64,000 nt of DNA from a bacterium (GCA_029565685.1 JAKQNR010000010.1:34404-98403), one strand, 5' to 3'; shown: positions 1-64,000, counted from the first letter of the stretch. Notes: a model not told the origin generated them from the letters alone. Made by a program: numbers and translations.

Positions 1-1
1 C

Positions 2-403
2 ATGATCGACGAGACCGGATTGTGGCCCGCCCCCATGGTTTCACCGCTGGGGTATTCGCTCAACGTCAACACCACGGGGGCCGAGCGCGATATGGCATTG
101 CAGCTTCTGCATCATCTGACCAGCACCGCGGTGCAGTTGAAATTCACCAGGCTATCGGTATCCCTCCCGTCGCGCAGGGACGGATTCGCTTCACCCGAAG
201 TCGCGGACAACCCGTTGGTCAGTGCCTCGATGGCGCAGATGCGCGTCGGCCGCCTGATGTCGCCGATCACCGAAATGCGCTGGATCTGGGATGCCATGCG
301 TCCCAGCTATCAAGCCATCTTCACCGGTCGAACCAAACCACAAGCTGCGGCTCGCGATATGCAGACTCTCGCGGAAAAACTAATTCGAGAAAACAGGGAG
401 TGA
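2..403 (+). CDS. ABC-type sugar (maltodextrin-like) extracellular solute-binding protein, C-terminal fragment; 5' end outside window
   Basis: ORF open to the window edge. Its tail resembles family-1 sugar-binding proteins. TGA at 401-403 is followed 7 nt later by the first permease gene (AGGGAG at 395-400), giving malE-malF-malG-like order. Confidence 0.7.
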   Translation: MIDETGLWPAPMVSPLGYSLNVNTTGAERDMALQLLHHLTSTAVQLKFTRLSVSLPSRRDGFASPEVADNPLVSASMAQMRVGRLMSPITEMRWIWDAMRPSYQAIFTGRTKPQAAARDMQTLAEKLIRENRE

Positions 404-410
404 TGCGGCG

Positions 411-1298
411 ATGAGCGGCCCAGAACAACAAAAGAGTCGATTGGCCTATCTATTCACCATGCCCGCATTTTTCCTCATGGGCCTGATGATCGTCTATCCC
501 TTTGTCTATAACGTTGTGATTTCTTTTTCCAACATGAACTTGAGTCATTTTCGTGATTGGCATTTGGTCGGCGGGCGCAATTATCTGCAGGTGTTCACCG
601 ATGCCTACTTTTGGTACTATTTGCGTAAAACCATCCTTTGGACCGCCATCAATGTTTTCTTTCATGTGAGCATCGGCGTTTCTCTGGCACTGATACTGAA
701 CAAAGACATCAAGGGTAAAACCATTTTTCGCACGCTGTTGATTCTCCCATGGGCGGTACCGCAATATATTACCGCGCTCACCTGGCGCGGTATGTTCAAC
801 GCCGAATACGGCTCGGTGAATCTGCTGTTGGGAAAGCTGTTTGGCGTCAGCGTACCCTGGTTGACGTCGGAATGGGGCGCGTTCACCGCCTGCCTGATCA
901 CCAACATCTGGCTGGGTTTTCCGTTTATGATGATCATCGCCCTTGGCGGGCTGCAAAGCATCCCCGCGGAATTGTATGAGGCGGCGGAAATCGACGGCTC
1001 CAGCTGGTACCACAAGCTGCGCCACATCACCCTGCCTCTGCTCAAACCGGTCATGGTGCCGGCCATCACGCTGGGGGTTATCTGGACTTTTAACAATTTT
1101 AATGTGGTCTGGCTGGTCAGCAACGGCGGCGAGCCTTCGGATCGCACCCATATCCTGGTGTCATGGATTTACAAGAGCGCGTTCACCTATTTTCGCATCG
1201 GCCATGCCGCCGCTTTTTCCATGATCATTTTCGCGCTCCTGCTGCTGTTCAGCTGGAATTTTATCCGCCGCACCAAAGCGTCGGAGACGGTTTATTGA
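411..1298 (+). CDS. ABC sugar transporter permease (MalF/BPD_transp_1 type)
   Basis: Multi-TM protein with the EAA-loop motif ELYEAAEIDGSSWYHKLRHITLPLL; RBS AGGGAG upstream. Confidence 0.9.
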   Translation: MSGPEQQKSRLAYLFTMPAFFLMGLMIVYPFVYNVVISFSNMNLSHFRDWHLVGGRNYLQVFTDAYFWYYLRKTILWTAINVFFHVSIGVSLALILNKDIKGKTIFRTLLILPWAVPQYITALTWRGMFNAEYGSVNLLLGKLFGVSVPWLTSEWGAFTACLITNIWLGFPFMMIIALGGLQSIPAELYEAAEIDGSSWYHKLRHITLPLLKPVMVPAITLGVIWTFNNFNVVWLVSNGGEPSDRTHILVSWIYKSAFTYFRIGHAAAFSMIIFALLLLFSWNFIRRTKASETVY

Positions 1299-1410
1299 AA
1301 AAAGCAGGCAATAGCTCAGGCATCGAGCGCCCTTGACCAAAAGGCCTGTCAGAGGGTTGCCGACACGCCGCACTGTGTGATGTCGCTAGAGCCTTGAGAA
1401 AGAGCCAATC

Positions 1411-1422
1411 GAACGATCGTTC
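1411..1422. repeat. Perfect 12-bp palindrome GAACGATCGTTC in the 132-nt gap between the two permease genes
   Basis: Read directly from the sequence; preceded by AGCCAATC, an 8-mer also present in the repeated motif at 16034. Confidence 0.5.
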
Positions 1423-1430
1423 ACGCCGGG

Positions 1431-2282
1431 ATGTTGAATATGCGCAAGCCTCGTGATTTATCTGTAACAGGAAAATTCGGCGCCTATGCCGTGCTGGCCG
1501 TCTTTACCCTGTTCGCGATTTACCCGATTTTACAGGTGATCTCCATCTCGTTGCGCCCCGGCGACCGACTGCTTAGCAAATCCCTGGCCATCATTCCGCC
1601 GGATGCGACGCTTTCCACCTATGTACGCCTCTTCACCCAGGAGCCGTTTCTGCGCTGGCTGGCCAACAGCATGGTGGTGTCCCTGACTGTGACCGTCATC
1701 GGCACCGGATTGGCGGCCATGGCCGGGTATGCGTTTTCGCGTTATAAATTCCGCGGGCGCGACGCCGCCATGATCGGCCTCATCACGACGCAGATGTTTC
1801 CCGTGACCATGCTGCTCTTGCCGTTGTTCATTCTGATCATCAAGATCAAGGCCTATGACAACTATCTCGGGTTGATCATCGCCTATTCCGCCACCGCCCT
1901 GCCGTTCACCATCTGGCAAATGAAGGGATTCTACGACACCATACCCTACAGCCTGGAAGAAGCCGCGAGCATCGACGGCTGCTCGCCGCAGGTCACTTTC
2001 TGGCGTATCGTTCTGCCGCTGGCAGCGCCGGCCCTGGTAATCACCGCTCTGTTTTCCTTCATGACCGCCTGGAGCGAATATCTGGTCGCTGCCGTGCTCA
2101 TTCAGGACAAGACCATGTTCACGCTGCCGCTTGGGCTCAAAATGTTCCAGTCGAATATGGAAGTGGCGTGGGGTTTGTACTCGGCCGGCGCCGTGCTTGT
2201 AAGCCTTCCGGTCGTACTGCTGTTTTTGTTTCTCAGTCGCTGGCTTGTTTCGGGTCTTACGCTGGGAAGCGTCAAAGGGTGA
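1431..2282 (+). CDS. ABC sugar transporter permease (MalG type)
   Basis: Multi-TM protein with the EAA-loop motif SLEEAASIDGCSPQVTFWRIVLPLA. Alternative ATG at 1440. Confidence 0.9.
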   Translation: MLNMRKPRDLSVTGKFGAYAVLAVFTLFAIYPILQVISISLRPGDRLLSKSLAIIPPDATLSTYVRLFTQEPFLRWLANSMVVSLTVTVIGTGLAAMAGYAFSRYKFRGRDAAMIGLITTQMFPVTMLLLPLFILIIKIKAYDNYLGLIIAYSATALPFTIWQMKGFYDTIPYSLEEAASIDGCSPQVTFWRIVLPLAAPALVITALFSFMTAWSEYLVAAVLIQDKTMFTLPLGLKMFQSNMEVAWGLYSAGAVLVSLPVVLLFLFLSRWLVSGLTLGSVKG

Positions 2283-2902
2283 TGCCGCCTCGCCGGATTC
2301 AGCCCCGGCTACATGCATAATGAGGCCATCCCCTGCTCTCAGCTAATTTCTGCTTGTTTTTCGCACCCTATTTAGCTAATATGAAGGTGTCAAGTTGTGC
2401 AAAGAGGGCGTCAAGCATGGACCCGCTGCTGATCGGGGATATGCACGGGTGGATCTCGCCTTCATGATCCCTAAAAACAAGGATGAAATACTCCTTTTCT
2501 CGACATTGGGATTTATCACACTTCCCATCCCTTCCCGCTTGTGCGAGATTCGAAGGATGTCAAAGCCATGCAAAAGCCTCATTGCAAAATGTCCATCACA
2601 ATTTAGTATTTGATGACGGACCATGGTTTGGGTTTGCTCAATGGAGTGGACTGGCTTCAGGGCGGCATACAAAATACACCGCTCCGGCAAAGGCTGTTTG
2701 CAGCATCTTTTGTTTCTTTCTCTACGAAAATCCTCAAGACCATTCGGGCGGCCATGGAGTGCAGACTAAGAACGCCTGACGTGGACGCCGTTACCTGTCG
2801 GGAGGGCGTCAATGATGAATACATGCGCGTGTCAGTATTCTCTGCCTGAGCCCGGGCATAGCCCTCGATGTTTGCATCGTTTCTAAATTGCGGAGACTCT
2901 CT

Positions 2903-5900
2903 ATGAGACGCTTGCTGAACCGGATCCCTCTGATGTTCTTCCTTTGCGCCCTGCACCCTCTCGCCCTGCCGGCCGGAACCACCGGCAAGATCGCCGGCCA
3001 AGTGGTGGATGCCGCCAGCAAGGAGGCTTTGCCGGGCGCGAACATTGTCATCGAGGGAACCATGATGGGCGCGGTCACAGATATCGACGGCCATTACGTG
3101 ATTCTCAATCTTCCCCCCGGCGCCTATGTCGTGACAGCCAAGATGATCGGATACACCGCCATGCGCATGGAGAACGTCAATGTCTCTATCGATCTGACAA
3201 CGACTCTGGACTTTAAGCTCTCCAGCACGGTGCTGAATCTCGGCGAATCGATCACGGTGCTGGCCGAGCGGCCGATGGTGGTCAAAGACCAGACCGCGAC
3301 CACCGCGGTGATGGGCGCTGAAAATATTCAAGCCCTGCCGGTCACCGAGGTCGCCGAAGCCATCGAACTGCAGGCCGGGCTTATCAGAGACGCAGGCGGC
3401 GGCCTGCACGTGCGTGGCGGTCGAAGCGGTGAGATGAGCTATTGGATCGACGGCATCCCGGTCACCGACGTCTATGACGGCTCCAGCGTGGTGGATGTCA
3501 ACAAAAACATGGTGCAGGAGCTGCAGGTCGTTTCCGGCGCCTTTAACGCGGAATACGGTCAGGCCATGTCCGGCATCGTCAATATCGCCACCAAGGAGGG
3601 CAGCAACAAATGGGGCGGCAGCCTCAGCGCTTATTTTGGCGATTTCCTCAGCCAACATGACAATATCTTTATGAACATCAAAGATATCAATCCAGCCGCA
3701 ATCCGCAATATCGACGCGAGCGTCCAGGGCCCGCTCCTAAAGGACAAGCTGTTCGTCTATGTGAACGGCCGTGCCATCCATTTCGACGGCTATCAATACG
3801 GACAACGCCGCTACACGCCAAGCGCGGTGACTGTGGCTGCGGAGGGCATCCCCGGCGCCTACCTGCGTCAATATATGCCGGAGTATCTGCCGCTGGCGAG
3901 AGAAGGTCGCAATGATACTTACGGCATCCCCTACGTGTTGGGCTCCAATGTGCACGCGGATTCGCAAGTGGTCGCGCAAAATTTTCCACAAAATTTTATC
4001 GGCAATGAGGATTCATTGTTTGCGGTGCTGTACAATCAATATCGTCAGGCTCATCAGGGCGGACGCGGCGATGATGCCTATGTCGCCATGAACTGGAACC
4101 GCAAGTATTACGCGCAGGGCAAAGTGATTTATAAATTGACGCCGAATGTCAAGATCGCCTATAACTTGATCTACGACGATGTTCACTATCAAGACTACAA
4201 TCGCGACTACAAGTATAATCCCGATGGGCAGGCGCAGCAATACCGCATCGGCCAGACGCATATCGCGCAGGTGACTCACACGCTGTCGCAGCGCACTTTC
4301 TATACCATGGGGATCTCTTATTTCGGCAAAGAATACCGCCGGCATGTCTACGAAGATGCCCATGACGCGCGTTATGTGCATCCGGATTTGAGCATTCAGA
4401 ATCCGTTCAGCTTTAAAAGCGGCGGCACTGATAACAGCCGTTTCCAGCGCAACACGACGACCGGCCTCTTCAAGTTCGATATCACCAGTCAGGTGACCAA
4501 CACCCACCAGTTCAAGGCAGGGTTGGAATTCCGCCAGCACAAGCTTTATCAGCGCGATATCACGCTGCGACCCATAGAAACGCAGACGCAGATGGATTTT
4601 ATCTTCAACAGCCCGTTTATCCAGACGCGCATCCTGCCCGACAGCACCATCTACGCCAGTGAATACACCCACAAGCCGACGGAATTTTCCGCCTATCTTC
4701 AGGACAAGATGGAATTTAAAAATTTCATCGTCAACCTCGGCGTACGCTTGGATTATTTCAAGCCGCAGGGGCGCATTCTCGCGGATGAGAGCGATCCCAG
4801 CATCTACAATCCCATCAAGCCGGAAAATCGATTCAAGGATTATGGCAGCGATGGCGTGGACAATACGTTTGATTCGAACGGCACAGAAGGCAACGGCATC
4901 TGGGATGTAGGCGAAGCAGCCGTCAGTCTGGCTGAACGGGAATCGTACTGGTACAAAGAAACCAGCACCAAGCTTAACATCAGTCCGCGCCTGGGCGTCT
5001 CCTTTCCCATCACCGATCGGGGTGTAATCCACTTTTCTTACGGTCATTTCTTTCAGGTGCCGCGTTTTGAATTGCTCTATCAGAATCCGGATTTCGAACT
5101 GGGCACAGGCACAGGCAACATCGGCGTCATCGGCAATGCCGACCTGGAGCCGGAACAGACCATCAGCGGCGAAATCGGCTTGCAGCAGCAGCTTTCAGAT
5201 GATATCGCCATGGGCTTAACCGGCTATTTTCGCGATATTCGCAATCTGGCCGGCACCCGCGCCGATGAAATCGTGTTGTTCGGCGGTTCAGCCCGGTACA
5301 ATAAGCTGGTCAACAGTGATTTCGGCTTTGTCAAAGGAGTCGTGTTTTCCCTCAGCAAGCGCTTTTCCGGCGGCCTGTCCGCCTCTATGGACTATACGTT
5401 GCAGCAGGCCAAAGGCAGCAATTCCGATCCGGAACAGGCGCGCAACGCGCTGGCGGGCGGGTCTCTGCCGGAGGTGCAATTGACGCCGTTGGATTGGGAT
5501 CAGCATCACACCGTCAATGCCTCGGTCTCCTATGCCGGTCGTTCCTGGGGGGGCAGTCTGATCGGCCAGTGGGGCAGCGGCCTGCCGTTCACGCCGCGCA
5601 GCTCCGAAGATATCACCTCGTTGTTGACCAACAGCCAACGCAAAATCGCCAGTCTCAACATCGACGCGCGCGCTTATAAGGATTTCCGCTTCGGTCCCGG
5701 CATGCTGAGCTTTTTCGTACGCATCCAGAACCTGCTGGATGCCCTCAATGAGATCAATGTCTACAACGATACCGGCCGGGCGGGCTATACCACGGATCTA
5801 CAAACGGCGCAGAAATCCAATCCTCCGGAAATATACAACAGCCTGGTAGAATGGTACACCAATGCGACGCATTACTCCGAACCGAGAAGAATCGAGGTGG

Positions 5901-5920
5901 GGGTGAATTATGTATTTTAA
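2903..5920 (+). CDS. TonB-dependent receptor-like outer-membrane barrel with carboxypeptidase-regulatory-like N-domain (SusC-like architecture)
   Basis: GGAG at 2892-2895 then ATG 2903 (the ORF-track start 2888 is TTG). Signal peptide, then N-domain GKIAGQVVDA..GANIVIEG..DGHYVILNLPPGAYVV. Plug-like NIQALPVTEVAEAIELQAGL..LHVRGGRSGEMSYWIDGIPV. Long barrel ending VGVNYVF. Confidence 0.85.
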   Translation: MRRLLNRIPLMFFLCALHPLALPAGTTGKIAGQVVDAASKEALPGANIVIEGTMMGAVTDIDGHYVILNLPPGAYVVTAKMIGYTAMRMENVNVSIDLTTTLDFKLSSTVLNLGESITVLAERPMVVKDQTATTAVMGAENIQALPVTEVAEAIELQAGLIRDAGGGLHVRGGRSGEMSYWIDGIPVTDVYDGSSVVDVNKNMVQELQVVSGAFNAEYGQAMSGIVNIATKEGSNKWGGSLSAYFGDFLSQHDNIFMNIKDINPAAIRNIDASVQGPLLKDKLFVYVNGRAIHFDGYQYGQRRYTPSAVTVAAEGIPGAYLRQYMPEYLPLAREGRNDTYGIPYVLGSNVHADSQVVAQNFPQNFIGNEDSLFAVLYNQYRQAHQGGRGDDAYVAMNWNRKYYAQGKVIYKLTPNVKIAYNLIYDDVHYQDYNRDYKYNPDGQAQQYRIGQTHIAQVTHTLSQRTFYTMGISYFGKEYRRHVYEDAHDARYVHPDLSIQNPFSFKSGGTDNSRFQRNTTTGLFKFDITSQVTNTHQFKAGLEFRQHKLYQRDITLRPIETQTQMDFIFNSPFIQTRILPDSTIYASEYTHKPTEFSAYLQDKMEFKNFIVNLGVRLDYFKPQGRILADESDPSIYNPIKPENRFKDYGSDGVDNTFDSNGTEGNGIWDVGEAAVSLAERESYWYKETSTKLNISPRLGVSFPITDRGVIHFSYGHFFQVPRFELLYQNPDFELGTGTGNIGVIGNADLEPEQTISGEIGLQQQLSDDIAMGLTGYFRDIRNLAGTRADEIVLFGGSARYNKLVNSDFGFVKGVVFSLSKRFSGGLSASMDYTLQQAKGSNSDPEQARNALAGGSLPEVQLTPLDWDQHHTVNASVSYAGRSWGGSLIGQWGSGLPFTPRSSEDITSLLTNSQRKIASLNIDARAYKDFRFGPGMLSFFVRIQNLLDALNEINVYNDTGRAGYTTDLQTAQKSNPPEIYNSLVEWYTNATHYSEPRRIEVGVNYVF

Positions 5921-5936
5921 CTTGGAGCCTTCGATC

Positions 5937-8900
5937 ATGCGCATCAAGAGGCGAACAGTAGTAACGACTTGCTTGCTTTTCATGCTGGCCGGCTCGCTGA
6001 GCGCGCAAAGCGGCCGCGAAAATCGCCGTGCTTCGATCATGCGGGGCAATCTGGTCAAAACGGTGTTTGGCAACTGGGGCGTCATCGGTCAGCCGGCCAA
6101 CAAAGGGGCGCGCGGCGCCTGGATCTATGAAAATAACGGCTATATCGGCGATGTCAGTCTGCTCGTGGGCGCGGAGGTGGAAAGCGGCGGCAAGACGTTT
6201 CATTCGGTCGTGGTCTGCCCGGTGGATCGCCCTACCCGCCAGCATGAGACTTCGCCTTCCGGCAAGTACTGGAGCTTTGAACCGATGACCGGCTATTTCA
6301 ATCCCAACCAGGAAGGGATCGCGCTCTACAGCGATCCGAATTCCTGGCCATCCCAGTGGCCGGACAAACTCCAGGATCCGGATGATCCGGGCTGGGGCGG
6401 TTCCTGGAACGGCTTTTTCGGCAAAACCACCACGGCGAGCGAGGAATGCTTTTTTATTATGGACGACAATAATGATGAAGAATTCAATGTTGCCACCAAT
6501 AACAAGTGGGGCGTAGCGTTCAAACCGGATGCCGCCAATCCACTGCGCAACGGCCTGGGATTGCAGGTGAAGGTGCGCGGCATGCAGTGGTCCGATTTTC
6601 TCGCCCAGGATTGCATCTTCTGGCTGTACGAAATCACCAACACCAGTACGACGGACTATTCCAAAGTGGCTTTCGGCATGTTGGTGGGAACCTATGTCGG
6701 CGTCACCGGCAGCGAAGGCACCCATCACGAGTATGACGACGACTATTCGTTTTTTGATGTTGAAAAGGATCTCACTTATACGGGCGATTTCGACGACAAT
6801 GCCACCAGCAACCCCCGCTGGACGGGGGATGTCGGCATCGTCGGTTATGCTTTCTTGGAAAGCCCGGGGAATTTGGTGGACGGCATCGACAACGACGGTG
6901 ATTCGCGGGAAACCTTTGGCGTCGTCAGCACCGCGCCCCTCTTTGTCGCTGAGGATTTTAATCCGCGCATCATCGCCGCGGGCAGTTCCATCGTGCTCAT
7001 CGATGAAAAATACAACCGCAGCGTTATGACGGCGCCGGCCAATGATTTTACCGTCACCACGCGCGGGGCCACCCTCACCATCAAACCGGGCGTCACCGAA
7101 CTGGCGGAGGGCAACGTCATTCTCCGCGACGGCCGGGAAACGGTCAATCCCAACGCTTATGACGGCATCGATAACGATCTAGATGGATTGATCGATGAAA
7201 ATTTCTATTTGCATTATCGCCAGCTGCGCCGCGATCAAACCGGCAAGGTCTTGATCGACAAGCTGGCGCCGGTGGCTTATAAGGACTATGTGCGCGGCAT
7301 CGGTTTAAACGATCCGATGATCGATGAAGGCCGCAGCGACGGCATCGATAACGACCATGACTGGAATGCGGAATTCGATGATGTCGGCGCCGATGGCGTC
7401 GAAGGCACCAACGATCGCGGCGAGAGCGATGGCATGCCCACGGCGGGCGAACCCAACTTTGACCAGACCGACGTGGACGAATCGGATCAGATCGGCTTGA
7501 CCAGCTTTGAATATTTCACCCCGGCCAACGAGTTTTCCATGGCCGATGACGAGGAGCTGTGGCAAAGGATGGCGCCCGGCTTTTTCAAGGTCCCGGCCTC
7601 CATCGTCAACAACAAACCGGAGCGCGGCGAAGACGGCGATTTCATCTACGGCTCCGGCTATTTCCCCCTGCGCGCCGGCGAAACTCAACGCTTCTCCTTG
7701 GCCTTGGTCTACGGCGAAGGCGGCGGCCCCCAGGTCGACACCGTCGACCTGTTGCGCAATCGCGAAACCGTGCAAAAAATCTACGACAGCGATTATCGCT
7801 TCCCGCCGGCGCCGCTCAAGCCGACTCTCAAGGCGGTGGCAGGAGACCGTCAGGTCACGCTGTACTGGGACCGTCGTGCCGAATCCTCCTTTGATCCCGT
7901 GCTGAAGGAATACGATTTCGAAGGCTATAAAATTTATAAAGCCACCGATCAAAACTTTAATGATGTCTTCAGCATCACCGATGCCAGCGGGAACCCCATC
8001 TATTACAAACCCTTGGCCCAATTTGACCTTAAAAACGACCGCAAGGGTTATTTCCGCGCTCAGCAGGATCTCTATCAACAAAGCCGAGGCGCCTCCTTCT
8101 ATCTGGGCGATGACACCGGTCTGCAGCACAGCTTTGTCGATCGGGATGTGGAAAACGGCAAAAGGTACTTTTATGCGGTGGTGGCCTATGATCGGGGCAA
8201 CGAAGGCAGCGATATTTTCCCCAAAGAGAACGATAAGCGCATCGATCTTTTGCCCAGCGGCGAAGTCAATGTCTTTCAAAATACGGTCGTCGTCATTCCC
8301 AATGCGGAAGTGGCCGGCTTTGTGCCGCCGCCGAACAGCGTCAAGCTGGAAGGTCCGCCTACTATCGGCACCGGCGACGTTTATTACACAGTGGTGGACC
8401 ACAGCGCTGTCAAAGGCCATACCTACGAGGTAGAGTTCTGGGACACTTCCAACGACGGCATCGACAACGATGACAGCAAAAAAGCGGATGCCGAGGACAT
8501 CAACGAGTGGTTGGCGCCGGTAACCACCTCCTATTCCGTTCTCGATGTCACAGGCGTAACCGAATCTTTTATCGCCCATGACACGGTCTTTGTCCGGCTG
8601 CCGCATCAGCATGTGGCAGCCGCTACGGTCGTGGTCAGCGATCAGAGCGGCCAGACCATCCCGGCCGGCAAATATGTCGTGGAAGCCTTTGCGGGCAAGA
8701 TACGCGGCGCCGCGCCCGGCGATCTGCGCTACGGGGAACGCTACACAATCCGATACCAATACTATCCCGTTTATAAAAGCACACATATTCTCGGCAGTCC
8801 CTTTGCCGCGGAAACCAAGGACAGCGATATTTTCGATGGAGTGCAATTATCCTTCAACAACCAATGGGCGGTTAAGCTCGATAATCAGAAAAGCCGCTGG

Positions 8901-9677
8901 TCCAATGCGGATAAAGCGCTGGCCCTCAATCTGTATCTGTATGAAGGCGTCATCGGCTCGGACAAACTCAAAGGCCTGGCTAAGCCGAGCGATTACCGGG
9001 TAGAGTTCGCCGACATGGTGGTGGACACCACCTTGCAGGTCCCACGCTGGGGTCTGGTCGGCGTGCCGGTGAAATTCAGAGTCTGGAACAGCACGGACCG
9101 CCGCTATATTGATTTTGTTTTTCTCGATCTCAACGCCGACGATCAGCTGAGCCCAGCCGATGAAATATACTTTTTCGAGCCCGATGCCCACGGCGCGGTA
9201 ACGCTGACCTGGTCGCTGAATGTCATCGGCGAACAATCTTATACCTATGGCAAAGGGGACACCCTTTTTCTCTACACCTCCAAGCCGTTCCGCCGCGGAG
9301 ATGGGTACACCTTTCAAACGCAGCTGGCTTCGGTGGATCAGGTTGTGGCGGCTACAGATCTGGACCGGGTCAAAGTCGTGCCGAATCCCTACGTCTCGGC
9401 CACAGCGCACGAATTGCCGTTGCCGCCGGCCATCACCAGCGGCCGAGGCGAGCGTAAAATCGATTTTATTCACCTGCCGACCAATGCGCAAATCCATATC
9501 TTCACCACCCGCGGAGAACACGTGGTGACGTTGCAGCATGATGATAATCCTTTTGACGGCTCGGTATCCTGGAACCTGAAGACCAAGGAAAATCTGGATG
9601 TGGCCGCCGGCGTCTACTTTTATGTTATTGACTCCAGCGTTGGACAGAAAAAGGGCAAAATTGCCATTATCAAATAA
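5937..9677 (+). CDS. Very large secreted protein with acidic DGIDND Ca-binding-type motifs, an FN3-like module and a T9SS-CTD-like C-terminus; function unknown
   Basis: GGAG at 5924-5927, ATG 5937, signal peptide MRIKRRTVVTTCLLFMLAGSLSAQS. Four DGIDND motifs lie between about nt 6879 and 7499 plus one further downstream. FN3-like PPAPLKPTLKAVAGDRQVTLYWD..EGYKIYKA. The tail ..IHIFTTRGEHVVTL..AAGVYFYVIDSSVGQKKGKIAIIK aligns with the two CTDs downstream. Confidence 0.85.
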   Translation: MRIKRRTVVTTCLLFMLAGSLSAQSGRENRRASIMRGNLVKTVFGNWGVIGQPANKGARGAWIYENNGYIGDVSLLVGAEVESGGKTFHSVVVCPVDRPTRQHETSPSGKYWSFEPMTGYFNPNQEGIALYSDPNSWPSQWPDKLQDPDDPGWGGSWNGFFGKTTTASEECFFIMDDNNDEEFNVATNNKWGVAFKPDAANPLRNGLGLQVKVRGMQWSDFLAQDCIFWLYEITNTSTTDYSKVAFGMLVGTYVGVTGSEGTHHEYDDDYSFFDVEKDLTYTGDFDDNATSNPRWTGDVGIVGYAFLESPGNLVDGIDNDGDSRETFGVVSTAPLFVAEDFNPRIIAAGSSIVLIDEKYNRSVMTAPANDFTVTTRGATLTIKPGVTELAEGNVILRDGRETVNPNAYDGIDNDLDGLIDENFYLHYRQLRRDQTGKVLIDKLAPVAYKDYVRGIGLNDPMIDEGRSDGIDNDHDWNAEFDDVGADGVEGTNDRGESDGMPTAGEPNFDQTDVDESDQIGLTSFEYFTPANEFSMADDEELWQRMAPGFFKVPASIVNNKPERGEDGDFIYGSGYFPLRAGETQRFSLALVYGEGGGPQVDTVDLLRNRETVQKIYDSDYRFPPAPLKPTLKAVAGDRQVTLYWDRRAESSFDPVLKEYDFEGYKIYKATDQNFNDVFSITDASGNPIYYKPLAQFDLKNDRKGYFRAQQDLYQQSRGASFYLGDDTGLQHSFVDRDVENGKRYFYAVVAYDRGNEGSDIFPKENDKRIDLLPSGEVNVFQNTVVVIPNAEVAGFVPPPNSVKLEGPPTIGTGDVYYTVVDHSAVKGHTYEVEFWDTSNDGIDNDDSKKADAEDINEWLAPVTTSYSVLDVTGVTESFIAHDTVFVRLPHQHVAAATVVVSDQSGQTIPAGKYVVEAFAGKIRGAAPGDLRYGERYTIRYQYYPVYKSTHILGSPFAAETKDSDIFDGVQLSFNNQWAVKLDNQKSRWSNADKALALNLYLYEGVIGSDKLKGLAKPSDYRVEFADMVVDTTLQVPRWGLVGVPVKFRVWNSTDRRYIDFVFLDLNADDQLSPADEIYFFEPDAHGAVTLTWSLNVIGEQSYTYGKGDTLFLYTSKPFRRGDGYTFQTQLASVDQVVAATDLDRVKVVPNPYVSATAHELPLPPAITSGRGERKIDFIHLPTNAQIHIFTTRGEHVVTLQHDDNPFDGSVSWNLKTKENLDVAAGVYFYVIDSSVGQKKGKIAIIK

Positions 9678-9686
9678 GGAAAAGTC

Positions 9687-10727
9687 ATGGACAATAAAAT
9701 GATCCGCTGCCAAGGATTTTATTCGTTCCTTGTTCTTGTACTGCTGAACATGGCCGGCCTCTTTTCCCCCCTGACGGCGCAAACTAAGGTGGGCACCACG
9801 GCTGTGCCGTTTCTGGGCGTCAGCGTAGGACCGCGTGCAACAGCCATGGGCGGAGCCTTTGCGGCCGTCTCGACAGATGCCTCGTCATTGTATTACAACC
9901 CCGGCGGCATCGCCCAATTGCCCAACTCGCAAATCCAACTTGTCCATACGAATTGGTTGGTGGACAGCAAGTTGAACTGGTTTGGCTTTGTACTCAACTT
10001 GGATGGCTCCAACGCCATCGGCATCAGCTATACGCAGCTGGGCTATGGAGAGGAACAGGTGACCACTGTGCTGCAGCCGGAAGGAACGGGTGAAATCTGG
10101 CAGGCCAGCGATCTGGCGGTCGGCCTTTCATACGCCCGCCGGTTGACGGATCGCTTCTCTATCGGCGGCAGCGGTAAATATATCCAGCAAAAGCTGTGGA
10201 ACGAATCTGCCAGCGCGTTTGCTCTGGATATCGGCCTGCTTTTCATCACGCCCTTCAAGGATATGCGGCTCGGCATGAGCATCAGCAATTTCGGCTCCGA
10301 TGTTCGACATGAAGGCCGGGATTTGCTGCAGAGGGTGGATTTGGATCCGAATTCCCTGGGCAATAACCAGAATATCGTCGCCAACCTCAAGACCGAAAGC
10401 TGGCCGTTGCCGCTTTTTTTCCGCGTCGGACTGGCGTTGGACGCGATCAAAGCGCAACACTATCGCCTGACTCTGGCCGCGGATGCCCTGCGCCCCAGCG
10501 ATAACGATGAAATCATCAATGCGGGAGCCGAATTCGCCTTCAGCGAGCTGGCCTTTTTCCGCGCCGGCTACAAATCCCTGTTCAGAGAGGACAGCGAAGA
10601 AGGCCCCACCTTTGGCGTCGGCGTGATGTACAAGGTCAGCGGCGTCGGCTATCATTTTGATTATACTTTTGCCGATTTTGGGCTGTTCGAAAACATTCAA
10701 ATGTTTTCATTAGGAATCAGTTTTTAA
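9687..10727 (+). CDS. PorV/PorQ-family (UPF0164/FadL-like) outer-membrane barrel
   Basis: Starts 9 nt after the previous stop. Signal peptide, then family-typical motif TTAVPFLGVSVGPRATAMGGAFAAVSTDASSLYYNPGGIA; ends ..FSLGISF. Confidence 0.75.
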   Translation: MDNKMIRCQGFYSFLVLVLLNMAGLFSPLTAQTKVGTTAVPFLGVSVGPRATAMGGAFAAVSTDASSLYYNPGGIAQLPNSQIQLVHTNWLVDSKLNWFGFVLNLDGSNAIGISYTQLGYGEEQVTTVLQPEGTGEIWQASDLAVGLSYARRLTDRFSIGGSGKYIQQKLWNESASAFALDIGLLFITPFKDMRLGMSISNFGSDVRHEGRDLLQRVDLDPNSLGNNQNIVANLKTESWPLPLFFRVGLALDAIKAQHYRLTLAADALRPSDNDEIINAGAEFAFSELAFFRAGYKSLFREDSEEGPTFGVGVMYKVSGVGYHFDYTFADFGLFENIQMFSLGISF

Positions 10728-10822
10728 AGGATCGTTTTAAGAGATGGAAGGAGGTGCTTCCGCAAAGAGGTACACGCACTTTTTCAAATCCATTTAATTA
10801 TCCATTCAATTTGGAGGAAGGT

Positions 10823-12871
10823 ATGAAAAAGTCTCTATCGTTTTTGCTGTTTATTCTGCTGTTGGTCGCAGCAGTGCAAGCTCAGACGGTTAAAGTCACA
10901 TTTCACGTGAACACCGCGGCGGTGCCCGACACGTTGGGGGCTTTGTCGACGGTTCAGGTGCGCGGTTCGGGAGGACCGTTGACCTGGGGCGGCGACTCGC
11001 CGGTATTTTTGCACCATGTATCAGGCGATTACTGGAAGGGCACGGCGGAATTCCCCGCGGGCGCTGCCATCCAGTTCAAATTCTACACCAACACCCACGA
11101 CAGCGTCTGGTCTGGAGCAGAGTGGGAGCATCAGGGCTGGGAGGGCAACACAAACCTGGCCAGCGGCAATCGAGAGCTGGTGGTGCCGTCGACCGACACC
11201 GAGCTGAATTTGATGTTTGTCAACGGTTGGAAGGAAAATGTGGAATTGTACGAGACGCCGTACAAGGCCGACGACGGTCATTTCGTCCTGTGGGTTCGCG
11301 TGAACATGCAGGGATTCGAGGATTTCAATCCGGCGCTGCACAAGGTCGGCGTGCGCGGTTCGAACATGTCGGATTGGGGTCAGACCGGCAACATCAGCTG
11401 GGGCCAGACGATGTTGTTGAGTCCGGAGAACGACCATGTGAACGCTGGCAGCCGTCAGTATAGCGGCAAGAATTTTTACAGCGGCGCCATCCAGGTTCCA
11501 AATCAATACGCAACGGCCGGGGTCAAGTTCAAGGTGGTGGTGCACAACATAGATGCGCCGTTGGATGAGGATTGGGGCAAGATGGTGCGCAATCCGAGTC
11601 GTGAAGATGAGGTGAAAACAGCAGGCAACGACACAACGCTGCATTGGTTTTGGTTTGACAACATGAGCCCGGCGACCGTGAGCCACGCGGATGAGGTGGT
11701 GGTGACTTTCCAGGCGAATTTGTCCAAGGCGATCGCGAACAAAGGCTTTGCCTTCGGCGACACGCTGTTGGTGCGCTCAGGGTACTTTGGCACCGCCAAA
11801 GAGGTGCGCACCAAGACCATGGTTCGTCAGGGGTTCACGGCGGTCTACAGCGCCACCGACACAGTGGTGACGACGATCGGCGGAAAATTGAATTATCAGT
11901 TTTACAAAATTAAAAATGGCGTGGAATACCGCGAGATATTCTACAATTTCTATTACGAGGGAGACACGGCCGGACAGGCGGAACGTCGAGAGGGCGAGGT
12001 GAGCTCGGCGACCACAACCATCGCCGATGTGGTGGACAGCGAGTCGGATCTGCATCGCATGCCGTTGTTCCGCAACACCGCGGTGGTCAAGCAGGATGTC
12101 CTGGTGACTTTGACCTGCGATGTGCGGCCGGCGATCTTTCAGGTGATGGCAGGCTCGACGCTGGACGACATCCAGGGCAATCTGGACGTGACCACCGCGG
12201 CGCAGATTCTGCAGATGGGCGTGGCGGTGAACGGACCCTTTACCGGCAATTGGGACACCTGGGGCGCCGGCTTGATGGAATCGCCGCTGCACAAAATGTG
12301 GGATGACGGCACGCACGGGGATGCGGCAGCCGGCGACAGCATCTATACCATTCAAATTCAGTTGAACCGGGACAGCCTGGACGTAATTGGCCAGGAGTTC
12401 AAGTTCGGCATCGGCGGCGGGGATAACGAAGGCGGCTATGGCAACAACCACATCGAAAACGTGGACGACAGCCAGTCCACCTTCACCATCAACGCCCAGT
12501 TCGGCAGCATCGATCCGGTCTTTTATAGCGCCTGGAACTTTGACACGCGCAAAAATGTCACCGCCGTGGAGCGGACCGGCAACTGGATTCCGACCGAGTT
12601 CTCGATTGCACAGAATTACCCGAATCCATTCAATCCCAGCACTGTGATCGCTTACAATCTGGCGAAACCCGCCGAGGTCAAGCTGATGGTCTACAATCTT
12701 CTCGGCAACAGAGTCGCCACGCTGGTGAACAGCCGGCAGACGGCGGGCAGTTACAAGGTGACTTGGAATGCCATGGATGATTGGGGTCGACCGGTCAGCG
12801 CCGGCATCTATTTCTATCGCATCGAAGCCGGCGAAAACGTCAAAATGCTCAAGATGATGCTGATCAAATAA
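10823..12871 (+). CDS. Secreted multi-CBM-like (starch-binding-like beta-sandwich x4) protein with T9SS C-terminal sorting domain; no catalytic domain recognised
   Basis: GGAGG then ATG 10823; signal peptide MKKSLSFLLFILLLVAAVQAQ. Repeated modules of the type TVKVTFHVN..VQVRGSGGPLTWGG..YWKGTAEFPAGAAIQFKFY. C-terminus NYPNPFNPSTVIAYNL..VKLMVYNLLGNRVATL..AGIYFYRIEAGENVKMLKMMLIK. Confidence 0.85.
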   Translation: MKKSLSFLLFILLLVAAVQAQTVKVTFHVNTAAVPDTLGALSTVQVRGSGGPLTWGGDSPVFLHHVSGDYWKGTAEFPAGAAIQFKFYTNTHDSVWSGAEWEHQGWEGNTNLASGNRELVVPSTDTELNLMFVNGWKENVELYETPYKADDGHFVLWVRVNMQGFEDFNPALHKVGVRGSNMSDWGQTGNISWGQTMLLSPENDHVNAGSRQYSGKNFYSGAIQVPNQYATAGVKFKVVVHNIDAPLDEDWGKMVRNPSREDEVKTAGNDTTLHWFWFDNMSPATVSHADEVVVTFQANLSKAIANKGFAFGDTLLVRSGYFGTAKEVRTKTMVRQGFTAVYSATDTVVTTIGGKLNYQFYKIKNGVEYREIFYNFYYEGDTAGQAERREGEVSSATTTIADVVDSESDLHRMPLFRNTAVVKQDVLVTLTCDVRPAIFQVMAGSTLDDIQGNLDVTTAAQILQMGVAVNGPFTGNWDTWGAGLMESPLHKMWDDGTHGDAAAGDSIYTIQIQLNRDSLDVIGQEFKFGIGGGDNEGGYGNNHIENVDDSQSTFTINAQFGSIDPVFYSAWNFDTRKNVTAVERTGNWIPTEFSIAQNYPNPFNPSTVIAYNLAKPAEVKLMVYNLLGNRVATLVNSRQTAGSYKVTWNAMDDWGRPVSAGIYFYRIEAGENVKMLKMMLIK

Positions 12872-12932
12872 AGATCAACCTCCCTCCCATCTCCGAGGAA
12901 GAAGAGCAACTCGAATAAGCACAGCAAACAGT

Positions 12933-12975
12933 AAAGCGGGTATCGCCTCTTTGGCGCTGCCCGCTTTTATTTTTG
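12933..12975. terminator. Rho-independent terminator between convergent genes (better U-tract on + strand)
   Basis: AAAGCGGG..(loop/bulge)..CCCGCTTT stem followed by TATTTTT. Confidence 0.6.
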
Positions 12976-13047
12976 CCTACGAAAAAACAGGGCCGACCGA
13001 AACGACAGCATCATTTGCGGATCCAGCGGGCCGGTGCAGATCGGTCT

Positions 13048-15828
13048 TTAACGCAACAGCGTCATTTTGCCGTGCAGAATCCGATCCGCTGTTTCAAGCC
13101 GATAAAAATACAAAGCACTGGCAACCCGGTGACCGTTTTCCGCCGTGCCCTCCCACCTGAATTCATGAATTCCGTCCTGCTTCCATCCCTGCCACAGTGT
13201 TTTCACCAGACGTCCCTGAAGATTCAAGATATCCAGCTTCACTCGCATGGGCCGGTCGAGCTGCAAGCGCAGCACCGTCGTACTGTTAAAAGGATTGGGA
13301 TAGGCTGAAAGCAAGATGGGGTCTTGCGGCACCGGCAGAATTTCCACGGCCGTCGGCAGGCCGACAACATCCGGTCTTTGATCCATATAGAGGCGGAATT
13401 CTCCGGCTCGTAGGAAAATCGGCTGGTGGACGGAATTCACGTCGAGACTGTCGCGATTGAACACGTCGTACCAGCGGCCGGTCTTTTGAAAAAGCGGATT
13501 GACGTAATTGGCGAACACGTTAAAATTGCCGAGAACCACCACCTGGGTCAGGGAATCCTGCAGATGGATCCGTTTCATGCCGCTGCCGAGGTCGAGCTGA
13601 AAATCTTCGCTGTGAAAAACCCGGTATTTAGCGCGCAATCGGTTCAAGGCGGCCATGATGTCGTAAACGGCGCGGCGCTGCGGATCCTGATAATAATCCC
13701 AGCGGATCGGTTTGCGGCCGAGCCGGCCATTGTATTCGATCGTATAGTCATAGCCCAGTTCGCCGAATTGCCAAATCATCTTGGGCCCGGGTATAGTCAG
13801 AAAAAACGCCGCAGCCAGCTGGATGCGCTGGAGGGCCGTGGCCAGGTCTGTGATGCGGTAATCGCCCTGGCTGTTGCCATACTGCAAATTTTTATACATC
13901 AGGCGTTCTTCATCATGACTCTCCATATAGCCGACCACATGCGGCTTGGACCAACCACGAGTCGTGTGCGCAATCCAGGAAAAATTCGATTTGCCCTGGT
14001 CGTGATAGCCCATGGTGGCCTCGTTGTAATTGTAATTGCCATTGCCCCACAGCATCATGCCATAATCCGCCAGCTCTTTTTCTTCTTGATTGGATGCGAA
14101 ATGCTCGAGTATGACATAAGCGGACGAATCCACGGTCCAGATTTTATCGGCGATGCGTTTGAGAATGCGGATGCGAGCGGGATCGTAGCTCGAGCCATCG
14201 CCGGGCGTATTGGTAAAGCCTTTGGTGAAATCCAGCCTGAAGCCATCTACGTGAAATTCACGCAGCCAATACTCGAGCACGCGATCGACAAAGGCCTCGG
14301 TGGCGGGACTGAGATGGTTAAAATCATATCCCCAGCTGTAAACCGGATTAGGTGATTTTTTATTGAACCACGGATTGAGCTCCATCTGGTCCGCGTACAA
14401 CCGCACCAGCGGACACTGACCATACGCATGGTTCAGCACGATGTCCTGGATCACCGCCAGACCGCGCTGGTGAGCCGTGTCGATAAAGCCTTTGAGCTGC
14501 GCTTCATCGCCATAGTATTTGTCCGGCGCAAAGTAAAAGGAAGGGTTATACCCCCAGCTATCGTTGCCTTCGAATTCGTTGAACGGCATGATCTCCAGAG
14601 CGTTAATGCCCAGGCGGTGGAAATAAGCCAAGGAATCGGTAAGGCCGGCAAAGGTGTGCTCGTCGAGAAAATCGCGCAGCAGCAACTCATAGACGACCAG
14701 CTCCTCTTTGGCAGGACGGACAAACTTCTCATCGGTCCAGTCAAACAACGGAGGATTGGTCATCAAGGTGGAAACGATTTCGCGCGTTTTCTCTTTGGGA
14801 TAGGGTTTCAAGTTTGTGAAGACACGATCGGAAATCGCCGAATCGTTCCAGGGATCGAGCACGAGCCGGGTGTAGGGATCAGCGATGCGCAATCGGCCGT
14901 CGACGAGATATTGAAAGGCATACTGCTTTCCCGGCTCGAGATCGTGGAGCGGCAGCCAGAAACGCGAACTGTCCGGCGTTCGATGCATAAAATACGCCGG
15001 CAGCAAGCGCCAGTCATTGAATTCGCCGATGACATAACAAAAGGACTTGTGCGGCGCCATGAGACTCAGAACGACGTTGTGATCATCGATGCGGGTGATG
15101 CCGTCCTGTACGCCCGGCGGCAGGTTCTGAAAGGTCATCGGAGGATTGACGATGATCTCAAATGCCAGCGTTTTCTGATCACCCGCGGAATTCCGGACCC
15201 GGGCAATAAGCCGTTGGGCGCCGACATCCTGGACGGAATATTTCCATACCAGCGTATCGGCCATGGTGGCCGCCAGGCACTGATCTTCGCGCCATAGCGT
15301 CAGGCTGTCGCCGTTTTGTTTGACGATGCGAATCCTGACTGAATCGCCCTGGTCGGCAAAGCTTAAAGAGTCCGGCGGTTCGATGCGCACCAGGTTCAGG
15401 CCCGGCAAGTAGACCGGCGTAAAGATGTCGCCGTTGTCCGCCGTCTTGCCCGTGCGCGTTGCGGCGGCGTTGCGAAAGACAAAGGCCAACTGCAGAATGG
15501 TCTCTGACAACGGCACGTTATAGTAGGATTGAATGTGAAAGCGTATTTTCCATAAATCCGTTCCAACTTTCTCCATCCTGGTCTCGGCCGTATTCACACC
15601 CCAATCGGTCTTTACATAACGCCATGCACCCGGATGGCTGCTGAGATTGGTGATGACTCCGGTATGAACATAGACTTCGTTGGCATTGACCAGCCCCCGG
15701 CTGCCTTCCTGGGCATTGAACCAGATGGTGACGGTGTCATATCGCGTGGGAAAAAGCGGCGCCCAGGTCACCACCTGACCGAAAGTCGCCGTTGCGATGA
15801 CGAGGCTTAGGGTAAAAGCTCTTAGCAT
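13048..15828 (-). CDS. GH13-family alpha-amylase/alpha-glucan hydrolase with N-terminal carbohydrate-binding-like region and T9SS C-terminal sorting domain
   Basis: GH13 conserved regions DIVLNHA, GFRLDFTKGF, ILEHF and YMESHDEERL. GAGG RBS then ATG 15828 (the track start 15843 is GTG); signal peptide MLRAFTLSLVIATATFGQ. CTD AYPNPFNSTTVLRL..VKLDILNLQGRLVKTL..ALYFYRLETADRILHGKMTLLR. Confidence 0.9.
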   Translation of the reverse strand: MLRAFTLSLVIATATFGQVVTWAPLFPTRYDTVTIWFNAQEGSRGLVNANEVYVHTGVITNLSSHPGAWRYVKTDWGVNTAETRMEKVGTDLWKIRFHIQSYYNVPLSETILQLAFVFRNAAATRTGKTADNGDIFTPVYLPGLNLVRIEPPDSLSFADQGDSVRIRIVKQNGDSLTLWREDQCLAATMADTLVWKYSVQDVGAQRLIARVRNSAGDQKTLAFEIIVNPPMTFQNLPPGVQDGITRIDDHNVVLSLMAPHKSFCYVIGEFNDWRLLPAYFMHRTPDSSRFWLPLHDLEPGKQYAFQYLVDGRLRIADPYTRLVLDPWNDSAISDRVFTNLKPYPKEKTREIVSTLMTNPPLFDWTDEKFVRPAKEELVVYELLLRDFLDEHTFAGLTDSLAYFHRLGINALEIMPFNEFEGNDSWGYNPSFYFAPDKYYGDEAQLKGFIDTAHQRGLAVIQDIVLNHAYGQCPLVRLYADQMELNPWFNKKSPNPVYSWGYDFNHLSPATEAFVDRVLEYWLREFHVDGFRLDFTKGFTNTPGDGSSYDPARIRILKRIADKIWTVDSSAYVILEHFASNQEEKELADYGMMLWGNGNYNYNEATMGYHDQGKSNFSWIAHTTRGWSKPHVVGYMESHDEERLMYKNLQYGNSQGDYRITDLATALQRIQLAAAFFLTIPGPKMIWQFGELGYDYTIEYNGRLGRKPIRWDYYQDPQRRAVYDIMAALNRLRAKYRVFHSEDFQLDLGSGMKRIHLQDSLTQVVVLGNFNVFANYVNPLFQKTGRWYDVFNRDSLDVNSVHQPIFLRAGEFRLYMDQRPDVVGLPTAVEILPVPQDPILLSAYPNPFNSTTVLRLQLDRPMRVKLDILNLQGRLVKTLWQGWKQDGIHEFRWEGTAENGHRVASALYFYRLETADRILHGKMTLLR

Positions 15829-16033
15829 ACAGTACCTCAACACTAACGCTGCGGTGGATTACTCATTGAGCATGGGGAAGCAAAAGACGGATGGGCCGGT
15901 GGGCGGACAAGACATTTGAATTTATGGGTGGCGAAATCATTCTGCCGGTCAAGGGCGCTGAGACCAACCCTGCAACCTTTTTCAGGCCATTGGCCGTATC
16001 GGACGATCCCTTCACTCCCCTGTCATCAGAAAA

Positions 16034-16066
16034 TAGCCAATCAAAGCTTGAAATTCAAGCGCATTG
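16034..16066 (-). promoter_or_regulatory. Copy A of a repeated promoter/operator-like element containing the perfect palindrome CTTGAAATTCAAG (16047-16059)
   Basis: About 205-240 nt upstream of the amylase ATG. The minus strand reads GCTTGAATTTCAAGCTTTGATTGGCTATTTTC, i.e. TTG-N20-TAnnTT. By hand alignment, 26/32 positions match copy B at 24238-24271. Confidence 0.4.
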
Positions 16067-16218
16067 TGCGTGCTCTCTTCTACGCCTGGACACCGAAACG
16101 TCGGGTGAGGCTCTGGAAAGGTTCCGGGAAAAGGTTTTAGCTGTCCTGAGGCTGTATACATTACATGGATCCCCGGATTTACCACGGGTCAATGAATCAA
16201 AACTCTTGGAACCGGCGA

Positions 16219-16773
16219 TCAATTAAAAAAAACGGAAAGGCCGAGGAACAGATGATGATAGACCACAGCATCATTTCCCATAAAATCCTGAAAACGATAT
16301 TCCAGGCGAAGAGCAACGTCCTTTGCAATGAACTGTTTGATCCCAGCTCCCAAATTTAGGACGGTAAAATGATCACCGCTGCGCTCGGGATAGAGGGTAT
16401 TAGACAGAAAAAGGAAAGTATTGGAGACGCCAAGACCGCCAAAAATATACGGTACGATTTTTTGTTGCGGATGGCCGGAACTAAAGTGATAGGCCAGGTT
16501 CGCCGAAAACACAAATCCCGTGTCTTCTTCTTTGAACTTGGTGAACAGCAGTTCCGGCTCGAACTCAATCGCCCTGGCGGCAAAAATGCCAAAACGAATA
16601 GGGACGTTGAAAACGGTGGCAAACTCATTTTGATTTTCAGCTTTCCTGGCCATAAAAGAAGCTGCTACAGAAAGCTCCTTATCTCCCTTTTTGATTTGAG
16701 CATAAAGCGTCTCAACCGCAAAGGTCAATATACAACCCACGGATAAAACGATAACAATCCCTTTGCTGTTCAT
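16219..16773 (-). CDS. Small outer-membrane beta-barrel protein (OmpA-N/OmpW-like 8-strand class)
   Basis: Signal peptide MNSKGIVIVLSVGCILTFAVETLYAQ; alternating amphipathic strands; aromatic-rich C-terminus ..FLGLSVFFN. Visibly AT-richer than its neighbours. Confidence 0.7.
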   Translation of the reverse strand: MNSKGIVIVLSVGCILTFAVETLYAQIKKGDKELSVAASFMARKAENQNEFATVFNVPIRFGIFAARAIEFEPELLFTKFKEEDTGFVFSANLAYHFSSGHPQQKIVPYIFGGLGVSNTFLFLSNTLYPERSGDHFTVLNLGAGIKQFIAKDVALRLEYRFQDFMGNDAVVYHHLFLGLSVFFN

Positions 16774-16849
16774 ATCCTGCTCCTTTGTGTCACGCTCGAT
16801 GCAACCGCCGGATGCCATCCAGTATATTGATCAGAGTGAATGTTTCCAT

Positions 16850-16895
16850 CCGCTCGCTGCGGCGATAAGCTTAGCGCCGCATTCCGATCGAGCGG
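16850..16895. other. Nested GC-rich hairpin in a divergent intergenic region
   Basis: CCGCTCG-ct-GCGGCG-ataagcttag-CGCCGC-attccgat-CGAGCGG; no U-tract. Confidence 0.3.
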
Positions 16896-17121
16896 AGCCA
16901 GGGCGGAAACCTGAGCCTCACAGGATTCGCTTACCCTTCGCCTATTTTAGTCCTCTCCGGCGGTCAAAAACAGCGAGAACAAGGGTATACTACAAAATTA
17001 TGGCAAACTAGTCAAGGGACAAAATCACCAATTCGTTTATAAAGGACTTGCTCTCAAATTCGCAAAAAGCTATATTTAAACCAGGTATTGCATTTAACGC
17101 ATTGATGAAGGAGATGCGACG

Positions 17122-18273
17122 ATGAAAAACAGCAACGTTTTGTTGGGATTGTTTATTGCCGGCGGACTGATAAGCACGGATGTATCGAGCCAGCAGACTT
17201 TTAACGGGCTGAACATGAACCTGGGCAACCTGTCGCGCTTGTCCCATGCGCAAACCCGTTCCATCAGCGCGGAGAATTTCAGCGGAGAAAAAGGCAAAGG
17301 CGGCATGGCCATGGACGGCACCGGCGCCAGGGCAGCCCGGGAACTGGGCCAGAGCTGGAAAATATCTCCGTCGATCAAGATTGAAGCAAAAAAGCTGGTC
17401 ACGCTGGCGGACATCCAGGGGCCAGGCGCCATCCAACACATCTGGATGACGCCATCAGGCCACTGGCGCTATTCTATTATTCGTTGTTACTGGGACGGCG
17501 AGACCGAACCCTCCATCGAAGCACCGGTGGGTGATTTCTTTGCCTGTGGCTGGGGTCAGTACAGTCAAATCAACTCGTTGCCGATTTGCGTCAATCCCGG
17601 CAGCGCGTTCAATTGCTACTGGGAAATGCCTTTCCGTAAATCATGCCGCATCACCTTTGAAAACATCGACGAAGAACCCATGGTCCTGTATTATCAGATC
17701 GACTACACCCTGACCGAGGTGCCGCAGGACGCCGCCTATTTGCACTGCCAGTTTCGCCGCAGCAATCCCCTGCCCTACAAAACCGATTATGTGATCCTTG
17801 ACGACGTCAAAGGCTGGGGCCAGTATGTCGGCGTTTATATGGCCTGGGGGGTGAACAACAACGGTTGGTGGGGCGAAGGCGAAATCAAGTTCTTCATCGA
17901 CGGCGATGAGAAATTCCCCACCATCTGCGGTACGGGCACAGAGGATTATTTCTGTGGATCATACGGTTTCGAAAATCCTGAAACCAAGCAGTATCAAACC
18001 TACACTACGCCCTACAGCGGCCTGTCGCAGGTGATCAAGCCGGACGGCGTGTACAACTCGCAAATGCGTTTTGGTCTGTATCGCTGGCACATCATGGATC
18101 CCATCCGTTTCGAAAAGGATTTAAAGGTCACGATGCAAGCCCTGGGCTGGCGCAGCGGCGGCCGCTATCTGCCCTTGCAGGATGACATCAGCTCCACCGT
18201 GTTCTGGTATCAGACCGAACCGCATGCCAAATTTCCGAAATTGCCGGATAAAGATTATCTGGAAATACGCTAG
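17122..18273 (+). CDS. DUF2961 / GH172-family glycoside hydrolase, secreted
   Basis: AAGGAG RBS and a signal peptide. Family-like motifs ISAENFSGEKGKGGMA, IQGPGAIQHIWMT and YWDGETEPSIEAPVGDFFACGWG. Confidence 0.75.
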   Translation: MKNSNVLLGLFIAGGLISTDVSSQQTFNGLNMNLGNLSRLSHAQTRSISAENFSGEKGKGGMAMDGTGARAARELGQSWKISPSIKIEAKKLVTLADIQGPGAIQHIWMTPSGHWRYSIIRCYWDGETEPSIEAPVGDFFACGWGQYSQINSLPICVNPGSAFNCYWEMPFRKSCRITFENIDEEPMVLYYQIDYTLTEVPQDAAYLHCQFRRSNPLPYKTDYVILDDVKGWGQYVGVYMAWGVNNNGWWGEGEIKFFIDGDEKFPTICGTGTEDYFCGSYGFENPETKQYQTYTTPYSGLSQVIKPDGVYNSQMRFGLYRWHIMDPIRFEKDLKVTMQALGWRSGGRYLPLQDDISSTVFWYQTEPHAKFPKLPDKDYLEIR

Positions 18274-18519
18274 CTCGACTCGATGTAAAAGTTCCACCGT
18301 TCCGCGTAACTGTTGCGCGCTAAAGATGTGATTCATCATTGTGTCGGCACCGCAAAGGCCTAAACTATCATTTCACCAATGCGCTATTCCGTTTTCCTCC
18401 ATGGAAACAAGCTTACCTTCAAACACGGCGCTTTTGCGGCGGGCATTCCACTGCAAAATTCAACCCGATCTGGATGGAGCAGAAAAATAAATTCAAGTTC
18501 TTTTAAAAAAGGTCTGCCC

Positions 18520-21500
18520 ATGAAAAACCTATTCCGCATCGCACGAACACTCGTGTGCCTATTCTTGTTCATCTGCGGTTGCCAGGTGAAAACCCTAAAA
18601 GACCTGGAAACAGGATTTCTACATCCGCCGGCAAAGGCACGACCCTGGGTGTACTGGTTCTGGCTGAACGGCAACATCACCCGTCAGGGCATCACGGCCG
18701 ATCTGGAAGCCATGAAACGAGTAGGCATCGGCGGCGTGCTCATCATGGAAGTGGATCAGGGAACTCCGGCCGGTCCGGTATCCTTTGCCGGCAAAGAGTG
18801 GCGCGAGCTATTTGCCTTTGTGTGTCAGGAAGCCCATCGTTTAGGACTGGAGGTAAACATGAACAACGATGCCGGCTGGTGCGGCAGCGGCGGCCCATGG
18901 ATCACGCCTGACCTGGCCATGCAAAAAGTCGTTTTCAGTGAAACCAACCTGGAAGACGCGCAACAGGTCGATGTCGTTCTGCCCCAGCCCCTGGCGACAG
19001 CCGACTATTACCGCGACATCGCGGTGCTGGCCTTTCCAACACCGGCGAAAGGCGCACGCCTTGACGTGCTGCCCGGCAAGACAGCCGCCGTGACGCAGCA
19101 CTTTGCGTCACCCGCCTCCTTTCCAGACATTCCCAAAGAACAGACTGTGCTCCGCGACCAAGTGCTGAACCTCACCGGACGAATGGACGCTGCCGGTCGT
19201 TTGCAGTGGCAGGCGCCGCCAGGGAGATGGACCGTCTTGCGATTCGGCCACACGCTCACCGGCAAGGACAATCATCCTGCGCCCCTTTCAGGTCGTGGCC
19301 TCGAATCCGACAAGCTGAGTCGGGAGGCCACGGATGCCATGTTCAACGGCCTGATGGGCAAACTCATCGCCGAGGTCAAACCTCTGGCCGGCAAGACGCT
19401 GGTATCCACGCACATCGACAGCTGGGAAACCGGCTCGCAAAACTGGACGCCTAAATTTCGTGAGGAATTTCGACAACGCCGCGGCTATGATCTGCTGCCC
19501 TTTCTGCCGGTACTGGCAGGACGTGTGGTGGAAAGCGTCGCTGTGACCGAACGGTTCTTGTGGGATGTGCGCCAGACCGTGTCCGATCTGCTCATCGAAA
19601 ACTATGCCGCCCGGTTTCGCACCCTGGCGCATCAATATGGCTTGCGACTCTCCATCGAAGCCTATGACGATGCGCCGTGCGATGAAATGGCCTACGCCGG
19701 CCGAGCAGACGAACCCATGGCCGAGTTCTGGTCCTGGGGCAACCAAACGGCCTACAGCTGCACGGAGATGACTTCAGCGGCGCATACCTACGGCAAACAG
19801 ATCATCGGCGCCGAAGCCTTTACCGCTACCGACGGCGAACGATGGCTGCTTCATCCCGCCAACGTCAAGGCCTTGGGCGACTGGGCGTTTTGCGAAGGCA
19901 TCAACCGGTTTGTATTTCACCGTTATGCGTTGCAGCCCTGGCGCGATTATGCGCCGGGCATGTCGATGGGACCGTGGGGCTTGCATTATGAACGTACGCA
20001 AACCTGGTGGGAGCAATCCAAACCGTGGCATGAATATCTCAGCCGCTGCCAATTCCTGCTGCAGCAAGGGCATTTCGTTGCCGACATTTGTTATCTGCAG
20101 CCGGAAGGATCGCCGCGTCGGTTCTCGCCCACTCTGCCCGGGTATGCCGGCAACACGCCGGAACGCGCTCGCTATAACTTTGACGGCTGCACGGCAGAGG
20201 TGTTGCTCAGTCGCATAAAGGTGGAAAACGGCTGCCTGGTCCTGCCCGAGGGCGCTAGGTATCGCCTGTTGGTGTTGCCGCAGATGCAAACCATGACGCC
20301 CTTGCTGTTGGTTAAAATCAAGGAACTGGTTCAAGCCGGTGCGACGGTGCTCGGTCCGCCGCCATCCGCTTCTCCCAGTCTTAGCGATTATCCGCTATGC
20401 GATAAAGAGGTGCAAAAACTTGCCGCCGAGTTGTGGGGCGAAACCGCCGGTGAATCCGCTGGCGACGGGCGTCGTGTCGGCAAAGGTCGCGTCATCTGGG
20501 ACGACGCTTTCACCTCCTCCATTTTTAAGGCGGAATGGCTGAGCCCGCTGAATGGGGCGAAATGGATCTGGTTCGCTGAAGGCAACCCGGCGGAAGCCGC
20601 GGCTGTGGGCAAATGCTATTTCCGTCGTCGCTTTGTCCTGAATGCAAACCAACGCATCGCTTCGAGTAAAATATTAATTACTGCGGACAACCGTTTCACT
20701 TTATGGTTGAACGATCGCCTCGTCGGATCCGGCGCCAATGCCACGGAGGCGTATAAATATGACGTTACAAGCTGGCTCAAGCCCGGCGAAAATTGGTTGA
20801 CTGTGGAAGGCGAGAATGCGCACGATTATGCAAATCCGGCCGCTCTGATCGCCAAGCTGGCAATCAACTATCGCAATGGCGATTCCCTGGTCGTGCTGTC
20901 CGATTCGCAATGGACAAGTACGCGCCAGGTCCGGCCGCAATGGCGTACAGATAAAAACGCTCCTGGCTGGAAGCCGGCCATGGAGATCGGCCCTCTGGGA
21001 ATGAAACCGTTTCCTGTTCCAGATGTATGGCTCAAAACTCCGATCTATGTCTATCCGAAATTTGACGCCATTGCCGGCGTGCTTCGGCAAATGGGCGTGG
21101 CGCCGGACTTTGCCGCGGATTCATCGTTCCGCTATGTCCACCGTCGCATCGACGACATGGATCTTTATTTTGTCTCTAATCGCACGAACGCCTGGCATGG
21201 GGCCAACTGTACTTTCCGCGTCAGCGGCAAAACGCCGGAGCTGTGGAATCCCCTTACCGGCGAGATCAGGCCGCAGCTGCTCTTTAAGGAGCAAAACGGT
21301 CAGACCACGATGCCGCTATGGCTGGAACCCAGTGGCTCTACATTCGTCCTCTTTCGCACTAAAGGCAAGGCGCGCATCAAATCCATCGAGCGGGACGGGC
21401 TCGCCGTGTTGCCGGATATCACTCCTCCATCCTGCGAGTTGTCGGTCGATGAAACGCACAAGACGATATTGCGGGTATGGAAGTCCGGGCACTATGAAAT

Positions 21501-22110
21501 TCAGAGCGAAAACGAAATTCAGTCTATGGACATCGACCTGCCCGCGCCCATTGAAATCGCCGGACCCTGGCAGATCTCTTTTCCGATCAGGAGCGGCAGC
21601 GGCCAACAGGTAAGCAGCGACAAGCTCTTTTCCTGGAGCGACCACAGCGATGCGGATGTGCGTTATTTCTCCGGCGCCGCCGTATATCACAACACCTTTA
21701 GGCTGCAAAGTAAAGAAGAAACCAGGCGGTTCTACTTGGACCTGGGTCGAGTGGCCGTGATGGCGCAGGTGAGTCTGAACGGAAACGAGTTCAGCACGCT
21801 TTGGCGCGAACCTTTCCGCGTGGATGCGACCGACGCTTTGCGGATAGGCGAAAACGTGCTTGAGATCAAGGTCACGAATCTTTGGGTAAACCGGCAGATC
21901 GGCGATGAGCAGTTGCCGGAGGACAGCGACCGCAATGCCGACGGCACGCTTAAAGCGTGGCCGCCATGGGTCATGGAAAACAAACCCAGCCCTACCGGCC
22001 GCACCAGCTTTACGACGCATCGGTTGTGGACCAAGAATGATGTTCCGGTCGAATCCGGATTGCTCGGGCCGGTGCGACTGGTGGCGGTGCAAGACGTAAA
22101 ATTGCATTGA
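18520..22110 (+). CDS. Large lipoprotein glycoside hydrolase, GH106-like (alpha-L-rhamnosidase-type) with galactose-binding-like domains
   Basis: ATG 18520 gives the lipobox signal MKNLFRIARTLVCLFLFICGC. N-terminal motif PPAKARPWVYWFWLNGNITRQGITADLEAMKRVGIGGVLIME, recognised from memory in GH106 / 'GH2 sugar-binding' annotated proteins. Family assignment is tentative. Confidence 0.7.
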   Translation: MKNLFRIARTLVCLFLFICGCQVKTLKDLETGFLHPPAKARPWVYWFWLNGNITRQGITADLEAMKRVGIGGVLIMEVDQGTPAGPVSFAGKEWRELFAFVCQEAHRLGLEVNMNNDAGWCGSGGPWITPDLAMQKVVFSETNLEDAQQVDVVLPQPLATADYYRDIAVLAFPTPAKGARLDVLPGKTAAVTQHFASPASFPDIPKEQTVLRDQVLNLTGRMDAAGRLQWQAPPGRWTVLRFGHTLTGKDNHPAPLSGRGLESDKLSREATDAMFNGLMGKLIAEVKPLAGKTLVSTHIDSWETGSQNWTPKFREEFRQRRGYDLLPFLPVLAGRVVESVAVTERFLWDVRQTVSDLLIENYAARFRTLAHQYGLRLSIEAYDDAPCDEMAYAGRADEPMAEFWSWGNQTAYSCTEMTSAAHTYGKQIIGAEAFTATDGERWLLHPANVKALGDWAFCEGINRFVFHRYALQPWRDYAPGMSMGPWGLHYERTQTWWEQSKPWHEYLSRCQFLLQQGHFVADICYLQPEGSPRRFSPTLPGYAGNTPERARYNFDGCTAEVLLSRIKVENGCLVLPEGARYRLLVLPQMQTMTPLLLVKIKELVQAGATVLGPPPSASPSLSDYPLCDKEVQKLAAELWGETAGESAGDGRRVGKGRVIWDDAFTSSIFKAEWLSPLNGAKWIWFAEGNPAEAAAVGKCYFRRRFVLNANQRIASSKILITADNRFTLWLNDRLVGSGANATEAYKYDVTSWLKPGENWLTVEGENAHDYANPAALIAKLAINYRNGDSLVVLSDSQWTSTRQVRPQWRTDKNAPGWKPAMEIGPLGMKPFPVPDVWLKTPIYVYPKFDAIAGVLRQMGVAPDFAADSSFRYVHRRIDDMDLYFVSNRTNAWHGANCTFRVSGKTPELWNPLTGEIRPQLLFKEQNGQTTMPLWLEPSGSTFVLFRTKGKARIKSIERDGLAVLPDITPPSCELSVDETHKTILRVWKSGHYEIQSENEIQSMDIDLPAPIEIAGPWQISFPIRSGSGQQVSSDKLFSWSDHSDADVRYFSGAAVYHNTFRLQSKEETRRFYLDLGRVAVMAQVSLNGNEFSTLWREPFRVDATDALRIGENVLEIKVTNLWVNRQIGDEQLPEDSDRNADGTLKAWPPWVMENKPSPTGRTSFTTHRLWTKNDVPVESGLLGPVRLVAVQDVKLH

Positions 22111-22126
22111 TGCGCACAGTCGGACT

Positions 22127-22747
22127 ATGATAAAAAAATATCTATCGAACCAACTTGTTCGTCCCACGGGTTTGGTGGGCAAACATCTCATCGGCAGGCT
22201 GTGGAACCGGCACAACCGGGCTCTGAACGAGAGCACATTTGTGCATCTGCATGCCCTTAACAATGATCGGATTCTCGAAGTCGGCTTTGGCGGCGGCTAC
22301 CTGCTCAAAAAAATTTTCTCTGTTGTTTCCGCCGGTGCGGTTGCCGGAGTGGACGTATCGCCGATTATGGTGGAACAGGCTCGAAAAAAGCTGCGCAAGC
22401 ACATAGATAGTGGGGTTCTGCACCTGCATCAAAGCGCGGCAGAGCACCTGCCGTTTTCTGCTGCCTGTTTTGACAAAGCCTGCTCGGTCAATTCAATTTT
22501 TTATTGGACGGATTTAACGGCGGGCCTGATAGAGGTCTATAGAGTTTTGCGAATCAACGGTTTCTTTGTACTGACCTTCACGGGCAAAGCAGATCTGAAC
22601 AAAAGGGGATTTAGCAATCCCGGCATCCGTACGTACGCCAACGAGGAGGTGTTGGCGGCATTGCGACAGGCCGGATTCAGATACATAACCATTGAACAAG
22701 CGCAAGATGCTCACCGGACCTTTGCGATGGTTAAGGCGGTTAAATAA
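22127..22747 (+). CDS. Class I SAM-dependent methyltransferase
   Basis: Motif I ILEVGFGGGYLL plus Methyltransf_11-like layout. Starts 16 nt after the hydrolase stop. Confidence 0.8.
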   Translation: MIKKYLSNQLVRPTGLVGKHLIGRLWNRHNRALNESTFVHLHALNNDRILEVGFGGGYLLKKIFSVVSAGAVAGVDVSPIMVEQARKKLRKHIDSGVLHLHQSAAEHLPFSAACFDKACSVNSIFYWTDLTAGLIEVYRVLRINGFFVLTFTGKADLNKRGFSNPGIRTYANEEVLAALRQAGFRYITIEQAQDAHRTFAMVKAVK

Positions 22748-22963
22748 AAGATGAATCCTTTAACCTGGAGATGAGTTACCCTCAGCGGCGACTTGGCATG
22801 CTTCATTTCTTACAAAGCCTGTTGAGGAGCGACACAGGGCGCGCACCTATGGCTGGCGCAGAGTATAGTCGGCCGTCAAAGAGAGCCAGAGCGGCGAAGC
22901 AGCGGGCCGGCAGCAGCCCCGGGCAAAGCCCGGGGTACTCGACCGGTTCGAAATCCCCTCGAT

Positions 22964-24082
22964 TCAAATCTTGATAAAGATTTTTTTCTGATACAGCCAG
23001 TAACACACATACCAGAATCCAGCCCAGACTCCCAGGCTGGTCAGTATGCTGACGGTAAGCTCGCCTTGCCGGGAAAAGAAAAGCTTGACAAACGGCCCGA
23101 TCACCTTTTCGATCAGATCGCCGCTGCCGATATGAAAAAAGATATAGATAAATATGCTGTTCATCCCCACCACGATAAAGAACCATGCCAACCTGGGGAA
23201 GAGTTTTTTAACATCAATCAGCCAGTAGCACGAGCACAGCGCCAGAACGGTCCATCCTCCGCTGGCGAACACGAAAGAGGCGGTGGCGATTTTTTTAATG
23301 ATGGGCGTGATATGGAAAACATCGAGAGCATAGCCGACCGCTAAGGCGGACACGCCGGCGACGATCATCAGCGTCATTTTCTCCTTCGCTGACTTTTCAC
23401 TCATTAAAAGCCTGCCGCAGAGGACGCCCCACACGGTGTGCGCGGTCGTCGATACAAAGTTGAGGGTCGCCCAGATGCTTGCTTTGTCAACGCCTTCTAT
23501 GGCATTGTTGAACCAGGCTCCGAGGTTCTTATAAGGCACCCACGGCTGATTGAAACCAGAAACCGGAAAAAAACGGTAGGCCAGATCGATGAGAAGAAGA
23601 AGGATCAAAGTAAAAAGGAGCTGAAAGGCAAAGCTTTTATTTCTGATCAAAAAGGCGATGAGGTAGGTGACGGATAACTGCGCCAGCACATTCTGCAAGC
23701 GGAAAACCAGGTGATCGGCCTCGATAAAATACAAAGCCCAGCCAAAGAACAACAACAGCAACGATCGTTTAAACGCATGGCGGTTGATTGCGCTCAGACT
23801 TTCGCCTTTCTTTATCCGATTGGCAACCGCAAAGGGAATGGCAACGCCGACGATAAACATAAAAAAGGGCTGAATCAGATCCCAGAAATGCAGGCCGTTC
23901 CACTCATGATGTTCGAGTTGGGTTCCGAGGAACTGAAAAAAACCATTGTCGATCTTGAGCAGTTTGCTAAAAAGATGAGAGGCTTCGCCGGCCAATAGAA
24001 ACATGGTGAAACCACGAAAGAAATCGACCGAAGTCACTCTTCCCGGCAGGGGCGATAGACGAGTCTGTGATTCAGAATTCAT
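22964..24082 (-). CDS. Polytopic membrane acyltransferase, DUF5009/DUF1624 (heparan-alpha-glucosaminide N-acetyltransferase-like)
   Basis: N-terminal RVTSVDFFRGFTMFLL motif and about 10 predicted TM helices. AT-richer than the surroundings. Confidence 0.65.
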   Translation of the reverse strand: MNSESQTRLSPLPGRVTSVDFFRGFTMFLLAGEASHLFSKLLKIDNGFFQFLGTQLEHHEWNGLHFWDLIQPFFMFIVGVAIPFAVANRIKKGESLSAINRHAFKRSLLLLFFGWALYFIEADHLVFRLQNVLAQLSVTYLIAFLIRNKSFAFQLLFTLILLLLIDLAYRFFPVSGFNQPWVPYKNLGAWFNNAIEGVDKASIWATLNFVSTTAHTVWGVLCGRLLMSEKSAKEKMTLMIVAGVSALAVGYALDVFHITPIIKKIATASFVFASGGWTVLALCSCYWLIDVKKLFPRLAWFFIVVGMNSIFIYIFFHIGSGDLIEKVIGPFVKLFFSRQGELTVSILTSLGVWAGFWYVCYWLYQKKIFIKI

Positions 24083-24237
24083 AAGGGACCGTTTGGTTTT
24101 TAATGATTGCTATAAAGATTGATTTACCTGAAATGGAATCGGGCGGTGCATCCGGGGGGTGGCAGCCAGTCCTCTTCCTGCTCTCCTTGCATCAAAATCC
24201 ATCCAGCAACGTCGTCACTTATACCATGAAAGTAAAT

Positions 24238-24271
24238 TAGCCAACCAGAGTTTGAAAATCAAGCACAATTG
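24238..24271 (-). promoter_or_regulatory. Copy B of the repeated promoter/operator-like element (imperfect palindrome TTGAAAATCAA at 24252-24262)
   Basis: The minus strand reads GCTTGATTTTCAAACTCTGGTTGGCTAATTTA. About 155-190 nt upstream of the minus-strand gene starting at 24082 and about 235-270 nt upstream of the plus-strand gene at 24507. Confidence 0.4.
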
Positions 24272-24506
24272 CTTAAAGGTCGGCATAAGGAATAGGCCGT
24301 GGAGGGCTCCACCGGCGCAGAAAGAATGGCCTAGGGCAATGGACTCCACCACCGCGCCGATGGTCGACGGCGCCGGTGCATTTACAAATAACTTGATCGC
24401 GGATCGATAAAAAATTATATTGACGTCGAATGGACGCGATGACTGAGGCTGTGAACACTGATTGACCGCCCCTTCGCGTTATAATCACTGGAGGAATCTC
24501 TCGCTG

Positions 24507-26780
24507 ATGAACCGAAAACGACTGACCCTTGAATCCCAAAATGACCTATTGCAATTGGACGGCGAAACGCTGCGCCTGGTTTCCTTCCGTTCAAAATCAG
24601 CCGGAGACCAGGAGTTCATCGATTCCCGACCCGAACACCCGGTGTTTCTCATTCAGTATCTGGATGAAGCCAGAGAATACCAGTGTCTCTCCTCCCTTCA
24701 GGCCGCCGCTATCGTGGTCAGCCGGGAAGCCACGCCGCAGGGCGCAACAGTGCAGGCTATCTATCGCTTTCTGCCGAAACTGGATCTGGAGGCGACCGTA
24801 CATATTGCAGCATCCGCCTCAGATCCTTTTGTCCGCTGGAACCTCAAAATTCAGAATCACAGCGGCCTGGAAATCGTCTCGGTGCAATATCCATTCATTG
24901 TCTGCCGCTATGATCTGGGCGGGCAGACGGGATCGGAGCGATTGCTGCTTCCGTTTAATTTCAGCAAGCTGATACCCGCGCCGACCAAAGAAATGATAGG
25001 CCCAGATTGCATGGACGTTTGGGCTGTTACACGGGAAAGCGGCTGTTCCGGACTATACCGAACCTATGCCACTTGGAATCATTACCCCGGACTGCAGTTC
25101 GCTCAGTTCATCGCCTTGTATAATAATCAGGCAGGGCTCTATTTAGCCTGCGAAGACGCGAACGGCTATATCAAACGGATTCAAGCGGTTCATCGTGAAC
25201 CCGGCATCAGGCTGGGCGTAGCGCATATAGGCGATTGGCCGCAAAACGGCGATCGGCAGTTAGAGTATGAAACCGTACTATGCAGCTTTACCGGTGATTG
25301 GTACAGCGCCGCGGAAATCTATCGAACCTGGAGTCTGGCGCAAAAGTGGGGAAAGCCGCTCTGGCAAAGGACAGAGATTCCACCGTGGCTGTCGGATTCA
25401 ACGCCCTATATAGCGATCAGGCTTCAGGGCCTTGACGACAATGCACCGGTTTTTCCGGTACAGGAATTTCTCCCTTATGAAAAATGCATTCCCCTTCTCG
25501 AGTCCATCGCCCAGCGCATCCATTCACCCGTGACGGCGGTGCTGATGGGGTGGGAAAAGGGCGGACCATGGGTTTATCCAGACAGCCTTCCACCGGTCGG
25601 AGGCGAAGACTCGATCAAACATTTCACCATTATGGCTCGGCAAAGAGGCTGGCACGTGGGCGCTTTTAATAACGGCACTCGATGGGTGATCGGGCATAAT
25701 TGGAATGAGTATGACGGCCGTTCCTTTTTCAGGGAAAACCAGGGCGCCCGCAGCGTTTGCAGGTTGCCGGATGGAAGGGCTTGGCTGGATGTTTGGGATC
25801 AGAGTTGGCGGCCGAGCTATCCTTGCTGCATCGGCGCCAAAACAACCCGGGAGATGGCCAAACACTTTGTGAAAAAAATGATGGAGTGGGGCTTTGAATC
25901 CATTCAGTTTTTTGATCAAAACAACGGCGCCACCGCCTTTGCCTGTTTTGCCAAAGACCATGAACATTCCCCTGCGCCGGGCCGGTGGATGACTCAAAAA
26001 TTGCAGCAATTTGCCGCCGAATTGCAAAGTCTGGCTGCGTCGGCGGAGGACCGGCACGTCATTTTGTCTGTGGAAGCCTGCGTCAATGATTGCTGCCTGC
26101 CGTATTTTCAGGAGGCGGATGTACGGGCTGTGCCGGAAAGGAACGATACGGCGGATGATTTGGCCGCGTACACGATACCGCTCTATCAATTTCTTTTTCA
26201 CGAATGTTTGATCATGCATGGCATGATGAGCCGTGGCCCGGAGCCCTACCATGTGCCCATCGCCAATGCGCTCAACGGGGTGCTGGGTGAAATACCAGGC
26301 GGCGTGCTGACCGGAGATGGAACGCTGCTGGATAAAGACACATGGAACTGGGGAGCATGGACTCCCAGGATAGGCGATGCCGACCACGGCCTGGAAATGA
26401 TCAGAACGGTAACCGCTCTGCGCCGCGGTGCAGGGAAAAATTACCTGGTCTATGGCCGTATGATGCGGCCTGCTCACGTCGAACAGATAAGCGTCATCGA
26501 ATGGGTATTTAAAGGCAAACGACAGGCGATGCCCGCTGTATTTCACAGCGCCTGGAAAAATCCGCAAGGCCGGTTTGCCCTGACGCTGGCGAATTGGACT
26601 GCAGACCATCAAACAGCGCACATTCATGATCAGCGGCTGACGAGCCAAGTCCGGGAAATTATTTCCGGCGTGGAGATGACAGAGCGTCTTCGCGAGTCGG
26701 TCGGCGGCGAACTGACGATTGACCTGCCGCCCTTGTCGATCGCTCTGATCGAAAATTCTGGGAATCCGGAGGAACTTTGA
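24507..26780 (+). CDS. Cytoplasmic hypothetical protein, probable glycoside-hydrolase-like (beta-sandwich + barrel; possibly DUF6259-type)
   Basis: GGAGG at 24490-24494 then ATG 24507; no signal peptide. Long, well-behaved ORF in a glycan-gene context. The family name is from memory only. Confidence 0.7.
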   Translation: MNRKRLTLESQNDLLQLDGETLRLVSFRSKSAGDQEFIDSRPEHPVFLIQYLDEAREYQCLSSLQAAAIVVSREATPQGATVQAIYRFLPKLDLEATVHIAASASDPFVRWNLKIQNHSGLEIVSVQYPFIVCRYDLGGQTGSERLLLPFNFSKLIPAPTKEMIGPDCMDVWAVTRESGCSGLYRTYATWNHYPGLQFAQFIALYNNQAGLYLACEDANGYIKRIQAVHREPGIRLGVAHIGDWPQNGDRQLEYETVLCSFTGDWYSAAEIYRTWSLAQKWGKPLWQRTEIPPWLSDSTPYIAIRLQGLDDNAPVFPVQEFLPYEKCIPLLESIAQRIHSPVTAVLMGWEKGGPWVYPDSLPPVGGEDSIKHFTIMARQRGWHVGAFNNGTRWVIGHNWNEYDGRSFFRENQGARSVCRLPDGRAWLDVWDQSWRPSYPCCIGAKTTREMAKHFVKKMMEWGFESIQFFDQNNGATAFACFAKDHEHSPAPGRWMTQKLQQFAAELQSLAASAEDRHVILSVEACVNDCCLPYFQEADVRAVPERNDTADDLAAYTIPLYQFLFHECLIMHGMMSRGPEPYHVPIANALNGVLGEIPGGVLTGDGTLLDKDTWNWGAWTPRIGDADHGLEMIRTVTALRRGAGKNYLVYGRMMRPAHVEQISVIEWVFKGKRQAMPAVFHSAWKNPQGRFALTLANWTADHQTAHIHDQRLTSQVREIISGVEMTERLRESVGGELTIDLPPLSIALIENSGNPEEL

Positions 26781-27129
26781 AGCGGACTTTAAACAACGGA
26801 CAGACCGTATTGTTTCCAGGCGGCGGTATGAAGAATAGTCGGATAAAGCCTGCTGGCACCAGATCTTGATACCAAGATTTGAATCGTACGCGAGAGGACC
26901 GCATGCAAGGCGGATTATTTCATTCCGTTGCATGGCATGACGGCGGCAAACTGCGCAGCAGAATATGGCCGGAAATATTATCGCGGTTTCCGCGGCTGTC
27001 GCTGTCTCCCTGTCGGTCCACCGCTCTATTCGGGCGTTCGGCTCATGGAGCGGCAATCGACGGATGGGGAGTATGCAAAACAGTCCCACAAAACGGTCAG
27101 AGAGGAAAAATAAAGATACGGGCGGACGG

Positions 27130-27642
27130 ATGAATATCTTTGTACTTGATCTCGACATCGAAAAGTGCGCGCGCTATCACTGCGATCAACACGTTGTCAA
27201 GATGATCCTGGAGAGCGTTCAGATCGCCTGTACAGCGCTCAATGAAAAGGGGTTCCAGACGCCATATCGGTCCACCCATAGGCAGCATCCCTGTGTTCTA
27301 TGGGCAGGAAGATCCTTCGCCAATCTGCAGTGGCTGCTGCAGTTGGCGGAAGCTCTGAATCGCGAATACCAATATAGATACCGGACATCCAAAGATCACG
27401 GTTCCCTTGAGGTGATCGATCAGATTCGGGAGATGAGGTTTGAATCGATTGGACTTACCGCCTTTGCGCAAGCCATGCCTGAGGCCTACAAAGTTCCTGG
27501 CGATCCCGTACAGGCCTACAGGAATTTTTATGTGGGCGAAAAGCTGCGGTTCGCCAGATGGACGAGAAGAAGGAGGCCAGCCTGGATCAAAACCATTGCA
27601 CGCCAACAGCAAGCTTCTCGCAACAAGGGTGGCGTTGTGTAA
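27130..27642 (+). CDS. Small conserved hypothetical protein (Cys/His-rich N-terminal motif)
   Basis: Start chosen at MNIFVLDLDIEKCARYHCDQHVVKMILE; later HRQHPCVLWAG motif and a basic tail. No family name can be assigned with confidence. Confidence 0.55.
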   Translation: MNIFVLDLDIEKCARYHCDQHVVKMILESVQIACTALNEKGFQTPYRSTHRQHPCVLWAGRSFANLQWLLQLAEALNREYQYRYRTSKDHGSLEVIDQIREMRFESIGLTAFAQAMPEAYKVPGDPVQAYRNFYVGEKLRFARWTRRRRPAWIKTIARQQQASRNKGGVV

Positions 27643-27797
27643 AATTGGACGTTCGCATCTGAGGTGTTTTGCCGGTGAGCTGTCGACGTAAAAAGACCCT
27701 CCCCGCTTTCGCCTGAAAGGCCGCCGTGCTCGATGTGGCGGAGGATGAATCGAATACGCCGCTTCTCTTCCCGCCCATAAGGATCGACGGCCCTTTC

Positions 27798-28844
27798 CTA
27801 TTGGGCCCTGGGTGCGGCCGTCTGATGCTCGAGAAAAGCTTCATAAAGCGCGATGATGTTGTCCAGCGGGGTCTCTGGCATGATGGAATGGCTGGTGCCG
27901 CCGATATAGCCGCCGTCGAAACGACCGAACAGCTCGACGAGACGGCGGACATTATTCTTCACTTGTTCTGCGGATCCATGGATCAGCAGGCCTTGCACGT
28001 CGACGCCGCCGTAGAAACAGAGACAACCGCCGAATTCGCGAGAGAGGTGCTCTAGATCCATGGCCTGCGGCTGCACCGGATTCAAAACGTTCAAGCCGAT
28101 GTCAATGAGATCCGGAAGAATGGCGACAACGTTGCCGCACATATGCATCCACACATGCGCCCCGCCGGAACGCACCCGGTCGAACATCCGCTGGTAGGAT
28201 GGTTTGTAGAACTTGCGCCAAACATCGGGATGGATCAAGAGCCCTTTTTGGCTTCCCCAGTCGTCTGAAAAAAAAATCCCATCGGCGCCGCGCTTGAGCC
28301 ACTCATCGATGATCGCCAGGTTGTAATCGACGATGCGGTCGCGCAGCCTACAGAACGATTGTTCGTCCACATAGGGATCCATGAGCAGATTTTCGAATCC
28401 GCGCAGCATCCACAGCCGCTCAAAGAGAGTGAACCAGACGGCGGCCTGCACGTAGCGATCTCTGCGGTCCTTGAGGATTTCGTCGATCTCGGCGAATCGT
28501 CCGGGAAGATGCGCGTGTGGAATGATCGAATCGGTAAAGGTCTCATAGCCCTGACTCAATGGATAGGACTCGGTTTTAGCGCCATAGCCGTCGTCCACCC
28601 AGCCGGTCTGCCACTCGTCGGTCCAGCGGGTGATGCGGTCCTGCGTGACGGGTTCGACGGCATTACGGGCAGCGTTCAGCCAGCGCAGCAGGTCATTGGG
28701 AAAGCGGGCCTGCAGTTCGGCGATTCTTTCACGTTTGCCTGGATCTTTTTCCTGCAGCCAGTCCAGATCCACGACGATATCGACTGGAACGTAATCCGGG
28801 TTTCTGAACTCGATCGCACGCGAATAGGTCTCTCTTCCGGTCAT
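27798..28844 (-). CDS. Uroporphyrinogen decarboxylase (URO-D) family protein (MtaA/CmuA-like, non-haem context)
   Basis: URO-D-like core GADGIFFSDDWGSQKGLLIHPDVWRKFYKPSYQRMFD..MHMCGNV..LIDIGLNVLNPVQPQAM. Confidence 0.8.
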   Translation of the reverse strand: MTGRETYSRAIEFRNPDYVPVDIVVDLDWLQEKDPGKRERIAELQARFPNDLLRWLNAARNAVEPVTQDRITRWTDEWQTGWVDDGYGAKTESYPLSQGYETFTDSIIPHAHLPGRFAEIDEILKDRRDRYVQAAVWFTLFERLWMLRGFENLLMDPYVDEQSFCRLRDRIVDYNLAIIDEWLKRGADGIFFSDDWGSQKGLLIHPDVWRKFYKPSYQRMFDRVRSGGAHVWMHMCGNVVAILPDLIDIGLNVLNPVQPQAMDLEHLSREFGGCLCFYGGVDVQGLLIHGSAEQVKNNVRRLVELFGRFDGGYIGGTSHSIMPETPLDNIIALYEAFLEHQTAAPRAQ

Positions 28845-28932
28845 GAAATCAGTCTCTTTCTATGCATCCAGCGGATGGTCTTGATCGGCCTGCCAAATCG
28901 GCTGCGCCGCGATAGCCAACATTCTCTCCATC

Positions 28933-30030
28933 TTAAAAAGGCAGGCTCATCTTCAGTCCCAGCTCTTCGTTCAGCTGCTTCATCATCTTTTGCAGCTCCG
29001 CGTTGAGCGGCACCCCGGTTCGCGGAATGGTCTGTTCCTTTAAATACTCTTTCTCTCCCGCTGTATAGATGCGCTCCTGACCCGGCAATTTGGCCGACGC
29101 CCTCATCTCGCGCACCAGGTCGCCGGTGATCTTTTTGAACGTTTGGACATCGACGAAATGGGAGATATCCATGGCCAAGAAAAAATGGCCTAGGCGATGC
29201 GGAATATTTTTGCCGTTCTCGTCCACTCCGGACACCCCCCAGCAAAAGGGGCCGGCGCTGAACGCTGCGGACAGGATCTCCACCATCATGGCCAATCCAT
29301 ACCCTTTATAGCCCGCGTGCGTTTCACCCAGGCCGCCCAAAGGCAACAACGAGGCGGCCTTTTGGCCGAACATCTTCAGCAACTGCGGAGCGTCGAGGAC
29401 GTCCTGGCCGCTCCGGTCCACCGCCAGGCCCGGCGGCACCGGTTTGGCTTCGCGGTCCAGCACTTCGATTTTTCCGCGCTGAACGATAGAAGTGGCCATA
29501 TCCAGAACAAAGGGACAAGCCTCGTCCGTGGGCACGGCAAAGGCGATGGGATTGGTGCCGAGCATGGGATCGCAGCCAAAAGTAGGCGCAATGGAGGGAC
29601 GCGCATTGGTGACAGCCAGGCCGGCCATGTCCTGCGCCGCCGCCATCAACGGATAGTATCCGGCGATGCCGAAATGGCTGCTGTTGGCGACCGACACAGC
29701 CGCCACACCGGTCTGTCTGGCTTTTTGCATGGCCAGGTTCATGGCGTGATATGAGATGACATGGCCCATGCCGTTGCGGCCGTCGATAAGCGCGGAGCCC
29801 GCTGATTCACGTACAATCTCCCAGCGCGTGACCGGCTCGATGATGCCGGTGCGAATACGATCGATGTACATCTTGAGCCGGCCGATGCCGTGCGACTCGA
29901 TGCCGCGCAGATCAGAACGGATAAGCACATCGACGATGATCGCCACATCCGATTCAGGCACCCCCACACTGCGAAAGCAGGCGGACATGAACTGCTTCAG
30001 AGATTCTACGGACATAGTTGTTTCACGCAT
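28933..30030 (-). CDS. Malate/L-lactate/L-sulfolactate dehydrogenase family (Ldh_2) oxidoreductase
   Basis: Ldh_2 motifs LRGIESHGIGRLKMYIDRIRTG and NSSHFGIAGYY. Confidence 0.85.
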   Translation of the reverse strand: MRETTMSVESLKQFMSACFRSVGVPESDVAIIVDVLIRSDLRGIESHGIGRLKMYIDRIRTGIIEPVTRWEIVRESAGSALIDGRNGMGHVISYHAMNLAMQKARQTGVAAVSVANSSHFGIAGYYPLMAAAQDMAGLAVTNARPSIAPTFGCDPMLGTNPIAFAVPTDEACPFVLDMATSIVQRGKIEVLDREAKPVPPGLAVDRSGQDVLDAPQLLKMFGQKAASLLPLGGLGETHAGYKGYGLAMMVEILSAAFSAGPFCWGVSGVDENGKNIPHRLGHFFLAMDISHFVDVQTFKKITGDLVREMRASAKLPGQERIYTAGEKEYLKEQTIPRTGVPLNAELQKMMKQLNEELGLKMSLPF

Positions 30031-30098
30031 AGGCTCTCGCTTTCGATAAGGTGAAAAGGCAGGTTGGTTGCCGCGGCAATGCCGTTGGTCGATATCGG

Positions 30099-30896
30099 TC
30101 AGCTTAATTTCTTGCGCAGATCATCCAGGGTCACCCCTTCGGCGGCGGCGGATTCGTGTTCCAGAATCTCGTTGACCTCTCCTTGGACTTCGTCGGCATA
30201 AGTATCCAGATTCGGATCATTCAGGGCGATCTCTTCATAATCATCGGCCAATTCGGCGATGAAATTTTCGCGGAACGGGGCTGTGATCTGAGCGCGATCC
30301 ACCAGCGCCAGGGTGCGATGGATGATTTCAAAATAGATGACGCGGCTGTTTCGCCACTGCCCGGTGTTGCGGTACAGCTTGGCGCGGGCGAAAAGGATCT
30401 GGCAGGCATCGATGATCTGTTGCGGCTTGATCTTGTGGGAGTGGGGAAAATCAAAAATATCCGCCACCTCTTCGCGAATGGCGGTCAGTTCGTCGACATC
30501 GGCCGGCTGGATGAAAAAAAGCGACAGCTCTGGAAACACTTCAATCAGGTTGATCAAAACATCCACCAGGTTGTTTTTATCCTGACTGCGGATCGCCTTG
30601 CGCAACTCCTGCTGGCTGATGAAGGTCTGTGGTTCGTTCAGCCAACACAACAACAGCGCCACCTGATGCTCGCACCGGCCGATGCCGGTCGGACAGGTGC
30701 AACGGCCGAAGAGCTTTTCGCCCTCCACGACCACTTCGACGCGATACTTGTCCTTGCCCTTGACAATGGCTTGCAGACCATAAGAGGACTGAAAGCGATG
30801 CCGAACCAGTCCGTTGTCATAAATCTGTTCCCCCACGTGGTAGAGGCCGGCGTCGGCGTAGGTTTTTACATCCAGTGGCGTGATTCTTGATGGCAT
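30099..30896 (-). CDS. SWIM zinc-finger protein with helical C-terminal region
   Basis: CxCx(n)CxH: GRCTCPTGIGRCEHQVALLL. Confidence 0.8.
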   Translation of the reverse strand: MPSRITPLDVKTYADAGLYHVGEQIYDNGLVRHRFQSSYGLQAIVKGKDKYRVEVVVEGEKLFGRCTCPTGIGRCEHQVALLLCWLNEPQTFISQQELRKAIRSQDKNNLVDVLINLIEVFPELSLFFIQPADVDELTAIREEVADIFDFPHSHKIKPQQIIDACQILFARAKLYRNTGQWRNSRVIYFEIIHRTLALVDRAQITAPFRENFIAELADDYEEIALNDPNLDTYADEVQGEVNEILEHESAAAEGVTLDDLRKKLS

Positions 30897-30942
30897 GACG
30901 AACGTCCTCCGCTATGCATTCGGCGGGCCCAAGAGGGACGAC

Positions 30943-31548
30943 TCACCCCTTTGAAGTGGAAACCCTCTTGATCTCGCGCATCTTTTGCAGGATCAGTTTG
31001 AGGGTTTCACGATCCAGGTTATCTCCGGTGGATTTTTGCGACAGCGGCGCAGTCGTTTCCTGAGCAACAAAAGTGACCGGCGCCACCCCCACTTCGATCT
31101 CTTCGAGATTCTTTTTCAACACCAGCACTAGGGCGCCGTCTTTTTCACGGACCTCCTTGATCTCCTCCCAGGTCAGATGCTCAAAACGTGCGGCCAATGG
31201 TTTGTCCACACTTCCCCACTTTTCCGCCAGCGGCGCGTAGCCGATCAGAGGCCGCACGGCGACGAACGCCTTTTCATAGATGCGATACTCGGATCCACTG
31301 ACCGCATAGATCAAATAGGAGTTGAGCATGCCGCCCACCAGAGTGATCAGGAAGGCCAGGCGACTGAGCGGTTTGGCCGCGTCGTCCAGACCCAGGGCCG
31401 CGCAGAGGATGCTGATGCAAATACCCATGATGAACGCGGCCAGCAGCCAGGAAAACGCTTTGCCGACCAAACGCCCGCTGTCCTTTTGGCGCCAGCGCAA
31501 CAGGACGCGTCCGAAATCAGGGCGATCGGATTTATGCCATTGTCTCAT
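30943..31548 (-). CDS. Hypothetical membrane protein (two TM helices plus soluble C-domain)
   Basis: Hydrophobic segments WLLAAFIMGICISILCAAL and LAFLITLVGGMLNSYLIY. Same strand as the SWIM gene, 46 nt upstream of it. Confidence 0.55.
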   Translation of the reverse strand: MRQWHKSDRPDFGRVLLRWRQKDSGRLVGKAFSWLLAAFIMGICISILCAALGLDDAAKPLSRLAFLITLVGGMLNSYLIYAVSGSEYRIYEKAFVAVRPLIGYAPLAEKWGSVDKPLAARFEHLTWEEIKEVREKDGALVLVLKKNLEEIEVGVAPVTFVAQETTAPLSQKSTGDNLDRETLKLILQKMREIKRVSTSKG

Positions 31549-31663
31549 CTACCGCCTGCTCCTTCGCAAGATAAAACCAGATTCTGGAACCCCGGCCGAT
31601 CGATCCGCGCGCGATTCCGTTTGCCAATATACAAAAATTGAGGGAAAAGTATCAAGTTAAATT

Positions 31664-32947
31664 CTATTCGACCTTCACCAGACGGAAATCCCCTGATCCC
31701 TGCCGGTCGGTAAAAATAAAGCGTTTGTTCAACCGGCGGTACTCCCAGATCTCCACCGCCGGCATGCCGGGTTCCGTGGCGTGTCTTTCGATCTCATCGG
31801 GCGTGCCGTTGCGCACCAGCACCCGGCCCCGATCGCTTTTCCAACCGATTTGCCCGAGGCCGGCCACGGTGAAGTTCTTTACGGCAAAATCGATGCGCCG
31901 GTAAAATTCTTCACGCAGCTCGTTGACCTCGGTGCCCGGCGTTGGATCCCGCTGTCGCCAGAACTCGGCCAACAGGCGCTGCTGTTCGCTGCCGGTTGCG
32001 GCGCGGATCTTGTCGAGATCATTGCCGCGGACGATCAGAGCAAGCTGCTCCAGCTCCAAATCCGCAGACTTTTCGTGAGTCTGCATCTGCACGCTGCTCC
32101 AGTGCACGAAAAAGGAGCGCTCGCCCTTCACCCGCACTGCTCCGGCGGTGGCCTGCACGCTCAGCAGGTACTCGCCGGGCTGCGTGATCAACTCGTTCAA
32201 CTGCAGACATTGGGCAGTCACTCCGCCGGGTACCGTATATCGGCGGCGTCCCGCCTTTTTCCCGTTGGCCGTTGAAAGAGAATACTCGACCGTAATGCTG
32301 TCGCGGCCGGCGCTATACAGCTCAAAATAGGCGCCCACCTGGGAGTGTTCATCCTTAAAGCTTTCGCGCAGGTTGGGAGTGAAACGTCGCAACCCCTCGC
32401 TGCAGTCCTGTTGATCGGTCATCACCAGATCGCTGATCTGCAGCGAGGGCCGGCTGTAATCAGTCAGTTTGAGCGCGATGGGCCGTCCCATGTTCACCTG
32501 CGTTTCAGCATCCAGCCACTGGATCTGGTAGGTATAGTCTTCCGGCGGCAGCGTAAAACACATGCGCTTCATGATCGGGCGCTGCCGGCTGTTGGTGGAG
32601 GCAAAGTCGTCGACCGCGACCGTGTCCTGAACGCTCGCAAACGCCGCCACCTCCTTCTTTTGGTTGTAGATGATGACGGAAAGCTCATAGTCAGCGCGAT
32701 ACCAGGTGTCCGACTTTTTCACAAAGGTCAACATGTCGTTGACCAGAGCGAAATGAAATTGTACCTGATTCAAGCGGCGGTCGGCGGAATCCGCAAAGCT
32801 GTAAATCCGATAAGAAAAAATATCATGTCCATACGGATTGCGCCCCGGTTCACCGCCGGGCCCACCCGGCAGGCGATTTCCCATCTGACCCCAGGCCAGG
32901 GCGCTCCACAGCAGGATCGGAAATAAACCATGCCTGTATCGTGTCAT
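31664..32947 (-). CDS. GWxTD domain-containing secreted protein
   Basis: Signal peptide MTRYRHGLFPILLWSALAWGQ. C-terminal GQIGWKSDRGRVLVRNGTPDEIE fits the GWxTD pattern. Its ATG overlaps the upstream stop (ATGA). Confidence 0.7.
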   Translation of the reverse strand: MTRYRHGLFPILLWSALAWGQMGNRLPGGPGGEPGRNPYGHDIFSYRIYSFADSADRRLNQVQFHFALVNDMLTFVKKSDTWYRADYELSVIIYNQKKEVAAFASVQDTVAVDDFASTNSRQRPIMKRMCFTLPPEDYTYQIQWLDAETQVNMGRPIALKLTDYSRPSLQISDLVMTDQQDCSEGLRRFTPNLRESFKDEHSQVGAYFELYSAGRDSITVEYSLSTANGKKAGRRRYTVPGGVTAQCLQLNELITQPGEYLLSVQATAGAVRVKGERSFFVHWSSVQMQTHEKSADLELEQLALIVRGNDLDKIRAATGSEQQRLLAEFWRQRDPTPGTEVNELREEFYRRIDFAVKNFTVAGLGQIGWKSDRGRVLVRNGTPDEIERHATEPGMPAVEIWEYRRLNKRFIFTDRQGSGDFRLVKVE

Positions 32948-34875
32948 AATCCTTCTTTTCCGTTAAATGCACATCGGTTTACCGCGGCGTAAGAGCCAGG
33001 CTGACGAAGCACGGACAGCACCTCCAGGGCGATTTCATATTTATCCTTGGTGAATGGGGGCATGAGATAAAGACCCTGGATCGGCGTCCGTTCACGCAAC
33101 GCGTGAATCGATCGCTGAGCGATGTCGATGCCGATGGCGCGGCTCTCCTCGGCGTTTGCGGCTGCGGCCATTCGGCGGACCACGTCCTCCGGCACGGTCA
33201 CGCCGGGCACTTCGTTATTGAGAAATTCAATCGTGCGTAAATTCATCAACGGCATCACGCCGGCCAGGACGGGAAGGCGAAGGTCCGGAATCCGCTGAAA
33301 GAACCTCTCCATTTGAGCGATGTCGAACACCGGCTGGGTGAGCACGTATTCTGCGCCGGCTTCCGCCTTCTGGTACAGGCGTCTGATCTCCCAATCCAGA
33401 TCCAAGGCCCCGGGATTGGCGCCGACGCCGATGTGCCAGCCGGTGGCCTGACCGATGGCATTGCCGGCCAGATCATAGCCCTGGTTCAAAGAACTGACCA
33501 TGCGGGTCAGGCCGATCGAATCCACATCAAACACTGCAGTGGCATCCGGATAATCGCCCAGCTTGGGAGGATCGCCGGTGATTAGCAGAATGTTGCGCAG
33601 CCCGAGGGCATAATGGCCCAGCAGATCCGACTGCATGCCCAGCAGATTGCGGTCCCGACAGCCATAGTGCAGAATGGTCTCCACCGGCAACGAGCGTTCG
33701 ATGATCTGCGCCAAAGCACTGGGCGACATACGCGAGGAAGCACGCGGCCCATCCGGAATGTTGATCGCATCCACGCCAAAGCCCACCAGTTTGCGGACGC
33801 CGTTGAGCACCGGAACGACATCGACCCCACGCGGCGCCAACACCTCAACAGAGAGGACGAACTTTTTGCCCAGTCGTGCAGCCAATGCGGATTTTTCTTC
33901 ACGAGGCACGGTTTCAACCTGTACCGGATTCCTGCCGGCCTGGACGGCTGTTGTCTTGATTCGTCTTGGACGAACCGCAGTTACCGCGTTGGCGATGGCT
34001 TTGATGTGTTCCGGCGTGGTGCCGCAGCAGCCGCCGACGATCTGAACACCGGCGGCGATGAACCGGCGGGCGAACTCGGCGTGATATTCCGGCGTCGACA
34101 GATAGATCAGCCGGCCGTCCACCATCCGCGGATTGCCGGCATTGGGTTGTGCGGAAAGGAACCGACCGCCGCTGTGCGCCAGCCGCTCCACGACCTCCAA
34201 CATCATCTGTGGGCCGACCGAGCAATTGGCGCCGATGACATTCGCGCCCGCGGCGATCAACTCCGGCGCCACCGCCTCTGGAGAGAGGCCGTATTTCGTC
34301 ACCCCTTCGGCCTCAAAGGACATCTGCGCCACCAGGGCGATATTCGAAAGTTCCCGCAGGCACTGCAGGGCCAGCGTCAGTTCGTTGAGGTCGTAAAAAG
34401 TTTCTAAAATGAAAAGGTCAACGCCCTCCTGCAGCAGGGCCATCGCCTGCTGGCGAAATACAGCGCGCGCTTCCTCCTCAGTCACAACCCCCAGCGGCGC
34501 CAGCGGCACGCCCAGCGGGCCGATGGACCCGGCCACCAGCCGCTCCGGCCCGGCGGCTTGGCGTGCCAGACGAACGCCCGCTTGATTGATGCGCTCGACC
34601 TCCGCTTCCAAACCATGCGCTTTCAACTTGTACCGGTTGGCGCCAAAGGTGTTGGTCTCAATAATGTCGGCCTGAGCAGCGGCGTACTGACGATGAATGT
34701 CCAAAACCAGATCCGGCGCAGAGAGATTCAGCTCGTCATAACAGCGGTTGATGAAAATGCCACGTTGATAGAGGAGCGTTCCCATGGCGCCGTCGCAGAC
34801 CAGAACGGAACGCTCGAGCCGGCGCAGCAGTTCATCGGCCGTCCTGATAGATTTCGGCTTTTCCGCTTCCGCCAT
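32944..34875 (-). CDS. Bifunctional homocysteine S-methyltransferase-domain / 5,10-methylenetetrahydrofolate reductase fusion
   Basis: N-terminal Hcy-binding domain (LVCDGAMGTLLYQRGI, GGCCGTTPEHI) and a C-terminal MTHFR domain. ATG 34875 lies 2 nt after the upstream stop. Confidence 0.85.
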   Translation of the reverse strand: MAEAEKPKSIRTADELLRRLERSVLVCDGAMGTLLYQRGIFINRCYDELNLSAPDLVLDIHRQYAAAQADIIETNTFGANRYKLKAHGLEAEVERINQAGVRLARQAAGPERLVAGSIGPLGVPLAPLGVVTEEEARAVFRQQAMALLQEGVDLFILETFYDLNELTLALQCLRELSNIALVAQMSFEAEGVTKYGLSPEAVAPELIAAGANVIGANCSVGPQMMLEVVERLAHSGGRFLSAQPNAGNPRMVDGRLIYLSTPEYHAEFARRFIAAGVQIVGGCCGTTPEHIKAIANAVTAVRPRRIKTTAVQAGRNPVQVETVPREEKSALAARLGKKFVLSVEVLAPRGVDVVPVLNGVRKLVGFGVDAINIPDGPRASSRMSPSALAQIIERSLPVETILHYGCRDRNLLGMQSDLLGHYALGLRNILLITGDPPKLGDYPDATAVFDVDSIGLTRMVSSLNQGYDLAGNAIGQATGWHIGVGANPGALDLDWEIRRLYQKAEAGAEYVLTQPVFDIAQMERFFQRIPDLRLPVLAGVMPLMNLRTIEFLNNEVPGVTVPEDVVRRMAAAANAEESRAIGIDIAQRSIHALRERTPIQGLYLMPPFTKDKYEIALEVLSVLRQPGSYAAVNRCAFNGKEGL

Positions 34876-34877
34876 TC

Positions 34878-37800
34878 TCAATAATCCGCGCCCAAAGACC
34901 AAAGCACCTGCGGCGAGGAAGCGGAACGATGGAAATTGGTGGGCCAGGCTAGGTCCATGCGAAGGACGAGAAAGCCCAGATTCATACGCACGCCGAATCC
35001 ATAGCTCATGAAAAGATTCTCGGTATAAAGCCGGTCCGGATCCAAGCGCAGAATCTCTTTTGTACTTTTGGTGTTTTTATCCCAGGCCACGCCGATATCG
35101 GAGAACAAAGCGCCGCCGATATTGGACAAACCGATCGGCAGCGGAAATCCGAGCAAAACCTGACGGATCAACGGGAATCGGAACTCCAGGTTGCTCATAA
35201 AGAAACGGTTGCCCTCCAGGGTGTAATAATCCGCTCCACGCATAGGCATTTCAAAGGAGGCAAAGTAGATGTCTTCGACTTTTTCCACGCGGATGTCGCC
35301 GTAGAAATAATTGTTCAGCCAATTGGACACGCCGCCGAGGAAAAATTTTTGTTTGTTCTTCCCCTCGCTCAACCCGCCGGTGAAGCGCAGGGCAAATGAA
35401 TAGTCGCGCACCAGCCGAAAATACTTTCTCCAATCGCCGCGAAAGGTTGCAAAGTCAATGCCGTTTTTGCCCAGCCCTGGACTATATGTCACGCCAAAGC
35501 TCATGCCGCTGCCGTTGGTGGGCCCGGTGTATCCCCACACCGTGGTGTCCTTGGTATAGCTCAGGCTGTTCAGGAGAAAATAGCGGTTGCGCGGCGACAG
35601 AAAGCCTTCGGACACCGCCATATCGACGATATCATCGGAGAGGTCCATATAGCTGCGGCTGATGCCCATGGCGCCGATGCCGAAATCGATGCGTTCAAAT
35701 TTGTTCAGGGGATTGCTCAACAAGCCGCTGATGCCGAAATTGCGATCGCGCACCCAGCCGAAATAGTCGGAATAGAAGAAATACGCGTTATGATAAAAGC
35801 CCGCGCCGATGTCGAGCCGGTTGGGCAGGTAAAAGTAGGTCAGCCCATAGTCGGCATTGCGGAAATCGCCGTACAATCCCACGGCGATGTTGAGGCGATG
35901 ATCGCCCATCACATCAGAAAGCATGATGTTGGTCATCCCCTGGGTGCCAAAGAACTGGCTGTAGCCGACCGATCCATAGACCAGGTCCGGCGTCAGTTTG
36001 ACTTTATATTTGTTGATTTTAAACTCACCGGTGGGCAGCGCGTAGTCGCTGGAATCCAAAGCGATCTTTTTCATCTCAGGCTGTGAAGAGAGGCGGCCTT
36101 TGGCAAAGCCCTCATCAAAGACGAAATGGCGGTAAGCCTCGTTTTCCTCCTCGGGTTTTTGCGCATCGGTTTTTACCGGCTCTGTCTCACCCTCCTCAGC
36201 CAGCAGCTCCGCCTCCAAGGCCGGGTTTTTGCCCTCGCGCAGGCTCTTGACAAAGTTGGTCTCCGGCACCACCACCTCCCCGGGTTGAATGCCGAGAGGG
36301 TTTTTCAGCATAAAAAGATCATATCCGGCATAATAGAACGAGCTGAAGGCCAGACGGTCGGTGCCGCCCCAGGAAGGCTGGAACGCACCGGTCAGCACAT
36401 TGGTGATGGGATACTCCTGGCCGTCCTCCAAGTTTTTCAGATACAAGTTGGTGATGCCGGAACGGTCGCTGGAAAAAACCAGGTGTTTGCCGTCCGGCGA
36501 AAAGACCGGAGTACGTTCGATAAAATCTGACTGAATTAGCCGAGTGATCTCAGAGCCGTCGGCGGTTATCTCAAAGATATCGTAATTTTTCATATCCAGC
36601 TGGCGCGGAGAGAAATGGTCCGGCACTTCCTTGGGAAAATCACCGCGGTCGCTGACAAAAACCAGCTTGCTTCCGTCCGGCGACCATGAGGGCTCTGCAT
36701 CGCTGAACACATCGTCGGTGATCTTGCGCAGCTTTTTATTCTTGAGGTGATAGGCGTAGATGTCGCTTCGGCCGCTCTTCAATCCCATGAAAGCGATCTC
36801 CTGCCCATCAGGGCTCCAGGACGGATTGTACACGCCGTCCAGCCCGAGCTGTACGCTTTCTTCGATCTTGCCGGATTTGACGTTGACGATGTAGATGGCG
36901 TCTTCAGCGCCCGCTTTGGCGGTGAACACGATCCGTCTGTCATCCGGGCTCCAGCTCATGCCCGGCCCATGAACCCACTGCAGCTCTTCCAGATTGCCGG
37001 CGCGCTGTCCGCGCACCAGGCTCTTCAACACCCGGCCGTCGATGGCGCTCATCAAATAGATGTCGAAAAAATCGCTCTTGTCGCTCTTGAACGCCAACTT
37101 GTCGCCGCGATGGTTGATCGTGGGATTGATGTTGATGAAACTGCCGTCCTTGCGGTGATCGGTGAGCCGTTTGGCGATCTCCTCCGGTTCCTTGCGGTTT
37201 TCAATGTCCGGCCAATACTTGCGTTTGATGTAGCGGTGCCACCGTTTGGTCAGCTCTTCCTCGTCCACGCCTATGGAATTCTTCAACCCCTTTTGAAAGC
37301 TCTTGGCGATTTTGACCTTGCCGATAAGTTCGCCGACCTTTTCCTCGCCGTACCGCTCCGCTATATAGTTCCATACAGACTGCCCGCCCTTGTAGGCCAT
37401 GAAACCATAAAGATAGGGAATGGACGGCACATAACTGTTCAAAGTGGCGTCCCGCATGTACATGTCGCTTTCGATGTCCCAGCCCCGGCTCTCATATTCG
37501 GCCAGTCCCTCCACAAACCACAAGGGCAATTGCAGCTGCGTCAGGCCGGTGATGATGGACTGCACGCCGGCGCCATAGATCATCTGCAACATGACCGCAT
37601 GGGTCAACTCATGATGGATCACGTGCCGGAACTTTTCCCATTCCCCTTCATAGGGCAAGACCACTCTGTTTTTGAAAAATTCGGTAAAGCCGCCCACCGA
37701 CTCTTCAGGGGGGGACAGATCCACATTGGTTTGTTGAAAATCATTGTGGCTGTTATGCACGATCACCTTCAGGCGTTCCTGCAACTCGTAACGAAAAGAG

Positions 37801-38021
37801 CGGCGCAACGACTGGTAGCACTCCTCCGCCACCTGACCGACAAAAGTCGCCACGGAATTTCCACCTTCAGTGAAATAGATGTCAAAATGCTCGGTCTGCA
37901 GATACAACCAGTTGAACTTGCTGTATTGCACCTTGTTTTTGCCGAAATACTGGGCTAAGGTTGCATCCGGCATGCTCAAGCACAGAACAGATACCATCAG
38001 CATCGCCAGCAATTTTTTCAT
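34878..38021 (-). CDS. Outer-membrane fusion protein: HExxH peptidase-like N-domain + PD40/TolB-like beta-propeller repeats + Omp85 (surface antigen D15) barrel
   Basis: Signal peptide MKKLLAMLMVSVLCLSMPDATLAQ; HELTHAV motif. Repeated SWSPDG-type PD40 blades (MSWSPDDRRIVF, PSWSPDGQEIAF, PSWSPDGSKLVF, VFSPDGKHLVF). C-terminal ~400 aa is barrel-like. Confidence 0.85.
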   Translation of the reverse strand: MKKLLAMLMVSVLCLSMPDATLAQYFGKNKVQYSKFNWLYLQTEHFDIYFTEGGNSVATFVGQVAEECYQSLRRSFRYELQERLKVIVHNSHNDFQQTNVDLSPPEESVGGFTEFFKNRVVLPYEGEWEKFRHVIHHELTHAVMLQMIYGAGVQSIITGLTQLQLPLWFVEGLAEYESRGWDIESDMYMRDATLNSYVPSIPYLYGFMAYKGGQSVWNYIAERYGEEKVGELIGKVKIAKSFQKGLKNSIGVDEEELTKRWHRYIKRKYWPDIENRKEPEEIAKRLTDHRKDGSFININPTINHRGDKLAFKSDKSDFFDIYLMSAIDGRVLKSLVRGQRAGNLEELQWVHGPGMSWSPDDRRIVFTAKAGAEDAIYIVNVKSGKIEESVQLGLDGVYNPSWSPDGQEIAFMGLKSGRSDIYAYHLKNKKLRKITDDVFSDAEPSWSPDGSKLVFVSDRGDFPKEVPDHFSPRQLDMKNYDIFEITADGSEITRLIQSDFIERTPVFSPDGKHLVFSSDRSGITNLYLKNLEDGQEYPITNVLTGAFQPSWGGTDRLAFSSFYYAGYDLFMLKNPLGIQPGEVVVPETNFVKSLREGKNPALEAELLAEEGETEPVKTDAQKPEEENEAYRHFVFDEGFAKGRLSSQPEMKKIALDSSDYALPTGEFKINKYKVKLTPDLVYGSVGYSQFFGTQGMTNIMLSDVMGDHRLNIAVGLYGDFRNADYGLTYFYLPNRLDIGAGFYHNAYFFYSDYFGWVRDRNFGISGLLSNPLNKFERIDFGIGAMGISRSYMDLSDDIVDMAVSEGFLSPRNRYFLLNSLSYTKDTTVWGYTGPTNGSGMSFGVTYSPGLGKNGIDFATFRGDWRKYFRLVRDYSFALRFTGGLSEGKNKQKFFLGGVSNWLNNYFYGDIRVEKVEDIYFASFEMPMRGADYYTLEGNRFFMSNLEFRFPLIRQVLLGFPLPIGLSNIGGALFSDIGVAWDKNTKSTKEILRLDPDRLYTENLFMSYGFGVRMNLGFLVLRMDLAWPTNFHRSASSPQVLWSLGADY

Positions 38022-38228
38022 AGGATACTCCTAAAAAGCCGCTCCATTAGGCGGATTCACGGATGAAATGCAATAAAAAAGGTTGAATTTAATGCCATAA
38101 TTTATTAATTCTTCCGACACCGCGACCTATGGTAAGGAACAAAACCCAAACGGCCGCTATTCCATACGCTGGTTCATCATTAAAACGAGCAAAGATCACT
38201 CAAGTTCCGGGGGCAAGGGAGAAAAGAC

Positions 38229-39035
38229 ATGGTGCGCAACCTGATGATGTGGCTTTTGGCTCTGCTGCTTACAGTCGCTTCGGCCTATTATCAAAGGAAA
38301 ACCGGTCCCACCTATCCTCGGGCCGGGCAGGCGGATCTGGATGGTTCGCTGATCCAGTACAAGCTGCTGCGAAGCTACGATAGAGGCGATCAGCCGGTGG
38401 TCCTGCAGGCGCCTGATCCTGCTGTGAACGCTGTGCTGGTTTACCGCCGGCTCAACTCGAGGGATGATTGGACGCATAAACGCATGAGCCGGCAGGGGAA
38501 TGCGCTGATCTCCAGTCTGCCGCATCAACCGGCGGGGGGCAAGCTGGAATATTATCTAAAGGTCGAAAAGGGACTGGATAGTCTGCGAATACCAGCCGAC
38601 GGCCGCATCACCACCCGCTTCAAGGGTGCGGTGCCGGCCTGGGCGTTGCTGCCCCATATCCTGCTCATGTTCGCCGCCATGCTGCTTTCGACCCGCACCG
38701 CACTGGCGGCTATAACCGGTTCGCGACGCTTGCGCGCTTATGTCTGGTGGACGGTCGGGCTGCTCATTTTCGGCGGCATGATTTTCGGCCCGCTGGTGCA
38801 GAAGTTCGCTTTCGGCGATCTATGGACTGGATTCCCGTTTGGCTACGATCTGACGGACAACAAAACGTTGATCGTCCTGATCAGCTGGCTGTGGGCGCTT
38901 TGGGCGATTTACAAATCTCCACACCCCAAACGCTGGATTCTGATCGCAGCGGCCGCGACTCTGGTGGTGTTCATCATCCCCCACAGTCTGTTCGGCACGG
39001 AACTGGACTACCGTCAAACTCCAGCCAGCCGTTGA
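38229..39035 (+). CDS. Hypothetical integral membrane protein with N-terminal extracytoplasmic beta-rich domain
   Basis: N-terminal TM helix, ~120-aa soluble segment, then four hydrophobic helices. Confidence 0.6.
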   Translation: MVRNLMMWLLALLLTVASAYYQRKTGPTYPRAGQADLDGSLIQYKLLRSYDRGDQPVVLQAPDPAVNAVLVYRRLNSRDDWTHKRMSRQGNALISSLPHQPAGGKLEYYLKVEKGLDSLRIPADGRITTRFKGAVPAWALLPHILLMFAAMLLSTRTALAAITGSRRLRAYVWWTVGLLIFGGMIFGPLVQKFAFGDLWTGFPFGYDLTDNKTLIVLISWLWALWAIYKSPHPKRWILIAAAATLVVFIIPHSLFGTELDYRQTPASR

Positions 39036-39075
39036 CACGGCTGTAGAATGAAACCGCCGCCGGCTGGATTAAGGC

Positions 39076-40215
39076 CTAAACACCATTGCCGCGCAACCTG
39101 GCTTCGAACGAACGTATTTCCTGATTTCCCGGCAGTACGCCGATCTCGAGATGAAAAGTCTGGCTCTGTCCCGGTTCCAACACCCGCAGCGCACCGCGTT
39201 CGCGTGCGCTGCGCCGGCCTTCAGGGTGACAATTGCCGGGCTCCATGCCCACGACATAAGCCTGTTCGCCCATCATCTTCCATTCCGTGTAAAGCGGCAA
39301 CTCTTCTTTGGGATAACAGAGATAAATGCCCAGGCCCTGGTTGTTGTTAAAGACACGGTTCACCAAGCCGACGTTGACCATGCCCTTTTCATCCACATCA
39401 TGATCGATATAAAAACACTGCTCCGCATAGTCCGTCGTGGGGGCTTCGAATTGCTGAAAATAGTCAGCGCCTTTTTCCGCCTCTTCATCGCGAGGCTCCA
39501 TAGCATTGACCACTGCGATCAATTCTGAATGTTCACTGACTATGGGAAAACCGATGTTGCAATGATAGAGCACCATCAGCGGCGCGGGCTCAAAACCCTC
39601 GTTCTCGATCACATCCTTGATCCATAAGCGCGATTCGCCCAATCGGGTATACAGACTGCGGCGCATCACCAGGTTCGGACCGAACAACCGCGCTTCACGA
39701 ATTTCACCTGTGGCCCACAGCAGGTACTCATCATCCTCCCATTCAGCCCCAAAGCAAACATTGCGCGCCGGAATGTTGGAAACACGACCGTGCAATCCCA
39801 ACTCTTCATCCATCTCTTCATCGATATCCGCAGCGCCCGCCTGCGTCAGTCCACAGGTGACCACCAACCCGCCTCCATAGGACCACAACCAGCCTATATC
39901 ATGACGGTCATAAAAAGCCGGCGCTACAGCACCAGCCGGCGACAACCAGGCAAGCGGCAATCCGTTAAAAGTGGCATCGAAAACATCCATTCCCCGGTCC
40001 GCCAGCACGGAAAATGCAAAACCGCTTCCAGTCCTGAATTCAAGGGCACGAACACCTCGCTCATTGCCATTGCTCAGCTCCACCGGACGAACCCCCGCTA
40101 TCTGCGACATGTCGCCGACATAACGGGCCAGCTCTCTTTTGCTGTAGTGTCTTCCTAAATAGGTAGCCACGGTACACCCTTTTCCATTGAGAATTGTTCT
40201 ATGTGTTTTTAACAT
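39076..40215 (-). CDS. DUF4432 / aldose-1-epimerase-like family protein
   Basis: Family-like N-terminus YSKRELARYVGDMSQIAGV and mutarotase-like C-terminus ..VVGMEPGNC. Start at ATG 40215 (the track start 40239 is TTG). Confidence 0.7.
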   Translation of the reverse strand: MLKTHRTILNGKGCTVATYLGRHYSKRELARYVGDMSQIAGVRPVELSNGNERGVRALEFRTGSGFAFSVLADRGMDVFDATFNGLPLAWLSPAGAVAPAFYDRHDIGWLWSYGGGLVVTCGLTQAGAADIDEEMDEELGLHGRVSNIPARNVCFGAEWEDDEYLLWATGEIREARLFGPNLVMRRSLYTRLGESRLWIKDVIENEGFEPAPLMVLYHCNIGFPIVSEHSELIAVVNAMEPRDEEAEKGADYFQQFEAPTTDYAEQCFYIDHDVDEKGMVNVGLVNRVFNNNQGLGIYLCYPKEELPLYTEWKMMGEQAYVVGMEPGNCHPEGRRSARERGALRVLEPGQSQTFHLEIGVLPGNQEIRSFEARLRGNGV

Positions 40216-40383
40216 AACATTTTTCCCAGAAAAAGTCAAGCGACAAAATAGGTGTTTTTTAAAACTTTGTTAACTGGTCGACCCTGGAGACCGGAACTCT
40301 CTCTGCAATAAAGGCTGCAAAAACCGGCATCCCTGCGCATCGATACTGAAACGACGGAACAAAACCGTGTCATTTTGACAACC

Positions 40384-40414
40384 TTGGCAAAAAATTGCCA
40401 AAAGAATTTGCCAA
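40384..40414 (+). promoter_or_regulatory. Putative enhancer (UAS) for a sigma-54 activator: inverted repeat TTGGCA-N6-TGCCAA plus extra half-site TTTGCCAA
   Basis: Arms at 40384-40389 and 40396-40401; third half-site at 40407-40414. About 90-110 nt upstream of the -24/-12 element, separated from it by a very AT-rich stretch. Confidence 0.4.
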
Positions 40415-40492
40415 TTTGTCAGGCGTTAAACGCTGAACGAGAATATGCATTAAGAAAATAATAATATGTTACTTGAAACGATAAAAATAAAT

Positions 40493-40507
40493 TGGCACAA
40501 AAATTGC
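40493..40507 (+). promoter_or_regulatory. Sigma-54 (-24/-12) promoter upstream of hsp20
   Basis: TGGCACaaaaaTTGC matches TGGCAC-N5-TTGC exactly, with correct GG-N10-GC spacing. About 70 nt upstream of ATG 40575. Confidence 0.65.
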
Positions 40508-40574
40508 GTTGGAAAGTATGAAAACGAAAAACAGGGGATTTACCCGAGTCGAACTATTAATGGAGGATAACACC

Positions 40575-41018
40575 ATGAATATCATTCGCTGGCGTCCTTT
40601 TCCCGAAATGTCCACCATGCAGCGCGAGATCAACCGGCTGTTTGACGGATTTATGGGGAATCTAGAAAATCAGGAGGAGTTGCACGGCTCCTGGCGTCCG
40701 GATGTGGATATCAAAGAAACCGCAGATGCAGTGGTGATTATGGCGGAACTGCCCGGCATGCAAAAGCAGGACATCAAACTGACCATTCGCGACAACATGC
40801 TGCAAATCTCTGGAGAGAAAAAGCAGGTCTCTGAGAGCAAAGATGAAACCTATCACCGCATCGAGCGCGCTACCGGAACTTTTTGCCGTACATTCACTTT
40901 GCCTTCCCTGGTGGAAGCCGACAAGGTCAGCGCGACTTTCAAGGACGGCGTATTGCAGGTACAGCTGCCCAAAGCGGAGCAGGCCAAACCGAAAGAGATC
41001 AGCATTAAAACCGAATAA
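40575..41018 (+). CDS. Hsp20/alpha-crystallin family small heat-shock protein
   Basis: GGAGG at 40562-40566 then ATG. ACD motifs WRPDVDIKETADAVVIMAELPGM and TFKDGVLQVQLPK. Confidence 0.9.
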   Translation: MNIIRWRPFPEMSTMQREINRLFDGFMGNLENQEELHGSWRPDVDIKETADAVVIMAELPGMQKQDIKLTIRDNMLQISGEKKQVSESKDETYHRIERATGTFCRTFTLPSLVEADKVSATFKDGVLQVQLPKAEQAKPKEISIKTE

Positions 41019-41038
41019 CCGACCTTATTAACCAGGCT

Positions 41039-41100
41039 GCGCATAAGCGCTCATCGAAAGAAAAACGATGCACCGCGTTTATGCGCGGCCCTTTTTTTTG
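41039..41100 (+). terminator. Rho-independent terminator after hsp20
   Basis: Long imperfect stem CTGCGCATAAGCGC..GCGTTTATGCGCGG with an internal CATCG/CGATG hairpin, followed by T8. Confidence 0.55.
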
Positions 41101-41123
41101 CAAAAAACTCGACACGTTTTTCA

Positions 41124-42062
41124 CTAGCGCTTCACTCGTACAACCGTTCCATCCTGTGCAGCGCGGGGGCGCAGCTCCTGCTGCTGCTGAAAGGTGACCA
41201 GCGTATTAGCCGGCACAGACTCTGTGATCCAGGTGTTGCCGCCGATAACGCAGTTTTCACCGATGACCGTGTTGCCGCCAAGAATAGTGGCGCCGGCATA
41301 GATGGTGACGTTGTTGCAGATCGTCGGATGGCGTTTTCCGCCTTTGACCACCGTGCCATCGGGATTGCGCGGGAAGGAGAGCGCGCCCAGCGTCACTCCC
41401 TGATAAATCTTGACGTCATCGCCGATTTCGGTGGTTTCGCCGATGACCACACCAGTCCCATGATCGATAAAAAACCGATCACCGATGGCGGCGCCGGGAT
41501 GAATATCGATGCCGGTTCGCAGATGAGCCCACTCGGACATCATGCGCGCCACCATGGGCACCTGCAGCCGGTAGATCTCGTGGCCGACCCGATGGACGGC
41601 CATCGCATAGACATACGGATAACAAAGAATAACCTCTTCTATACTGCGGGCGGCGGGATCGCCGTCATAGCCGGCCATCACATCCCGGCTCAGACGGTAG
41701 CGGATTTCCGGCAAGCAGGCCAGCAAAGCGGCGGCGTGCTGTTCCGCCAACTGCAGGCAGCTCTGCTGATCGCACTGTTCGCTCGGGCAGTGTGATTGCA
41801 GGGCGCGGCAAAAAACGTCGATGCAGCGCAGCAGCAGAGAATCCATGGCGCCCTGGACATAAAAGAGCATGTGCGCATGTCTGGACACACGCTGGCTATA
41901 AAAGCCGGGAAACAAAAGCTGCATAAAATCATCCAACAGACGGATGATGGTGCGCTGGTTGGGCAGATTTTTGCCGTCCATTCGATTGATGCCGCCGTGC
42001 TTCTGATAGCTGGCGACCATGGCCTGACTGGCATCAGCTAATAGGTCTGCAGTTGTTTTCAT
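41124..42062 (-). CDS. cysE: Serine O-acetyltransferase (long form)
   Basis: Hexapeptide core [39 protein letters not shown]; GGTGGAG RBS then ATG 42062. Confidence 0.9.
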
Positions 42063-42141
42063 AGATTCTCCACCGACAAAAAGATTCACCATCTGGTCTC
42101 TATGGACCGGAAAAAATGTTAGTTAAAACAAAGCTCGCGGT

Positions 42142-42876
42142 TCAGGGACCGGTTAAAAGCCGCCCGGCTGCGGCGGTGTCCGCAAACCATTCCACCTCTC
42201 CCTGCACCGGTCTCACCCGCGCAGCGGGCAGCGAGGGGCCGCGAAAAATGGCCTCCATCGCGTCTGCCTTGCCAGGGCCGTTGACAAGAAAAAAAATGTG
42301 TTTCGCCTGATTCAACAACGGCAACGTAAAGGTGATGCGCCAGGCTTGTAGTTTTTCCACCCAATTGGAGACCACCCATCGGACGGTCTCTTTCAGGGCG
42401 GCGGATCCGGGAAACAATGAAGCGGTATGTCCGTCCTCACCCACGCCCAGAAGAATGAGATCAAAAACCGGCGGCTCGCCCAATTGTTCGACGATCGTCC
42501 TCTCGTACTCAGCCGCCGACTGGTCCGCATCGCCGGATTCCGCAGCCACGCGGAAAATCTGCGTCTCTGGAATGCTGAGCGGATCCAGCAGGCATTCTCG
42601 AGCCAGGCGGTAATTGCTCTGTGGGTCATCCGGTGGAACCCATCGTTCATCGCTCCAGAAGAAATCGATTCGGCTCCAGTCTATCGCGGTACGATGACTT
42701 TCAGCCAAAGTCTGATAAAACCGCTTCGGCGTCCCTCCGCCGGCAAGTGCCACACGGAAACGGCGGGCAGGGTTCTGCTGATGGCCGGCCAATTCGTGGA
42801 AACGGCGGGCAGCCATCGCTGCCGATTGATGGGCGTCTTCGGCGGTGTGCAAAATCCAAGCGCGAGAAAGGGCCAT
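42142..42876 (-). CDS. pgl: 6-phosphogluconolactonase
   Basis: VALAGGGTPKRFYQTLA and WSDERWVPPDDPQSN motifs. ATG at 42876 (the track start 42882 is TTG). Confidence 0.85.
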   Translation of the reverse strand: MALSRAWILHTAEDAHQSAAMAARRFHELAGHQQNPARRFRVALAGGGTPKRFYQTLAESHRTAIDWSRIDFFWSDERWVPPDDPQSNYRLARECLLDPLSIPETQIFRVAAESGDADQSAAEYERTIVEQLGEPPVFDLILLGVGEDGHTASLFPGSAALKETVRWVVSNWVEKLQAWRITFTLPLLNQAKHIFFLVNGPGKADAMEAIFRGPSLPAARVRPVQGEVEWFADTAAAGRLLTGP

Positions 42877-42878
42877 CG

Positions 42879-43991
42879 TCAAGCTCCTCGGTCACGGAAC
42901 GCTGCAGTGGGGTCCTGTAAAGGCACTGCCTGGGCCAGGAATCGGCTGATTCGAATGAACAGTTCATCCTCGCAGGCCACATCCAGTTCCTGTCCGAGCA
43001 GATCGGTCTCGGTCCTCAGCGGAATTTGCAAGATCGCTGCAGCTTCATCAGAGCGGCGACACTCGATCTCCAGGGGATTGATCCGCCGTGCATGCAGTCG
43101 TACGGTTTTTCCTTCGTAACGGGTGTACAGGGTGACGGTCACCAGGCTGTTGCCCACTGCCTTCGCAACAGGCGCGGTGAAAGAGGTGTGAATGGGACCC
43201 GCCGGTCCGGTAAAATACGGCTGCGTATGAACATGCAGACGCCACTGCAACACCGTGGCCAGCCACGCCAGCAGCCAGCCAACAGCGGGAGAAAAGCCGG
43301 CCGGCGCTGCCTGAATTTCAATCCGCTCGATGCCATGCAATAAGACAACGCCCTCCTTTGCATCAAAAAACTGCGCCAGCGCTTCCCGCCAGCCGGTTAA
43401 GGATGCCCAGGTCAGATCCATGATTCTCACCTGCGGCTGATGGCGCACGATCCACTGCGCCAGAGAACAAAGGTCCCGCCACCCAGCGATCCACGCGCCG
43501 GATTGAATGATCAATCGATCGATGGTAGAACAGAGGCTGGAAAAAATTCCAACCCCGGCCTGCGGCGCATCCGGCCACCACAGCAGAACCGGCAGGTCCG
43601 GCAGCAGCAGCGGCGACACGATGCCCGGCAGCTTGGTTGTCAGCGCGCTGGGACAGTGAAGGGTGATCTGCTCGCAGCAGAGCTGTTTTCCGCCCTGCGA
43701 GGAGACCCGACAGTGGGCGGAGATAAACGCCTCGACCGTTTCCCCGGTCGGCTGTAACCGGATGAGGATGATGCGGCCGGGCCGTTGACGGATCAGCTCT
43801 GGAAGAGACTGCAAAAAACTCTGATAGCGCGGCACCCCGGTGGCGACCAGAATCAGCGTCGACATGGCGCTGCGCAAAACTGCGCGCTCGCCGTCCTGCG
43901 CCTGATTCCGCCAAAATTCATCAAGTGCCGATTCAATCTGCGGCAGGGGAGTGGGAATCCCGTCTGTTTCCCAGTGCGGCGTTTCAGTCAT
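42879..43991 (-). CDS. opcA: Glucose-6-phosphate dehydrogenase assembly protein OpcA-like
   Basis: Sits between zwf and pgl. OpcA-like segments [12 protein letters not shown] and [22 protein letters not shown] 43991 overlaps the zwf stop (ATGA). Confidence 0.65.
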
Positions 43992-45496
43992 AAGCGCCTC
44001 CATCGCCGGCCTGGAGGCAGCAGGGTCTCGGCTTCCGTCGGCCCCCAGGTACCGGCGCTGTAGGGAAAGATGCAGCCGCTGTCCGCCGTTTGCCAAGACT
44101 CCAGTAATGGAGTGAATATTTCCCAGGCCGTTTCGTTTTCATCCAGACGGGTGAACAGCGTGGCGTCGCCGATCAAAGCGTCCAGCAACAACCGCTCGTA
44201 GGCATCCGGCGTGCTCTCTCCAAAACTGGCGCCGTAGCGAAATTCCATGGCCACAGGCCGCACCCGGTTGCTGGGGCCCGGCACTTTGGAATCGAAGCGC
44301 AGAGTGATGCCCTCATTCGGTTGAATGTTCAAAGCCAGCACATTGGATGTCGCCTCTTTTTCTGCCTCGGGCCCGAACATCTGCAACGGCGCATCCTTGA
44401 AAACGATTGCGATCTCTGTCGCTTTTTTCGCCAACCGTTTGCCAGCGCGAAGAAAAAAGGGCACGCCGGCCCAGCGCCAGTTGTCGACAAACATTTTCAG
44501 CGCTACATAGGTCTCGGTGGTGGAATCCGGCGCAACGCCCGGTTCGCTGCGGTAGCCGATCAAATCGGCGCCCGCCAGGGAGCCAGGCCCGTATTGACCG
44601 CGCACGCTGCCGCAGCGCGGATCAGACATCCGTGGCATGGCGCGCAGCACTTTGACTTTTTCGTCGCGTACTTCGGCGCTGGCAAACGTGGATGGGGGCT
44701 CCATGGCGGTCAGGCACAACAGCTGCAACAGATGATTCTGAACAATATCGCGCAAAATACCGGTCTCTTCAAAGAACCGGCCTCGTCCCTCCATTCCCAG
44801 ATCTTCCGCCACGGTGATCTGCACATGATCCACAAATGAGCGATTCCAGATCGGTTCGAAGATGCCGTTGGCGAACCGGAACACCAAAATGTTCTGCACC
44901 GTCTCCTTGCCGAGATAGTGATCGATGCGGAAGAGCTGGTCCTCCTGAAACACAGATGTGAGGCGAGCATTGAGCGAGCGCGCACTGGCCAGATCGCGGC
45001 CAAAGGGTTTCTCCACGATGAGCCGGGTCCAGCCCGTAGGCGATTGCGCCAACCCGGACTGCCCTAAATTCATGGCGATGGTTTCATACTGAGAGGGCGG
45101 CGTGGCCAAATAAAAAAGATGATGAGCAGGCCGCCGCCCGCTTTCCGCCAGTTTGGGCAACAAATCGGAAAGGCGTCGGAAGGCGTCCGCCTCATTAAAG
45201 TCCCCGCGCAGATAATGCAGCCGTCGGCTGAAACGCTGCAGCGCTGCTTCACCGCCCGGGCGGATGTTCCGCTGCAGCGCCTCCATCAGTTCAGTGCGGA
45301 ACGTCCTGTCATCTTTTTCCCGCCGCGCAAAGCCGACGATTGCCATGCCGCCGGGCAGCAGCCCCTGCTGCTCCAGATTGAACAGCGCGGGCAACAGTTT
45401 GCGCTGGGTGAGATCGCCCGTCGCACCAAAAATAATCAGCGTACAAGGCTCGATGGTTTTTGACAACCGCATCCCCTGACGCAGAGGATTGATCAT
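43988..45496 (-). CDS. zwf: Glucose-6-phosphate 1-dehydrogenase
   Basis: [26 protein letters not shown] and NHLLQLL motifs; GGGAGGA RBS. Confidence 0.95.
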
Positions 45497-45668
45497 GCTT
45501 TTTCCTCCCTGGAGCGACTGAAAAGGCTTGCTTTTATGCGTTTAATTTAATATATAAATTTTTATTCAATTTGTCATTTCATTTTCATTCATACCGACAG
45601 CCCGGTTCAACGGCTGCGGCGAAAGAATGTAGACTGCTGTTCACGCCCTGGGCCATGCTGGTGAAAAC

Positions 45669-47165
45669 ATGCGGCGAAGAATAAAAACGTTGATGCTTCC
45701 AGCGATGATCCTCCTGATCGCCGTCGCCCTGCTTGTCGGCTACAGTCTGGTCATCGAACCCCATCAGCAAAAGGTCGAGACCGTACCCCTGTTCAGCGCC
45801 AAACTCCCACAAGGCTTCGCCTTGACTGTAGTCCAGTTGTCCGACCTGCACATCGGCTCCCTCTCCGCCGAATTCCTCGAAAAAACGGTGCGCCGGGTGA
45901 GGGAACAAGCCCCGGACCTGATCGTCCTGACCGGCGATTATCCAAGTTCGCAGAGCATGTTCGACCGGATCGAGACGCCTGCCTTTAAGGTTGAAATGGA
46001 AGCGCTCCGCGGATTCGTTTCCTCCCTGTCCGCACCCCACGGCGTATGGGCGGTTCGCGGCAACCATGACTTTAGCGACGACAAGGAAATCGGAGATGTT
46101 CTGCTGGATCTGCTGCGCAATGAAAACCGGCCGGTGTTGACCAATCAATTGCAGCGGCTGTTTGTCAATGGCCAGGCCCTGTACCTGGCAGGCGTAGACT
46201 ATTCCGCTTTTGATGCCGGGCAGACAGCCCGTTTCACTGTGCGCAACGAGGGAGAAGAAAAATTTCTCCGCGCCGGGCGCTCCAGCAAAAATTCGTACAC
46301 CCACTTTTATCCGCCCACGGACGGTCCTTGGCAGAATTATTCCTTTCACGCCCGCTTTCGTCTGAGCAAACCGGCCGCCAGCACCATGGGGCTGATTTTT
46401 TATTCGCACTATCCGCAAGGTTATGATCGCTACTATCGCTGGCGCTGGTTTCCTGAGGAGCAGAGATTTCGCTTCGCCCCGCATGGTACGTCAGTGGTGG
46501 AGCAGGCCCTTGCCGATCCTTTCCCCATGGCTGCAGGCCGCTGGTATTGCGCTGCTGTAAAAGTGGAAACCCACAGCGGCCTCACGGTCATGTACGGCAA
46601 AGCCTGGCCCGCCGGTGAGCCGGAGCCCGAGGTCTGGCAGGCGACCGCCATTGATTCTTCCGCCGGCAGGCTGCAGAGCGGCGTCATCGGACTCTACTGC
46701 AATCAGCCCGGGCTGCACGACTTTGATGATCTGCTCGTATATAATCAACAGGGAGATACGCTGGTGCGGGAGAATCTGCAGGCGCTGACTCCCGGATGCA
46801 AACCGGACCGGTGGATCGATTTCAATTGGAACGAAGCGGCGGTGCCCATGTTAGCCCGGCAGATACCAGACAGCTGTTTTTCCATCCTGCTCGCCCATCA
46901 TCCGGCGTTCATCCGGCAGGCCGCCTCAGAGGGAATAGATCTGCAGCTCTCCGGCCACACACACGGCGGTCAGGTCTATTTTCCGCTCTTGGGTGCGCCC
47001 TGGGCGCGTTCACCGGGCTTCCGACATCCCAGCCGTGGTTTGTCCCACCACGGCGGCACCACGCTGTACATCAACCGGGGGTTGGGCACGATCCTTTTTC
47101 CCATCCGTTTTCTCAGTCCGCCAGAGATCACGGTGATAAAAATTCAGGGAACAAGAAAAGAGTAG
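45669..47165 (+). CDS. Membrane-anchored calcineurin-like metallophosphoesterase (YaeI-like) with a ~215-aa internal insertion
   Basis: Motifs QLSDLHIG, LTGD and GNHD, then an insertion (about nt 46209-46853), then LLAHHP and GHTHGG. The insertion ends like LamG/DUF1080 beta-sandwiches (SGVIGLYCNQPGLHDFDDLLVYN). Confidence 0.85.
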   Translation: MRRRIKTLMLPAMILLIAVALLVGYSLVIEPHQQKVETVPLFSAKLPQGFALTVVQLSDLHIGSLSAEFLEKTVRRVREQAPDLIVLTGDYPSSQSMFDRIETPAFKVEMEALRGFVSSLSAPHGVWAVRGNHDFSDDKEIGDVLLDLLRNENRPVLTNQLQRLFVNGQALYLAGVDYSAFDAGQTARFTVRNEGEEKFLRAGRSSKNSYTHFYPPTDGPWQNYSFHARFRLSKPAASTMGLIFYSHYPQGYDRYYRWRWFPEEQRFRFAPHGTSVVEQALADPFPMAAGRWYCAAVKVETHSGLTVMYGKAWPAGEPEPEVWQATAIDSSAGRLQSGVIGLYCNQPGLHDFDDLLVYNQQGDTLVRENLQALTPGCKPDRWIDFNWNEAAVPMLARQIPDSCFSILLAHHPAFIRQAASEGIDLQLSGHTHGGQVYFPLLGAPWARSPGFRHPSRGLSHHGGTTLYINRGLGTILFPIRFLSPPEITVIKIQGTRKE

Positions 47166-47186
47166 AAGAAGAAATAAAACAGTCGG

Positions 47187-47663
47187 TCATTGGTTCAGAG
47201 CGAAGACCAGGATCACTTGATGATGATCGGGAGAGTAATAGTGAGCAATGACGCCCGCTTTTTTCCATCCTTGGCAAAGCAGAAAGGAGATCAGCTCCGC
47301 ACGATCGACAGAACAGAGGTGGGCGATAAGCAAGCGGCCTCTTTGCTGTTGGATAAAAGTCTTAAGAAAGCCATCCAGGGCGGCCCACAGGGAACCATGC
47401 TGATCTTCAGCAGCCACGAAATCCTGCACCTCCAACACCCCGGCGGCGCCGGCGACCCAGCGAGCCGGGGCAACCGCCCGGCAGGCGCCCTGTTGGGAGT
47501 GCGCGACAAAAAAATGACACCCCTCCTTCGATTGCTGGGCGCTCTCGAGCCATTCCAGCGCCAAGGCCAGACGCTCGGGCTGATCTGCCAGCCGGGTACG
47601 AAGAAAGGCGGCGGTGCGAACGCACTCCTGGGGAGTGGTGGATTCAAGGATCAATGGGAACAT
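47187..47663 (-). CDS. Probable GNAT-fold N-acetyltransferase-like protein
   Basis: The minus-strand product has a GNAT-like C-terminus (FLLCQGWKKAGVIAHYY..DHHQVILVFAL). A same-size plus-strand ORF (47190-47675) looks like a low-complexity shadow. No SD sequence seen. Confidence 0.5.
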   Translation of the reverse strand: MFPLILESTTPQECVRTAAFLRTRLADQPERLALALEWLESAQQSKEGCHFFVAHSQQGACRAVAPARWVAGAAGVLEVQDFVAAEDQHGSLWAALDGFLKTFIQQQRGRLLIAHLCSVDRAELISFLLCQGWKKAGVIAHYYSPDHHQVILVFALNQ

Positions 47664-47947
47664 AAAAATTTGTAATTTTATATTGCTTCTTTCAATAAAA
47701 GGCAGTATATTAACAGCTGTATTTTTTTACAGGTCTTTGCCCTTTCGGCCGAGCCATCAGGCGGCCGTCCTAAAGGATCTGAGTCAACAACTTGGCGAAA
47801 AACAGCGGCAAAATCAAATTGAAAATAGTTGCAATTTCTCTTGTATTTCCTGAAATATTGCATTAAATTATACACAATTTAAGCGACTAAACTAGCCGTT
47901 TTTTCACAGTATTCACCCCAATCAATCTTTTTAGGAGGTTACATTCA

Positions 47948-48550
47948 ATGAAGGTGAAAACACTCGTTGCAGTGCTCGTCGTGATTTTCGCGATGACCCT
48001 GATCGTCGGTTGCGCCAAAGTTCCGCAGCAGGAACTGGACGCCGCTAAAGCAGCGTTGGACGCCGCCAAGGCCGTTGAGGCCGACCGGTACGCCCCTGAG
48101 CTGTTCAATGCCGTAAAGGACTCTTTGAACGCCATCAACGCTGAGATCGAGAAACAAAACTCCAAGTTCGCATTGTTCCGCAGCTACTCTAAAGCGAAAA
48201 CCATGTTGGCCGCCGCCCTGGCTGCTGCGAACAACGCCAAAGACACCGCAGTTGCGAACAAAGAGAAGGTCAAAGCCGAAGCCAACGACCTGCTGGCGAA
48301 AATCGGTCCGGCCATCGATGATGTGAAAAAGCTGATGAAAAAAGCTCCGCGCGGCAAAGAAGGCAGAGCGGCTCTGGAAGCCATGAATGCCGATCTGGCC
48401 ACCGTCGAAGCTTCGGTCGCTGAAGCCAATACCGCCCTCGCCAATGGCGATTTTCTGACCGCACGCGACAAAGCCCAGGCCGGTTTGCAAAAGGTTGCGG
48501 CGATCTCCGAAGAACTGCAGCAAGCCATCAACAAAAAATTGGGCCGCTGA
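47948..48550 (+). CDS. Ala-rich helical lipoprotein, DUF4398-like
   Basis: AGGAGG RBS; lipobox AMTLIVGCAK. Repeated A..A...A helices with ADRYAPELFNAVKDSL. Confidence 0.8.
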   Translation: MKVKTLVAVLVVIFAMTLIVGCAKVPQQELDAAKAALDAAKAVEADRYAPELFNAVKDSLNAINAEIEKQNSKFALFRSYSKAKTMLAAALAAANNAKDTAVANKEKVKAEANDLLAKIGPAIDDVKKLMKKAPRGKEGRAALEAMNADLATVEASVAEANTALANGDFLTARDKAQAGLQKVAAISEELQQAINKKLGR

Positions 48551-48580
48551 TTATCTCTTCCGCGCCTGATAAATTATGTA

Positions 48581-48626
48581 AACCTCAGTTCACCGCTTTG
48601 ATGGGTGGACTGAGGTTTTCTATTTA
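48581..48626 (+). terminator. Rho-independent terminator
   Basis: AACCTCAGTTCACC-gctttgat-GGGTGGACTGAGGTT followed by TTTCTATTT. Confidence 0.65.
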
Positions 48627-48687
48627 AAACCCGATTACGGTACGATCGGCAAACGGTCGCCGCCAATCCAGAACCCATTTCTCCGCT

Positions 48688-49881
48688 ATGGACGCACTGA
48701 AATCCGAAGTAAAAGAACCTCGCCGGCTTGTTGAGAAAAACTGGTTCCTGTGGGCTAACCTCATCCTGGCTCTGGGGCTGATCGGCTTTACCCTTATCAT
48801 CGAGTTGTCGGCCGAGCCTCCCTTTGAAGCTTATCAAAAGGCGCGCAAAGCAGTGAGCCTGGCCCGCCAAAGTCAAGCGAACATCTACATGGTGGATGAG
48901 CTGATCGATGCCGAGTATTTGCTGGAACAGAGCAAACTGGCCTGGCAGCGCGAGAACCGCCGCTGGCGGGTGAATCGTAATTTCTATTCCGCGCGCCGGC
49001 TGGCGGCGCAGTGCTCCACCAAAGCAGCCCATGCCGCTGCGCGCAGCATCGCCAAGCGCGACTCCCTGCGCGAGTTGACTCAAAACGGCATCCGCGAGAT
49101 CAAAGCGCAGATCGAGGCTTTTCGACCTGATTTCCAATCCCTGCCGTTGGACAACCGGCTGCGCCAGAAATACGTGCTCAGCGAGCTCGCTATCATGGAG
49201 AGCGAGGCGGCCTTTAAACGGCAGGACTATAAAAAAGCAGCGGCCCGGTATAAAACCGCGGCCGACTATATCAGCCGGGCGGGCAGCGAAGCCACCGCCA
49301 CGATCACCAACTATTATTCCAATGCGCCCAGGTGGCGTCAATGGGTGCAAGAGACCGTGCGCTGGTCCAAAGAAAACAACGACGTGGCCATTGTGGTCGA
49401 CAAGATCGACCATGAATGTCATCTCTACTCCAACGGCGAAAAAATACGCGAATTCAACATCGAACTGGGTCCCAATTGGATCGGCCACAAACTGCAACGC
49501 GGCGACAACGCCACGCCAGAGGGCTGCTATCGCATTCGCCGCAAAAAGGCCAACGGTCAAACAAAATACTATTTGGCCATGGAGATCGATTACCCCAATG
49601 ATCAAGACCGCGCCCGTTTTTATACCGCCAAAGCCCGCGGCGAAATCGCCGGCAACGCGACTATCGGCGGCCTGATCGAAATCCACGGCGACGGCGGCAA
49701 GGGCGCCAACTGGACCGCCGGCTGTGTGGCGCTGGCCAATCCTGATATGGAAAAGCTGTTCAAGCTCTGCAAGGTGGGCACTCCGGTCACCATTGTCGGC
49801 TCCAGCAAAGGAACGCCGGTGAGAACCGCAACCCGATCCCTTTCCGACAACGGCGCCAAAAACGTGAGGAGCGCCGAATAA
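48688..49881 (+). CDS. L,D-transpeptidase-fold protein, YafK/DpaA-like, with TM anchor and DUF4398-like helical N-region
   Basis: YkuD motif IEIHGDGGKGANWTAGCVAL plus YafK-like PEGCYRI..EIDYPNDQD. N-terminal helices YQKARKAVSLARQSQANIYMVDELIDAEYLL. Confidence 0.8.
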   Translation: MDALKSEVKEPRRLVEKNWFLWANLILALGLIGFTLIIELSAEPPFEAYQKARKAVSLARQSQANIYMVDELIDAEYLLEQSKLAWQRENRRWRVNRNFYSARRLAAQCSTKAAHAAARSIAKRDSLRELTQNGIREIKAQIEAFRPDFQSLPLDNRLRQKYVLSELAIMESEAAFKRQDYKKAAARYKTAADYISRAGSEATATITNYYSNAPRWRQWVQETVRWSKENNDVAIVVDKIDHECHLYSNGEKIREFNIELGPNWIGHKLQRGDNATPEGCYRIRRKKANGQTKYYLAMEIDYPNDQDRARFYTAKARGEIAGNATIGGLIEIHGDGGKGANWTAGCVALANPDMEKLFKLCKVGTPVTIVGSSKGTPVRTATRSLSDNGAKNVRSAE

Positions 49882-49925
49882 CCTGTCACGGAACCGGCGT
49901 TGGTTCGAACCCCTGTTCCAAGCAC

Positions 49926-50678
49926 GTGGTGAACAAAAAGACTATGAACGCCAAAACCGAAACCCTAGCGATCAAAGAGACCATCGACTTCCATCCGGAG
50001 GAGACTGAAAAGAAGATCGGCCTGGCCGCTTTTCTTGGCTTGGTTGTGGGTCTGATTCTCGCTTTCTTTGTCTTTCTCTATGCCCCGCTGCTGCGCGATT
50101 ACCTCTACTGGATCGTGCCGGAGACGAAATCTTTTTTTATGGACCAGCAGGCGGATGCCGGCCGCTACGCCCAAGAACTAGAACGGGTGGAGAAACGCCT
50201 TGCCGCTGCCCGGAAAAAGTTAAATGCATTGCAGCCCAAGGAAAATTATCTGATCGTCGACACTTCCGGCAATCAGATCTTTCTGATGAAGGACGGTCAG
50301 GTCCTGCATCAGGGCACCTGTTCCACCGGCAAATACGTATTGCTCAAGGTCTCCAAAAAGAAACAGTATGTCTTCAAGACGCCGCGCGGGCTGTTCCGCG
50401 TCCAGCAGAAACAGAAACGTCCCGTCTGGTATAAGCCGGATTGGGCTTTCATCGAGGAGGCGCTGCCCATTCCACCAAGAGATCACCCGGACCGCTTCGA
50501 GGCCGGCGTGCTCGGCAACTATGCCCTGGCCCTCGGCGACGGTTATTTGATCCACGGAACCCTCTATAAACGTTTTCTCGGCCAACCGGTCACCCACGGC
50601 TGCGTCCGGCTGGATGACGAAACCCTGGAGATCGTCTATCAGGGGATGCAGACCAACGGCAAGGTGTATATCTATTAA
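49926..50678 (+). CDS. L,D-transpeptidase (YkuD domain)
   Basis: IHGTLYKRFLGQPVTHGCVRLDDE. The track start is GTG 49926; alternative ATG at 49944. Confidence 0.85.
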   Translation: MVNKKTMNAKTETLAIKETIDFHPEETEKKIGLAAFLGLVVGLILAFFVFLYAPLLRDYLYWIVPETKSFFMDQQADAGRYAQELERVEKRLAAARKKLNALQPKENYLIVDTSGNQIFLMKDGQVLHQGTCSTGKYVLLKVSKKKQYVFKTPRGLFRVQQKQKRPVWYKPDWAFIEEALPIPPRDHPDRFEAGVLGNYALALGDGYLIHGTLYKRFLGQPVTHGCVRLDDETLEIVYQGMQTNGKVYIY

Positions 50679-50729
50679 ATCGAAAGAACATGCCCTGATG
50701 AGGACCCAGAGCCACTTCCGGTTAAGGCC

Positions 50730-51557
50730 ATGACGATTAAACGCAAAAAACGCAACCTGCTTCCGGTTTTCAAAGACCGCAGACCGGCCCAGCTGACCTT
50801 TCTGATCAGCCTGTTGATCCCCGTGTTGCTCGCTTTCGTCTTTCTGGTGATTCTGCCCGTGCTGCAGAGCACAGAGATGTTAAAGAAGAACCGTCTGCAG
50901 ACCAAACAGACCGCTGCGTTGATTCCGCCGGACCGCGAATCCGCCCATAAAATGGCCGCCTTGCTGGCGGAAGAGGCCTATGTCAATTCGCTGAATAAAC
51001 TGGCGCTGCAGGATTCCGTCACTCTGCTGGTGGATCTGCAGGACAGCCTGGCCGCGCTATGCATCAAAGGGGTGATGGTGCGCAAATGCCGGCTGGTCCA
51101 TTTTCGTAAAAGCTATGCCATCCGCCATTTCAAGAGCCAAGACAGTCTCTACAACTGGCTATATCCGCCCTTTGTGGTGTTAAAGGAATATGCCACGGTG
51201 CCTAAATCCCCTATCCGTATGATGAAAGCGCCCAAGGACAGCAACGAAGCCCGAGTGTATGCCCAGGAAGAGACAAAACCGGTTGAAGAAAAAGATGTTC
51301 ATTTTACGTTGGAATGCTCGCGCGGATTGAATTTGCGTTTCGAACAGATCCAGCAAGCGGATGTAGCGGGCTGGCGGGAAAAATGGAAATTCGAGATGGA
51401 ACAGATCTTGGAACAGGCCAGGCTGACCTTGAAAGCCCTGCGTCGCGGTCAGCTGCCGCAACATCAGCTTTGGATCGAGATGGACATCAGTCCGGAAGAC
51501 GCCAAGGCCATCTATCGCGCTCTGCCGAAAAAAGCCGGACTCGCCCTGCGCCTCTAA
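50730..51557 (+). CDS. Hypothetical single-pass membrane protein
   Basis: Basic N-terminus plus TM helix LTFLISLLIPVLLAFVFLVILPVL. Same strand as the YkuD genes and 51 nt downstream of them. Confidence 0.6.
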   Translation: MTIKRKKRNLLPVFKDRRPAQLTFLISLLIPVLLAFVFLVILPVLQSTEMLKKNRLQTKQTAALIPPDRESAHKMAALLAEEAYVNSLNKLALQDSVTLLVDLQDSLAALCIKGVMVRKCRLVHFRKSYAIRHFKSQDSLYNWLYPPFVVLKEYATVPKSPIRMMKAPKDSNEARVYAQEETKPVEEKDVHFTLECSRGLNLRFEQIQQADVAGWREKWKFEMEQILEQARLTLKALRRGQLPQHQLWIEMDISPEDAKAIYRALPKKAGLALRL

Positions 51558-51574
51558 CGGTCCCCTTCCCCCCT

Positions 51575-54500
51575 TTATTTCTCATACTTCCAGATAAGAT
51601 CCAATCCAGTGCTCTTTTCATCGCCTCGAACCGCCTGAAAGAACAGCGAACGGGTGATCTCATACTCCAGGGTCACCTGCTCCGGGGTGGTGTCATAGGT
51701 GCGCCCCATCTTGATCTCCCGTTGATAACTGAGGAAGAGATCGTTGGTGATATATTTTCCGACCACCACCGTGGCCTGACGCCAATTGTTATCCCCTTTA
51801 AACTCGATCACATCCAGATCCAACGAGTTTCGAATCGCCCTGGTCACCTGGCCGGCCAATTGTCCGGCCACCAGATCTTTGACCGCATCGCTGTTCAATC
51901 CCGGTTGATCCTGCGCCATATCGGAGCGCTGTCCTTGAGTCAAAGCGTCGAAATTCATGCCGAACAGCAGATAGGCGATGGCATCGGTCTCGGCGATCTC
52001 GATCTCGTCGAGCAGAAAAGACAGCCTGGGCTCACGCAGTTCACCGCTCACCTTCAGGTGCAGCACCCGTTTGATCTTGTCCGCGCTGCGGAACACATGC
52101 TTCGCCTTGAGATCCACCACCGGATTGAGCTCGCGGCCGCCCTGAAACGCGATGGTTCCGCTCTCAATCTCAAACCGCCGGCCATAGAGGCTGTAATCAC
52201 CGCGCATCATTTCGATGACGCCGAAAAGTTCGACCACGGCGCCGTCCATAAGGATATTGAGCTTGCCGGAGATCTCGATGTTCATCTCCGGACTGCGCAG
52301 CCAGGTGTTGCGAGGGATCTCCACTTTGATGGATCCGTGCACATTTTTCAACCGATTGATCATCGATGAATCCGAGGACGCTGTTGCCTGATCCTGCAGC
52401 GAATCCTGACGCAGGGTCATCAGCAGAGGCTGTTCCCGCGTCGCCGATGCAGCGCCCATGCTGGTCACGCTTGGTAGGTTGAACCGGGAGCGCACCACCA
52501 GGATATCGCCGTCAAAGTGCGGCGCTGCGAATGAATTGCTCAAACGCACAGTGCCGTTCATCACCAGCGTCCTGTCACGGGTATCCATGACGTTGAACTG
52601 ATCGGCCTGCAGCGTCAGGTCGAGCTGATGCAACTGCGTCTGCAAACCGCTGCCGATAAAGTGGACCGAGCCGGCGCCCGAGATATGGCCATCTCCGCTG
52701 CTGATCCTGAGCCTGTCGAGGCGGATCTGGCTGCTGTCGGTGCTGACCTCGAGCTGAATGTCTGAATAGGTTTTTCCGATCTGCGGAATGTAAGCCTTTC
52801 CGCCGGTGATTCGAAGGAATCCGGCGGGCCGTGGATCCCGAAGCGTGTTCGTCAGACGAATGTCGCAGTTCAACCGTCCCTGCACCTGACGCACCTGATG
52901 GGTGGCCTGGGAAATAAAGGAAAGATCCATATCCTGTGTCTGCAGCGAGGCGGAAAAAGGTCGGTCCGGATACAAAATATCCTGCTGGTTGGTGAGGGCC
53001 AAGTTCATGGGCGCCAGAAAGTTAAAATACAGCCGGTTCTCCCCATCGCCGTGCAGAACCGTATGCCAGTCCATCTTCTCCTGCGCATATCTCATTTGTC
53101 CATCAAAGCGGCTGAAAGACAGCCCGTTGATCCGGCCCGGGCCGATGTTAAGCTGGGAGGTCATCAGCGGATCATCCGCAGTGCCTGTCATCAAAAAGCC
53201 GCCAAAGGTGTCGCCCTGCAGAGCCGGCAGAGCATGGGTGAGCCGATTCAGCTGGCTTATCTCGATTCGCGACCAATTCACTGCCAACGACTCTTGCGCG
53301 GACCAGCTGAAAAAGCCGGCAGTGGATAAGCGCTGATCATCGCAGCTCAGTTCGAGACGCCTGAGATAATAGGTCGAGTCCTTGACCACCACCCTGCTGC
53401 TGTCGCTTCCCCCATACCAGTTTTGATCCTTCAGCTGCAGATGCATGAAAGGAAAGTTCAAATAGATCGGCCGCTGATCCCAGTGTGTGGTAAAGTGGCT
53501 GCGGGCTTCGATGCTGTCGCTGATAAACGCATGCAAGTCTGTATGCAGCGAGTCGGAAAAGAGGCGGTTGGCGAAACGAATCGAGTCGATGGCGATGATG
53601 GAAACCTGGCCGCCGCGTGCCACGCCGTCGATATGGCCGTCCAGACTGTCCGGCAAGATGGATAAATGCAGATAGCCGATGATCGAATCCGCTTTCATGC
53701 CGTCATACTGAATGTCCGACCAGCGCACATCGACGTGCAAATTCAGCGAATCGACCGCACCTTTCAGCGTGCCCTGGTAGGGGCCGCGGGCGTGCAGCGT
53801 ATCGGCCAAAGCCAGGCCGCGGATGGGGTTGGGTTCGTGGATCATTCCGCTGAATTGAAAATCCACGCTGTCGAATGAAAAAAAAGTGCCCTGGGCTTTC
53901 AAGTCGGTGACCGGACTGATCAGCGAAAGATGCGGCACCCGCACTCTTCTTGAGTCGATCTCCAGAAGACAGGTGAGGCTGTCCAAAGGATAGTCATTAT
54001 AGGTTGATGGAAAAACGCGCACCTTCGCCTGACCCAAGAGGTCCCCGGTCAACCCCTGGCCCGATGCCGTACAGCTGAGGTTCAGATCGCTGGCCAGGGT
54101 GTCGAGGGAAAACAATCGCGCCAAATCGACCTTCTGAAGGGCGGTCTCCAGATTCCACACCGGCGGTCCGGAGGAAAGGATCAGATCGAAAAGCGCTTGC
54201 CCCTGTCCCCAGGGCGTTCTGGCCTCCACAACGGTTTTCAACCTCTGATCAGCCAGCGTTGCGCTGATCTCTGTTTTTCCCAACTCGAGACCGTTGAGAC
54301 GAAAATCGCGCAGTTTGGCTTCGGCCGACCATTCCGCCTTAGCCAGCTCTAAACCATGACCGGCGGCATGAACGCTGCCGGAGAGCGACAGATGATCCGA
54401 AACCGGCCACCAGTCCGCCGGATCCACATGATCTAGCTCCAGCCGAGTCTCGAGCGTAGCCGGCTTTTTTCTCCGATCGATCGTCACATTTAAGACCACA

Positions 54501-55381
54501 CTCTGCTGCTGCTGTTCAACCATCGCAAGGACCTGCAGAACCTCGGCTGAACCTTTTATTTGCGCCTCGACCATGGGCCGACCCAGCACCTCAAAACCAG
54601 GTATAAACGCCTTGATCTCTCTGGCATCCACAGGTTCGCCGATCAGATGAAGATCCAGGCTCACAGGGCGATGGGGAACAATCTCTCCCTTTGCTCGAAT
54701 CAAAGAGCCATCCGTTTTGATCAGCAGGTCGGAGATGTACAGCACACTGTCGCGCTGAGCAGCGCTGCCGTGCATTTCGATGATCCGAAGATCCGGATGT
54801 TCCACAACTCCGTACAGCTGATAAAGCGCCAGGTTGGTCTTCGTGCGCAGTGCGGCGATGTGCGCGTGAACGGTGAGATCGCTCAGCCGTCTGGGAAGGG
54901 AAGGCGGTGGATCGTTGAGGGCGAAGCCGATTCCGCCCTGATGGATCCACAGCGTGTCAACGATGACCTGCCAGAACCGGCGGCCGCCTGAAGAGGAGGA
55001 AAAAAACTGTGGAAGATTGAACGTTCCGTCAGGCAGTTGGCGGATGCGCAGTTGGGGCTCTTCCAGGATCAGTTGCCGAATATCCAGTCGGCTGCGAAAC
55101 AGCGCCCACGGATTCCAGATCATCGTGACGTCGCGGCAGGTGAACAACGTATCTCCTTTGTTCTGCACGACGATATCATCGAGGCTGAGATATTGCCACA
55201 GATTGCCGTGCAAGCGTCCCAGAGTCACCGACACGCCGGTCTGTGCCTCCAGTACGCCGCCGAGAACGAGGCCGATGTAGGAATGAACGAACGGCATCTG
55301 AGTGAGCAGCGCGGTGCTGAGCACAAAAAGGAGCAGAACCAACGCCAGCGCCAGCGCGATTTTGACTATTTTCTTCAGCAT
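51575..55381 (-). CDS. tamB: Translocation and assembly module protein TamB-like (DUF490)
   Basis: Start chosen at MLKKIVKIALALALVLLLFVLS (ATG 55381, TM anchor). Long beta-rich body. DUF490-like end ..LFLSYQREIKMG..VTLEYEITRSLFFQAVRGDEKSTGLDLIWKYEK. Confidence 0.8.
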   Translation of the reverse strand: MLKKIVKIALALALVLLLFVLSTALLTQMPFVHSYIGLVLGGVLEAQTGVSVTLGRLHGNLWQYLSLDDIVVQNKGDTLFTCRDVTMIWNPWALFRSRLDIRQLILEEPQLRIRQLPDGTFNLPQFFSSSSGGRRFWQVIVDTLWIHQGGIGFALNDPPPSLPRRLSDLTVHAHIAALRTKTNLALYQLYGVVEHPDLRIIEMHGSAAQRDSVLYISDLLIKTDGSLIRAKGEIVPHRPVSLDLHLIGEPVDAREIKAFIPGFEVLGRPMVEAQIKGSAEVLQVLAMVEQQQQSVVLNVTIDRRKKPATLETRLELDHVDPADWWPVSDHLSLSGSVHAAGHGLELAKAEWSAEAKLRDFRLNGLELGKTEISATLADQRLKTVVEARTPWGQGQALFDLILSSGPPVWNLETALQKVDLARLFSLDTLASDLNLSCTASGQGLTGDLLGQAKVRVFPSTYNDYPLDSLTCLLEIDSRRVRVPHLSLISPVTDLKAQGTFFSFDSVDFQFSGMIHEPNPIRGLALADTLHARGPYQGTLKGAVDSLNLHVDVRWSDIQYDGMKADSIIGYLHLSILPDSLDGHIDGVARGGQVSIIAIDSIRFANRLFSDSLHTDLHAFISDSIEARSHFTTHWDQRPIYLNFPFMHLQLKDQNWYGGSDSSRVVVKDSTYYLRRLELSCDDQRLSTAGFFSWSAQESLAVNWSRIEISQLNRLTHALPALQGDTFGGFLMTGTADDPLMTSQLNIGPGRINGLSFSRFDGQMRYAQEKMDWHTVLHGDGENRLYFNFLAPMNLALTNQQDILYPDRPFSASLQTQDMDLSFISQATHQVRQVQGRLNCDIRLTNTLRDPRPAGFLRITGGKAYIPQIGKTYSDIQLEVSTDSSQIRLDRLRISSGDGHISGAGSVHFIGSGLQTQLHQLDLTLQADQFNVMDTRDRTLVMNGTVRLSNSFAAPHFDGDILVVRSRFNLPSVTSMGAASATREQPLLMTLRQDSLQDQATASSDSSMINRLKNVHGSIKVEIPRNTWLRSPEMNIEISGKLNILMDGAVVELFGVIEMMRGDYSLYGRRFEIESGTIAFQGGRELNPVVDLKAKHVFRSADKIKRVLHLKVSGELREPRLSFLLDEIEIAETDAIAYLLFGMNFDALTQGQRSDMAQDQPGLNSDAVKDLVAGQLAGQVTRAIRNSLDLDVIEFKGDNNWRQATVVVGKYITNDLFLSYQREIKMGRTYDTTPEQVTLEYEITRSLFFQAVRGDEKSTGLDLIWKYEK

Positions 55382-55454
55382 CCCGATGTTGGATGAAAAC
55401 GCATACCTTCGCTCTTTTCTACGGCCGGCGAATTCACCCGCCGACCGGCTTGGA

Positions 55455-57320
55455 TTAAAACGCCTGGCCAATACTGATATGAACCTGCATCGGACTTTTT
55501 CCCTGGCCGAGCGGCCACGCCAGATCCAGGCGAATGGGCCCGATCGGCGTCTGAAAACGCAGACCAGCGCCGCAGGCATGGCGCAATTCAGACCAGGGAA
55601 AGGTGAGATAATCGCTCCAGACGTTGCCGATGTCATAGAACACGACGCCGTGGAGCATCTTGTACAATGGATAGCGCAGCTCCGCGCTGGCCTCGGCCTG
55701 GCTGTTGCCGCCCAGAGGCTTGTTCACCGAACTGACGGGGCCCAGCATGCTCCGACCCCAGCCGCGCACCGAATTGGAGCCGCCGGAGTAAAACCGCTCT
55801 TCCAGAGGTGTGACCTTGTCCTCATAAAGCGGCTTCATCGATCCGATTTTTGCCCGCATGGCGAACACGTACCCTTCCATCAACTTGGTGTATTTGCGCG
55901 ATTCAAAAATCCAGCGGAGAAAATGAAAATCGCTCTGCAGCCCCACGCCCGTGAGTGTAAGGGTGGCGGCATGATACCAACCGCGTTGCGGTTGAAACAG
56001 AGGATAAGAGCGATCATTCACCCAGCCAAAGGTTACGCTGGATTTGTTGTACAGCTTGATGTCCTGATTCTTCAGCGCCTCGGCGAGGGTCATCTCGCTC
56101 ACGCTCAACCGATCCCGTTCGTAGACATAGCTGACCGAGCCATCCGTATAATACGAAAAACGCTGCTGATAGCTGAAATCAGCGCCATAGCGCTTGATGG
56201 AAAATCCCGGCTCTTTTTCCGAACGGCTGAAAGGGCTCAACGACAAAAAGGCGCCAGGATGGATAAAGGCCGGCTGAATGAGCTTGAGCAGAATGTTATA
56301 GGGCTCGAGCTTGCTGTGTTTGGCCGTCAAAGAAAGGCTGCGACCGCCGCCGAGCGCATTGAGAAATCGCAGATCGCCGGAAAAGCGCAGCTGCTCCTCC
56401 CGGCCATAGCCCACGCCCAATTTGGTGGTCAACCGCGGCGCTTCTTTGACGATCAGCTCCACCGGCAGTACATGATGATGCGATTCATTGGTGGATACTT
56501 TGATGGTCACATATTGAAAAAGGCCCAGCTGATAGATAAAGCGTTGGGAGCGCTGCACCACCTCCTGGCTGTAGCGGTCGTTCGGTTTGAACGCCACCTG
56601 TTTGACGATCAGCGAAGAATCGGTGCGATGGTTGCCGGAGACCGAGATCGGGCCAAAGCGGCACAAGGGTCCCTGATCGATCTCGAAAAACAGATCCGCG
56701 AGATAATCCGATTCACGCAAGACCGGTTTGACCGCCACCTGGGCATACAGATAGCCGTTGTTGGAGAGTGTGGCGGTCAGGGCGGTTTTATCCTGCTGGA
56801 TCGCCTCATCGCGGAACCTCTGACCGCGACTCAATACCAGCTTGCCCTTTTCGTCGCGAAAAACCTTATTCAGGTACGGACGGCTGCTGGAGTCGTCATG
56901 GGCAAAATGGTGTTCGATGCGGTCGATCGATACAGGTTTGCCCTCCTGAATGACGATGTTTACGGCAACGGTTTGATTGCGGTCATTGAACGCCAGCTCG
57001 CGGTTGACCTGCACATCGATGAATCCCTCGCGCTGGTAAAAGGCGGTGAGTGTTTTTACATCCTGCTGCAGCAAAGGCTCGCTGTATTCGGCGGACTTGC
57101 CCAGCAGAAACCGCTTCCAGGGGGATGGGATGCGCGTGATCATCTGCTCTGACAACGCCCGATGGGAAAAAAAGTGATTGCCCGTGAAAGTGAGGGCGGA
57201 AAGGCGGTACTCCTCCGCAGCCGCTGAAAGCGAGGCCGCTGCCAGGAGCGCACACCAAAGACCGCCGATCAGGGACGACCGGCGGAAGATTCGAAAACCC
57301 TTGATCATGCAGCCAGCCAT
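55455..57320 (-). CDS. Omp85-family outer-membrane protein with POTRA domains (TamA/BamA-like)
   Basis: Signal peptide, POTRA-like repeats, and a barrel ending ..MQVHISIGQAF. Sits directly upstream of the tamB-like gene. Alternative ATG at 57308. Confidence 0.85.
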   Translation of the reverse strand: MAGCMIKGFRIFRRSSLIGGLWCALLAAASLSAAAEEYRLSALTFTGNHFFSHRALSEQMITRIPSPWKRFLLGKSAEYSEPLLQQDVKTLTAFYQREGFIDVQVNRELAFNDRNQTVAVNIVIQEGKPVSIDRIEHHFAHDDSSSRPYLNKVFRDEKGKLVLSRGQRFRDEAIQQDKTALTATLSNNGYLYAQVAVKPVLRESDYLADLFFEIDQGPLCRFGPISVSGNHRTDSSLIVKQVAFKPNDRYSQEVVQRSQRFIYQLGLFQYVTIKVSTNESHHHVLPVELIVKEAPRLTTKLGVGYGREEQLRFSGDLRFLNALGGGRSLSLTAKHSKLEPYNILLKLIQPAFIHPGAFLSLSPFSRSEKEPGFSIKRYGADFSYQQRFSYYTDGSVSYVYERDRLSVSEMTLAEALKNQDIKLYNKSSVTFGWVNDRSYPLFQPQRGWYHAATLTLTGVGLQSDFHFLRWIFESRKYTKLMEGYVFAMRAKIGSMKPLYEDKVTPLEERFYSGGSNSVRGWGRSMLGPVSSVNKPLGGNSQAEASAELRYPLYKMLHGVVFYDIGNVWSDYLTFPWSELRHACGAGLRFQTPIGPIRLDLAWPLGQGKSPMQVHISIGQAF

Positions 57321-57324
57321 CCGC

Positions 57325-58440
57325 TCATTCGTCCGACCGCCCCTTCAGCGCCGCAGCCGCGTGAGATTCGACCTCGCTGAACACCCGTAAAAAATTTTCG
57401 CCCCAAATTTTGCGCAGCCTTTGTTCCGTATAGCCGCGCCGCATCATCTCGTGGGTCAAATTGGGCAATTCGCTCACATCATCGCAGCCGATGACCCCGC
57501 CTCCGCCATCGAAATCCGTGCCGATGCCCACGTACTCATCTCCCACCAGCTTCACCACATGGTCGATATGATCCACCACGTCGCGCACCGAGGCGCGCCG
57601 GCCCGTTGACCGCGGAATGACGTAATCAGAGAGAATGCACATCTGCAGCACGCCGCCCTTTTCCGCCAGCTTGCGGATCATGTCATCGCTGAGATTGCGC
57701 GGATGGTCGCACAGCGCCCGGCAGCAGGAATGGCTGGCGATGACCGGCGCGGCGGAAAGCGCCACGACGTCGTAAAACGTCTCATCCGACGCATGCGAGA
57801 CATCGACGAGCATGCCCAGACGATTCATCTCCCGCACCGTCTTTTCGCCGAAAGCGGACAAGCCGTGGTGCATCGCGCCATGGGGGTCGGTGGACGAATC
57901 GCACAGTTGGTTGTTGGTGGAGTGGCACAGGGTGATGTAGCGCACGCCTTGCTGATAATAGCGGCCGATGGCGGTCACCTCTTCGGCCAGGGGAAATCCG
58001 TTTTCCAGCCCGATGTAAATGGACAATTTGCCCATCGCCTCATTCTCTCGGGCATGCTGGGATTGGGTCGCCAGCGAGACCCGGTCGCTCAAGTCCAAGC
58101 ATATACGATGCACCCGACCCAGCAACGCATCCGCTTTCGCCCGGGCCAAGCGATAATTTTCCTGGGTGAGCGGACGTTGGCCGACAAACACCGCGAAAAA
58201 GGAGGCGTCGAGATTGCCGTCGGCCATGCGCGGCAGATCGACCTTGCCGCCGGCGCGATCGCCGCCTTGATGGCGCACCGAGATATCCCAGGCCGGATCG
58301 GACAGGCGCAGCGGCGTGTCGCAATGGGTGTCGATCGTCAACAAGGCGCGATGCATCGCCTGGCTGTGCAGGGAATCCACCTGGGCGGTCAAGGAAAGGG
58401 GGAAGATCAACAGTACATAGATTAGGCAGGTCTTGAACAT
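57325..58440 (-). CDS. Membrane dipeptidase, peptidase family M19
   Basis: Motif LTIDTHCDTP, followed by further renal-dipeptidase-like regions; signal peptide present. Confidence 0.9.
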   Translation of the reverse strand: MFKTCLIYVLLIFPLSLTAQVDSLHSQAMHRALLTIDTHCDTPLRLSDPAWDISVRHQGGDRAGGKVDLPRMADGNLDASFFAVFVGQRPLTQENYRLARAKADALLGRVHRICLDLSDRVSLATQSQHARENEAMGKLSIYIGLENGFPLAEEVTAIGRYYQQGVRYITLCHSTNNQLCDSSTDPHGAMHHGLSAFGEKTVREMNRLGMLVDVSHASDETFYDVVALSAAPVIASHSCCRALCDHPRNLSDDMIRKLAEKGGVLQMCILSDYVIPRSTGRRASVRDVVDHIDHVVKLVGDEYVGIGTDFDGGGGVIGCDDVSELPNLTHEMMRRGYTEQRLRKIWGENFLRVFSEVESHAAAALKGRSDE

Positions 58441-58508
58441 GGAATTTTGCTTCCTCTCATCATTCTTCGGTCAGGAGCAGTGCCTGCTTCTTCCTGAGCC
58501 ACGGGCAG

Positions 58509-59825
58509 TCAGGCAGCATCAGGTTCCACAACGCCCTTGAGCACATGGGCCGTGGCCTCGGTGATGCGCGCTTGAATGAAATCGCCCGGCCGGCCGGCGC
58601 CGGCGGGAAGGATCACCAGCAGATTGCCGTCGGTCCGACCCTGAACCTCCTCAACCGATTTTTTTGTACCCTGGCGTTCGATGAGAACCTTCTCGACAAA
58701 GCCGATGCGCTGTAGGTGGCGCGCCAGCGAGATCTCTTTCTGCAAGCTGTTCAATCGCACGATTCGCTGGGTCTTGACCTCTTCGCTTACATCATCCGGA
58801 TATTTTTTCGCCGCCAGCGTGCCGGGGCGTTCGGAATACTTAAAAATAAAAGCAGAATCAAAGCGCACCGTCTCCATCACCTCCATCGTGTCGGCGAACT
58901 CGGCGTCGGTTTCGGTGGGAAAACCGACGATCACGTCCGTCGTCAACACGACGCCGGGCAACGCCTCCCGGATCTCTGCGGCGAGATCGAGGAATTGCTG
59001 CTTGCTATAAGTCCGTCGCATCAGGGAGAGCACGCGATCATTGCCCGCTTGCAGCGGCAGATGGATATGCTTGCAAACCACCGGATTCTCTTTCATGACG
59101 CGCAGCAGGGGCCGGGGAAAATCCTTGGGATGCGGGGAGGTGAAACGGACCCGCCGCAATCCCTTCACCGCGCTGACCTGCTCCAGCAGAGCGGCGAAAT
59201 CACTTCCCTGCGAGCGATACGAGTTGACGTTCTGCCCCAGCAGCGTCACCTGCGGATAGCCCTCGGCCACCAAGCGGTGCGTCTCAGCGACAATGCCGGC
59301 CACGGATCGGCTGCGTTCTCGGCCGCGGCTGTAGGGAACCACGCAAAACGAACAAAAATTATTGCACCCGCGCATGATCGCGATCCAGGCGTTCACCCCC
59401 GGCAGGCGCCGCGGATAAATATCCTCATACGTCTCACATTTCGACAACCGAACGTCATGGAGCTGCTGTTTTTTCCGGCTCGCTTGCCGTATCAGATCGG
59501 GCAGCCGGCGGTAGCTGTCCGGACCGACGAGAAAATCGATGGGCGAGTTCGGGGCATCGAGCAATTTCTTCTTCAACCCGCTGGCCATGCAGCCGAGCAC
59601 GCCGATCAACAGCGGCGCGCCGGCGCGGCTGCGGCGGATCTCGCCGATGCGCGCGAGCACACGGTGGCTGGCATGTTCACGCACCGCGCAGGTGTTCATC
59701 AACAACACATCCGCGTCCTGCACCTCACTGACCTCCTGAAAGCCGTCAGCGAACAAAATGCTTTGGACGATCTCGCTGTCATATTCGTTCATCTGACAGC
59801 CATAAGTTTCTATATAGACTTTCAT
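58509..59825 (-). CDS. miaB: tRNA-2-methylthio-N6-dimethylallyladenosine synthase
   Basis: MKVYIETYGCQMNEYDSE, radical-SAM CNNFCSFCVVPYSRG, and a TRAM-like end. ATG 59825 overlaps the mtaB stop (ATGA). Confidence 0.9.
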   Translation of the reverse strand: MKVYIETYGCQMNEYDSEIVQSILFADGFQEVSEVQDADVLLMNTCAVREHASHRVLARIGEIRRSRAGAPLLIGVLGCMASGLKKKLLDAPNSPIDFLVGPDSYRRLPDLIRQASRKKQQLHDVRLSKCETYEDIYPRRLPGVNAWIAIMRGCNNFCSFCVVPYSRGRERSRSVAGIVAETHRLVAEGYPQVTLLGQNVNSYRSQGSDFAALLEQVSAVKGLRRVRFTSPHPKDFPRPLLRVMKENPVVCKHIHLPLQAGNDRVLSLMRRTYSKQQFLDLAAEIREALPGVVLTTDVIVGFPTETDAEFADTMEVMETVRFDSAFIFKYSERPGTLAAKKYPDDVSEEVKTQRIVRLNSLQKEISLARHLQRIGFVEKVLIERQGTKKSVEEVQGRTDGNLLVILPAGAGRPGDFIQARITEATAHVLKGVVEPDAA

Positions 59826-61102
59826 AACAAACGACCGATCATCTGTTGATCCTCGACCGCGGTGAGCGCCACCGGCAGCCATGCGTTGTGCAGATCGCGG
59901 TCAGACGCCACCCGCACTCGAATGTAGGTGTCGGTCAAGCCGGTCCACCATCCCCGCTTTCGATTCTCAAAGAGAACATGCTCGGTCCTGCCGAGGTTGC
60001 GCGCCAAATACCGTTGGCGTTTTTGTGCGCTCAGTTCGCGCAGAACCCGGCTGCGTCTCTCGATGACCGCTTGCGGCACTTTATCGGGGAAATTCCGGCT
60101 CAGATTATGCCTGCGATCCGAATAGCTGAACACATGAAAATAGCTGTGGCCGGAATTCTGCAGATAGTTCAGGGTCTCGTTAAAATGCTGATCGCTTTCG
60201 CCGGGAAAACCCACCAGTACATCGGCGCCCAGGCAGAGCCCCGGAACCGCATGCAGAGCCCTCTGTACAAACGCGTCATAATCCGCCAGGGTATAGCGGC
60301 GGTGCATCGCCTGAAGGATTTCATCGCTCCCGCTCTGCAGCGGTAGATGGAGAAACCGGCACAGTTTGCCGTTGACCATCCACGCGAGCAATTCATCGCC
60401 AAGCGTAGTCGCCTCGATGGAAGAGATGCGAATGCGCAGAACATCAGGAATGTCCTGCAACGCCCGCACCACGTCCAGCAGCGTGCGGCCCTCATGCGCA
60501 TACAAACCGATGTTGATGCCGGTCAACACCAACTCGCGATGACCCGCGGCAGCCAGCTGTTTCGCCTCCCTCAGCAGGTCGTCAAAATCCCGGCTGCGCG
60601 CACGTCCGCGCGCATAGGGGATTTCGCAATAGCTGCAAAAAAAATCGCATCCATCCTGTATTTTTAAATGCGCACGTGTACGATTGGGATCCATGCCGGC
60701 TGCGGCGATCGTAAAACTGCCGGCCTCGATCTCAGGCACCGCCACCACCGGCCCTGCCGAAGTGTCCTGGCGAAGGATGTCTGCCAGCTCCATCTTGGCG
60801 CCCGTGCCGATAACCCAGTGCACACCAGGGAGCGCGGCCAGCTCCTCGCTCTGAACTTGTGATTGGCACCCCACCAAAGCGATCCGGATGTCGCGATTGA
60901 TCCGCAGCAAACGATAAATCAGCCGGCGCGTGTCCGCGTCGCCGTGGGCGGTGACCGTACAGGTGTTGATAACCGCTACATCCGCAGGTTCGTCCGCATG
61001 CACCACGGTCCACCCCTGGCCGCTGCACTGCTGCTGCAGAATCGCTGTCTCCGCCTGGTTCAAGCGGCAGCCCAATGTTATAAAGGAAATTCTCATTTTC
61101 AT
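59822..61102 (-). CDS. mtaB: tRNA N6-threonylcarbamoyladenosine methylthiotransferase MtaB-like
   Basis: MRISFITLGCRLNQAETA and radical-SAM CDFFCSYCEIPYARG. Start at ATG 61102 or 61096. Confidence 0.8.
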   Translation of the reverse strand: MKMRISFITLGCRLNQAETAILQQQCSGQGWTVVHADEPADVAVINTCTVTAHGDADTRRLIYRLLRINRDIRIALVGCQSQVQSEELAALPGVHWVIGTGAKMELADILRQDTSAGPVVAVPEIEAGSFTIAAAGMDPNRTRAHLKIQDGCDFFCSYCEIPYARGRARSRDFDDLLREAKQLAAAGHRELVLTGINIGLYAHEGRTLLDVVRALQDIPDVLRIRISSIEATTLGDELLAWMVNGKLCRFLHLPLQSGSDEILQAMHRRYTLADYDAFVQRALHAVPGLCLGADVLVGFPGESDQHFNETLNYLQNSGHSYFHVFSYSDRRHNLSRNFPDKVPQAVIERRSRVLRELSAQKRQRYLARNLGRTEHVLFENRKRGWWTGLTDTYIRVRVASDRDLHNAWLPVALTAVEDQQMIGRLL

Positions 61103-61288
61103 ATAATGTAATAAAATTAAATGGTTTTGACAACAACAACCGCAAAACAGCTCTGCCAATCTTTTAACTTGCCTTTTGTGATACAATTTAATAGGTTTAA
61201 GTTAAAGCAAAAAGAGGGGACTCCCGCAGAAAAGTCCCTGTACCGATCGAGTGCGGGCGAGTAACTGCGTTTATTAAAGGCGAATAGA

Positions 61289-62851
61289 ATGAAAAAATTT
61301 TTCTACCGTCTGCTGTTGACGCTTGGTCTTTTTGTGATCGTCCTCCTGATTCTGGCCGCTTACAACCGGCGCGACCGGCATCCGGACTATGATTTCAACC
61401 TGCATTTGCCGGCTGATCCGTCGACAACGGTCTCCTTGCAGGCCGGCTTTGGCCGCAGCATCATCACTCCGAAGCTGCCGGACACCTGGGTCGATGCCGA
61501 CAGCAACGGCCGCTATGAGCCTGACCGCGGCGATCGCTATCTCGATGGCAATCAAAACGGACGATTCGATGCCTTCTGGCTGGCTGGGTTTCATAACAAC
61601 CGTCCGGCCCGGGCTGTACACGACGACCTTTGGGCCCGCGCTGTGGTTCTGGAAGACGGCCGAGTTCGCGTCGCCCTGGTCGCCCTCGACGCCATCGGAT
61701 TTTTTCATGACTATGTGGTCGACGTTCGCGCCATGCTGGCGCAAAAACCATGGAAAATCGATCACCTGATCATCTGTTCCACGCATAACCACGAAACCCC
61801 GGATCTGATGGGTCTGTGGGGACCGGCTTATTACCGCTCCGGCGTGAACAAAGAATATCTGCGCTTTGTGCAGACGCAGATCGTCCATGCCGTTGGCCAG
61901 GCCTTTGAAAACCGCACCCCCGCAATTCTGTTGGCCGGCCGCATCGATTCCACCGCTGCGGATCTGGTTCGCGACAGTCGCCCCCCTCGCGTGTTGGATG
62001 ACGCCATTCATCTCCTGCAATTTCGCAGTCAGGCAAAGGACTCGCTGCTCGGCGTGCTGCTCAACTGGGGCAATCATCCGGAGACTTTGGCCGACGACAA
62101 CCTCGACATCACCGCCGACTTTCCCTATTACTGGCTGCAGGGCGTTGAACAGGGGATCGTTTACGATGGAAAGGTGCTGCGGCCTGGAGTCGGCGGCATG
62201 GCTGTTTTCGCCAACGGCTGCGTCGGCGGACTGATGACCTCGCTGGGGTGTGAAGTGCGTGATTATCGGCTGAACCAGACCTTCAAAAAAGCGAGTTTTG
62301 CCAAAGCGCGCAGCCAGGGATATCGGCTGGCGGATCTGGTGCTGGACCAGTTCGAAACCGGAACCTGGGAGACCGTGGCGGATCCCCGCCTGGGCGTCAA
62401 GGTCGAGACGATCACCCTGAAAGTGGACAATTTCCTCTTCAATCTCGCCGGCGCTCTGCGGGTGCTGGACCGCGGATTCAGCGGATTTAACAAACTCCGT
62501 TCCGAAGTGAGCTTGGTGACCATCGGCGAAACCGTCTCTCTGCTGATGCTCCCGGGCGAGATCTATCCAGAGATCGTCAACGGCGGCGCAGAGGCGCCCG
62601 ATGGCGGCGATTTCGGCGGTCCGGTGATCGAAGCGCCGGGGCTGCGCCAGCTCATGCCGGGACGCTTTAAATTCGTCATCGGTCTGGCCAACGACGAAAT
62701 AGGCTATGTGCTGCCGCGATCGCAATGGGACACGGAAAAGCCCTACACTTATGGCGCGAGAAAAGCGCCCTATGGCGAAATCAATTCACTGGGCCCGGAC
62801 ACCGGCCCCCAACTCTACCGCACAGCCAAAAGCCTGATTCAACACATGTAA
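61289..62851 (+). CDS. Membrane-anchored neutral/alkaline ceramidase N-terminal-domain-like hydrolase
   Basis: TM anchor, then family-like AGFGRSIITPKLP..VHDDLWARAVVLEDGRVRVALVALDAIGFF..STHNHETPD. Confidence 0.65.
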   Translation: MKKFFYRLLLTLGLFVIVLLILAAYNRRDRHPDYDFNLHLPADPSTTVSLQAGFGRSIITPKLPDTWVDADSNGRYEPDRGDRYLDGNQNGRFDAFWLAGFHNNRPARAVHDDLWARAVVLEDGRVRVALVALDAIGFFHDYVVDVRAMLAQKPWKIDHLIICSTHNHETPDLMGLWGPAYYRSGVNKEYLRFVQTQIVHAVGQAFENRTPAILLAGRIDSTAADLVRDSRPPRVLDDAIHLLQFRSQAKDSLLGVLLNWGNHPETLADDNLDITADFPYYWLQGVEQGIVYDGKVLRPGVGGMAVFANGCVGGLMTSLGCEVRDYRLNQTFKKASFAKARSQGYRLADLVLDQFETGTWETVADPRLGVKVETITLKVDNFLFNLAGALRVLDRGFSGFNKLRSEVSLVTIGETVSLLMLPGEIYPEIVNGGAEAPDGGDFGGPVIEAPGLRQLMPGRFKFVIGLANDEIGYVLPRSQWDTEKPYTYGARKAPYGEINSLGPDTGPQLYRTAKSLIQHM

Positions 62852-62901
62852 CTTGAAATAGACCATCCCTATTCCATTAACCTCTCATTGAAGGAAGCAA
62901 T

Positions 62902-64000
62902 ATGAACAAAAATGAAAAGCAATTTGAAAAGGGTGTTTCACGCCGTGAATTTCTTGCCGGCGCCGCTGCAGCATCGTCCTTTATTATCGTGCCCCGTCAT
63001 GTTCTGGGCGGACCGGGCTATCAGGCGCCCAGCGACAAATTGAACATCGCCTGCATCGGCATCGGCGGCAAAGGCTGGTCCGACTCGCTCAAAATGCAAA
63101 CCGAGAACGTCATCGCGCTGTGCGACGTGGACGAAGACCGTCTCACGCAACAACACGACGAAGACAAGAAGACCATTCGCGACTATTATCCCACCGCCAA
63201 GTTCTATCAGGATTTCCGCGTCATGTTGGAAAAGGAAAAAGAGATCGACGCCGTAACCGTCAGCACACCGGATCATACCCACGCGGTGGCGGCCATGATG
63301 GCGATGAAAATGAAAAAGCATGTCTTTGTGCAAAAGCCGCTGACCCACACCATTCATGAAGCGCGCGTGCTGGCCAAAACCGCCAAAGAGATGGGCGTGG
63401 TCACTCAGATGGGCAATCAGGGCCATGCCCAGGAGGGCGGCCGTCTGGTGTGCGAATGGATTTGGGCCGGCGCCATCGGCGAGGTCAAAGAGGTGCACTG
63501 CATCACCAACCGGCCGGTCTGGAAACAGAACCTGACCGCTCCGACGGAAACGCCTTCGGTGCCGCCGACTTTGGACTGGAACCTCTGGGTTGGTCCGGCC
63601 AAATGGCGGCCCTATCACCCGGCGTATGTCCCCTGGTCCTGGCGCGGCTGGTGGGATTTCGGCACCGGCGCCATCGGCGATATGGGCGCGCACATCATCG
63701 ATCACGCTTATTGGCCGCTCAAGTTGAAATATCCGGAGAAAATCTATGCCAGCAGCACCGAGTTCACCAAGGACTCGCCGCCCCAAGCCGAAGTGCTGGT
63801 TTATGATTTTCCGGCGCGCGGCAAAATGCCGCCCGTGCGCATGTACTGGTGGGACGGCGGCTTGACCCCGCCCCGTCCGTTCGAACTGGAGGCCGGCCGA
63901 CGACTGAGCGTGTCAGACGGCGGCGCCGTGATCTTTATGGGCTCCAAGGGCATTTTAACCTGCGGCACCTACGGCGACAATCCGCGCCTGATCCCAGAGG
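62902..64000 (+). CDS. Gfo/Idh/MocA-family oxidoreductase with twin-arginine signal; 3' end outside window (not in supplied ORF track)
   Basis: My own translation from ATG 62902: MNKNEKQFEKGVSRREFLAGAAAASSFIIVPRHVLG..LNIACIGIGGKGWSD..AVTVSTPDHTHA..HVFVQKPL... No stop occurs before the window end. Confidence 0.85.
   Translation, partial: MNKNEKQFEKGVSRREFLAGAAAASSFIIVPRHVLGGPGYQAPSDKLNIACIGIGGKGWSDSLKMQTENVIALCDVDEDRLTQQHDEDKKTIRDYYPTAKFYQDFRVMLEKEKEIDAVTVSTPDHTHAVAAMMAMKMKKHVFVQKPLTHTIHEARVLAKTAKEMGVVTQMGNQGHAQEGGRLVCEWIWAGAIGEVKEVHCITNRPVWKQNLTAPTETPSVPPTLDWNLWVGPAKWRPYHPAYVPWSWRGWWDFGTGAIGDMGAHIIDHAYWPLKLKYPEKIYASSTEFTKDSPPQAEVLVYDFPARGKMPPVRMYWWDGGLTPPRPFELEAGRRLSVSDGGAVIFMGSKGILTCGTYGDNPRLIPE

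Follow-up and report, generated by a model that had tools for sequence, protein, structure and literature searches.

The window, that is, the whole stretch of 64 kb of bacterial DNA that was analysed, carries three + strand genes at positions 2903-5920, 5937-9677 and 9687-10727. They are separated by gaps of 16 nt and 9 nt, each has its own ribosome site, and the ORF coordinates bear out this arrangement as it was described in an earlier note made from the same DNA. Gene 1 (ATG 2903, GGAG 7 nt upstream) encodes a TonB-dependent receptor of 1005 aa, gene 2 (ATG 5937, GGAG 9 nt upstream) a giant protein of 1246 aa, and gene 3 (ATG 9687, AAGGA upstream) a PorV/PorQ-family barrel of 346 aa. Upstream lie two ABC sugar-permease genes (411-2282, +; BPD_transp_1 in Pfam), likely an inner-membrane importer, and a partial ORF at 2-403 with only a faint SBP_bac_8 match. 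Downstream, a 682-aa protein (10823-12871, +) matches CBM_20, Por_Secre_tail and TIGR04183, the last with 38 bits against a cutoff of 23; it combines a CBM20 starch-binding module with a type IX secretion system (T9SS) C-terminal sorting domain (CTD) of type A, and is likely a surface alpha-glucan-binding protein with a SusE/F-like role. It is followed on the opposite strand by a GH13 alpha-amylase (13048-15843, -) whose N-domain is DUF4961-like and whose C-terminal sorting domain is of the FlgD_ig type (Pfam); to this enzyme a SusG-like role can be assigned provisionally. No SusD-family match was obtained among the scanned proteins of the window, nor are there T9SS core genes within it. A polysaccharide utilisation locus in the strict sense comprises a tandem susC-susD pair together with CAZyme genes; here the CBM20 and GH13 genes are present and the pair is absent, and by its gene content the locus qualifies solely as a cluster of CAZyme genes accompanied by a TonB-dependent receptor.

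The gene 1 product begins with a signal peptide, followed by a CarboxypepD_reg/CarbopepD_reg_2 domain (residues 30-115), a Plug domain (128-224; 34.8 bits against a cutoff of 23.9) and an OMP_b-brl_4 barrel (229-733; 66.8 bits against 30), all according to Pfam. With plug and barrel above the Pfam cutoffs, it can be assigned on domain content to the TonB-dependent receptors, and a TonB-box-like stretch, ITVLAERP, was read by eye at about residues 116-123, between the N-domain and the plug. The label “SusC-like” given to it previously holds for the order of carboxypeptidase-regulatory-like N-domain, plug and barrel, and not for family membership. This order is insufficient for membership because non-SusC receptors have it too, and the SusC/RagA model TIGR04056 gives 56.9 bits where its cutoff is 368.25, covering only model positions 2-208 with the N-domain and plug. 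SusC chains are absent from the sequence matches in the PDB, which comprise solely plugs of CirA/FepA-type receptors. There is no gene for a susD/ragB-family lipoprotein beside the receptor, and the protein encoded downstream has no SusD Pfam match even at E <= 5.

This downstream giant protein has no relative in Pfam, NCBIfam or the PDB apart from sub-threshold matches of its CTD, and it matched no characterised family; a hit to such a family unrelated to glycans had been named beforehand as a possible refutation. It is taken here as the founding member of an uncharacterised family; it has more than 2255 close homologues, and the family comprises 2315 clusters at 50% identity. Its type I signal peptide ends in ...SLSA/QSG without a lipobox cysteine. 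A SusD/RagB identity was rejected, as had been anticipated, on three grounds: the missing Pfam match, the missing lipobox, and models that are almost all-beta rather than alpha-helical TPR. The conserved core (residues 24-830; 6006-8426, +) was described from the conservation profile, invariant residues, AF2 and Foldseek. Within it, residues 24-640 are modelled by AF2 as a beta-supersandwich (pLDDT 84.8, pTM 0.87) with four D-rich loops of the DGIDND type, which are possible Ca sites, and FN3/Ig-like beta domains start at about residue 630. The only structural neighbours of the N-terminal half in Foldseek are beta-supersandwich, non-catalytic domains of carbohydrate-active enzymes, namely the N-terminal domains of GH15-like, GH94, GH149, GH161, GH116 and PL26 enzymes, and these matches are weak (TM 0.2-0.29). 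The protein has no invariant cysteine or histidine, the model contains no catalytic (alpha/alpha)6 domain, and no known carbohydrate-binding module was detected. A variable region of beta-sandwich domains follows (residues 840-1140; 8454-9356, +), defined by the conservation profiles of subfamilies A and B; AF2 model 1 of this half reaches a pLDDT of 80-90 with FN3/Ig-like Foldseek matches. Here, about 100 aa (residues ~860-960) are present in the starch-type subfamily and missing from subfamily B, which makes this stretch a candidate specificity region. The earlier labels “Ca-binding” and “FN3” have behind them D-rich motifs seen by eye and FN3/Ig-like Foldseek matches, and no family match. 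Across phyla the protein retains 50-77% identity, far more than SusD proteins usually do, which is no less compatible with a structural or machine role than with ligand binding.

The last part of the giant protein (residues 1141-1246; 9357-9674, +) is homologous to T9SS CTDs, as the earlier note had proposed. When hhalign was used to compare its profile with the bona fide cargo CTDs that the CBM20 protein and the amylase of the same loci carry, a probability of 97% and an E-value of 8.5e-11 over 65 columns were obtained. The motifs VVPNPY and GVYFY...GKIAIIK form the very C-terminus, so that PNP and GxY...K-x-x-x-K motifs stand in terminal position as in T9SS CTDs, and the domain carries a nearly invariant, family-specific insert, ELPLPPxITSGRGER. 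Both curated models fall short of their cutoffs, TIGR04183 matching with 18.7 bits against 23 and CHU_C (PF13585) with 23.8 against 27; the CTDs of subfamily B score lower still, and a few homologues have a precomputed PF13585 match. Among orthologues, conservation is 70% in the CTD versus 58% in the body, and the CTD is the more conserved part in all four tandem paralogue pairs (4/4). This unusual conservation fits retention of the domain rather than its cleavage.

The gene 3 product had been described as a PorV-like paralogue, and this is confirmed by NF033709, the model of the PorV/PorQ family, which it matches over its full length (37-346) with 225 bits, the cutoff being 90. Matches to Pfam PorV (46.7 against 27 bits) and to the PorV structure 6h3i_F (E 1.9e-7) were also found. 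It falls below the cutoffs for PorV proper (NF033710, 86 against 250 bits), PorQ (NF033711, 93 against 220) and PorV2 (NF052325, 71.6 against 325), and represents a separate clade of the family. We propose that it is a dedicated anchor for the CTD of the giant protein.

The trio recurs in hundreds of genomes of KSB1, Ignavibacteria and Marinimicrobia, where it lies within nutrient-utilisation loci. Synteny was evaluated in a sample of 80 species-level genomes with related loci, and the neighbourhood check suggested for the triplet came out in its favour in KSB1, Ignavibacteriota and Marinimicrobia: in 52/52 testable loci the giant gene has the receptor gene directly upstream, and in 72/72 the PorV-like gene downstream. 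This adjacency is far beyond chance. The gene for the CBM20/CTD protein follows the PorV-like gene in 48 of 49 loci, a LacI gene lies upstream of the trio in 31 loci, with GH13 and SSF genes nearby, and GH13 amylase homologues occur in 26 of the 80. No tblastn match to the ABC permease flank (411-2282) was obtained in the 80 related loci; in place of the permeases the relatives usually carry the LacI regulator, with a Na+/solute (sugar) symporter downstream. Judged by gene order, the trio is a conserved module that is inherited as a unit, in this subfamily almost always followed by the CBM20/CTD protein and often flanked by LacI, GH13 and symporter genes.

Paralogous trios with 37-50% identity, sometimes in tandem, are found in other contexts, which include xylan loci (GH43/GH10/arabinofuranosidase/XylR), galactoside loci (melibiase and GH2), and loci with GH31/GH42, GH38, CE2, a heparinase-type lyase and CBM9, or malectin/GH39/GH5. 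Such copies in other CAZyme loci are what is expected of a SusCD-like modular system. A CAZyme is missing from 3 of 12 non-starch contexts, and, judged by its neighbours, the module is not restricted to glycans: some trios adjoin genes for peptidoglycan recycling (NamZ/amidase/SLT) or amino-acid/peptidase genes. Several trios occur within the same MAGs, and four contigs carry tandem trios. Across 20 trios, matrices of pairwise identity for receptor, giant protein and PorV-like barrel correlate with one another (r 0.71-0.93), best for receptor and giant protein (r 0.90-0.93), and the nearest neighbours are for the most part the same. Part of the correlation is explained by the common ancestry that linked genes share. 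The gene order is receptor-PorV-giant in one locus (L088), and another (L084) contains one giant gene that has no PorV-like gene of its own. In one tandem pair (L081), the 3' third of the giant gene and the PorV-like gene are identical, and the 5' part and the receptor gene have diverged.

A description of this combination of TonB receptor, giant protein and PorV-like barrel was not found in the literature, and the trio was therefore compared with known systems. It has in common with SusC/SusD and RagA/RagB that the gene of a TonB-dependent barrel, whose N-domain is carboxypeptidase-regulatory-like, directly precedes that of a large exported partner. As for SusC/SusD, there are many paralogous copies per genome, in substrate-specific loci that also encode a regulator, inner-membrane importers and proteins for binding and hydrolysis at the surface (here CBM20 and GH13, respectively), and like RagAB it also occurs with non-glycan substrates. 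However, the receptor fails the SusC/RagA family model (57 against 368 bits), and unlike SusD, which is an alpha-helical TPR protein of ~550 aa, the partner is non-homologous, nearly all-beta, about 1,250 aa long, and carries a T9SS-type C-terminal domain instead of a lipobox. In addition, there is a third obligatory gene, that of the PorV-like barrel, and its hosts belong to KSB1, Ignavibacteriota, Calditrichota and Marinimicrobia and not to Bacteroidota proper. In Bacteroides, TonB-dependent transporters outside the SusC family have been described with alternate, non-SusD lipoprotein lids, namely BtuG, XusB, DUF4625, DUF4876 and DUF4374 (bioRxiv 10.1101/2023.03.17.533168). In these systems, too, the receptor is not SusC, and its surface-exposed partner, which is encoded alongside and recognised by conserved proximity, is neither SusD nor a member of a known family. 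Those lids, however, are lipoproteins of small size that serve small substrates and are almost confined to Bacteroidota, whereas the partner in the trio is a giant cargo of T9SS type that has a barrel of its own and is encoded in polymer loci.

PorV-like barrels are known to tether T9SS cargo, as in PorZ-PorQ, PorU-PorV and the pairs of a type B CTD protein and a PorP/SprF protein from the same gene cluster, e.g., SprB-SprF (PMC10202324). The trio resembles these in that a large CTD-bearing protein is encoded beside a dedicated barrel of the PorV superfamily. Unlike in the type B/PorP-SprF pairs, its barrel belongs to the PorV/PorQ family and its CTD is nearer to type A/FlgD_ig-like domains, with the family-specific insert in addition, and unlike the gliding and attachment-complex pairs its cargo and barrel are in every case linked to a TonB-dependent receptor and catabolic loci. 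Finally, the lid-less receptors of Proteobacteria (Xanthomonas CUT loci, Caulobacter MalA) are also non-SusC receptors in sugar-utilisation loci that include an inner-membrane transporter and a regulator of the LacI type, but these loci have neither a conserved giant surface partner nor a PorV-like barrel.

Taken together, we consider it probable, with room for other readings, that the trio is an outer-membrane uptake module analogous to SusCD, built from non-homologous parts, here specialised for alpha-glucans, with a T9SS-exported surface partner and a PorV-like tether. It is less probable, and in our view rather unlikely, that giant protein and PorV-like barrel are anchored to the surface as a pair, which could be an adhesin for polymers, a scaffold or an extracellular enzyme of a novel kind and is co-regulated with the receptor without physical coupling, the receptor importing alone as the glycan receptors of Xanthomonas and Caulobacter do. 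Pairing of cargo and barrel is an established T9SS theme, the receptor is closer to classical lid-less TonB-dependent receptors than to SusC, and the arrangement is not rigid, given the altered order in L088 and the giant gene of L084. The tandem pair of L081 points the same way, since the identical giant 3' third and PorV-like gene next to a diverged remainder show that the giant C-terminus and PorV are a separable unit. However, the N-terminal two-thirds of that giant protein diverged jointly with the receptor, the matrices of receptor and giant protein show the best correlation, and the receptor gene lies directly upstream, tens of bases away, in all the paralogous contexts that were inspected as well as in the 52 loci.

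There is a slim chance that the giant protein and the barrel constitute a locus-specific T9SS sorting branch similar to PorU/PorZ with PorV/PorQ, which would shuttle, process or attach the CBM20 and amylase cargo instead of binding substrate. The CTDs on neighbouring proteins and the high conservation of the giant protein, which suits a machine component, would agree with this, as would a weak NCBIfam match to the C-terminus of PorZ and the adjacency of porU and porV in the Porphyromonas gingivalis genome. On the other hand, the PorZ match is limited to the CTD, the PorU sortase model gives no match, and there is no invariant Cys/His dyad; the trio exists in dozens of paralogous copies, several per genome, each with a receptor and a substrate-specific locus, and CTD cargo is not nearby in some of them. 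That the receptor works outwards and exports or assembles the giant protein, as Oar of Myxococcus xanthus reportedly does in PopC secretion, is very improbable, for although Oar-type receptors and gene 1 have CarboxypepD_reg, Plug and a large barrel in common, the giant protein has its own T9SS-type sorting domain and the gene content of the loci, with regulators, hydrolases and importers of the inner membrane, is that of typical catabolic uptake systems.

For the SusCD-analogous uptake module, the following route can be envisaged. The giant protein would cross the inner membrane by Sec, in keeping with its type I signal peptide and the lack of a lipid anchor, and its CTD would stay uncleaved and bound to the cognate PorV/PorQ-family barrel encoded by the adjoining gene, which would serve as a surface tether. 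Retention of uncleaved CTDs by cognate PorV-like barrels and gene-clustered cargo/barrel pairs have a precedent (PMC10202324). The conserved core (residues 24-830) would associate with the TonB-dependent receptor and, together with the variable C-terminal beta-sandwich region, capture malto-oligosaccharides, which would be freed from starch by the neighbouring CTD-bearing GH13 amylase and held by the CBM20 protein. The oligosaccharides would then be passed to the receptor for TonB-powered import and cross the inner membrane via ABC or symporter systems. It has been reported that susCD genes are scarce in the CAZyme clusters of Ignavibacteriales (PMC10576277), and one suggestion is that bacteria other than Bacteroidota do not have the export of surface lipoproteins that lids need (bioRxiv 10.1101/2023.03.17.533168). 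In the organisms that carry the trio, type IX export and a barrel anchor may stand in for the surface-lipoprotein route by which SusD of the Bacteroidota is placed.

The three plus-strand genes described in the earlier note were recovered at the same positions in the window, namely a TonB-dependent receptor of 1005 aa (2903-5920), the giant protein of 1246 aa (5937-9677) and a PorV-like barrel of 346 aa (9687-10727), together referred to here as the trio. They are separated by gaps of 16 nt (genes 1 and 2) and 9 nt (genes 2 and 3), and a ribosome-site motif is located 7-9 nt upstream of each ATG (GGAG, GGAG and AAGGA, respectively). Two ABC sugar permeases are encoded upstream of the trio. Downstream follow the CBM20 protein (10823-12871, plus strand), which carries a bona fide type A CTD, the C-terminal sorting domain of type IX secretion system (T9SS) cargo, and, on the opposite strand, a GH13 amylase (13048-15843) whose C-terminal domain is of the FlgD_ig type. 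No SusD-family match was obtained among the scanned window proteins. The 620 nt upstream of the receptor (2283-2902) are free of genes, and in 31 related loci a LacI-family regulator is found directly upstream instead; scans of this interval detected no operator-like palindrome or inverted repeat, no promoter consensus and no Rfam element. Scans for promoters, terminators and inverted repeats around and inside the trio gave nothing beyond shuffled expectation, and neither Rfam families nor tRNAs were found in the window.

A second glycan-related cluster, which lacks a trio, is located at 17122-26780 and contains a DUF2961 gene (17122-18273), a GH106 rhamnosidase of 1243 aa with GH2-type sugar-binding domains (18379-22110) and a DUF6259 protein (24462-26780). 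The remaining window consists of chromosomal housekeeping genes such as G6PD/OpcA, TamA/TamB, MiaB-like enzymes and L,D-transpeptidases. Two multidomain proteins are encoded there on the minus strand: a 652-aa ORF (32944-34902), in which homocysteine S-methyltransferase and methylenetetrahydrofolate reductase domains are fused, and a 1047-aa protein (34878-38021), in which a Peptidase_MA_2 domain and PD40/DPPIV-type beta-propeller repeats are combined with an Omp85 barrel at the C-terminus. It is unusual for a peptidase-like head to be fused to an outer-membrane barrel of the Omp85 type.

One genome of each GTDB species was scanned, which yielded 499 stretches encoding relatives; the best 80 loci were used for the synteny analysis by tblastn and ORF clustering. 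The usual order is LacI regulator, receptor, giant protein, PorV-like barrel, CBM20/CTD protein, and then a GH13 amylase and/or a Na+/solute symporter or PPIase. Among the loci with sufficient flank, the receptor lies directly upstream of the giant gene in 52/52 loci, the PorV-like gene downstream of it in 72/72, and the CBM20 protein is next in order in 48 of 49, so that chance adjacency is ruled out. The trio is thus syntenic in related genomes, as the reading in the earlier note had demanded, and its gene content and conserved linkage are established. According to the record titles, the 80 hosts include Ignavibacteria/Ignavibacteriota (15), "Bacteroidetes/Bacteroidota bacterium" (15), Marinimicrobia/Fidelibacterota (11) and KSB1 (6), most other labels being generic or automatically assigned. 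The CBM20/CTD protein comprises 682 aa in the window but reaches about 1271 aa in L001 and L002, relatives with 95% identity, where the first ~555 codons, containing the CBM20 and a middle domain, are tandemly duplicated. The two size classes of about 680 and 1250 aa recur in the 80 loci, which is reminiscent of SusE versus SusF.

The receptor consists of a CarboxypepD_reg-like N-terminal domain, a Plug and an OMP_b-brl_4 barrel. Its score against the SusC model TIGR04056 is 56.9 bits, far from the cutoff of 368, with the match confined to the first 208 positions of the model, and its only sequence matches in the PDB are to the plugs of CirA/FepA-type receptors. By these comparisons the receptor is not a SusC, and the earlier description as "SusC-like" thus applies to its N-terminal architecture but does not extend to the SusC family. 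Membership of the barrel in the PorV/PorQ family is established (NF033709, 225 bits against a cutoff of 90), while it remains well under the equivalog cutoffs of PorV, PorQ and PorV2.

By sequence, the giant protein is a member of a large family that is uncharacterised. Among 5.8 billion proteins searched, more than 2255 matched it, and the best 120, all unnamed or "hypothetical", cover the full length with 53-95% identity and originate from KSB1, Ignavibacteria, "Bacteroidetes bacterium" MAGs and one Gemmatimonadota-labelled MAG. When 1.84 billion sequences, each representing a cluster at 50% identity, were searched exhaustively with HMMER, 2315 clusters matched at E <= 0.001, of which 502 reached E <= 1e-30; their lengths range from about 900 to 1600 aa, and the best-shared core is at approximately residues 460-840. 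Only sub-threshold matches to T9SS CTDs were found in Pfam (also at E <= 5) and NCBIfam, and a profile of 23 sequences gave no match among PDB chains. The protein begins with a type I signal peptide, MRIKRRTVVTTCLLFMLAGSLSA/QSG, without a lipobox. Comparison of the starch-type giant proteins, including that of the window (subfamily A), with a second, shorter subfamily (B) defines a conserved core at residues 24-830, a variable region at 840-1140, in which about 100 aa (860-960) are restricted to the starch-type subfamily, and a final stretch of 105 residues that is strongly conserved again.

An AlphaFold2 model of residues 24-640, based on an 80-sequence alignment spanning both subfamilies, is of high confidence (pLDDT 84.8, pTM 0.87) and almost all-beta. 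An earlier model of residues 24-1140 from 29 close homologues was poor, with an unfolded N-terminal half (pLDDT 61.8), and was used for the C-terminal half alone, which models as FN3/Ig-like beta-sandwiches; Foldseek with this model retrieved generic FN3/Ig arrays. For the N-terminal half, Foldseek against the PDB returned weak matches only (TM 0.2-0.29, probability up to 1.0), and those listed are nearly all carbohydrate-active enzymes sharing an N-terminal beta-supersandwich: dextran dextrinase (9ju0), GH94 phosphorylases, GH149, GH161, GH116 and PL26. The catalytic (alpha/alpha)6 domain is absent from the model, and the residues invariant in both subfamilies are for the most part the D, E, G and W of DGIDND-type loops and include neither Cys nor His. 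Because of these neighbours, the missing catalytic domain and the composition of the invariant loops, the model suggests a non-catalytic, possibly Ca-stabilised carbohydrate-related fold. An enzymatic function is disfavoured, since the resemblance to GH and PL enzymes is limited to the non-catalytic beta-supersandwich at low TM. A PorU-like sortase was also considered and rejected, as NF033707 gave no match and neither Cys nor His is invariant.

The C-terminus of the giant protein scores below the curated cutoffs of TIGR04183, PF18962 and PF13585. Its homology to T9SS CTDs is established by a profile-profile comparison in hhalign with the bona fide CTDs of the CBM20 proteins and amylases from the same loci (probability 97%, E 8.5e-11, 65 columns). 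It begins with VVPNPY and ends with GVYFY...GKIAIIK, both typical of T9SS CTDs, and between these motifs contains a family-specific, nearly invariant insert, ELPLPPxITSGRGER. Among orthologues, identity is 70% in the CTD and 58% in the body, compared with 51/48 for the CBM20 protein and 36/47 for the amylase, and the CTD is also better conserved than the body in 4/4 tandem paralogue pairs. This conservation suits a retained binding module more than a cleaved and discarded signal, although the excess over the CTD of the CBM20 protein is modest (ratio of 1.20 versus 1.08) and is to be read as supporting evidence only.

Trios are not restricted to starch loci. In L064 (Ignavibacteriota), a second giant gene (37% identity) with its own PorV-like gene (44%) lies just 5' of the starch-type trio, and a search from this second giant protein revealed subfamily B (~1120-1155 aa) in KSB1, Ignavibacteria and Calditrichaeota. 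A third search added a ~1590-aa form with a faint Reg_prop match, with tandem trios in this subgroup as well (handle P0344, in L091), and a ~1090-aa form that is very abundant in marine Marinimicrobia. In the latter subgroup, P0476 (in L092) was recorded in 112 index blocks, Tara among them, other clusters contain 200-650 sequences each, and the trio adjoins amino-acid and peptidase genes, not CAZymes. A CarboxypepD_reg-type TonB-dependent receptor adjoins the giant gene in 12/12 paralogue contexts, and a PorV-like gene is present in all of them save the second of two tandem trios in L084. Paralogy and the variety of catabolic contexts are established: GH43+CBM6+CTD, GH10+FlgD_ig, arabinofuranosidase and XylR (L082); GntR, GH115_C, MFS and two tandem trios (L081); LacI, CE2 and beta-helix+CTD (L085); a heparinase II/III-type lyase and CBM9 (L086); malectin+CTD, GH39+CTD, GH5 and an ABC importer (L087); GH38, BNR/sortilin, SSF and AraC (L088); GH31 and GH42 (L089); LacI, melibiase+CBM6/35+CTD and GH2 (L090); amino-acid permease, aminotransferase and peptidases (L092); tandem trios with unknown proteins (L091); and tandem trios with a two-component sensor (L084). 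In the KSB1 contig L093 (1-23402), two tandem trios lie beside genes for NamZ (an exo-N-acetylmuramidase), Amidase_2 and SLT/LysM, which hints at uptake of peptidoglycan fragments. Starch-type and other trios coexist within single MAGs, GCA_964387285.1 (L003, L088) and GCA_016930535.1 (L018, L085).

The identity matrices of 20 trios correlate (r of 0.90 for receptor-giant, 0.83 for receptor-PorV and 0.71 for giant-PorV; 0.82-0.93 for non-starch trios alone), and the nearest neighbours of the three proteins mostly coincide. As linked genes have a common descent, these correlations show that the trio duplicated and diverged as a unit, and are not evidence of physical contact. The gene order is not absolutely fixed, since L088 (5883-13375) has receptor, PorV-like, giant instead of receptor, giant, PorV-like. 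In the tandem trios of L081 (10001-14405 and 17405-21845), a block of 100% identical DNA covers the final 1053 nt of the giant gene, the spacer and the PorV-like gene in full, with divergence in the 5' two-thirds of the giant gene (51-76% aa identity) and in the receptors (64%). Either the unit of giant C-terminus and PorV underwent gene conversion recently, or the MAG contains an assembly artefact.

SusD-type lids depend on surface-lipoprotein export. Such export is suggested to be absent from most non-Bacteroidota diderms (Price et al., bioRxiv 10.1101/2023.03.17.533168), which would explain the proposed use of T9SS in the trio; the reported scarcity of susCD genes in Ignavibacteriales CAZyme clusters is consistent with this rationale (PMC10576277). 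PorZ retains its CTD to bind PorQ, the CTD of PorU stays bound to PorV, and type B T9SS cargo rely on gene-clustered anchoring PorP/SprF barrels (PMC10202324). By analogy with these precedents, we propose that the PorV-like barrel serves as the dedicated outer-membrane anchor of the giant protein. We infer that the latter depends on T9SS, retains its CTD, contacts either barrel and binds a ligand, and would act as the surface partner of the receptor in substrate capture or as a lid, like SusD for SusC. In the window, SusE/F would have its counterpart in the CBM20 protein and SusG in the GH13 amylase with its CTD, and import across the inner membrane would fall to the ABC permeases. A plausible but rather unlikely alternative is that the giant and PorV-like proteins form an adhesin, scaffold or enzyme at the cell surface, which shares no more than its regulation with a receptor that works on its own; against it stand the invariant direct adjacency of receptor and giant genes and the L081 tandem pair, in which the receptor and the N-terminal two-thirds of the giant protein co-diverged. 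That the pair forms a locus-specific T9SS sorting or attachment branch is improbable, as the body of the giant protein has neither PorU or PorZ homology nor catalytic residues, and some trios have no CTD cargo nearby. An exporter function of the receptor, reportedly known for Oar from Myxococcus work, is very improbable.

The comparative signal is strong, and the giant family is large and ecologically widespread. We consider it possible, at a little short of an even chance, that the trio is a previously unrecognised three-component outer-membrane machine and the general route of polymer import in KSB1, Ignavibacteriota, Calditrichota and Marinimicrobia, including the abundant marine SAR406 lineages, made up of a TonB-dependent barrel, a T9SS-exported giant beta-rich partner (from a new family of ~2,300 clusters) and a dedicated PorV-like anchor barrel. 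Its evolution would have run parallel to that of SusCD, type IX secretion taking the place of surface-lipoprotein export. Two known kinds of arrangement are joined here, a TonB-dependent transporter with a surface partner and the pairing of cargo with a PorV-like barrel; what is new is the protein family at the centre. The full-text literature search found no description of the module and no paper in which PorV-like proteins are connected with these phyla or with TonB-dependent receptors, and T9SS and Ignavibacteria are both absent from a review of bacterial glycoside transporters of September 2026. The published "sus operon" of Melioribacter roseus, a cultured member of the Ignavibacteriota, comprises Mros0764-0758, with Mros0761-0759 named "SusC, SusD, SusE" between amylase genes (PMC3534657). 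These three genes might be the trio under borrowed names, in which case M. roseus, which like Caldithrix abyssi grows on starch, would supply a cultured test organism.

Polysaccharide utilisation loci are found and counted using SusC/SusD pairs as the marker, so phyla without them are scored as poor in such systems. If the proposed import machine is real, the trio would provide a new genomic marker by which nutrient-uptake loci can be recognised in several phyla that are uncultured or little studied and are important in sediments, digesters and the deep ocean, and would assign a role to a large, now unannotated protein family. Nutrient import would join secretion and attachment among the known uses of type IX secretion and of PorV-like barrels, and the way in which diderms without Bacteroidota-type lipoprotein export construct surface-exposed transporter partners would become testable.
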